A stretch of DNA of 26,533 bases from Andalucia godoyi And28 (GCA_009859145.1 VRVR01000031.1:276983-303515); one strand, 5' to 3'. Positions 1 to 26,533 are shown, numbered from the stretch's first letter. The notes: generated by a model not told the origin, from the sequence alone. Translations and numbers: made by a program.

Positions 1-133
1 TCGAGTGACAAGTCTGCCGGCCGAGCGAAAAACCAGTCAAAGGACCATCTCCACACATTCCACGTTGAAACATACCAAAAGAACTGCATAGCCATTCATC
101 TCCACTTCTTCTTATTATGCCATTCTCTCCAAC

Positions 134-1651
134 ATGCACACCGTTCATCGAATGTTCAAGGTTCTCCTTGTGTCACTTGTATTTTCAATCTTATGGAGAG
201 ATGTTCATGGGGAGGACTCGGAAGAATTCATCTTGCCGACGAAGCGTGAGAAGCTCACGGACGTCCAGATCCCGTTACGAAGTTCCCTTTCTGTACCCAT
301 TCCGTTTTTGTTACCGCCACCATTGTCGATGCAGCTGGACGAGGATTTCATGTCGCATTTCGACATGAGGGCCCTTTCAGCATCAAAGTGCGTTTCTTCA
401 GGCTGCTTTTACTGGAATGTGAAGACTGCAGAATTGCGCGGCAAAGTGGAATTGACATCGGCTCAATTTCCATGCCCCGTTACAGAGTACAACTACCGTT
501 TAAACCGGGAAGTAGGAACTCCGTTGAGTGTGTATCTCGTTCTTGCTGATGCAGACGAGATCGACAGTCGTTTGAGGACCATCTATTCCGATTCATTTGA
601 CTACTTTACTGCCGGTTTTCCTCGAGACCCTAATGTGATGGCTCCTCTCTTTATACACGTTGGGTCAATGTTGCCAACTAAGAGCGTATATTCATTCAAT
701 CAGACAGCGTGCGAGTTGTTGGTTCGAGAAGAGACGTCTATTGAGTTCCCATTCAAGTACCAACGGGAACAGTGGACCATTTCACGTGCGTTGGTCAACA
801 GTCGCCAGAGAGCTGGTGTCGTGATCGTGCTCGTCGATCCCATGAATAACATTGTGCGACACACTGCCGATAACCTTTTCAAGCTGACTGTGTTTCCTCA
901 TGTGACATTCCAGGCAATCACTTTCGAGTCATTGTTCCACAAATTGGATTCCGAGCATGACGAACATGACGCCGGTTCTCTTGGTGCATGGTGGTGGGTT
1001 CTTACTATCGCATCCGTGCTGGTGACCGTCTTCCTAACGTTTGCTCTCGCAGTACGATTCTACTTCCCCGTGCGCAAGTGGTATTTCTCTCATTTTTCCT
1101 TTCGCAACTCTGCAATTGTCCGATGCATCACGCCATTTCTGTTTAGCAGGTCTGTTCGCCTGCATCGCAATGATCCATCATCCGGGAACGAGAGTCCGGA
1201 GAATGAAGATGCTGTGTCGCTCCCCTCTTTCGCAATCGCCGAAGATTGGATTGATCGATTCGAGGAACGCTTCGGATCTCTGCCGCCCCGAGATCCTGTG
1301 CGCCTTGAAGTCTTGCAACGCCTGTCTGCTGTTGAAAATTCGTTCCATGAAAAGATCCGGGTGGAAGCCGCTGAATGTTCTGCCAAGTGGGAGTCACAAG
1401 TAAGCATCGTGACCGAAGAACGAACCTGGGCAGAAACCGTGGAAACTCTCGCTCACAAACGTGCCGAGCGCGAATCGGCGCTGCGCCAGCTGCAGGAAGA
1501 AGAAGCAAGACTCAGGAAGCAGGAGGAAGAAGAAGCACTGCTCTATTCTCGTATGGAGCAAGAATTGCGTTTGCGGTCCGGTTCGGCGGTGCACCAATCT
1601 GCAAGCAGTTCTGTGGGAACTCCACTCCCCAGCGGATCTTCTGCCGTGTAA
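134..1651 (+). CDS. Hypothetical type I membrane protein (signal peptide, ~260-aa extracellular/luminal domain, single TM, cytosolic coiled-coil tail)
   Basis: Intact 505-aa ORF ending TAA. Hydrophobic N-terminus (KVLLVSLVFSILW), one TM (WWWVLTIASVLVTVFLTFALAV) followed by basic residues, and an E/R/K-rich coiled coil (ERESALRQLQEEEARLRKQEEEE). Family not recognised. Confidence 0.75.
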   Translation: MHTVHRMFKVLLVSLVFSILWRDVHGEDSEEFILPTKREKLTDVQIPLRSSLSVPIPFLLPPPLSMQLDEDFMSHFDMRALSASKCVSSGCFYWNVKTAELRGKVELTSAQFPCPVTEYNYRLNREVGTPLSVYLVLADADEIDSRLRTIYSDSFDYFTAGFPRDPNVMAPLFIHVGSMLPTKSVYSFNQTACELLVREETSIEFPFKYQREQWTISRALVNSRQRAGVVIVLVDPMNNIVRHTADNLFKLTVFPHVTFQAITFESLFHKLDSEHDEHDAGSLGAWWWVLTIASVLVTVFLTFALAVRFYFPVRKWYFSHFSFRNSAIVRCITPFLFSRSVRLHRNDPSSGNESPENEDAVSLPSFAIAEDWIDRFEERFGSLPPRDPVRLEVLQRLSAVENSFHEKIRVEAAECSAKWESQVSIVTEERTWAETVETLAHKRAERESALRQLQEEEARLRKQEEEEALLYSRMEQELRLRSGSAVHQSASSSVGTPLPSGSSAV

Positions 1652-1930
1652 AATATGCCAGTTCTGCGAGTCAATGTTTCACAAAAGCCCCTGACGTTCT
1701 TGAAAGCCGTCGATCCCACAAGAAAATGACGCGCATGGGATGAACGAGGTTGTCGTGGTCAGCTGTCCCGGATAAAATACCAGTCTGTTCAGTTGCTGTC
1801 GCAGAACGTGACCCCCATTGCCCCTCACCCGTTGCCCGGTCATTTACGCACTACTCCATAAACCAGATCTACTCGAGAACATCACGAATGAAACCCGAGT
1901 GTAAGCTCGTCGAGTATTGACTGCTGTTTT

Positions 1931-3169
1931 TTATCGACGACCATCGTCCACCAGTCGATTAATCATCGCTGCGACGAAGCGAGTGGCGTATTCAACGGCG
2001 TTCTGGATGTTCGCATCTCTGTCGTGACCATTGCCGCTGTCGCTGAATCCCTTGACAGCCGGCAATAACATCGTACAATTGGCTTGTGTCTTTCCAATAT
2101 TGTCCTCTGCAACAACTGACCACAGATGCGCAATTTCCATGTCCAAGCATCTCGCTTGGTACTCTGTTAACAAGGCCGCAACCTGCGCCTCATTGTCCGT
2201 CGCGGCATTGCCGACCGTTGACAACACGCGCGTGGCCTGTAGACGATCATGCGCGTCTCCTGCACGTCCAACCAATCGTACTCGCTTAACTTTCTCATAC
2301 TGGCGCCAGGCGTCCGTGGCCGCTGCATGTGCTTGGACGAACAGGACTTCCGACGTATCCTCGACAATCGCCTCTGTAATCAGGTACACTGTCGCGACAA
2401 CACCCGCGTGTCTCGATGGCGTGTCTTCTGCCCGACCAGCACAGCATCCTACCGTCGTTACATGCGTCGGCTTAAATGTGCTGATAAGTTGGCGGTACTT
2501 GTCGACAGCAGGTTGTCCCATCGTGTACGCCGCAGCAAAGACGATTCTCGATCCATTGTGCGAATACTCAATGTATCGCATGGCATCGCCACTGCCAACC
2601 GTTCCTCGGTTCACCTTATTCCATCCAACATTGTCAGCGATAGCAGTTGCATATCTCCATTCATGGTCCTTTGCCACACCGACCAGAATCGTCTTGGTAG
2701 CCGGTGGATTCACACGCTCAAACGTGACCTCGCTGCGAGTAAATACACGGTTCGAGGAAGTGCTGGATGTTGATGATCCTGATGCTCCAGAGGTTCCGTG
2801 TGCTCCCGAAGTTGCAGCAGTGCTTCCGGAGCTTGCCGTATGAACGGGCATGTTCGAGGAGGGAAACAGAATGGCCCAGACATCTGCAAACACTGTCGGA
2901 TTCTTAGACAGAAATTCGTAGAAAAGGACCGCCGCCATTGGACGCATGGGACTGATGACGATCCTTTGCATCCACTGCTTCACAGCAGCGTCTGGATCGG
3001 ACATCTTCAGCACGGCATTCGACTGTCCAGGGTCAATGGTGTGCAAGTAGTGAACAGCTGCTACGAAGACAGCATCATAATGCTGCACAAAATACTTGAG
3101 GAACGCGGAGAGGTGCGCATTAAAGGCAGTTTCCAACTCTTTTTGCGTACAGGCCGAAGAAGAAGACAT
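1931..3169 (-). CDS. Purine nucleoside phosphorylase/MTA-SAH nucleosidase-fold (PNP_UDP_1) protein with an N-terminal helical death-fold-like domain
   Basis: Intact 412-aa ORF. Nucleosidase motifs in order: ILVGVAKDHE, TTVGCCAG, CLDME, VKGFSD. The N-terminal ~100-aa helical domain is joined to it by an S/T/G/A-rich linker (TASSGSTAATSGAHGTSGASGSSTSSTSS). Confidence 0.85.
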   Translation of the reverse strand: MSSSSACTQKELETAFNAHLSAFLKYFVQHYDAVFVAAVHYLHTIDPGQSNAVLKMSDPDAAVKQWMQRIVISPMRPMAAVLFYEFLSKNPTVFADVWAILFPSSNMPVHTASSGSTAATSGAHGTSGASGSSTSSTSSNRVFTRSEVTFERVNPPATKTILVGVAKDHEWRYATAIADNVGWNKVNRGTVGSGDAMRYIEYSHNGSRIVFAAAYTMGQPAVDKYRQLISTFKPTHVTTVGCCAGRAEDTPSRHAGVVATVYLITEAIVEDTSEVLFVQAHAAATDAWRQYEKVKRVRLVGRAGDAHDRLQATRVLSTVGNAATDNEAQVAALLTEYQARCLDMEIAHLWSVVAEDNIGKTQANCTMLLPAVKGFSDSGNGHDRDANIQNAVEYATRFVAAMINRLVDDGRR

Positions 3170-3567
3170 GGCGGGGCGCGATGCATAAAGTCACAAACGG
3201 TCGAGAATACTCGCCAAACAAAAAAACTGCGCAGCAGGAAAGACAAAAAAAGAAAAGAATCGGTGGTCCTCAAACGATTCGGGAACTTCAGTGAGTCGGG
3301 TGACCCATTGCCATTCCCGAATTTTCCGCTGGGCGGGCCGGACTTCGCGACTGGAGTTCGCGACCGGACTTTGGATGATGCCATTGATGGGGGGTCTGCT
3401 ACGACGACAGCTCAGCACCTCACCACCTCAGTCTGTCACAGCAAGCAGCTACATGCGTCATCCCGCCACGGTCCGCACTGAGAACATTTTGCATTTTGCT
3501 CACCTCATTGCTGATGCAATCTTTTCTTCCTGTTTCTTGTTTTTGCATGTAGTTGTGCAGAAAAAGA
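3170..3567. promoter_or_regulatory. Probable shared divergent promoter region between the nucleosidase and Roco genes
   Basis: ~400-nt spacer between head-to-head starts (ATG at 3169 on -, ATG at 3568 on +), containing an A-rich tract at ~3216-3258. Called from position only; no motif identified. Confidence 0.4.
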
Positions 3568-6500
3568 ATGTCGTATTTCCCAAAGTGGGGCACAGGTGCA
3601 GATCTGGTGTTCACTCCATGCGGCCCAGGTACGAACAGGCTGTGCGTGATATCAACTGAAAAGGATATCCTCGGTGACGCATTGGATTTCTTGCGACTGT
3701 GGAAGAACGAGATGCCGCATCGAGTTGTGCTCTTGGATATATATCGTCGTCGGGATCCTGACGTCTCGTTTGAAGAGATGCCATGGTTGGCAGAGACAGT
3801 CGGTGTTCATCTTATTGTGTCATTTTCTCCACTTTCGGCACCAGTTCGTGTCACTTTGGATAGTTCCGGAAATTTCGGAGTAGACAGAAATGGTGTTCCC
3901 CAATGGTTTTTGCGGTATTGCAAAGTGTATTGGATTTTGCGTTTTGCGCCGTCAGAGTGGGATGTCATGCTTTTGAGTCTAGGTTCTGAAGCATTTCTGT
4001 CTGACTTCTTCGCCGCACTGCTGAGCGAATTGGCACGATGCTCGAGACAAGGTCACACAGTATTTGCCATCAATGGGAGTCCTGGTGAGCTTCAAAAAAG
4101 TCAATGCTGTTATCAACTGAAGGTTTACTCTTCCGTAAGCTCTATTCGTTTCGGGTCGACTTCGAGCAACTAACCTCGACAAGGCATTTCTGTCTGGCGA
4201 CTGCGGATGAGACTGATTATTTCCAAAGGCAGCTGCTCCAGTTCGTTGATGGCCGCATCTCATCGGTTTTAAGAGAAGTTGCTCTTGGTCTATCATTAAC
4301 CCAACGTCGCATGCAGTCCATCCGCAGTTATTTATCCGGATCATTTGCGCGCTTTTCGATTGCTCGACAAATGGCGTCTGCCGAAGACGATGAAGCGGCA
4401 AATCGTATAAGAGATGTTGCATTGAGACTTTCTGATCGTTTCCCCCTCTTTGTTTCTCAAATCTCATTGGACCATGTGCTGTCCATGCCTCCTGATCCAT
4501 CGGCATCCTTTGGGCTTCATCTTGTCGTTGAGCAGGCAGTGGGCGAAGAGGATCACAATGTATGTGTGCGCTCGTTTGACTACATTGCTGACGGTTCTGC
4601 AGTTCTGCCGGACATCTCTGTCCCGCACCGCATTTCGTTGATCAACTCACTTTCTGACAATGATGTCCGTGCGCAACTTGCATGCTTGTGGCTCTCCAAG
4701 CTTCCTCCAAAATCGGATCTACCCAAAATTCCATCTAAGACGGCCATTTTTTCTTGGGATTTTGGCACGGTATCTGCAAAGCTGCCCCGTCGTCGAGTTT
4801 TGTTTGTTGGAGAAACACGCGCTGGAAAAACGTCAACCATTCAGCTGCTGCGCGGGGTTGGCAAGCAGCGGTTCTGCCGTACTGAAGAAGCAACAGACGG
4901 CGCAGAACGGCAAAGCACCGAAGTTGGGGGTGTTCACATGATGGAAATTGCAGTTGGTGTGGATGGTCGATCGTGGTCGGATGCTTCATCGGAACGTGGT
5001 GCTGCGGCTGGAGCAGTGTCGCTGCTCCTGCGGTCTGCTGCCAAGGCGCGCAGCTCCACAGTCTCTCCATCTCTCACGGTGCCATCATCATATCCACTCT
5101 CGGCGGTCAGGCCAGGGTCTGAGGACGCCATCATGCCCGATGCTGCGGAAGGCTCGGCTGAAGATTCACAGCTGGACAGAACAATCCGAGAGTTGGCCTC
5201 GCCCCTTGCGTCGAACGGCGGTATCGATGATACGCTTGCCGAGATTCGGAATGCAGCCTCGCACATCCAGGCCAGTTGCGTATCTGTATTTGATTTCGCA
5301 GGTCAAGATCTGTATCGCTGTCTCGATCCCTTGTTTTTCGCGCCGTCCAGCCTGTATGTTCTGGTGTTTGACTTGCTGAACCTGTGCGCCAAGGCGGGTG
5401 GCTCAGCTGGGGTCCTTGCGTCCGAGATCGATCGGTGCATCTTGTCATGGTTGCGGCGGATCTCAGGCATGCTCGCAAATGCGGGTTCACTGACATCGCA
5501 GCGTTCAGTCGTCATTCTTGTTGGCACACGGGGGAGCCAGTTCAAGACTCGTCCTTTTGCCCATCGTGTTGGCAATGCCATCAGGTACAGTATCTTCAAA
5601 TGCAGAGAGTCTTTTGCAAACTTGGAGGTGTATGTGGGAGTGGACAATCCTAGCAGAGCGCGCGGTGATCCAGATGTCCATCCTGATCGCCCGTTCTATG
5701 TCTTAGAGAATGATCCGCATCTCGATGGCGGCAGTGCGTATGACGACGATCGATTGACGTTCATGAAGAGCTTTTCCGCATTCATTTTACGACAATTTGG
5801 TGATCTTGTTTCTGCAAGCCGCCCAGTTCCACTCCGCTACCTTTTTTTGGAAGCGTTTGTGCTTCAGCGGCCGGAATGGAGTGCACGAAGCGTTCTATCC
5901 GAGCGAGAGATTCTATCATACGTTGTACCTGCTCTGAACCTTGGTTCCGAGGCCGACGCCCGCGATGCGCTGAGAGCCCTCATTGAATCAGGGTCGTTTT
6001 TTGGCTTTTGTTCTGGCAATGAGTTGAATCGATCCGAAGGGGTACCGGAAACGGCGGCCGTGATTGTCGTTCGGCCTATTGAATTTGTGAGGCGCTGTGC
6101 AGTATTGATCGGCCATCAGTTTCTGCGTTCGTCTGCCAACGGATTCCGGCAGTCGAATTCATCTCTTTACAATGCACTTTGGCAGCGAATCGGCGCGATA
6201 CGGGAAGACGAGGTGCATCGCATCCTCTGTGTGGATCCCATGTCCAATGGCGGCGGCTTGTGTGATGAAGAGAAGAATTGCTTGTTCTCCACGCTCTGCA
6301 TGATGGGCATCCTCATTCCGATCAGAGTCGTGCAAATGAACGCGACTGATCATCCTTCCTTCTTCTTGTCTACTCCTCGTCTTCACATCCTGAGGAGGAA
6401 CAATGTTGTGAGGGATTATCTTTCCGAAGCAGCTATTGATTCCACTCAGCTCAGATGCCGTTTATTGGCCATTCAAATTCAAACCCGACGTGGGTCAGAA

Positions 6501-7340
6501 GTACCGTCAGTTCCGACTGTCTCTCCTCACGTATTCTATCGACTTTGCAGTTTCTGCATGTTGCTGCTCAGCTGACAACCGAAATCCCCTGCATCGGAGA
6601 TGAAATAGACCCACTGGCGTCGGATTTTCCGATCGCAGAACGAGATATGGAGTTGGTCGACGATTTTGGTCACCATCGTGTTCGCATAGCGATCATGCCT
6701 GGTGGAGAGGCGGCCCGTTTTTCGCAGTCCGCTTGTGGAGTTGTGCGGAAGCTGCCCCGCTGCCCATTATCGATCTTTTCAAAAAGTTCGTGAGCATGGA
6801 CACTGGCATTCCTGCTGGTTCCATGGTCGTGCTTGGTCAGTCGGTGAAATTTGTACCTGAAAATCAACTTGGTTTCGTCGCTCATGGAAATGTCAGAATC
6901 GTTCCCATGGCTCATAAGTCTGTGTTCCTGCAGAGAATGGCGCAGTTTGATGAGTGCAACAAGTTTGAACCGAATGTTGCAGCGAGCTCTCGCTCTGATG
7001 CAGTGCCGAAAGAGTGGACCAGACAGCAATTGACTGATGCAGTGCAAAAGCATCTTGGTCCATTCTTGAAGTACTTTTTCGATCGTTTTGACCCACTGTG
7101 TTCATAGCTGTCGTCCATGCATTGAATTCTTTTGATTCTGGAACCGCCAACAATGTCTTGGCGATAGAGGATCGCAAGAACGCTGTGGAGGTGTGGACAA
7201 ATCGTATTCTGCTGAACGACATGTTTGTGAAGCCGCCGCCTTCAGAGTCTCCGGTTCAGGCATTATGTGCGTTCTTGCGTCGGTATCCGGAAATTTTGCG
7301 CGAAGTGGCAGATCTTCTAGAACTTCCTGCTTTTCAGTAG
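3568..7340 (+). CDS. Roco-family GTPase (unknown N-terminal region, Roc, COR, C-terminal death-fold-like domain), split by four frameshifts; functional gene or pseudogene unresolved
   Basis: Roc motifs: G1 VLFVGETRAGKTS, G3 VFDFAGQDLYRCLDPLFF followed by LYVLVFDL, G4-like VILVGTR. COR-like segments: RPVPLRYLFLE, ARDALRALIESG, VIVVRP, PHVFYRL. ORFs 3553-4173, 4104-6575, 6455-6793, 6733-7107 and 7098-7340 overlap and join into ~1,258 aa if one base is added at each junction. Confidence 0.8.
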
Positions 7341-7761
7341 CAGCGTTCGTAAGCCATCAGGATTGTTGCTCTTTCTTCCCTTCTCTGGTTTCTTCCAGTG
7401 AATAGGTATTCAACGAGGCAGAGGTTTCTGCGCAGACTTCATGTTTCTGGATGGGCTCGAACGCTGCGGATGTGGCGGAACAGCACCCAACCAGATACTT
7501 CTCGACCTCCAGTCAGAGTCATGAATAACGAGAGAAACGAATCCGGACTGCACAAGCTGTGGTGCTGCTCTCTTCCATTTCCTCACTTCGCAGAATTCGT
7601 GGATCTTCCTCCCCAAATCCATCGACAAATATTCATAATTCGCACAGACTCAGACGGTCATGAGAGTGATTTTCGTCGCCCAGTATGGCAACGTCTCCTA
7701 CCACTCTCTGCAAAACCGGGGTCTGCATGGACAAAACAAAGCAGAGGTCATGAAATAATCG

Positions 7762-8135
7762 TGTGCTGCCTGGCAGTACGTTCAGGGAAATTCGTGCTCT
7801 TCTTGTCCTGCGGGGTCTTATGGGTCCGCTTCAACAATGACTGCAGCTTATGCACCCCTGGATCGTACTCCTCGACGATCGATGCAACCGCAAGCAACAC
7901 GTGTACTCCGTGCTAGGCTGGAATGTTTTCTACAATTGCGGGAGCAAATGCATCCGGATTCTGCCTTCCGTGTCCTTCTGGAACGTTCTTCTCTGTTTCC
8001 GGCATAAACACATCCTCCGCGTGGCTGCCATGTCCGCTTGTATCGTACTCTCCCCATATCGGAGCAAACGGCTCCCAGTTGTGCGTCCCGTGTCCAACAG
8101 GAACATTTTCCACGGTTGCTGGCGCAGCAAATGTG
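7762..8135 (+). pseudogene. Degenerate fragment of a Cys-rich CxxG(S/T)(Y/F)S repeat protein (GCC2_GCC3/ephrin-receptor-like type)
   Basis: Reads CAAWQYVQGNSCSSCPAGSYGS, then after a frameshift near 7840 CSLCTPGSYSS...TCTPC*AGMFS...CLPCPSGTFFS...WLPCPLVSYS...CVPCPTGTFS. In-frame TAG at 7914-7916; no start, signal peptide or TM visible. Confidence 0.7.
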
Positions 8136-9023
8136 TTGGTACAAGGTCAAAAACGCATCATTGTTATCTCTCACTCCTGTTGGCACACCATCTACGCGCT
8201 CTCTGTTTTCTGGTCCATACTCCCAAGGGATATGGAGCCAAACATTGAAAAACAAGAACTGGGCGAGCTCTAAGGCGAGCGACAGTACTTTCAGCCGGAA
8301 TTCCCACCCTGCAAGATCGATGTTCACGGAAACGGCGTATCCGAGTGCGAGGGCAATGACGAATGCAATCGACAGTGACGTTCGGACTGCGGATTCCCGG
8401 TCGAATTCAAACACAGTCAGGTAGTCGCTGAACGCTCTGGTCGACACAATGACCATCCACATTGTCCACCAGACTTCAAAATCAACCCCAACTTTAAACA
8501 GGTGTTCGAAGCGCTCAAGAACCTTGCAGTCGAGTGCATGATGAACGACGAATGCGTACCACAATCTCAGCCAGTCCGCGTACACCTCGAATGGCGTCGG
8601 ATAGAACCAAAACACCACATACAAGGCTATGCAGAGACCCAAAAACCGAAGCACGTCTCGAAGACGAAGACCTCGGCCAGGTTGCTGCCGTGGTAATCTC
8701 CCCATCTTGGCCGAGCAAGCTCGTTCGTCGTTTCGTGGTGCAAATGGAAATGAATGCAGAAGACAGCAGCAAGAAGAGCGAGGAAACTGAAGGCCTTCGT
8801 CGCAGAATGTGGGACGGTCGATAGTGTAACGCCTGTTCCCAGGAAGTTCGCAGTTTGCTTGCATTGCTGTCACCCACGACGTTCCAGATTCGTCGCCTGA
8901 GCGAACCCTCCGTCGGGCCGTTTGCTTCGATGCAGGAGCTCGCACGACAAGCGGATCACAGACCTCCGGAAATGCCAGTGTGTGCACATTCTGCAAGTGG
9001 AGTGTGCGTTGACTGAAGTCCAC
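7848..9023 (-). CDS. Hypothetical multi-pass membrane protein; boundaries uncertain
   Basis: The central part has about four hydrophobic segments (VLRFLGLCIALYVVFWFY; VWWTMWMVIVST; SLSIAFVIALALGYAVSV; LSLALELAQFLFFNVWL). The ORF-track start is not ATG (first ATG at 8864). Below ~8135 the ORF is just the antisense of the Cys repeat. Confidence 0.4.
   Translation of the reverse strand: MDFSQRTLHLQNVHTLAFPEVCDPLVVRAPASKQTARRRVRSGDESGTSWVTAMQANCELPGNRRYTIDRPTFCDEGLQFPRSSCCCLLHSFPFAPRNDERACSAKMGRLPRQQPGRGLRLRDVLRFLGLCIALYVVFWFYPTPFEVYADWLRLWYAFVVHHALDCKVLERFEHLFKVGVDFEVWWTMWMVIVSTRAFSDYLTVFEFDRESAVRTSLSIAFVIALALGYAVSVNIDLAGWEFRLKVLSLALELAQFLFFNVWLHIPWEYGPENRERVDGVPTGVRDNNDAFLTLYQHICCASNRGKCSCWTRDAQLGAVCSDMGRVRYKRTWQPRGGCVYAGNREERSRRTRKAESGCICSRNCRKHSSLARSTRVACGCIDRRGVRSRGA
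7851..8135 (+). repeat. Degenerate 60-nt (20-codon) tandem coding repeat, ~4.7 units
   Basis: Units begin at 7851, 7911, 7971, 8031 and 8091. Each starts with a Cys codon; complete units 1, 2 and 4 have Cys at codon 18 (Trp in unit 3) and all four end in Pro. Confidence 0.75.
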
Positions 9024-9116
9024 TGTTAGCCCTCAAAGGCAATCTTTGGTCCAGCACTTTCTCAACAATCTGATCTTTTCTTACCGTCTATGTGCTTTTG
9101 AACCTTTATTTGGCAA

Positions 9117-10520
9117 ATGACGACCGAGAAACAACAGGCCTCGATCATTTCGTGTTTTGGCAGTCGATCTTCCAGCATAGAGACCACGGCTGGCACTCTG
9201 GAGCACACATGGGACAATGTGTTTTCCAACCTGCCCTGGTCGCTCCGTTCCTACTTGAGGATCGCCATCTTGTGGTGGTATCGTCCGTTCAAGAAGGGCG
9301 CTGGTAACAGAGTGGATTCGTCGATGTGGGGGTCTCTTGGCAGGTTTCTGTTTCTTGTATTCTGGACTGGAGTTGTGTGGTTGATGCAGGTCTACATTGT
9401 ACCTGTTTATGGTTGTAACATGGAAGGAGCAACAAGCGGATATTTATGGTTCAATTTGGGCGTGTTGTTTGGCGGTGTGTGTGTTTGTTTAGCCACATTT
9501 TCCGTTTTTTTCCCGGTTTGGATGTTTTGTTTTCGGATTCCCAAAGAGTTCACGGATGATGATACTCTGATCAAAAAGTATGGTGCTCGTCTGACCGGCA
9601 TTCCATTATTTTGGCGCGTGGAGATGGCGGCGATGATGACTCGCAATTCCACTTTTGATTCTAAAAGGAAACTTCGCGCTTGTAGTGCGTCGGGGATCAC
9701 CCGAATATGCCTGCATATCATTCTCCTTGGGCATTTTGGTATTATCATGGGCGGCATGGTGGTCGGAGCCATTGTGTACGACGGAGATCACAAGGACTGT
9801 GTTATCTCTTCCCGTGTAACGCTTTATTTTCTCATGTACTGGCTAGTTGGCCTACCCTGGGTGATGGTAGCAGTGTGTTTCATCTGGTCCATTTTCTCTT
9901 TGTGCATGTTTATCATCGATTTTGGAACTCGCCTCACAGACGCATTACGCTCTTTTGATGCTACAGCCATTTCCGTTCATGAACGCAGTGCTTTCTCGCA
10001 GTTGAACTCTGAATGGCATGTTTTGTTGAAAACTGCGTCGGATTTGTCTTTAATCTGGTCTCCTTTGACGTGCATTACGTTCTTGGCAGGTTCAGCAATT
10101 TTGTTGTTTAATGTGATTATTGCTTTGGAAAACAAACCGAACAATCTTCTTGACTTGTGGCTGAGTGCCATAATTGCCGTTGGCATGATTCTGGCACTTT
10201 TCCTCTTGGCCTTGCCCCATTCCACAGCGGAAAGAGCAAGAGAGGCTGCAATATCCAATACCCATTTCAAATTGCTTTCAAAGGATGTTGAGAGATACCC
10301 TTCAAAATCTTCCAGCCCGATTCATCCGGGGCCAGACTTCAAATCGAATGTCTGCAGCGTTGACGAATCTGTTGAAGAAGTCAAACGACTTCTGAAAGAC
10401 AATCCTTTGTACATGTCACTTGCTGGGCATTCCATTACATTGAAACGCGTTGGGACCATTTTTGTGGGCTTATTGACTCTCTTTGTATCCTTCTTGGCTC
10501 TTCAAGGACTACGGCTATAA
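9117..10520 (+). CDS. Gustatory-receptor-like 7TM protein (probable 7TM ion channel/GRL superfamily), paralogue A
   Basis: Intact 467-aa ORF with no signal peptide, a short pre-TM1 helix and seven hydrophobic segments. A long helix follows TM4, and the split terminal TM7 ends MSLAGHSITLKRVGTIFVGLLTLFVSFLALQG, resembling the GR/OR TM7 layout with a terminal Gln. Confidence 0.7.
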   Translation: MTTEKQQASIISCFGSRSSSIETTAGTLEHTWDNVFSNLPWSLRSYLRIAILWWYRPFKKGAGNRVDSSMWGSLGRFLFLVFWTGVVWLMQVYIVPVYGCNMEGATSGYLWFNLGVLFGGVCVCLATFSVFFPVWMFCFRIPKEFTDDDTLIKKYGARLTGIPLFWRVEMAAMMTRNSTFDSKRKLRACSASGITRICLHIILLGHFGIIMGGMVVGAIVYDGDHKDCVISSRVTLYFLMYWLVGLPWVMVAVCFIWSIFSLCMFIIDFGTRLTDALRSFDATAISVHERSAFSQLNSEWHVLLKTASDLSLIWSPLTCITFLAGSAILLFNVIIALENKPNNLLDLWLSAIIAVGMILALFLLALPHSTAERAREAAISNTHFKLLSKDVERYPSKSSSPIHPGPDFKSNVCSVDESVEEVKRLLKDNPLYMSLAGHSITLKRVGTIFVGLLTLFVSFLALQGLRL

Positions 10521-10976
10521 TCTCTCATGCCATCAGGTCAGTTCATCTCATCTTATTGAATGGAGAGCAACGTGCATGATTGCATTGGAGTTGTGTGACT
10601 GCCCTTTCCCTTTTGGCCATTTCCTCATTGGAGCAGGCTTCATTGTATTAAAGCCGGATGGCTTTCACATCAGCAACACAGCTTTTTGTCGACGGATATT
10701 GGACGCATTTGCATTTGTGGAACACAACAGACGCACTGCGATCCTTGGTTAGCCGTCCGCAAATTATGTACGGAACGACGAACGGACTGTGTTAGAAACT
10801 TTGTGCGGCATTTCGATTGGCAAGCACCAGCGATTCGTAACCAGAACAACATGCGAAGCCCTGCTTTTTGCATTCAATCTAGGATCTTGCCTCTATTAAA
10901 AGTTGCGCTTCTTGAATCAGTTTTTTTTTCCCAGGGTTTTACGTCAACTGGGTTTGCGAATGAGTGGTTCTCGTTA

Positions 10977-12398
10977 TCAAACTTTCACTCCCTGAAGTGC
11001 CAATATGGAAATCAGCAGTGTTAACGTTCCGATAAGGATAGATGCCACCTTTCTCAACGTCATGGAATAGCCTGCAAGTGACAGACTGATGGGATGATTT
11101 TGTGCGAACGATCTGATTTCCTCCAGCCAGAGATCCTGACGCTTCTTCAAAGACTTGTCATGCTTTTTGTGTCTCAACTTTTTTTCATCTTGAACGATGA
11201 ACTTGAGGTCATTGGCGTTGACGACATTCTCGAACACTCTCGTTGCAACGGCGTGCGGCATCGCTAATACGAAGAGAGCGCCTATCATCCCTCCAGCAAT
11301 GAGAAAACTCAGTCCCAGATTGATGAAGATATCGGCATTGCTCTTGAGAGTGGAAATCAAATTGAAGAGTAAGATCACGAAAACCGCAAGGAACGTCAGA
11401 CATGTCAACGGAGACCAAGTTCTTGACAAACGAGCTGCCGTGTTAGACATGATGTGCCATTCGATCTTTAGTTCCGACGGGAATTCGAAGTTGTTTTCGA
11501 AACACTTCAAGGACCCGCGAAGACGCCTCCCGAAATGAATTATTAGAAGGCACAAACTGAGAACAGACCAGAAGAAAGACAAAGCTGTCATGACCCACGG
11601 AAGACTAACAAACCAGTACATGGCAAAATGCGCTGTCATGCCGACCGCAATCAGACAGTCATTGCCTTGCCCTTGATACCCAAATGCACCAATCGCGGCA
11701 CCGAGTATGCAACATCCAATGTGTCCCAAGAAAAAAATCCATGACAACGTTGCGATAATGCAATGTCGGCTGACTTTTTCAAACACCTTGTGACCTTTAG
11801 TTGACGACATCAGCGTGTGATCATTTTCGTTCCCTGCTACCTCAAGTGACCAAAACAATGGGCAAGCTTAAAACGGATATTCTGTGGTCAGCAGCCTTTC
11901 ACTGAGAACACGATCTGGTATTTGTCCCCAGAGCCTCCAAACAGGAAGAAAGATCGAAATCACACCTAAACACAAGCAGCCGCCAAAATACCAAAACAAA
12001 AGATTGAACAGTAGATAGCTATCATCCAACCTTTCAGCACTGCAAAAGTATTTTGGTGCGACAACGGCGTACACTATCCAAACGATTCCGGTTGCAATCC
12101 AATAAATCACAAACTGCAAGAATGCACAATACCATCGCCCATGGATCCGTGGACATTTCTCGACATTTTCAATATAGAACGACGACAAACTCCACCGGAA
12201 CGACGATATATTCCACCCAAACATCGTGATACGAAGGAAAAGTCTCAATATCCATGGTGTTTCCTTGAATGCACCATCCCACAGTCGTTGGAGATTCGAG
12301 ACATTAGTCGGGATTCTGTGGAGATCGGATGGCACTGGAGATCCGGGACTGGAAATTTCAAATGTGAACTCAGCAAAACATCCATTCATCATGACCAC
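10977..12398 (-). CDS. Gustatory-receptor-like 7TM protein, paralogue B, interrupted by an in-frame TAA at 11868-11870
   Basis: ORFs 11868-12398 and 10977-11858 are in the same frame (EYPF*ACPLFW) and give 473 codons collinear with paralogue A. Shared blocks include PWxLRxxLRI, YLxFNL, PLFW, MYWxVxLPWVM, WSPLTCxTFLA and SLAGxSxTL...LALQG. Confidence 0.75.
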
Positions 12399-13363
12399 CT
12401 TCTGAATAGTTAACGGTGCAGATCGAAGGTGATGAGCATCAAAGAAGAAATTTTAATGAGTTGCCAGCATGGCTTGCAAACTGGAGAAATGAGGAGAGAA
12501 CAATCGTTCCCCGTTGGAAGCTGCGATTGATGCACGATCGACGACGAATTGCGATGGCTCCTGTATCAGGGGCGGGACAGGGTGACAAGCTGTGGTCCAA
12601 GCAGCTGGTAGCCCCAGGGTCAGCGGTAGGGGGTGTGGGCCAGCAGACAAACGGAGAGATCAGGGAACTCCGGAAACGAAGAATTGCTTGTACCGTAAAA
12701 TGCAGTCCCTGCTTAGACAAGGAAGACGTGCAAGATGTTTGCTTGTGCTGGAGGAAACCTCCTCTGCAGGCAGTCGAAGCAAAATCCAATTCCTTGCCAT
12801 TGTTTTGTTCGTTCTCGCTCTTCCTCTCTGCATTTAAATGGATGTTACAACCGATGGCGCGTTGGGCAATCATTTACCAAAATGCCAAGCAGCAAGTTTC
12901 TCCAGAAGTGAAACCACTGAGGAGTGGGCAGTGAATGGCTAACGTTCCTCTCAGTTCGCACCACGGTTGCATTTTAGTTCTCCGAGAGAATCTCTTGATC
13001 AGCAGCGGCTTTGAATGAGTGCGAGACTCGACGAAATGCTCATGCTGACGAATCATGAACGTGAAGATATAGGACAGGAAATCTCTCGTGCTGGCGCGCG
13101 TGTCTCCCGAGTCGTCTCAATGATCATGTCTCTCCGGAAGTGCCACTTGCGGAATGAATGTAGTAGTGTATTTGCATATGTGTTGTCCACTGCAACGGTT
13201 CAAAGGAAAAAATAGGAAAAAACAAACAAAAAAAAAGGATCCGATTGTTTTCCAACCTGGTTTTACCGGGTAATGCAAATAAAAAACGAAAACAAGGGGT
13301 CAACCGAGGGTATTTTTGAGACAACAAACGAAGTGGAAAGGAGCATAGCCACCAATGATATTT

Positions 13364-15577
13364 CTACTCACTTTTCAAGGATAGTTCCCATCCATCGGGA
13401 ACTGGAGTGAGAGAAACAAAGCGCTCGTTAGCAGGGTCCATAAGAGAATCGAAAATAGCCGGCATAAGCAGCGGGAACCTGGGCAGTAGACGTTGACCGA
13501 GATCATGAGCAATCGTTTCCGGAGAAAACCCTGGCAACTGGTTCATCGACTCCGACATGTGCACAACCATGTTTCGGATTTGTCGAAGCAATATGGAAAC
13601 TGTTGTTCGAGTGGAAGGTTGGAACCTCGGATTCTTCTTCCAAACCGACGTCAAAATTGACTTTGTAGTGTCATCAAACTCGCTCAACCAGTCTCCAGCA
13701 CAATGATGTAGCACGGATGGAGTCCGTTTTTCAACATGTTCTACAATGCGCAGCGCACTCGGTACGTTATCATTGTAACAATCAACCAACACTCGAATGT
13801 TACTGACCATGCGCTTCCAACTCCACGTCGCAGGATGTTTACAAGCCTCGAAGCTGCGAATGCGCAACGTTGGCTCAATTCGCAGAAGGCGGCGTAACAA
13901 GTCAAACATCACTGAAGCCTGTAAGCGAATGTCAATGTGGCGGGTCAGCAGACCAACGACTTTTTCATCGCCACGTGAATGGCCATCTCCACTCAGCGAA
14001 CTTGTATTCGCAACGTCGAGAACGTCTTGGTGTCGGTCGAATAAATGAGTGCCGCCCATCAACACAAAATACAAAACGCACCCAACGGACCACATATCCG
14101 CAGATACTTCGTATTTTCCCTTCAAATCAATCTCGGGAGCACGGTACAAATCTGTTCCAATAACTGTTTGCATTTCACCACGAGTCCCGGGGCAGTCAAT
14201 GATCTTGGAAAAGCCAAAATCACACAGTTTAAGGAGAGGCCGATCATCATCCGCTCGCTGAAAAGACACCAAAATATTGTCAGGTTTGATGTCTCTGTGA
14301 GAGATGTGTGCCCGGTGACAAGCATCGACTGCAGCCAGGATTTGTGAGGTGATCGAACGAACATGAGCGTCATCGAGCAGACGAACCGATGGAGAAGGCA
14401 AGGAGGGTGAATTGTCGGGACGAGGAACATCGGGTGAGCTGTTTGCAAGTCCGCCAAACTGATCCATCGTTGACCGAGAGTGGGTATCGACTACATATTG
14501 ACTGAGAGGCTGCTTGCAAAGTTCCATCAAAAGGCAAAAATATGTGTTCGGTCCGATTCGCAGCTTTGTGGGAGAGCTCTCAATCCGTACCACATGTGGA
14601 GTTTCTTCACAAAGCTTGCGAATTGACATAATCTCTCGCTGCAATTTTTGAAGATCCTTCGCAACTTGTTCTCGTTTTGCTGTGAAAGATTGTTCCCACA
14701 TTTTAATCGCCATGGGACGCGGAGAAGAAAACAATGGTGACGTGAGACTGCAACGCCAAACTTTCGACAGATTTGTGTGGGCAATGCAATTTGCACGAGT
14801 GAACGTAATATTCAACTGCAATTCAAAGACGTCATTCTCTCCACGGGACATGGAGTACACAAAAGGCTGTGCATCGTGATCATCGACGTCCTCATCGCTG
14901 CGCTTGGCATTCATGTCCCCATCTCTTGGCGGTGGCATAATGTTGGAGGATGAATTCATTTCTGAAGCGGCAACATTGTTCGTAGAGTTGGTCATAGACA
15001 ATGGTGAAGAAATTGATCCAGTTGAACCAGTAGCGCATAAAGGCGGACGTATCGTCGGAGAAGCACTAACTTGTCGAGCAGGGGACATCTGCGAAGAAGT
15101 TGGGGCTCGAAAGATTGCAACGAATCTTTCAGATCTGATTGCTTCCAGTATATGTTCCAAACGAAAACCGTTGTTTTCCATCAATTCGAACTGTTGTTTC
15201 AGTAATGCATGTTCTCCGCATTGCAGTAGCATTGTTCCATCAGTGCGCTTGCTATGCATACCGTGGTCGAGGCTGCCGCAAACCATGCACATGTGTTCAT
15301 ACGTACATTCGACGTCTCCGCATCCGAAGCCCTTCTAATGATTGAAACGCAGACACAAGGGTCTTGTTCCAGTATCTTGGTAAACACAACACAACGGAAT
15401 AACCCATACTGGCATGTCAATTCGAGTACCCTTCCATGAATTCTGCAGTTTGCGGATTTCCCGCGAGGACACACTCCGGCAGCGGCTAGCAAAGACAAGA
15501 AGATTAGGGAATCTTCCTGACTGCAACTCGGTTAACACTCTCTCCACTTGTGAGGCAGTAGACGACGCTGCAGACAT
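13364..15577 (-). CDS. Zinc finger (CCCH + CCHC-like), Ser/Thr kinase and KEN ribonuclease (IRE1/RNase L-like) protein, with an in-frame TAG at 15335-15337
   Basis: Kinase motifs: MAIK, LQREI, HRDIKPDN, DFG, GTDLYRAPE, DMWSVG. KEN signature: WSWKRMVS...DWLSEFD...LLRQIRNMVVH. ORF 15335-15577 is in frame with 13364-15292, giving LCLRFNH*KGFGCGDVECTYEHMCMVCGSLDH across the stop. Confidence 0.85.
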
Positions 15578-16056
15578 TTCAAAGCTTCACAAGACATGCA
15601 CTACGTCAACTTACAAAGCCAAATGAGAAAAGTCAGATCCGTGGAATGTGGATCTTGAAAAGAGAGAGAAGTAAAGGACAGACAAAAGCAGCGTGTCCCC
15701 GATTCCACACTGGGCTTTTTGTGAGTCACAAGTCACGACCAAAAGTCTTTTCCAGCAAGATGACTGCTCATTGCATTTTTTGTTTGCAAAGACAAGGATT
15801 TCCTCATCTGGTTTGCAGATTGCCGCGTCTGCTTGCACAGGCTGCTCACTCAAAAGTCTGAATTCCGCGAATTGATGATGCGCTTTCCACAACCTCCCGT
15901 CATGCTCTCTCAATTTTCACCGAGCAATCTCGGGCCAGAACTTCTTCACAAGGTTGATAGATCTTTGACTATCCGTCACCTTTCCAACCACCACTTTCAC
16001 TTTGATTTCATTGGCCATCGAATTCGTACCGCTACCTCTTTCCTCCATCTGCGAAC

Positions 16057-19000
16057 ATGTCGGATCCAGCGATGCTGAGCCCGGCTTCGGCTGCGTCAGA
16101 TACCTTTTCGCGGCTGCTGTCCCTGTCCAAACTGCTCCCGCAGATTTTGGCTTGTACGCGTCACGATGAAGTCGTCACGAATTCACTTCGCCGCGATGTC
16201 CTCATCCCCCTCGACAATCTTCTCAATGGACAGAGTGCCGGTGTTGCGTTTTTCGGCATCACGAATGCGGGAAAGAGCTTCCTGCTCAACGCGCTGTTTG
16301 GTGAACCGAAACTCTTGCCAATCTCAGACGACCGGTCGGCAACCACGCACGTACCCGTCGCACTGTTTCGGCAGGAAATCCTTGATTCGCAGGGGAAAGT
16401 TTCGGAAAAGTACTTTCTCGAACTCGATTTCTTCTCGGTCGATCAAGTCATGAAGGATTTGCTTTTGGCCGCTCGTGTCGTTCTCACCAAGGAGCTGAAC
16501 GAGTATGTTAAGAAACAGATTCGTGGTTCTGCATATTCTGAAACGTCGGCTTGGAAGAGCTGGGGAGAATCCGACTTTCAGGACGCAGATGGAAAGCCGA
16601 TCCTGAACTTCCATGTCGATGCCGATTATCTTCGGGGTCTGCTGCGCCGTCTTCTGGGCAATTCCTGGCAGGATGTCGTATTTGGATCGCTGTGCGACGA
16701 CGACTGCGAAGTACCTACTTTTCCGCAGTTGCAGCGGCAAGTCGACGTCTTCCAGCATCAACGAGCTTACAAGTACCGCGATGGGCTGGCCATTGAATCC
16801 GTAACTGCTGTCCTTGCAGAGCTTGTGCGCGGTGAGAACAGCGAGTATTCCAGAAACGTGCCTATCGAAGCGTTGTTCCTGCAAAAGATTACGGTGCGCG
16901 GGAGATTTGACAGAGCACTCGTTCCTCATGGAATGTGCCTGATTGACATGCCTGGTACCGGAGACAAGCACTTTCTGGGCCACTATGCGATTGCGAATGT
17001 TCTTCGTACGGTTCATCGTGCGGCGTTTGTCATGAAGTATTCGCAGTCTTCGGACGATGTTCACATTTCATCGCTCGTGGAGTTCCTTCGACGGCCAGAT
17101 CGTTCCGATTTACTTGCGAATTTAGTTGTCGTCAAAGTGCTGGAGCGTTCAGAAGTACCTGACAATGACATTGACCCGGTGGAACAGAATTTCAGAGCCG
17201 AGTTTTGCCGCAGACTCGGAGTTCAGCTTGATGAAAGCTTGTTTTGCACTGTGAATGCGCTATTTCACCTTGTAGACAAAGAGCTGGTGTCCGAAGGAGG
17301 GGCTATCACAAAGTCTGTTCTCGCTCGAGTTCGTCGACTTCTTGAGGAGAACGACGACCATATCCGTGGTGTCGCTGGTATGGTGCCTCTGATGAGTGCG
17401 CTAAACTCTTCGTTCAATCCGAGGTTAAGGGAGATTCTTGAGTACTGCGAGCGAGCTGTCACCAAGTTGCAGTCGTTGATGCGGGTGTTCAAGAAGCTGG
17501 ATTCCAAGAAAGATGTCAAATTTCGTGCTTCTTTGATGGAATTGCAAAACAGTGCAAGAGCACGTTTATGCGCCAAGTTGGAAAACCTGTTTGTTAGTCA
17601 TTGTGAACACATTTTCTCCACAATATTGAAATACGATCCTTCGTCGGAGACTTCCATTCAAAAAACTTGGACGGCCATCTTTGCAATGCCCGGATTTATG
17701 GAAATGCTGTTTCGAGGAACTTCCGATCAACTCTCATCTTTGGTCGAGAATGTTGTCTTGAATTATAAGGAATTTTCTCGAGAGGGTTTTACATCCCTTC
17801 AAACATGGTTATCTTCCCAGTTTCGGGAACGAGTAGTTTTCTCTCCAAATTTCGATGATGAGATTACAAGTGACGCATATCTCGGGATGTCTTTGCATGT
17901 AGCGCAGGTTATCGACGATGTCATTGTCACCGCTCGCCAATCCGTTCAACAGAGATTCAAGTCTGATCCTCAGGCTGATCGTCCTGAAACCCGTCTGATT
18001 AGGGTTCAGAGATTTATGGATGCGTTGTTCAGACCCCCATCCATTCCTTTTTCGCGAATTCTTCAAGATCAAATTGAGGACCCGTTTACAGATCCGTCCT
18101 TCAGGGTGTTGTTTTCTCTGGAATCTGTTGTTCCGGATCTCAACAATTTAGCAGAAGTTCTTTCGAAGTTATTGGATTTTAAAGAGCCGCTGGTGGAATG
18201 GGAGGCGTCTTTGAAGCGAGCAATGCAACGTATCAAACCTGGTTGTCTAGTTTTGGACTCGGATTGGGAAAAGTGTCACCGATTTGGTCGTTCGATATTG
18301 GCATTCCGCGGTCCGAGTCACAAGAAGGTTTATTCTTCGTACGTTTTATTGCGGCATTTGCTGAAACTGGACTTGGGATTCGAACAATACCGTTCCTATT
18401 TTTTGCCAGCCGAGGAACTGCGCAGAATCCCGTCCATATCCGCAACTGATGAAGATTACATACTACGCGAGCGTATGTTGGGGCTCGAAAAAGAGAATTC
18501 CGGCGTCGTCCCATCGGATCGTTTGTTGGTTGCTCATGACGGTTCATCTCTTACAGTTCGGCCTTCGTCATTAATCACAAACGTATCCTATCTTGAGGAT
18601 TTTTTGATTGAGCATGGCCATTATTTCAAAGTCGGTAATGCGGACATTCTTGTTCGTTCCTTTGATTTCAACAAAGACGGAACTCTGTGTCTCCAGTGTC
18701 TGACTCCGTTCATTGCGAAAGAGTCTGGCGTAGCGCTGTTGAATTCAATGTGCGTCAGTTTTAAGGAGCTGTATGGAATTGAACTGATGAGTTACTCGAA
18801 GACGGGGAGATTCGGCATCAATATTCCCGTGGTTTCGGCAAAGTTTGTCCCACAGGCTGTTCATAGCGCAGACAATTCGAGAGAGATTGGAGGATCCATC
18901 GTCAATCATTTTCCGCATTGTGTCCGAATCGATGCTAATTCAGGGGCCGATATTGCGTCGGTGGGGGGTTTTGTGTCGTTGGGTGAAGAGCAGAACGATA

Positions 19001-19947
19001 TCTACGCAGTCACTGCTGGACATGTTCTTCTCCCTTTGGATCGAATATTGGGGCTATCGTCTGCCGTTTCTCGTGTGTTTTCGGTGATGAGAAATGTGAA
19101 TTCATCTACGCCAACACGAGAAGCCAAAGCCGAGTCTTCAAAAGTGCTTATTGCGCAGTGTTGCATCTCTCTTTCCGACGCATTTCATTTCTGCCTGACC
19201 GATCAAAAGGTTCATCTGTATGGCGTGGAACACACTGTCGAAGTGCAAGCATCGTCGGTGAAATCTCATAAGTTGATCCACGACTTTGCATTCATCCCTA
19301 TCCCGATGGAGTATCACGATTTCATCCAGCCGTTTGTGTTCCAAATTCGTGACGTTGAATCCCAAGAAACGGTTTCTGAACCTTATTGGCCATCTGAAAC
19401 TGCTGCAGAGTTGCTGCAACGGGGCTTGCGGTACTTGCAAGAGGATCGCGGATGCAAAGTAGTTTGCTGCAAAAAAGGAATTACGACAGGGACGACTCTT
19501 GCCGTTCTGCAAGTCATCAGCGCAGATGATATCGATCATCCACCGGGCCTGGAATTGTATCCTTTTGTTTCGCCTCCTTGCAAGGCTTGTCGCAAACGTG
19601 AGGATAAGACCAAGGGATATATACCCGCTCCGGGCGACTCGGGTGCGGTGTGGGTTATCGACCGCGTGTTGGATGCGAATTTTCGAAAGAACACCGAGTA
19701 CACGGATTTGCTGCGAGGCGTGATTGTGGGTCTTCATTCGCTTGGTATGGAGGATAAGTTCGTCCAATCTGCCCAAGACGTGCTGGCCTATGCATATCCC
19801 GTGTGGACCATGATCGGAGAAGTCCTTCGCATGCAGAAGCTTTTTGGTGGCCTTACTCAGCCTCGAGAGCTGTGGCCAAAGGGAAACACGGATCCAAACC
19901 TACTGTCGCCACGATCGGCAACAGAAGCTGCCGACGATCCATTCTAA
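16057..19947 (+). CDS. Dynamin-like GTPase fused to a C-terminal trypsin-like (PA clan) serine protease
   Basis: Intact 1296-aa ORF. GTPase motifs: G1 FFGITNAGKSFLLNAL, G2 SATT, G3 LIDMPGTGD, followed by a long helical stalk-like region. Catalytic triad context: VTAGH (His 19021), HDFAFI (Asp 19282), PGDSGA (Ser 19639), then VIVGLH. Confidence 0.85.
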   Translation: MSDPAMLSPASAASDTFSRLLSLSKLLPQILACTRHDEVVTNSLRRDVLIPLDNLLNGQSAGVAFFGITNAGKSFLLNALFGEPKLLPISDDRSATTHVPVALFRQEILDSQGKVSEKYFLELDFFSVDQVMKDLLLAARVVLTKELNEYVKKQIRGSAYSETSAWKSWGESDFQDADGKPILNFHVDADYLRGLLRRLLGNSWQDVVFGSLCDDDCEVPTFPQLQRQVDVFQHQRAYKYRDGLAIESVTAVLAELVRGENSEYSRNVPIEALFLQKITVRGRFDRALVPHGMCLIDMPGTGDKHFLGHYAIANVLRTVHRAAFVMKYSQSSDDVHISSLVEFLRRPDRSDLLANLVVVKVLERSEVPDNDIDPVEQNFRAEFCRRLGVQLDESLFCTVNALFHLVDKELVSEGGAITKSVLARVRRLLEENDDHIRGVAGMVPLMSALNSSFNPRLREILEYCERAVTKLQSLMRVFKKLDSKKDVKFRASLMELQNSARARLCAKLENLFVSHCEHIFSTILKYDPSSETSIQKTWTAIFAMPGFMEMLFRGTSDQLSSLVENVVLNYKEFSREGFTSLQTWLSSQFRERVVFSPNFDDEITSDAYLGMSLHVAQVIDDVIVTARQSVQQRFKSDPQADRPETRLIRVQRFMDALFRPPSIPFSRILQDQIEDPFTDPSFRVLFSLESVVPDLNNLAEVLSKLLDFKEPLVEWEASLKRAMQRIKPGCLVLDSDWEKCHRFGRSILAFRGPSHKKVYSSYVLLRHLLKLDLGFEQYRSYFLPAEELRRIPSISATDEDYILRERMLGLEKENSGVVPSDRLLVAHDGSSLTVRPSSLITNVSYLEDFLIEHGHYFKVGNADILVRSFDFNKDGTLCLQCLTPFIAKESGVALLNSMCVSFKELYGIELMSYSKTGRFGINIPVVSAKFVPQAVHSADNSREIGGSIVNHFPHCVRIDANSGADIASVGGFVSLGEEQNDIYAVTAGHVLLPLDRILGLSSAVSRVFSVMRNVNSSTPTREAKAESSKVLIAQCCISLSDAFHFCLTDQKVHLYGVEHTVEVQASSVKSHKLIHDFAFIPIPMEYHDFIQPFVFQIRDVESQETVSEPYWPSETAAELLQRGLRYLQEDRGCKVVCCKKGITTGTTLAVLQVISADDIDHPPGLELYPFVSPPCKACRKREDKTKGYIPAPGDSGAVWVIDRVLDANFRKNTEYTDLLRGVIVGLHSLGMEDKFVQSAQDVLAYAYPVWTMIGEVLRMQKLFGGLTQPRELWPKGNTDPNLLSPRSATEAADDPF

Positions 19948-20003
19948 GCTTTGTAATCTACACTGTTTTTATTCAGCAATCGCAGAATAGGGGGAAACCC
20001 GGG

Positions 20004-21420
20004 TTAAATCCCAAAGCGCGAGGCCGAGGCAGTCTCGAGCATTTCGATGAGTGCGCTGTTGGAAATGAGACTGTTATGATCGTCTTGACTCCCATTCGCT
20101 TTTCGGGAAAACAGGATGGTTGCGTACTCGGCGGATACGGACACGTAGAACAAATACTCGACGGGGACGATTCCGTCGTCATCGGTGGCGAGCAGACAAC
20201 GAGGTTGCGGCAACGTCGGAGAAGCGTGAAACAGCGGTTTGCGCAGCTCCGGGTCCGATTGTACCAGAAACAGGTTGCTGGAAGCACAAAGTTCGAGCGG
20301 GACTTTGTGTTTCGTCATCTTGCGCAGTGCCTTCGTGATGATGGTCGAGTGGCGACGCAGCGATTCATCTTCATCTGGGATGTTCAAAAAGTGGCGAAAT
20401 GCAACACCGTGGCTGATTCGGAGAGGCGGCGGTTTGGATTCAGGCAGAGACTTTTCGGACTCACTGTCTTTCACGGCTTTGAGGATGTTCAGAATGACGT
20501 TGGCAGAGATGGTCATATGGGCAAGCAACTGCGGCGTCACAAAATCCTCGTCACACTCGCCGCAGTGAAATCGGAAGCCAAAGTGTCCTTGTCGAAGCGC
20601 GCGTTCGTTGAGCAGAAACGTGACGAAGTCTGGAAGATCGAATGGGCAAAACGGATGCTGCCACTCGTCGCCGACATAGTCCAACCCCACACAGAAGTTG
20701 TGCAGCAGCTTCTCGCGCAAGTCAAGGTCTTCCACGTCGGTGTTCCGAGAAAGATTAAAAGCACGGCGGATGCCCTCCAACATTACAACGGGTTCGGATT
20801 GAAACATTGCTTGATGATTCGCGTTCTGAGGCGACAACCTGTCTTTGACGGTCGTTACCCAGTCACCAATATCTTCCGATGTTTGATTTCCCGCTGGATA
20901 CGTTGGAATTCCAAGGTCGTTCATGACTTGCGGAGTCAATCGTTTTGCATCCTTGAATTTTCGTTGCAATGCTGCCAGATAGCGCAGTCGAACACGACTA
21001 TCTGGAGGACGAAAGGTAAGATGCTTCATCAACCAGGGGCGCGTCACCAGGTCTTTGGCGCCAACAGACAACTCGGCGTATCCCACTCCGGATGTTTGGT
21101 ACCGATCGCATATCCAGGTAATCAGTTCGCGCAAGATCTTTGGATGCTGGGAGTACATGTCGTCTTTCAGACAGAACCGCCGCGGAAAGAACTCGGGCGT
21201 AAATTTACCTTTGAAGAGCTCTCTTTCGGAACGCGCAGCACTTTTTGTTTTGCATTTGCATAGTAATCGAGGAGATTGTCACCACTGGCAATAGATCCAA
21301 AGTCGATGCTCGTGCAGTTCAATTGTGGACCCTTCAAGCAGGGCGTGGTTGCTCGATCGATGAAATCGCAGGCGAACCGATGACACCTTCCTCATCATCA
21401 TCATCGTTGTTATGTTGTTG
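20004..21420 (-). CDS. Adenosine/AMP deaminase-like (amidohydrolase) protein; 5' part frameshifted and start not identifiable
   Basis: Deaminase motifs in ORF 20004-21158: GVGYAELS, FRFHCGE, LRISHG, LELCASSN, LATDDDG. The frame is open upstream to 21278, and protein-like text continues in two other frames to ~21420. The N-terminal HxH metal ligands are not seen. Confidence 0.75.
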
Positions 21421-21450
21421 TTCCTGATACACTACTTTTTAAAACAGCAT

Positions 21451-24400
21451 CTAGGCTGGCAACATCACTTCCAAATATCCCACTACCGCGGGTCTGACAG
21501 GACAGCTTGGACTACCGCAAATCAAACAACGTATCACCGGGACCTTTGCCACTCTCTGCACGCGCGTTGCAATTTCCTTCTGCATAGCTTCCATTTCCTT
21601 CTTCACCGTTTCGAGATCTCTCTTCGTTTTCTTGGCCACTTCGCGAGCAATCTCTTCATCTGCCTCTTCCTTCATCAGTCGATTCACCGCGTCATCACGG
21701 TTCATTCCAAGATGCAAGAGTGCACTATGCAATCCATCTTGCAGCCATGACGGTGCAACCGGAGAACCATCCTCGCTCATGCGACTCTTCTCCATTTCCT
21801 CCTTGACATCCTCATCACGGGATTGCACTTGCGTGGACTTTGCGATCTCAATTTTTGGCTGCAACGAGGGATGCATAACTTGCTGTTGTTGCGCTTGTGA
21901 TAGAATGTTGGGCAGCTCTGTGCGTGCAGAAGATAAACTGCTCTTCTGTCGCTCTTGAAGAAACCGCAGCATTGGCTGCGATACATGATCCGGTTTGACA
22001 TGCGTCACATCATCGTCCTCGTCGGCAGGCACCGATACGTTGATAGTGTGCTGCTCAACTTTCTTCGCGACAGTTTCGACATCCCGGCCATTCGCCCAGT
22101 TTAGAGTGTTGATAAGATCGTGGAAAATTTCCTGCGCTTTTGCCCTTGCACCTGCATCCATCTGAAAGGAAACAGTCTGTAATTTCTTATCGAGCAGTTG
22201 GACACATTGTTGCTCTGTCAACGGTTTGAACATAATTTGCTCTGGGAATCGGCTTTTCAGTCCTGGATTTGTGTCCAACAGTTCGTCAATCTCCTTTTCA
22301 TACCCGGCAAGAATCACCACCATCTTGCTCATGTACTTCGGATCTGTTAGCATCGACAGCAGCTGCTCGAGAGCTTCAGTACCGTACAAGCTCTTGTTTG
22401 GATGCAATCCATAGGCTTCGTCAATAAAGAGAACACGACCAAGTGCACGTTCCATGACAGCTTCCGTCTTTGGTCTGGTCTGCCCGACAAAGGAGCCAAT
22501 CAAATCCCTGGGAGTAACTTCTTCCACGTCCGCGGACGACAAAAGATCAAGAGTGTAAAAGACTTCACCAATCTTTCTTGCAACAGTTGTCTTACCTGTT
22601 CCAGGAGGGCCCACAAACCTGAAATTGAGCGCTAGCTTGGAAATTGGATCAATACCTTTGTCCCTCCAGAAATCTACTGTTTGTTTCATGGAGATCATCC
22701 TTGTACGGATATCATCGCATCCTACCAACTCTCCAAGAATGGTTTCCAAAGATCGACGGGGCGCGGCGCCAGCAACAAAATCTTCTTCCAAAAGGACTTT
22801 GCTCTGATCCACAGACTCTGAAACAGTCATGTTCTTGCACCGTTTGGCACAGTTTTCTCTCGCTTTCGCAAGCAAGTTGTCCACAGCACCGCCGTTTCCG
22901 AAGTTGGCCTTGCGCTTCATCTTCTTTAGTTCCTCGATCGCCACTTGCTGAACATTTGTCGACACCAAGATATCCAGCTGGTGCACCTTGTTGTTGAAGA
23001 TCCGAAGTAACTCATCCTCGGTAAAATCTGCGAAATAGAATGCTTTTTCGAGGGGGAAACGACGTGCAAGACCCGGGTTCGATACCCGAAGAAGATGCTC
23101 CATTTCATCAGAATACCCGCAGAGAATCACACATCGGTCTTCACTGGCCGTATTCTGGACTTCGGCCACGATAGTGTCTATAACTCCGACCTTGAACGGA
23201 TCTGGAGTACTTCCTGCGATATTGCTGTTCTTGCCACCTGCGATCGGACAAAGCCCGTAGGCTTCGTCAATCACCAAAACACAACCTTCGGCCGCTTTCA
23301 GGATCGCCTTGGTCTGCTGTTCCGAAACACCCAATGCTCCACCGAGAAAATCGGCAGGTTTCTTGACGATCAAGTCGCCCTTGCTGAGAAGACCAAGACC
23401 ACAGATGATTTCTCCAAACAACTTTGCAACCGTCGTCTTCCCAGTTCCAGGACTCCCGAGAAATACTCGATTCAGAAAGAAGTCGGCCAGTTTTTCTTCC
23501 TTCTGTTCTCGAATAAAATTTCCTGCAATCTCTCTACCAATTCCACGAATTGCGTCCTTTACCTCGCCAAGCCCTTCCATTGCAAGCAATCGACGCCAAG
23601 CAGGAATGTCATCCAACACTGGGTGTCCGTCAGTCCCTACCACGTCCGACATGGTAATGAGCCATTCGTCCGGAAACTCGTTCTTCGAACGCAAGCTGAC
23701 GATTCTCCGACTCTGTCGTTGCGACATTTTCTCGATTGCATTCTCGACGGCCCTCGCATTACCAAACCCTTCACGTCCGCGAAGGTAACCAACACGACGA
23801 GAGAGAATGCGCATGATCTTTTCATCATCAAGGTGATATCTGCCATTCTGCTGCTTGGACAGATGTCCTTTGGCAATGACTAACAATTCGGAATCGTCGA
23901 AATCGGAAATATTCATAACCGTTGGAAACCGCGTCGGAAGTCCTTCGTTGAATTCCAAGAGCTTGTCCATTCGACCCTTGTACCCAGCCAGCACAACGGC
24001 CATAGTACCTCTCTTGTTTTCTACTTCTGTTAAAAGCAAATCCAAAACCTTGCCACCTTGACGATCCTGTCCAGGATTAAGTTGATACGCTTCGTCGATG
24101 AACAAAACACCTCCCTTCTCCACAGCTGCAATAACCTTTTTCAACCCATCGATTCCATCATCAACCAATCTTGCACCAGTCGTTTCTTCAAATGCCTTTC
24201 CAGGAAGAATGCCCAGTTCTGACAAGAATTCTGCGTAGATCCGAGCGATGGTCGTTTTTCCAGTACCGGGATTCCCGGTAAGAATGAGACTGCGACGTCC
24301 GATGGAAGGTTTCCCGTTCGTACTGCGAGACTTGTCAAGCAAAATTGTATCATACATATCAAGAAACTGCATCTTGATGTCTTCGACTCCAATTAACTCC

Positions 24401-26337
24401 ATCAATTTGTCAAGTGCCTTGCTCGCTGCACCTTTGATTGTCTTTGCTTCCGATCACCTGGCGAATGCGCTGCTTACTGCACGATCTGACGGACGTGAAG
24501 TGTCAGTAGATGGACTGAATTTCTGCTTTGCTACCGTCAAGACTTCATCACACAAATTCTTGAACAAATCCATCACCGACGAGGGAAGTCCGGTGATGTG
24601 GTCCAAGAATGGTCCTGACGTTTCCGTCAAAAGCTTTTTGGCAGCCAGTGCACACACAGCACCTCGTAGGATGCACTCATTGTCATCAAACCGCTGCAAA
24701 AGGACGGCACTGGACACAAGATCTAAAATTCCAGAGATTTTATCGCACGAAGCAATAATCTCTTTTCTTTCGTTCAAATTGTTTGGCAAGCTGTCGTCAT
24801 TGAGTTTTGACCGACACAGCATCAAAAACAACTGCAGATCTGGTGCGGTTGCTCGACTCATCTTTCCGGCTCTACTAAAGGCAGCCCTCCATTCGTTTTG
24901 AGCGCATTTTTCAAGCACGGTCTTCATTGTGGGCGAAAGTGCAACTTGTGCAAATGCAGGACATTCGCGGAATTCTGTAAATTTCCAGTCGGTCACAAAC
25001 GACAAAATCGCGTTGTCCTTGGGCAAACCACAACCGGCTACTACGAAAGAAAGGAAATCTGTGGTATCATTATCGATGCGAACATTGGTAGACATCTGCA
25101 TGCCTTCGGAGGCAGGCCTGTCACTCGATCGTTGTGGGGCACCGCTCTGCCTATGTTGTTGCGAAGTAGCCATTGTAACACGCCCTTTTCCTGTATCTTG
25201 TGCACAGGGTGTTTTCTCTTTGTTGCGAGAAGCAGCAGAGCGAGCTTGAAGCTTCCGCTGTTCGGCCTTTTCCTTCATTTGTTTGACCTCTTCATCGGTC
25301 TGAGCAGGAAGCTGCTCCTTCGCCACTTTCAAATTGTGTTCTTGAATCTCTGTTTCAAGCCGTAGTCGCTCTGCCTGAAGCTTCCTACGCTCCGAAATCT
25401 GAACATTCTCAATGTCAGCAATCACTTTTTGCAGCTTTGCTTCTCGTTCCGCTTGTTGCACTCTATATGCTGCCTCTTCAACGTCACGCTTGCGCTGTTC
25501 TTCCGCTTCCGCTTTCTTCCGCTTTTCTTCCGCCGCCTGGAGCTTCTCGCAAATCTTGCATATTGAAGGACGTCCTACGTGACACTTGAAATGCAAAGGA
25601 TGACCCTTTTCACAGGTTGACCGCACATCGGAAGTGCACCGCACACTTTCATGTCCTTCAAGTCGATGACACTTGCGTCCACACTTGTGGCCACAAGTCT
25701 CAAACACATATGTGCACGACGACAAACACCCTCCATCAGGAGCGGATTTCTTGAAATCGTCCACCGTTGCCAAGTAGTTTAGCTGGGCCGGGTGCCTATC
25801 GCACCTTACAGGAAGACCGCTCACAACGGACCGACGCGTGTCGTCCGACAGAAAATAGTTAATCTTCTTCCACAATTCTGCGCCTTTCCGATTAGACGCA
25901 TTTGTCAAGGTTTCCATGTCGCCAAACAAAATCATCCCCAAACGAGCACGTGAAAGAAGTACATTCACCCGCTCAGGTTCTGCGAGAAATCCGATGGAGC
26001 GTGAGACATTACTGCGGACCAGAGATGCAACGACAATGTCGGCTTCTTCGCCCTGATAGTTGTCAACGGTTGCAACATAGATTTTTGGTCGTTTGTTGGA
26101 GGCTTTGCCGCTTTGATCTACGTTTTCGCCGGCGCGGATCAAATCCTCAGTATCCAAATCGTTAATGGTGACGTCAAATTCCGCTCGTAGAGCTGCACGA
26201 ATCAGTTGCAGTTGCCCTAAATACGGCGTAAGGATAACAAGTTGGTCGTCCTTGTACTCTTGTTGCAGCAGGTACTTGCAGGTCGCAACAACCATGCCAA
26301 CTTCATAATGATTTGTCTTAGAACATCCTGCATCTTC
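21451..26337 (-). pseudogene. 5'-truncated ZNFX1/Upf1-like SF1 helicase (C-terminal RecA domain only), NF-X1-type Zn region, coiled coil and three SpoVK/CbbX-type AAA+ domains; in-frame TGA at 24454-24456
   Basis: Helicase motifs: SKTNHYE, ILTPYLGQ, TVDNYQGEEADIV, RVNVLLSRAR. Zn cluster: CGHKCGRKCH. Three Walker A (GNPGTGKT, GSPGTGKT, GPPGTGKT) and three Walker B (FIDEAY, VIDEAY, FIDEAY). The two long ORFs are in frame across SSAFAR*SEAKTIKGAASKALDKLMELIG. The frame runs to 26337, where it meets the telomere. Confidence 0.85.
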
Positions 26338-26340
26338 TCA

Positions 26341-26533
26341 GGGTTAGGGTTTAGGGTTAGGGTTTAGGGTTAGGGTTTAGGGTTTAGGGTTTAGGGTTAG
26401 GGTTAGGGTTAGGGTTAGGGTTAGGGTTAGGGTTAGGGTTAGGGTTAGGGTTAGGGTTAGGGTTAGGGTTAGGGTTAGGGTTAGGGTTAGGGTTAGGGTT
26501 AGGGTTAGGGTTAGGGTTAGGGTTAGGGTTGGG
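26341..26533 (+). repeat. Telomeric repeat array (TTAGGG)n with proximal TTTAGGG variants
   Basis: G-rich strand runs 5'->3' toward the window end, the orientation of a true chromosome end. Five TTTAGGG units lie among the first eight full units (26344-26396), then 22 perfect TTAGGG units (26397-26528) and a final TTGGG. Confidence 0.97.

Follow-up and report, generated by a model that had tools for sequence, protein, structure and literature searches.

A divergent gene pair in a subtelomere of Andalucia godoyi

The window analysed here, a 26,533-nt stretch of DNA from the jakobid Andalucia godoyi And28 (GCA_009859145.1 VRVR01000031.1:276983-303515), is a subtelomere with a (TTAGGG)n terminus. 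A. godoyi is a free-living protist that is far removed from animals. Two genes of the window are considered in detail: an intact gene for a predicted nucleosidase and, in the opposite orientation, a frameshifted gene for a Roc-type GTPase. Their start codons are separated by 398 nt, in agreement with the spacer of ~400 nt given in an initial annotation that was made from the sequence alone, and the spacer contains a 13-nt tandem repeat (2.6 copies; 3338–3371). The genome of A. godoyi is compact, and its genes often lie close together in divergent orientation (PMC7050145). The features of the pair are as follows, with positions counted from the first nucleotide of the window.

1931–3169, minus strand: intact nucleosidase gene (open reading frame, 412 aa), encoding, from N- to C-terminus, the shared domain, a linker and a predicted MTAN/PNP-fold domain
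2861–3169, minus strand: copy 1 of the shared, putatively CARD-like domain (aa 1–103), delimited by BLASTP and HMM matches to GTPase C-termini
2753–2860, minus strand: low-complexity linker rich in Ser, Thr, Gly and Ala (aa 104–139), seen in the sequence
1931–2752, minus strand: predicted nucleosidase catalytic domain (aa 140–412 and stop), from fold matches of the AF2 model and conserved motifs
2660–2677, 2435–2449, 2135–2149 and 2039–2053, minus strand: catalytic-domain motifs VAKDHE, GCCAG, CLDME and KGFSD, respectively
3170–3567: spacer between the divergent start codons (398 nt)
3568–7340, plus strand: type-A Roc GTPase gene in five frame segments, collinear with the 1260-aa proteins ANDGO_00624 and ANDGO_07277
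4092–4104, plus strand: frameshift 1 (1 nt, frame 1 to 3), adjoining an A6 run
4788–5540, plus strand: Roc-type GTPase domain (Pfam PF08477 and PDB profile match)
4809–4835, 5292–5309 and 5520–5540, plus strand: Roc motifs GETRAGKTS (P-loop/G1), DFAGQD (G3) and GTRG, respectively
5541–7008, plus strand: post-Roc region of ~490 aa, conserved in alignments between type-A and Kelch-type GTPases
6551–6554, plus strand: frameshift 2 (1 nt, frame 3 to 2), at TTTC
6709–6721, plus strand: frameshift 3 (1 nt, frame 2 to 1), at GGCGGCCCG
7009–7337, plus strand: copy 2 of the shared, putatively CARD-like domain (7009–7092 in frame 1, 7095–7337 in frame 3)
7090–7098, plus strand: frameshift 4 (1 nt, frame 1 to 3), at GACCCACT, within the shared domain

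The window contains additional decayed genes besides that of the GTPase. Among its other genes, the only pair related by shared terminal domains encodes two membrane-protein paralogues, and an HMM scan of the window revealed no third copy of the domain common to the nucleosidase and the GTPase. Two motif-based guesses, an adenosine-deaminase-like gene at 20004–21158 and a trypsin-like C-terminus within 16057–19947, were dropped for want of Pfam support.

The Roc GTPase gene, as assembled, is interrupted by frameshifts

Matches of the GTPase gene in tblastn fall into five segments (frame 1, 3568–4092; frame 3, 4050–6554; frame 2, 6551–6721; frame 1, 6709–7098; frame 3, 7065–7334), none of which contains an in-frame stop, and the conceptual protein is 1259 aa long. 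The initial annotation had overlooked four single-base frameshifts, one of them within the very domain that it quoted. The GTPase peptide used there is encoded in no single frame: frame 1 (...FDRFDPLCS) runs into a stop at 7105–7107, and TVFIAVVH... is read in frame 3 from position 7095. Both pieces of the domain are nevertheless matched by the HMM (E-values of 5.9e-18 and 4.9e-43). An explanation of the changes of frame by introns was rejected, since consecutive segments leave no gap in the protein and in part overlap, the shifts are of single bases and the introns of A. godoyi are 55–756 nt long (PMC7050145). The gene is therefore either a pseudogene or affected by assembly indels, and is probably a recent pseudogene. 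It has fewer private changes (91) than either of the other two type-A paralogues (102 and 154) which, together with the lack of in-frame stops, indicates that it was under constraint until recently.

The partner of the nucleosidase carries a Roc GTPase domain. Pfam model PF08477 scores 32.1 bits in the window reading frame (cutoff 27) and 30–39 bits in the paralogues, and a profile of the GTPase family searched against the PDB retrieved the Roc domain of LRRK2 as the best GTPase match (E = 1.4e-6), with Rab at ~1e-3. The domain holds a low-complexity insert of ~150 aa, and its G4 motif reads GTRG or GTHG, the usual Asp being absent. The conserved region that follows (~450–490 aa in the family) occupies the position expected of a COR domain; searches with Pfam (E up to 10) and with a profile against the PDB gave no match of this region to COR or LRRK2. 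Thus, of the 'Roco' label originally attached to the protein, the Roc part holds and the COR part was not detected, so that the label as a whole is not established.

The neighbouring gene encodes a predicted PNP-fold nucleosidase

The window nucleosidase (type 1) matched neither Pfam PF01048 (PNP_UDP_1; E up to 10) nor any PADLOC model, and single-sequence and profile searches against PDB sequences returned chance matches only. Its identification therefore needed a fold search. Foldseek comparison of the AF2 model (pTM 0.70, mean pLDDT 60, with low confidence in the middle third) to the PDB yielded 346 matches at E ≤ 0.001, and the best 50 of these were MTA/SAH nucleosidases or futalosine hydrolase throughout (best match E = 1.9e-10, probability 1.0; TM-scores of the top matches 0.50–0.69). 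The enzyme is accordingly predicted to have an MTAN/PNP fold, in line with the nucleosidase call made at the outset, and its catalytic motifs are kept. Alignment to E. coli Mtn with hhalign, which is weak (probability 5%), sets D343-M344-E345 opposite E172-M173-E174 and S376-D377 opposite S196-D197, and E170 of the VAKDHE motif was placed against Glu12 of E. coli MTAN by motif order only. Residues of VAKDHE, DME and SD are invariant throughout the nucleosidase family.

The closest paralogue, ANDGO_07231, is 86% identical to the window protein. The flexible linker aligns poorly and differs in length among paralogues, and in distant homologues a SAP domain replaces the shared domain, indicating that the N-terminal module is exchangeable. 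A second type of PNP domain is also encoded by A. godoyi and is connected to type 1 by hhalign (E = 4.8e-5, probability 68%). With PF01048, one type-2 protein, ANDGO_01237, reaches 23.1 bits (E = 5.5e-5), short of the cutoff of 25.1, and type-2 paralogues match the PADLOC models PDC-M60C (E = 1.9e-12) and CBASS PN-superfamily effector (E = 9e-4 to 4e-3).

Both proteins carry a homologous helical domain

The N-terminus of the nucleosidase and the C-terminus of the GTPase, bridged across the frameshift, share 36 of 103 residues in BLASTP (60.5 bits, E = 3.6e-18), whereas the mean score over 300 shuffles was 8.7 bits and the highest 24.6 bits. Comparison to the two intact A. godoyi GTPase paralogues resulted in E-values of 5e-19 and 5e-18. 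The 69-column alignment through which this homology was originally recognised has exactly the 29 identities claimed for it, and the final helix pair aligns as well. A non-enzymatic helical domain is thus common to the two proteins by homology. The two neighbouring copies are not, however, the most closely related ones: the nucleosidase copy is 32–39% identical to those of the type-A GTPases, to which the neighbour belongs, and 49–52% identical to those of ANDGO_07311, ANDGO_01445 and the first domain of ANDGO_07253, with which it also shares a terminal ILFP motif.

The domain is all-helical and spans ~100 residues. The AF2 model of the nucleosidase copy (pLDDT 81.6, pTM 0.73) has seven helices, the first of which is split, consistent with a CARD. 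In Foldseek searches, CARDs accounted for 10 of the 12 best PDB matches, including those of NLRC4, NLRP1, ASC, ARC, Apaf-1 and RIP2 (TMq 0.44–0.59, TMt up to 0.67), and the best of them (NLRC4, ARC and Apaf-1) superimpose with an rmsd of 2.7–3.3 Å. The top CARD matches were 6mks (TM 0.57/0.67, rmsd 2.7 Å) and 2p1h (TM 0.59/0.67). All E-values were at least 1.7, hence not significant, with a best probability of 0.77. None of the nine copies known from the genome matched a death, CARD, PYD, DED, bDLD or EAD model of Pfam-A (E up to 10), a profile of the domain found no death-superfamily or EAD match among PDB sequences, and a fold search against viral structures was uninformative. The 'death-fold-like' description given initially is therefore borne out as regards the predicted fold, which is closest to CARD and death-fold domains, and not at the level of fold-match significance or sequence profiles; the assignment to the death fold itself is one that we infer from the AF2 model.

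The domain is shared by Roc GTPases and nucleosidases across the genome

An HMM census of the domain had been suggested in the initial annotation. The profile search, carried out against 1.84 billion representative proteins, recovered six carriers, all of them from A. godoyi. With the window pair included, eight loci or proteins carry a total of nine copies. Of these eight, two are nucleosidases, three are Roc GTPases of type A and one is a Kelch-Roc GTPase (ANDGO_07311); the remaining two are a single chain in which Roc, the shared domain and a PNP domain are fused (ANDGO_01445) and an adaptor-like protein consisting of two tandem copies (ANDGO_07253). As would be expected of an adaptor, the domain thus joins Roc GTPases to nucleosidases at other loci as well, in one case by fusion. 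The first domain of ANDGO_07253 groups with the nucleosidase subtype and the second, weakly, with the type-A GTPase subtype, which is the look expected of a bridge between the two genes of the window; the second domain displays no similarity to the N-terminal domain of ANDGO_01237. The nucleosidase ANDGO_07231 and the GTPase ANDGO_07277 are consecutive entries of the proteome file (4784 and 4785) and, judging from this order, probably form a second adjacent pair. The tandem-domain protein ANDGO_07253 is listed in the same file as entry 4796, and the Kelch-Roc GTPase ANDGO_07311 as entry 4798.

Comparison with known systems

The pairing, at first suspected to be undescribed, has several precedents. 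Among them are the bacterial systems based on effector-associated domains (EADs), which include GTPase-centred systems and PNP effectors (Kaur, Burroughs, Iyer and Aravind 2020, 2021; PMC7159879, PMC8195603) and whose core NTPases comprise GAP1 GTPases and AP-GTPase/COR proteins (PMC7159879, PMC8195603). As in A. godoyi, the core NTPase and the effector specified by the gene next to it each bear a copy of one small, non-enzymatic and mostly helical domain, further copies reside elsewhere in the genome on other partners, and enzymes of the PNP superfamily are among the associated domains. Unlike these systems, the one described here is eukaryotic, lacks an operon and is built on a domain that matches no EAD or death-like model of Pfam. 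In addition, the rule reported for bacterial EAD pairs, that adjacent copies are closest relatives, fails in A. godoyi.

DAPK1 is a metazoan Roco (Roc-COR) protein with a C-terminal death domain, and has been described as exclusive to metazoa (PMC6337361). It resembles the A. godoyi GTPase in that a Roc domain is followed by a long conserved region and then by a C-terminal domain with a death fold or, in A. godoyi, one predicted to resemble it. DAPK1, however, has a COR domain that is recognised as such, in addition to kinase and ankyrin modules, whereas the A. godoyi proteins have no kinase, no detected COR and an N-terminal region that is either unrecognised or made of Kelch repeats; their terminal domain resembles a CARD rather than a DD in its predicted fold and has a nucleosidase partner.

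On the effector side, sponge DDAN combines a death domain with a PNP domain that has ATP nucleosidase activity, and the legend to Fig. 4 of the same study names Roc, COR and LRR as domains that occur in the PNP-containing proteins depicted there (bioRxiv 10.1101/2023.01.24.525353). DDAN has the same adaptor-linker-PNP layout as the window nucleosidase and, in common with CBASS Cap17, Detocs DtcC and the PNP domains of fungal and coral NLRs, places a PNP/MTAN-fold enzyme on an immune-type adaptor or sensor. In A. godoyi, by contrast, the putative sensor and effector are encoded by separate genes with a common candidate adaptor, and only the type-2 paralogues, not type 1, match PF01048 or PADLOC PNP models.

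In fungal systems of the NWD2/HET-S type, a sensor gene and an effector gene lie side by side in divergent orientation, and a short homologous module at a terminus of each product allows the sensor to switch on the effector. The gene arrangement of A. godoyi is alike; the fungal module, however, is an amyloid motif and the fungal sensor a STAND NTPase, whereas here the module is a folded helical domain and the presumed sensor a Roc GTPase. A prior description of the A. godoyi system in Andalucia was not found in the literature.

A putative sensor-adaptor-effector family

On balance, we regard it as somewhat more likely than not that this subtelomere carries one unit of a lineage-specific sensor-adaptor-effector family, the shared domain being its homotypic adaptor. 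The domain is most likely an adaptor in the sense in which effector-associated domains are, and homotypic coupling of the GTPase and the nucleosidase through it is plausible. According to this model, a trigger would be sensed by the N-terminal region of the GTPase or by the Kelch propeller, and the activated GTPase would cluster or recruit the nucleosidase by contacts between the domains, either directly or via the two-domain protein ANDGO_07253. Since PNP-fold enzymes function as oligomers, clustering would activate the nucleosidase, which would then cleave the N-glycosidic bond of its putative substrate, an adenine nucleotide or nucleoside, in the manner of the ATP-nucleosidase immune effectors. 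Self-association of the domain and an immune or cell-death role of the family are both presumed here. Several observations speak against the model: Roc GTPases are known as dimers and are not known to assemble into inflammasome-like wheels, the CARD matches of the domain are not significant and have no sequence-profile counterpart, the window GTPase is frameshifted, and the nucleosidase model is of low confidence in its middle third, with no Pfam or PADLOC match for type 1.

Of the sensor-effector pairing proposed in the initial annotation, the association of the domain with Roc GTPases and nucleosidases elsewhere in the genome is supported. Given the four frameshifts, the window pair is probably not functional, and the working pair is more likely ANDGO_07231/ANDGO_07277. 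The window nucleosidase, itself intact, may act together with proteins in which the domain occurs elsewhere.

A more far-reaching version of the model, which we consider possible and put forward tentatively, is that A. godoyi has a self-contained death-fold network of two kinds of Roc-GTPase sensor, an ASC-like ANDGO_07253 and two kinds of PNP effector, all linked by one CARD-like family found nowhere else in 1.84 billion proteins. Death-fold adaptors are regarded as a hallmark of cell-death and immune signalling in animals, with distant counterparts in bacteria, and Roco proteins bearing a death domain have been described as restricted to metazoa. The network, if real, would be the first death-fold adaptor system of a non-metazoan eukaryote and would place inflammasome-like logic on a Roc GTPase. 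Even the narrower model, if true, would extend the logic of sensor NTPase, homotypic adaptor and nucleotide-degrading effector to deep-branching unicellular eukaryotes, imply that protists also have nucleotide-depletion immunity and provide a natural case of effector recruitment driven by a Roc GTPase and not by a STAND ATPase. The nine domain copies are a small, experimentally tractable set for mapping adaptor specificity.

The strongest competitor, rather unlikely in our estimate, accepts the adaptor and denies the neighbour: the nucleosidase would be recruited by Kelch-Roc GTPases or by ANDGO_07253, and its adjacency to the type-A gene would be a by-product of the compact genome and of subtelomeric block duplication. 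Segmental duplication in a subtelomere would indeed keep the pair together without selection, and close divergent pairs are the norm in A. godoyi. The domain identities (49–52% against 32–39%) point the same way and count against the main explanation. The competitor is also favoured by the ILFP terminus common to the closer group, by the fusion ANDGO_01445, in which it is the nucleosidase-like subtype that adjoins the PNP domain, and by the intact state of the nucleosidase next to a broken GTPase gene. Yet a second locus (proteome entries 4784 and 4785) seems to preserve the nucleosidase/type-A combination, and death-fold partners can be other than closest sequence relatives; the neighbour could, moreover, be an extra partner without contradiction.

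Less probable still is that the shared domain serves regulation, ligand binding or localisation and thereby brings its carriers under one signal, or to one site, with no mutual contact. Small helical bundles have many roles, the CARD match is statistically weak and no sequence tie connects the domain to a known adaptor family. CARDs are, however, consistently the best fold matches, and the occurrence of the domain on NTPase switches and effectors, always terminal and attached by a linker, along with a protein composed of tandem copies only, reproduces the published EAD/death-fold pattern, as expected for the homotypic adaptor that we favour.

Finally, a housekeeping MTA/SAH salvage enzyme with a lineage-specific extension, lying beside a dead GTPase relic and having no functional tie to it, is highly improbable: housekeeping MTANs are its best structural matches and the GTPase is frameshifted in a decaying subtelomere, but the enzyme has diverged beyond the reach of PNP_UDP_1 and of sequence searches against the PDB, it is duplicated, its N-terminal domain otherwise occurs only on signalling GTPases, a related PNP domain that matches defence-system PNP models is fused to such a GTPase, and the broken gene itself has no in-frame stops and fewer private changes than either of its two paralogues, as would a gene under constraint until recently.

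A helical domain shared by a nucleosidase and a Roc GTPase

The ORF at 1931–3169 (-) encodes a 412-aa nucleosidase, 86% identical to ANDGO_07231 of Andalucia godoyi, and the large divergent gene on the opposite strand (3568–7340) a GTPase sharing 77–79% identity with ANDGO_00624 and ANDGO_07277. The window proteins have close relatives in A. godoyi (jakobid, Discoba) only, which identifies the window as nuclear DNA of this species and makes the relatives paralogues rather than orthologues. The initial annotation proposed that the nucleosidase N-terminus and the GTPase C-terminus are homologous, with 29 identities over 69 positions. The count was reproduced exactly and the homology confirmed by BLASTP (E 3.6e-18, 60.5 bits, versus a maximum of 24.6 bits in 300 shuffles); the two intact GTPase paralogues gave E-values of 5e-19 and 5e-18. 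The intergenic spacer, estimated at ~400 nt, measures 398 nt between the start codons (3170–3567). Within it, at 3338–3371, a 13-nt unit, CCGGACTTCGCGA, is present in 2.6 tandem copies.

The AlphaFold model of the shared domain (residues 1–109; pLDDT 81.6, pTM 0.73) contains seven helices, of which helices 1 and 2 are contiguous and resemble the split helix 1 of CARDs. CARDs account for 10 of the 12 best PDB fold matches (NLRC4, NLRP1, ASC, ARC, Apaf-1 and RIP2; TMq 0.44–0.59, TMt at most 0.67, rmsd 2.7–3.3 Å for the best), every PDB fold match having an E-value of at least 1.7. Pfam models of the death superfamily, bacterial death-like and EAD domains matched none of nine domain copies. The proposed death-fold-like character thus holds at most for the predicted fold, and the domain may be called 'CARD-like by predicted fold'.

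Distribution of the shared domain

A profile search of the domain against 1.84 billion representative proteins retrieved six proteins, exclusively from A. godoyi. Together with the window copies and the results of a second search, these make up the following family:

Type-1 nucleosidases with the shared domain: two
Type-A Roc GTPases with the shared domain: three, one of them broken
ANDGO_07311: six Kelch repeats, Roc, conserved region, shared domain
ANDGO_01445: single chain of Kelch remnant, Roc, conserved region, shared domain, linker and type-2 PNP domain
ANDGO_07253: 240 aa, tandem shared domains, one clear and one diverged (domain E 0.017)

The N-terminus of ANDGO_01445 begins within a Kelch repeat. 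The type-2 PNP domain is also found in ANDGO_01237 (PF01048, E 5.5e-5), where a different N-terminal region precedes it; it matches PADLOC PDC-M60C and a CBASS PN-superfamily effector, and hhalign links it to the type-1 domain (E 4.8e-5). ANDGO_00552 (168 aa) is a fragment of the type-2 domain. The family seems to include several truncated or decayed members, a pattern like that of birth-and-death evolution. In the proteome file ANDGO_07231 and ANDGO_07277 are consecutive (entries 4784 and 4785), with ANDGO_07253 at entry 4796 and ANDGO_07311 at 4798; if file order reflects genome order, this suggests a second nucleosidase–GTPase pair within a cluster.

The Roc GTPase and its broken gene

The product of the window gene had been described as a Roco GTPase. 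Its Roc domain is supported by Pfam (PF08477, above threshold) and by the family profile, which matches the LRRK2 Roc domain in PDB (E 1.4e-6) better than Rab proteins. A COR domain was not detected by Pfam and PDB profile searches in the conserved region of ~450–490 residues directly following Roc, and the name 'Roc GTPase' is justified, 'Roco' not yet. The P-loop and DFAGQ are separated by a low-complexity insert of ~150 residues, and the G4 motif (GTRG/GTHG) is missing the usual Asp.

The gene is collinear, residue by residue, with its 1260-aa paralogues, yet runs across frames 1/3/2/1/3 owing to four single-base frameshifts, within 4092–4104 (adjoining an A6 run), 6551–6554, 6709–6721 and 7090–7098. 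The GTPase peptide originally quoted spans the last of these, inside the shared domain, with no mention of the break; the gene is not one open frame. A separate entry in the EukProt A. godoyi proteome, a 103-aa ORF (6799–7107, +; MDTGIPAG...FDRFDPLCS), is merely the frame-1 piece between frameshifts 3 and 4.

We consider it fairly likely that the frameshifts are real and mark a recent pseudogene. The assembly was corrected with Illumina data (PMC7050145), and ~14 kb of adjacent coding sequence keeps long intact ORFs (1296, 984 and 642 aa). Decay is also seen nearby: a membrane-protein paralogue on the minus strand carries an in-frame TAA at 11868–11870, which is a nonsense mutation and not an intron, since the alignment with its intact sister has no gap there; and a helicase-like ORF begins mid-domain only 45 nt away from the telomere repeats, the chromosome end having apparently removed its 5' part. 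Assembly error or very recent inactivation would instead account for the fact that all four shifts are 1-nt deletions adjoining short homopolymers in a 454-based assembly, for the lack of in-frame stops, and for the broken copy's count of private substitutions, which is the lowest of the three (91, versus 102 and 154 in the other two paralogues). Introns are ruled out, as protein coordinates continue without gaps and introns in A. godoyi have a minimum length of 55 nt (PMC7050145).

The nucleosidase

Neither Pfam nor PDB sequence searches recognised the nucleosidase, and its proposed PNP-type fold is upheld by predicted structure and motifs. With the AlphaFold model of residues 140–412 (pTM 0.70, mean pLDDT 60) as query, 346 PDB structures matched at E ≤ 0.001, and the best 50 were MTA/SAH nucleosidases or futalosine hydrolase throughout (best E 1.9e-10). 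In the profile alignment with E. coli Mtn, E172-M173-E174 lies opposite an invariant D-M-E (343–345) and S196-D197 opposite S-D (376–377); by motif order, VAKDHE and GCCAG correspond to the Glu12 strand and GSAGG loop. From these fold matches and aligned catalytic motifs, the protein is by predicted fold an MTAN/PNP-type N-glycosidase and is probably active. In two distant homologues, both non-Andalucia, a SAP domain replaces the shared domain; the N-terminal module is therefore exchangeable.

Possible mechanism and related systems

A terminal, linker-attached non-enzymatic domain occurs here on NTPase switches and on effector enzymes, with a copy in the adjacent gene, a fusion protein and a tandem-only protein. 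Such a pattern is the one published for effector-associated or death-like adaptors, domains that recruit effectors via homotypic contacts; both GTPase-centred cores and PNP effectors are found among those systems (PMC7159879, PMC8195603). Given this match, we favour a reading in which the sensor GTPase would recruit or cluster the nucleosidase through the shared domain, and clustering would switch on an oligomerisation-dependent PNP-fold enzyme. The nucleosidase copy shares 49–52% identity with the copies in the Kelch-Roc GTPases and with domain 1 of ANDGO_07253, and only 32–39% with the type-A copies, the neighbour's included; judging from these identities, its partner may therefore not be the neighbouring GTPase, or not that GTPase alone.

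The elements and logic are already known. DAPK1, a Roc-COR protein said to be exclusive to metazoa (PMC6337361), has a C-terminal death domain; sponge DDAN joins a death domain to PNP and has demonstrated ATP nucleosidase activity, and Roc, COR and LRR are among the domains of PNP-containing proteins in the Fig. 4 legend of the same study (10.1101/2023.01.24.525353). Interest in the locus is tempered by the poor statistics behind the fold assignment and by the broken state of its GTPase. New are the jakobid host, a domain family without detectable relatives, the sensor/effector split around a Roc GTPase and the adaptor-like tandem protein.

Subtelomeric neighbourhood

About 31 TTAGGG copies occupy 26340–26533, up to the window end; this terminal array is the telomere, and the window therefore represents the last 26 kb of the chromosome. 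Other genes and ORFs of the window include:

7923–8270 (region 7398–8424), +, cysteine-rich ORF, Ephrin_rec_like (PF07699, E 7e-7)
9117–10520, +, and 10977–12398, -, multi-pass membrane-protein paralogues, 35% identity
13364–15292, -, protein kinase, 642 aa (PF00069, E 1.4e-36)
16057–19947, +, 1296-aa protein, dynamin/MMR_HSR1-like GTPase P-loop region at the N-terminus (matched weakly in Pfam and by PADLOC Leo)
21451–24405, -, AAA+ protein, 984 aa, three AAA+ modules (PF00004 x3, AAA_lid_6)
24454–26295, -, helicase-like ORF, C-terminal half only of PF13087 (AAA_12; profile positions 95–194)

With the AAA+ protein, kinase-RNase-like gene, GTPase and helicase remnant, the window looks like an immune-type gene cluster. 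The kinase C-terminus weakly matches RNase 2-5A/KEN (PF06479, E 0.0013, below threshold), a layout like that of IRE1/RNase L. An A. godoyi paralogue of the 1296-aa protein located elsewhere (1291 aa, >90% identical) suggests block duplication; the protein has a GDSG motif close to its C-terminus. Downstream of the PF13087 match, the helicase-like ORF contains a segment rich in Cys and His as well as a coiled coil. The cysteine-rich ORF is overlapped by a 391-aa ORF on the opposite strand (7848–9023, -).
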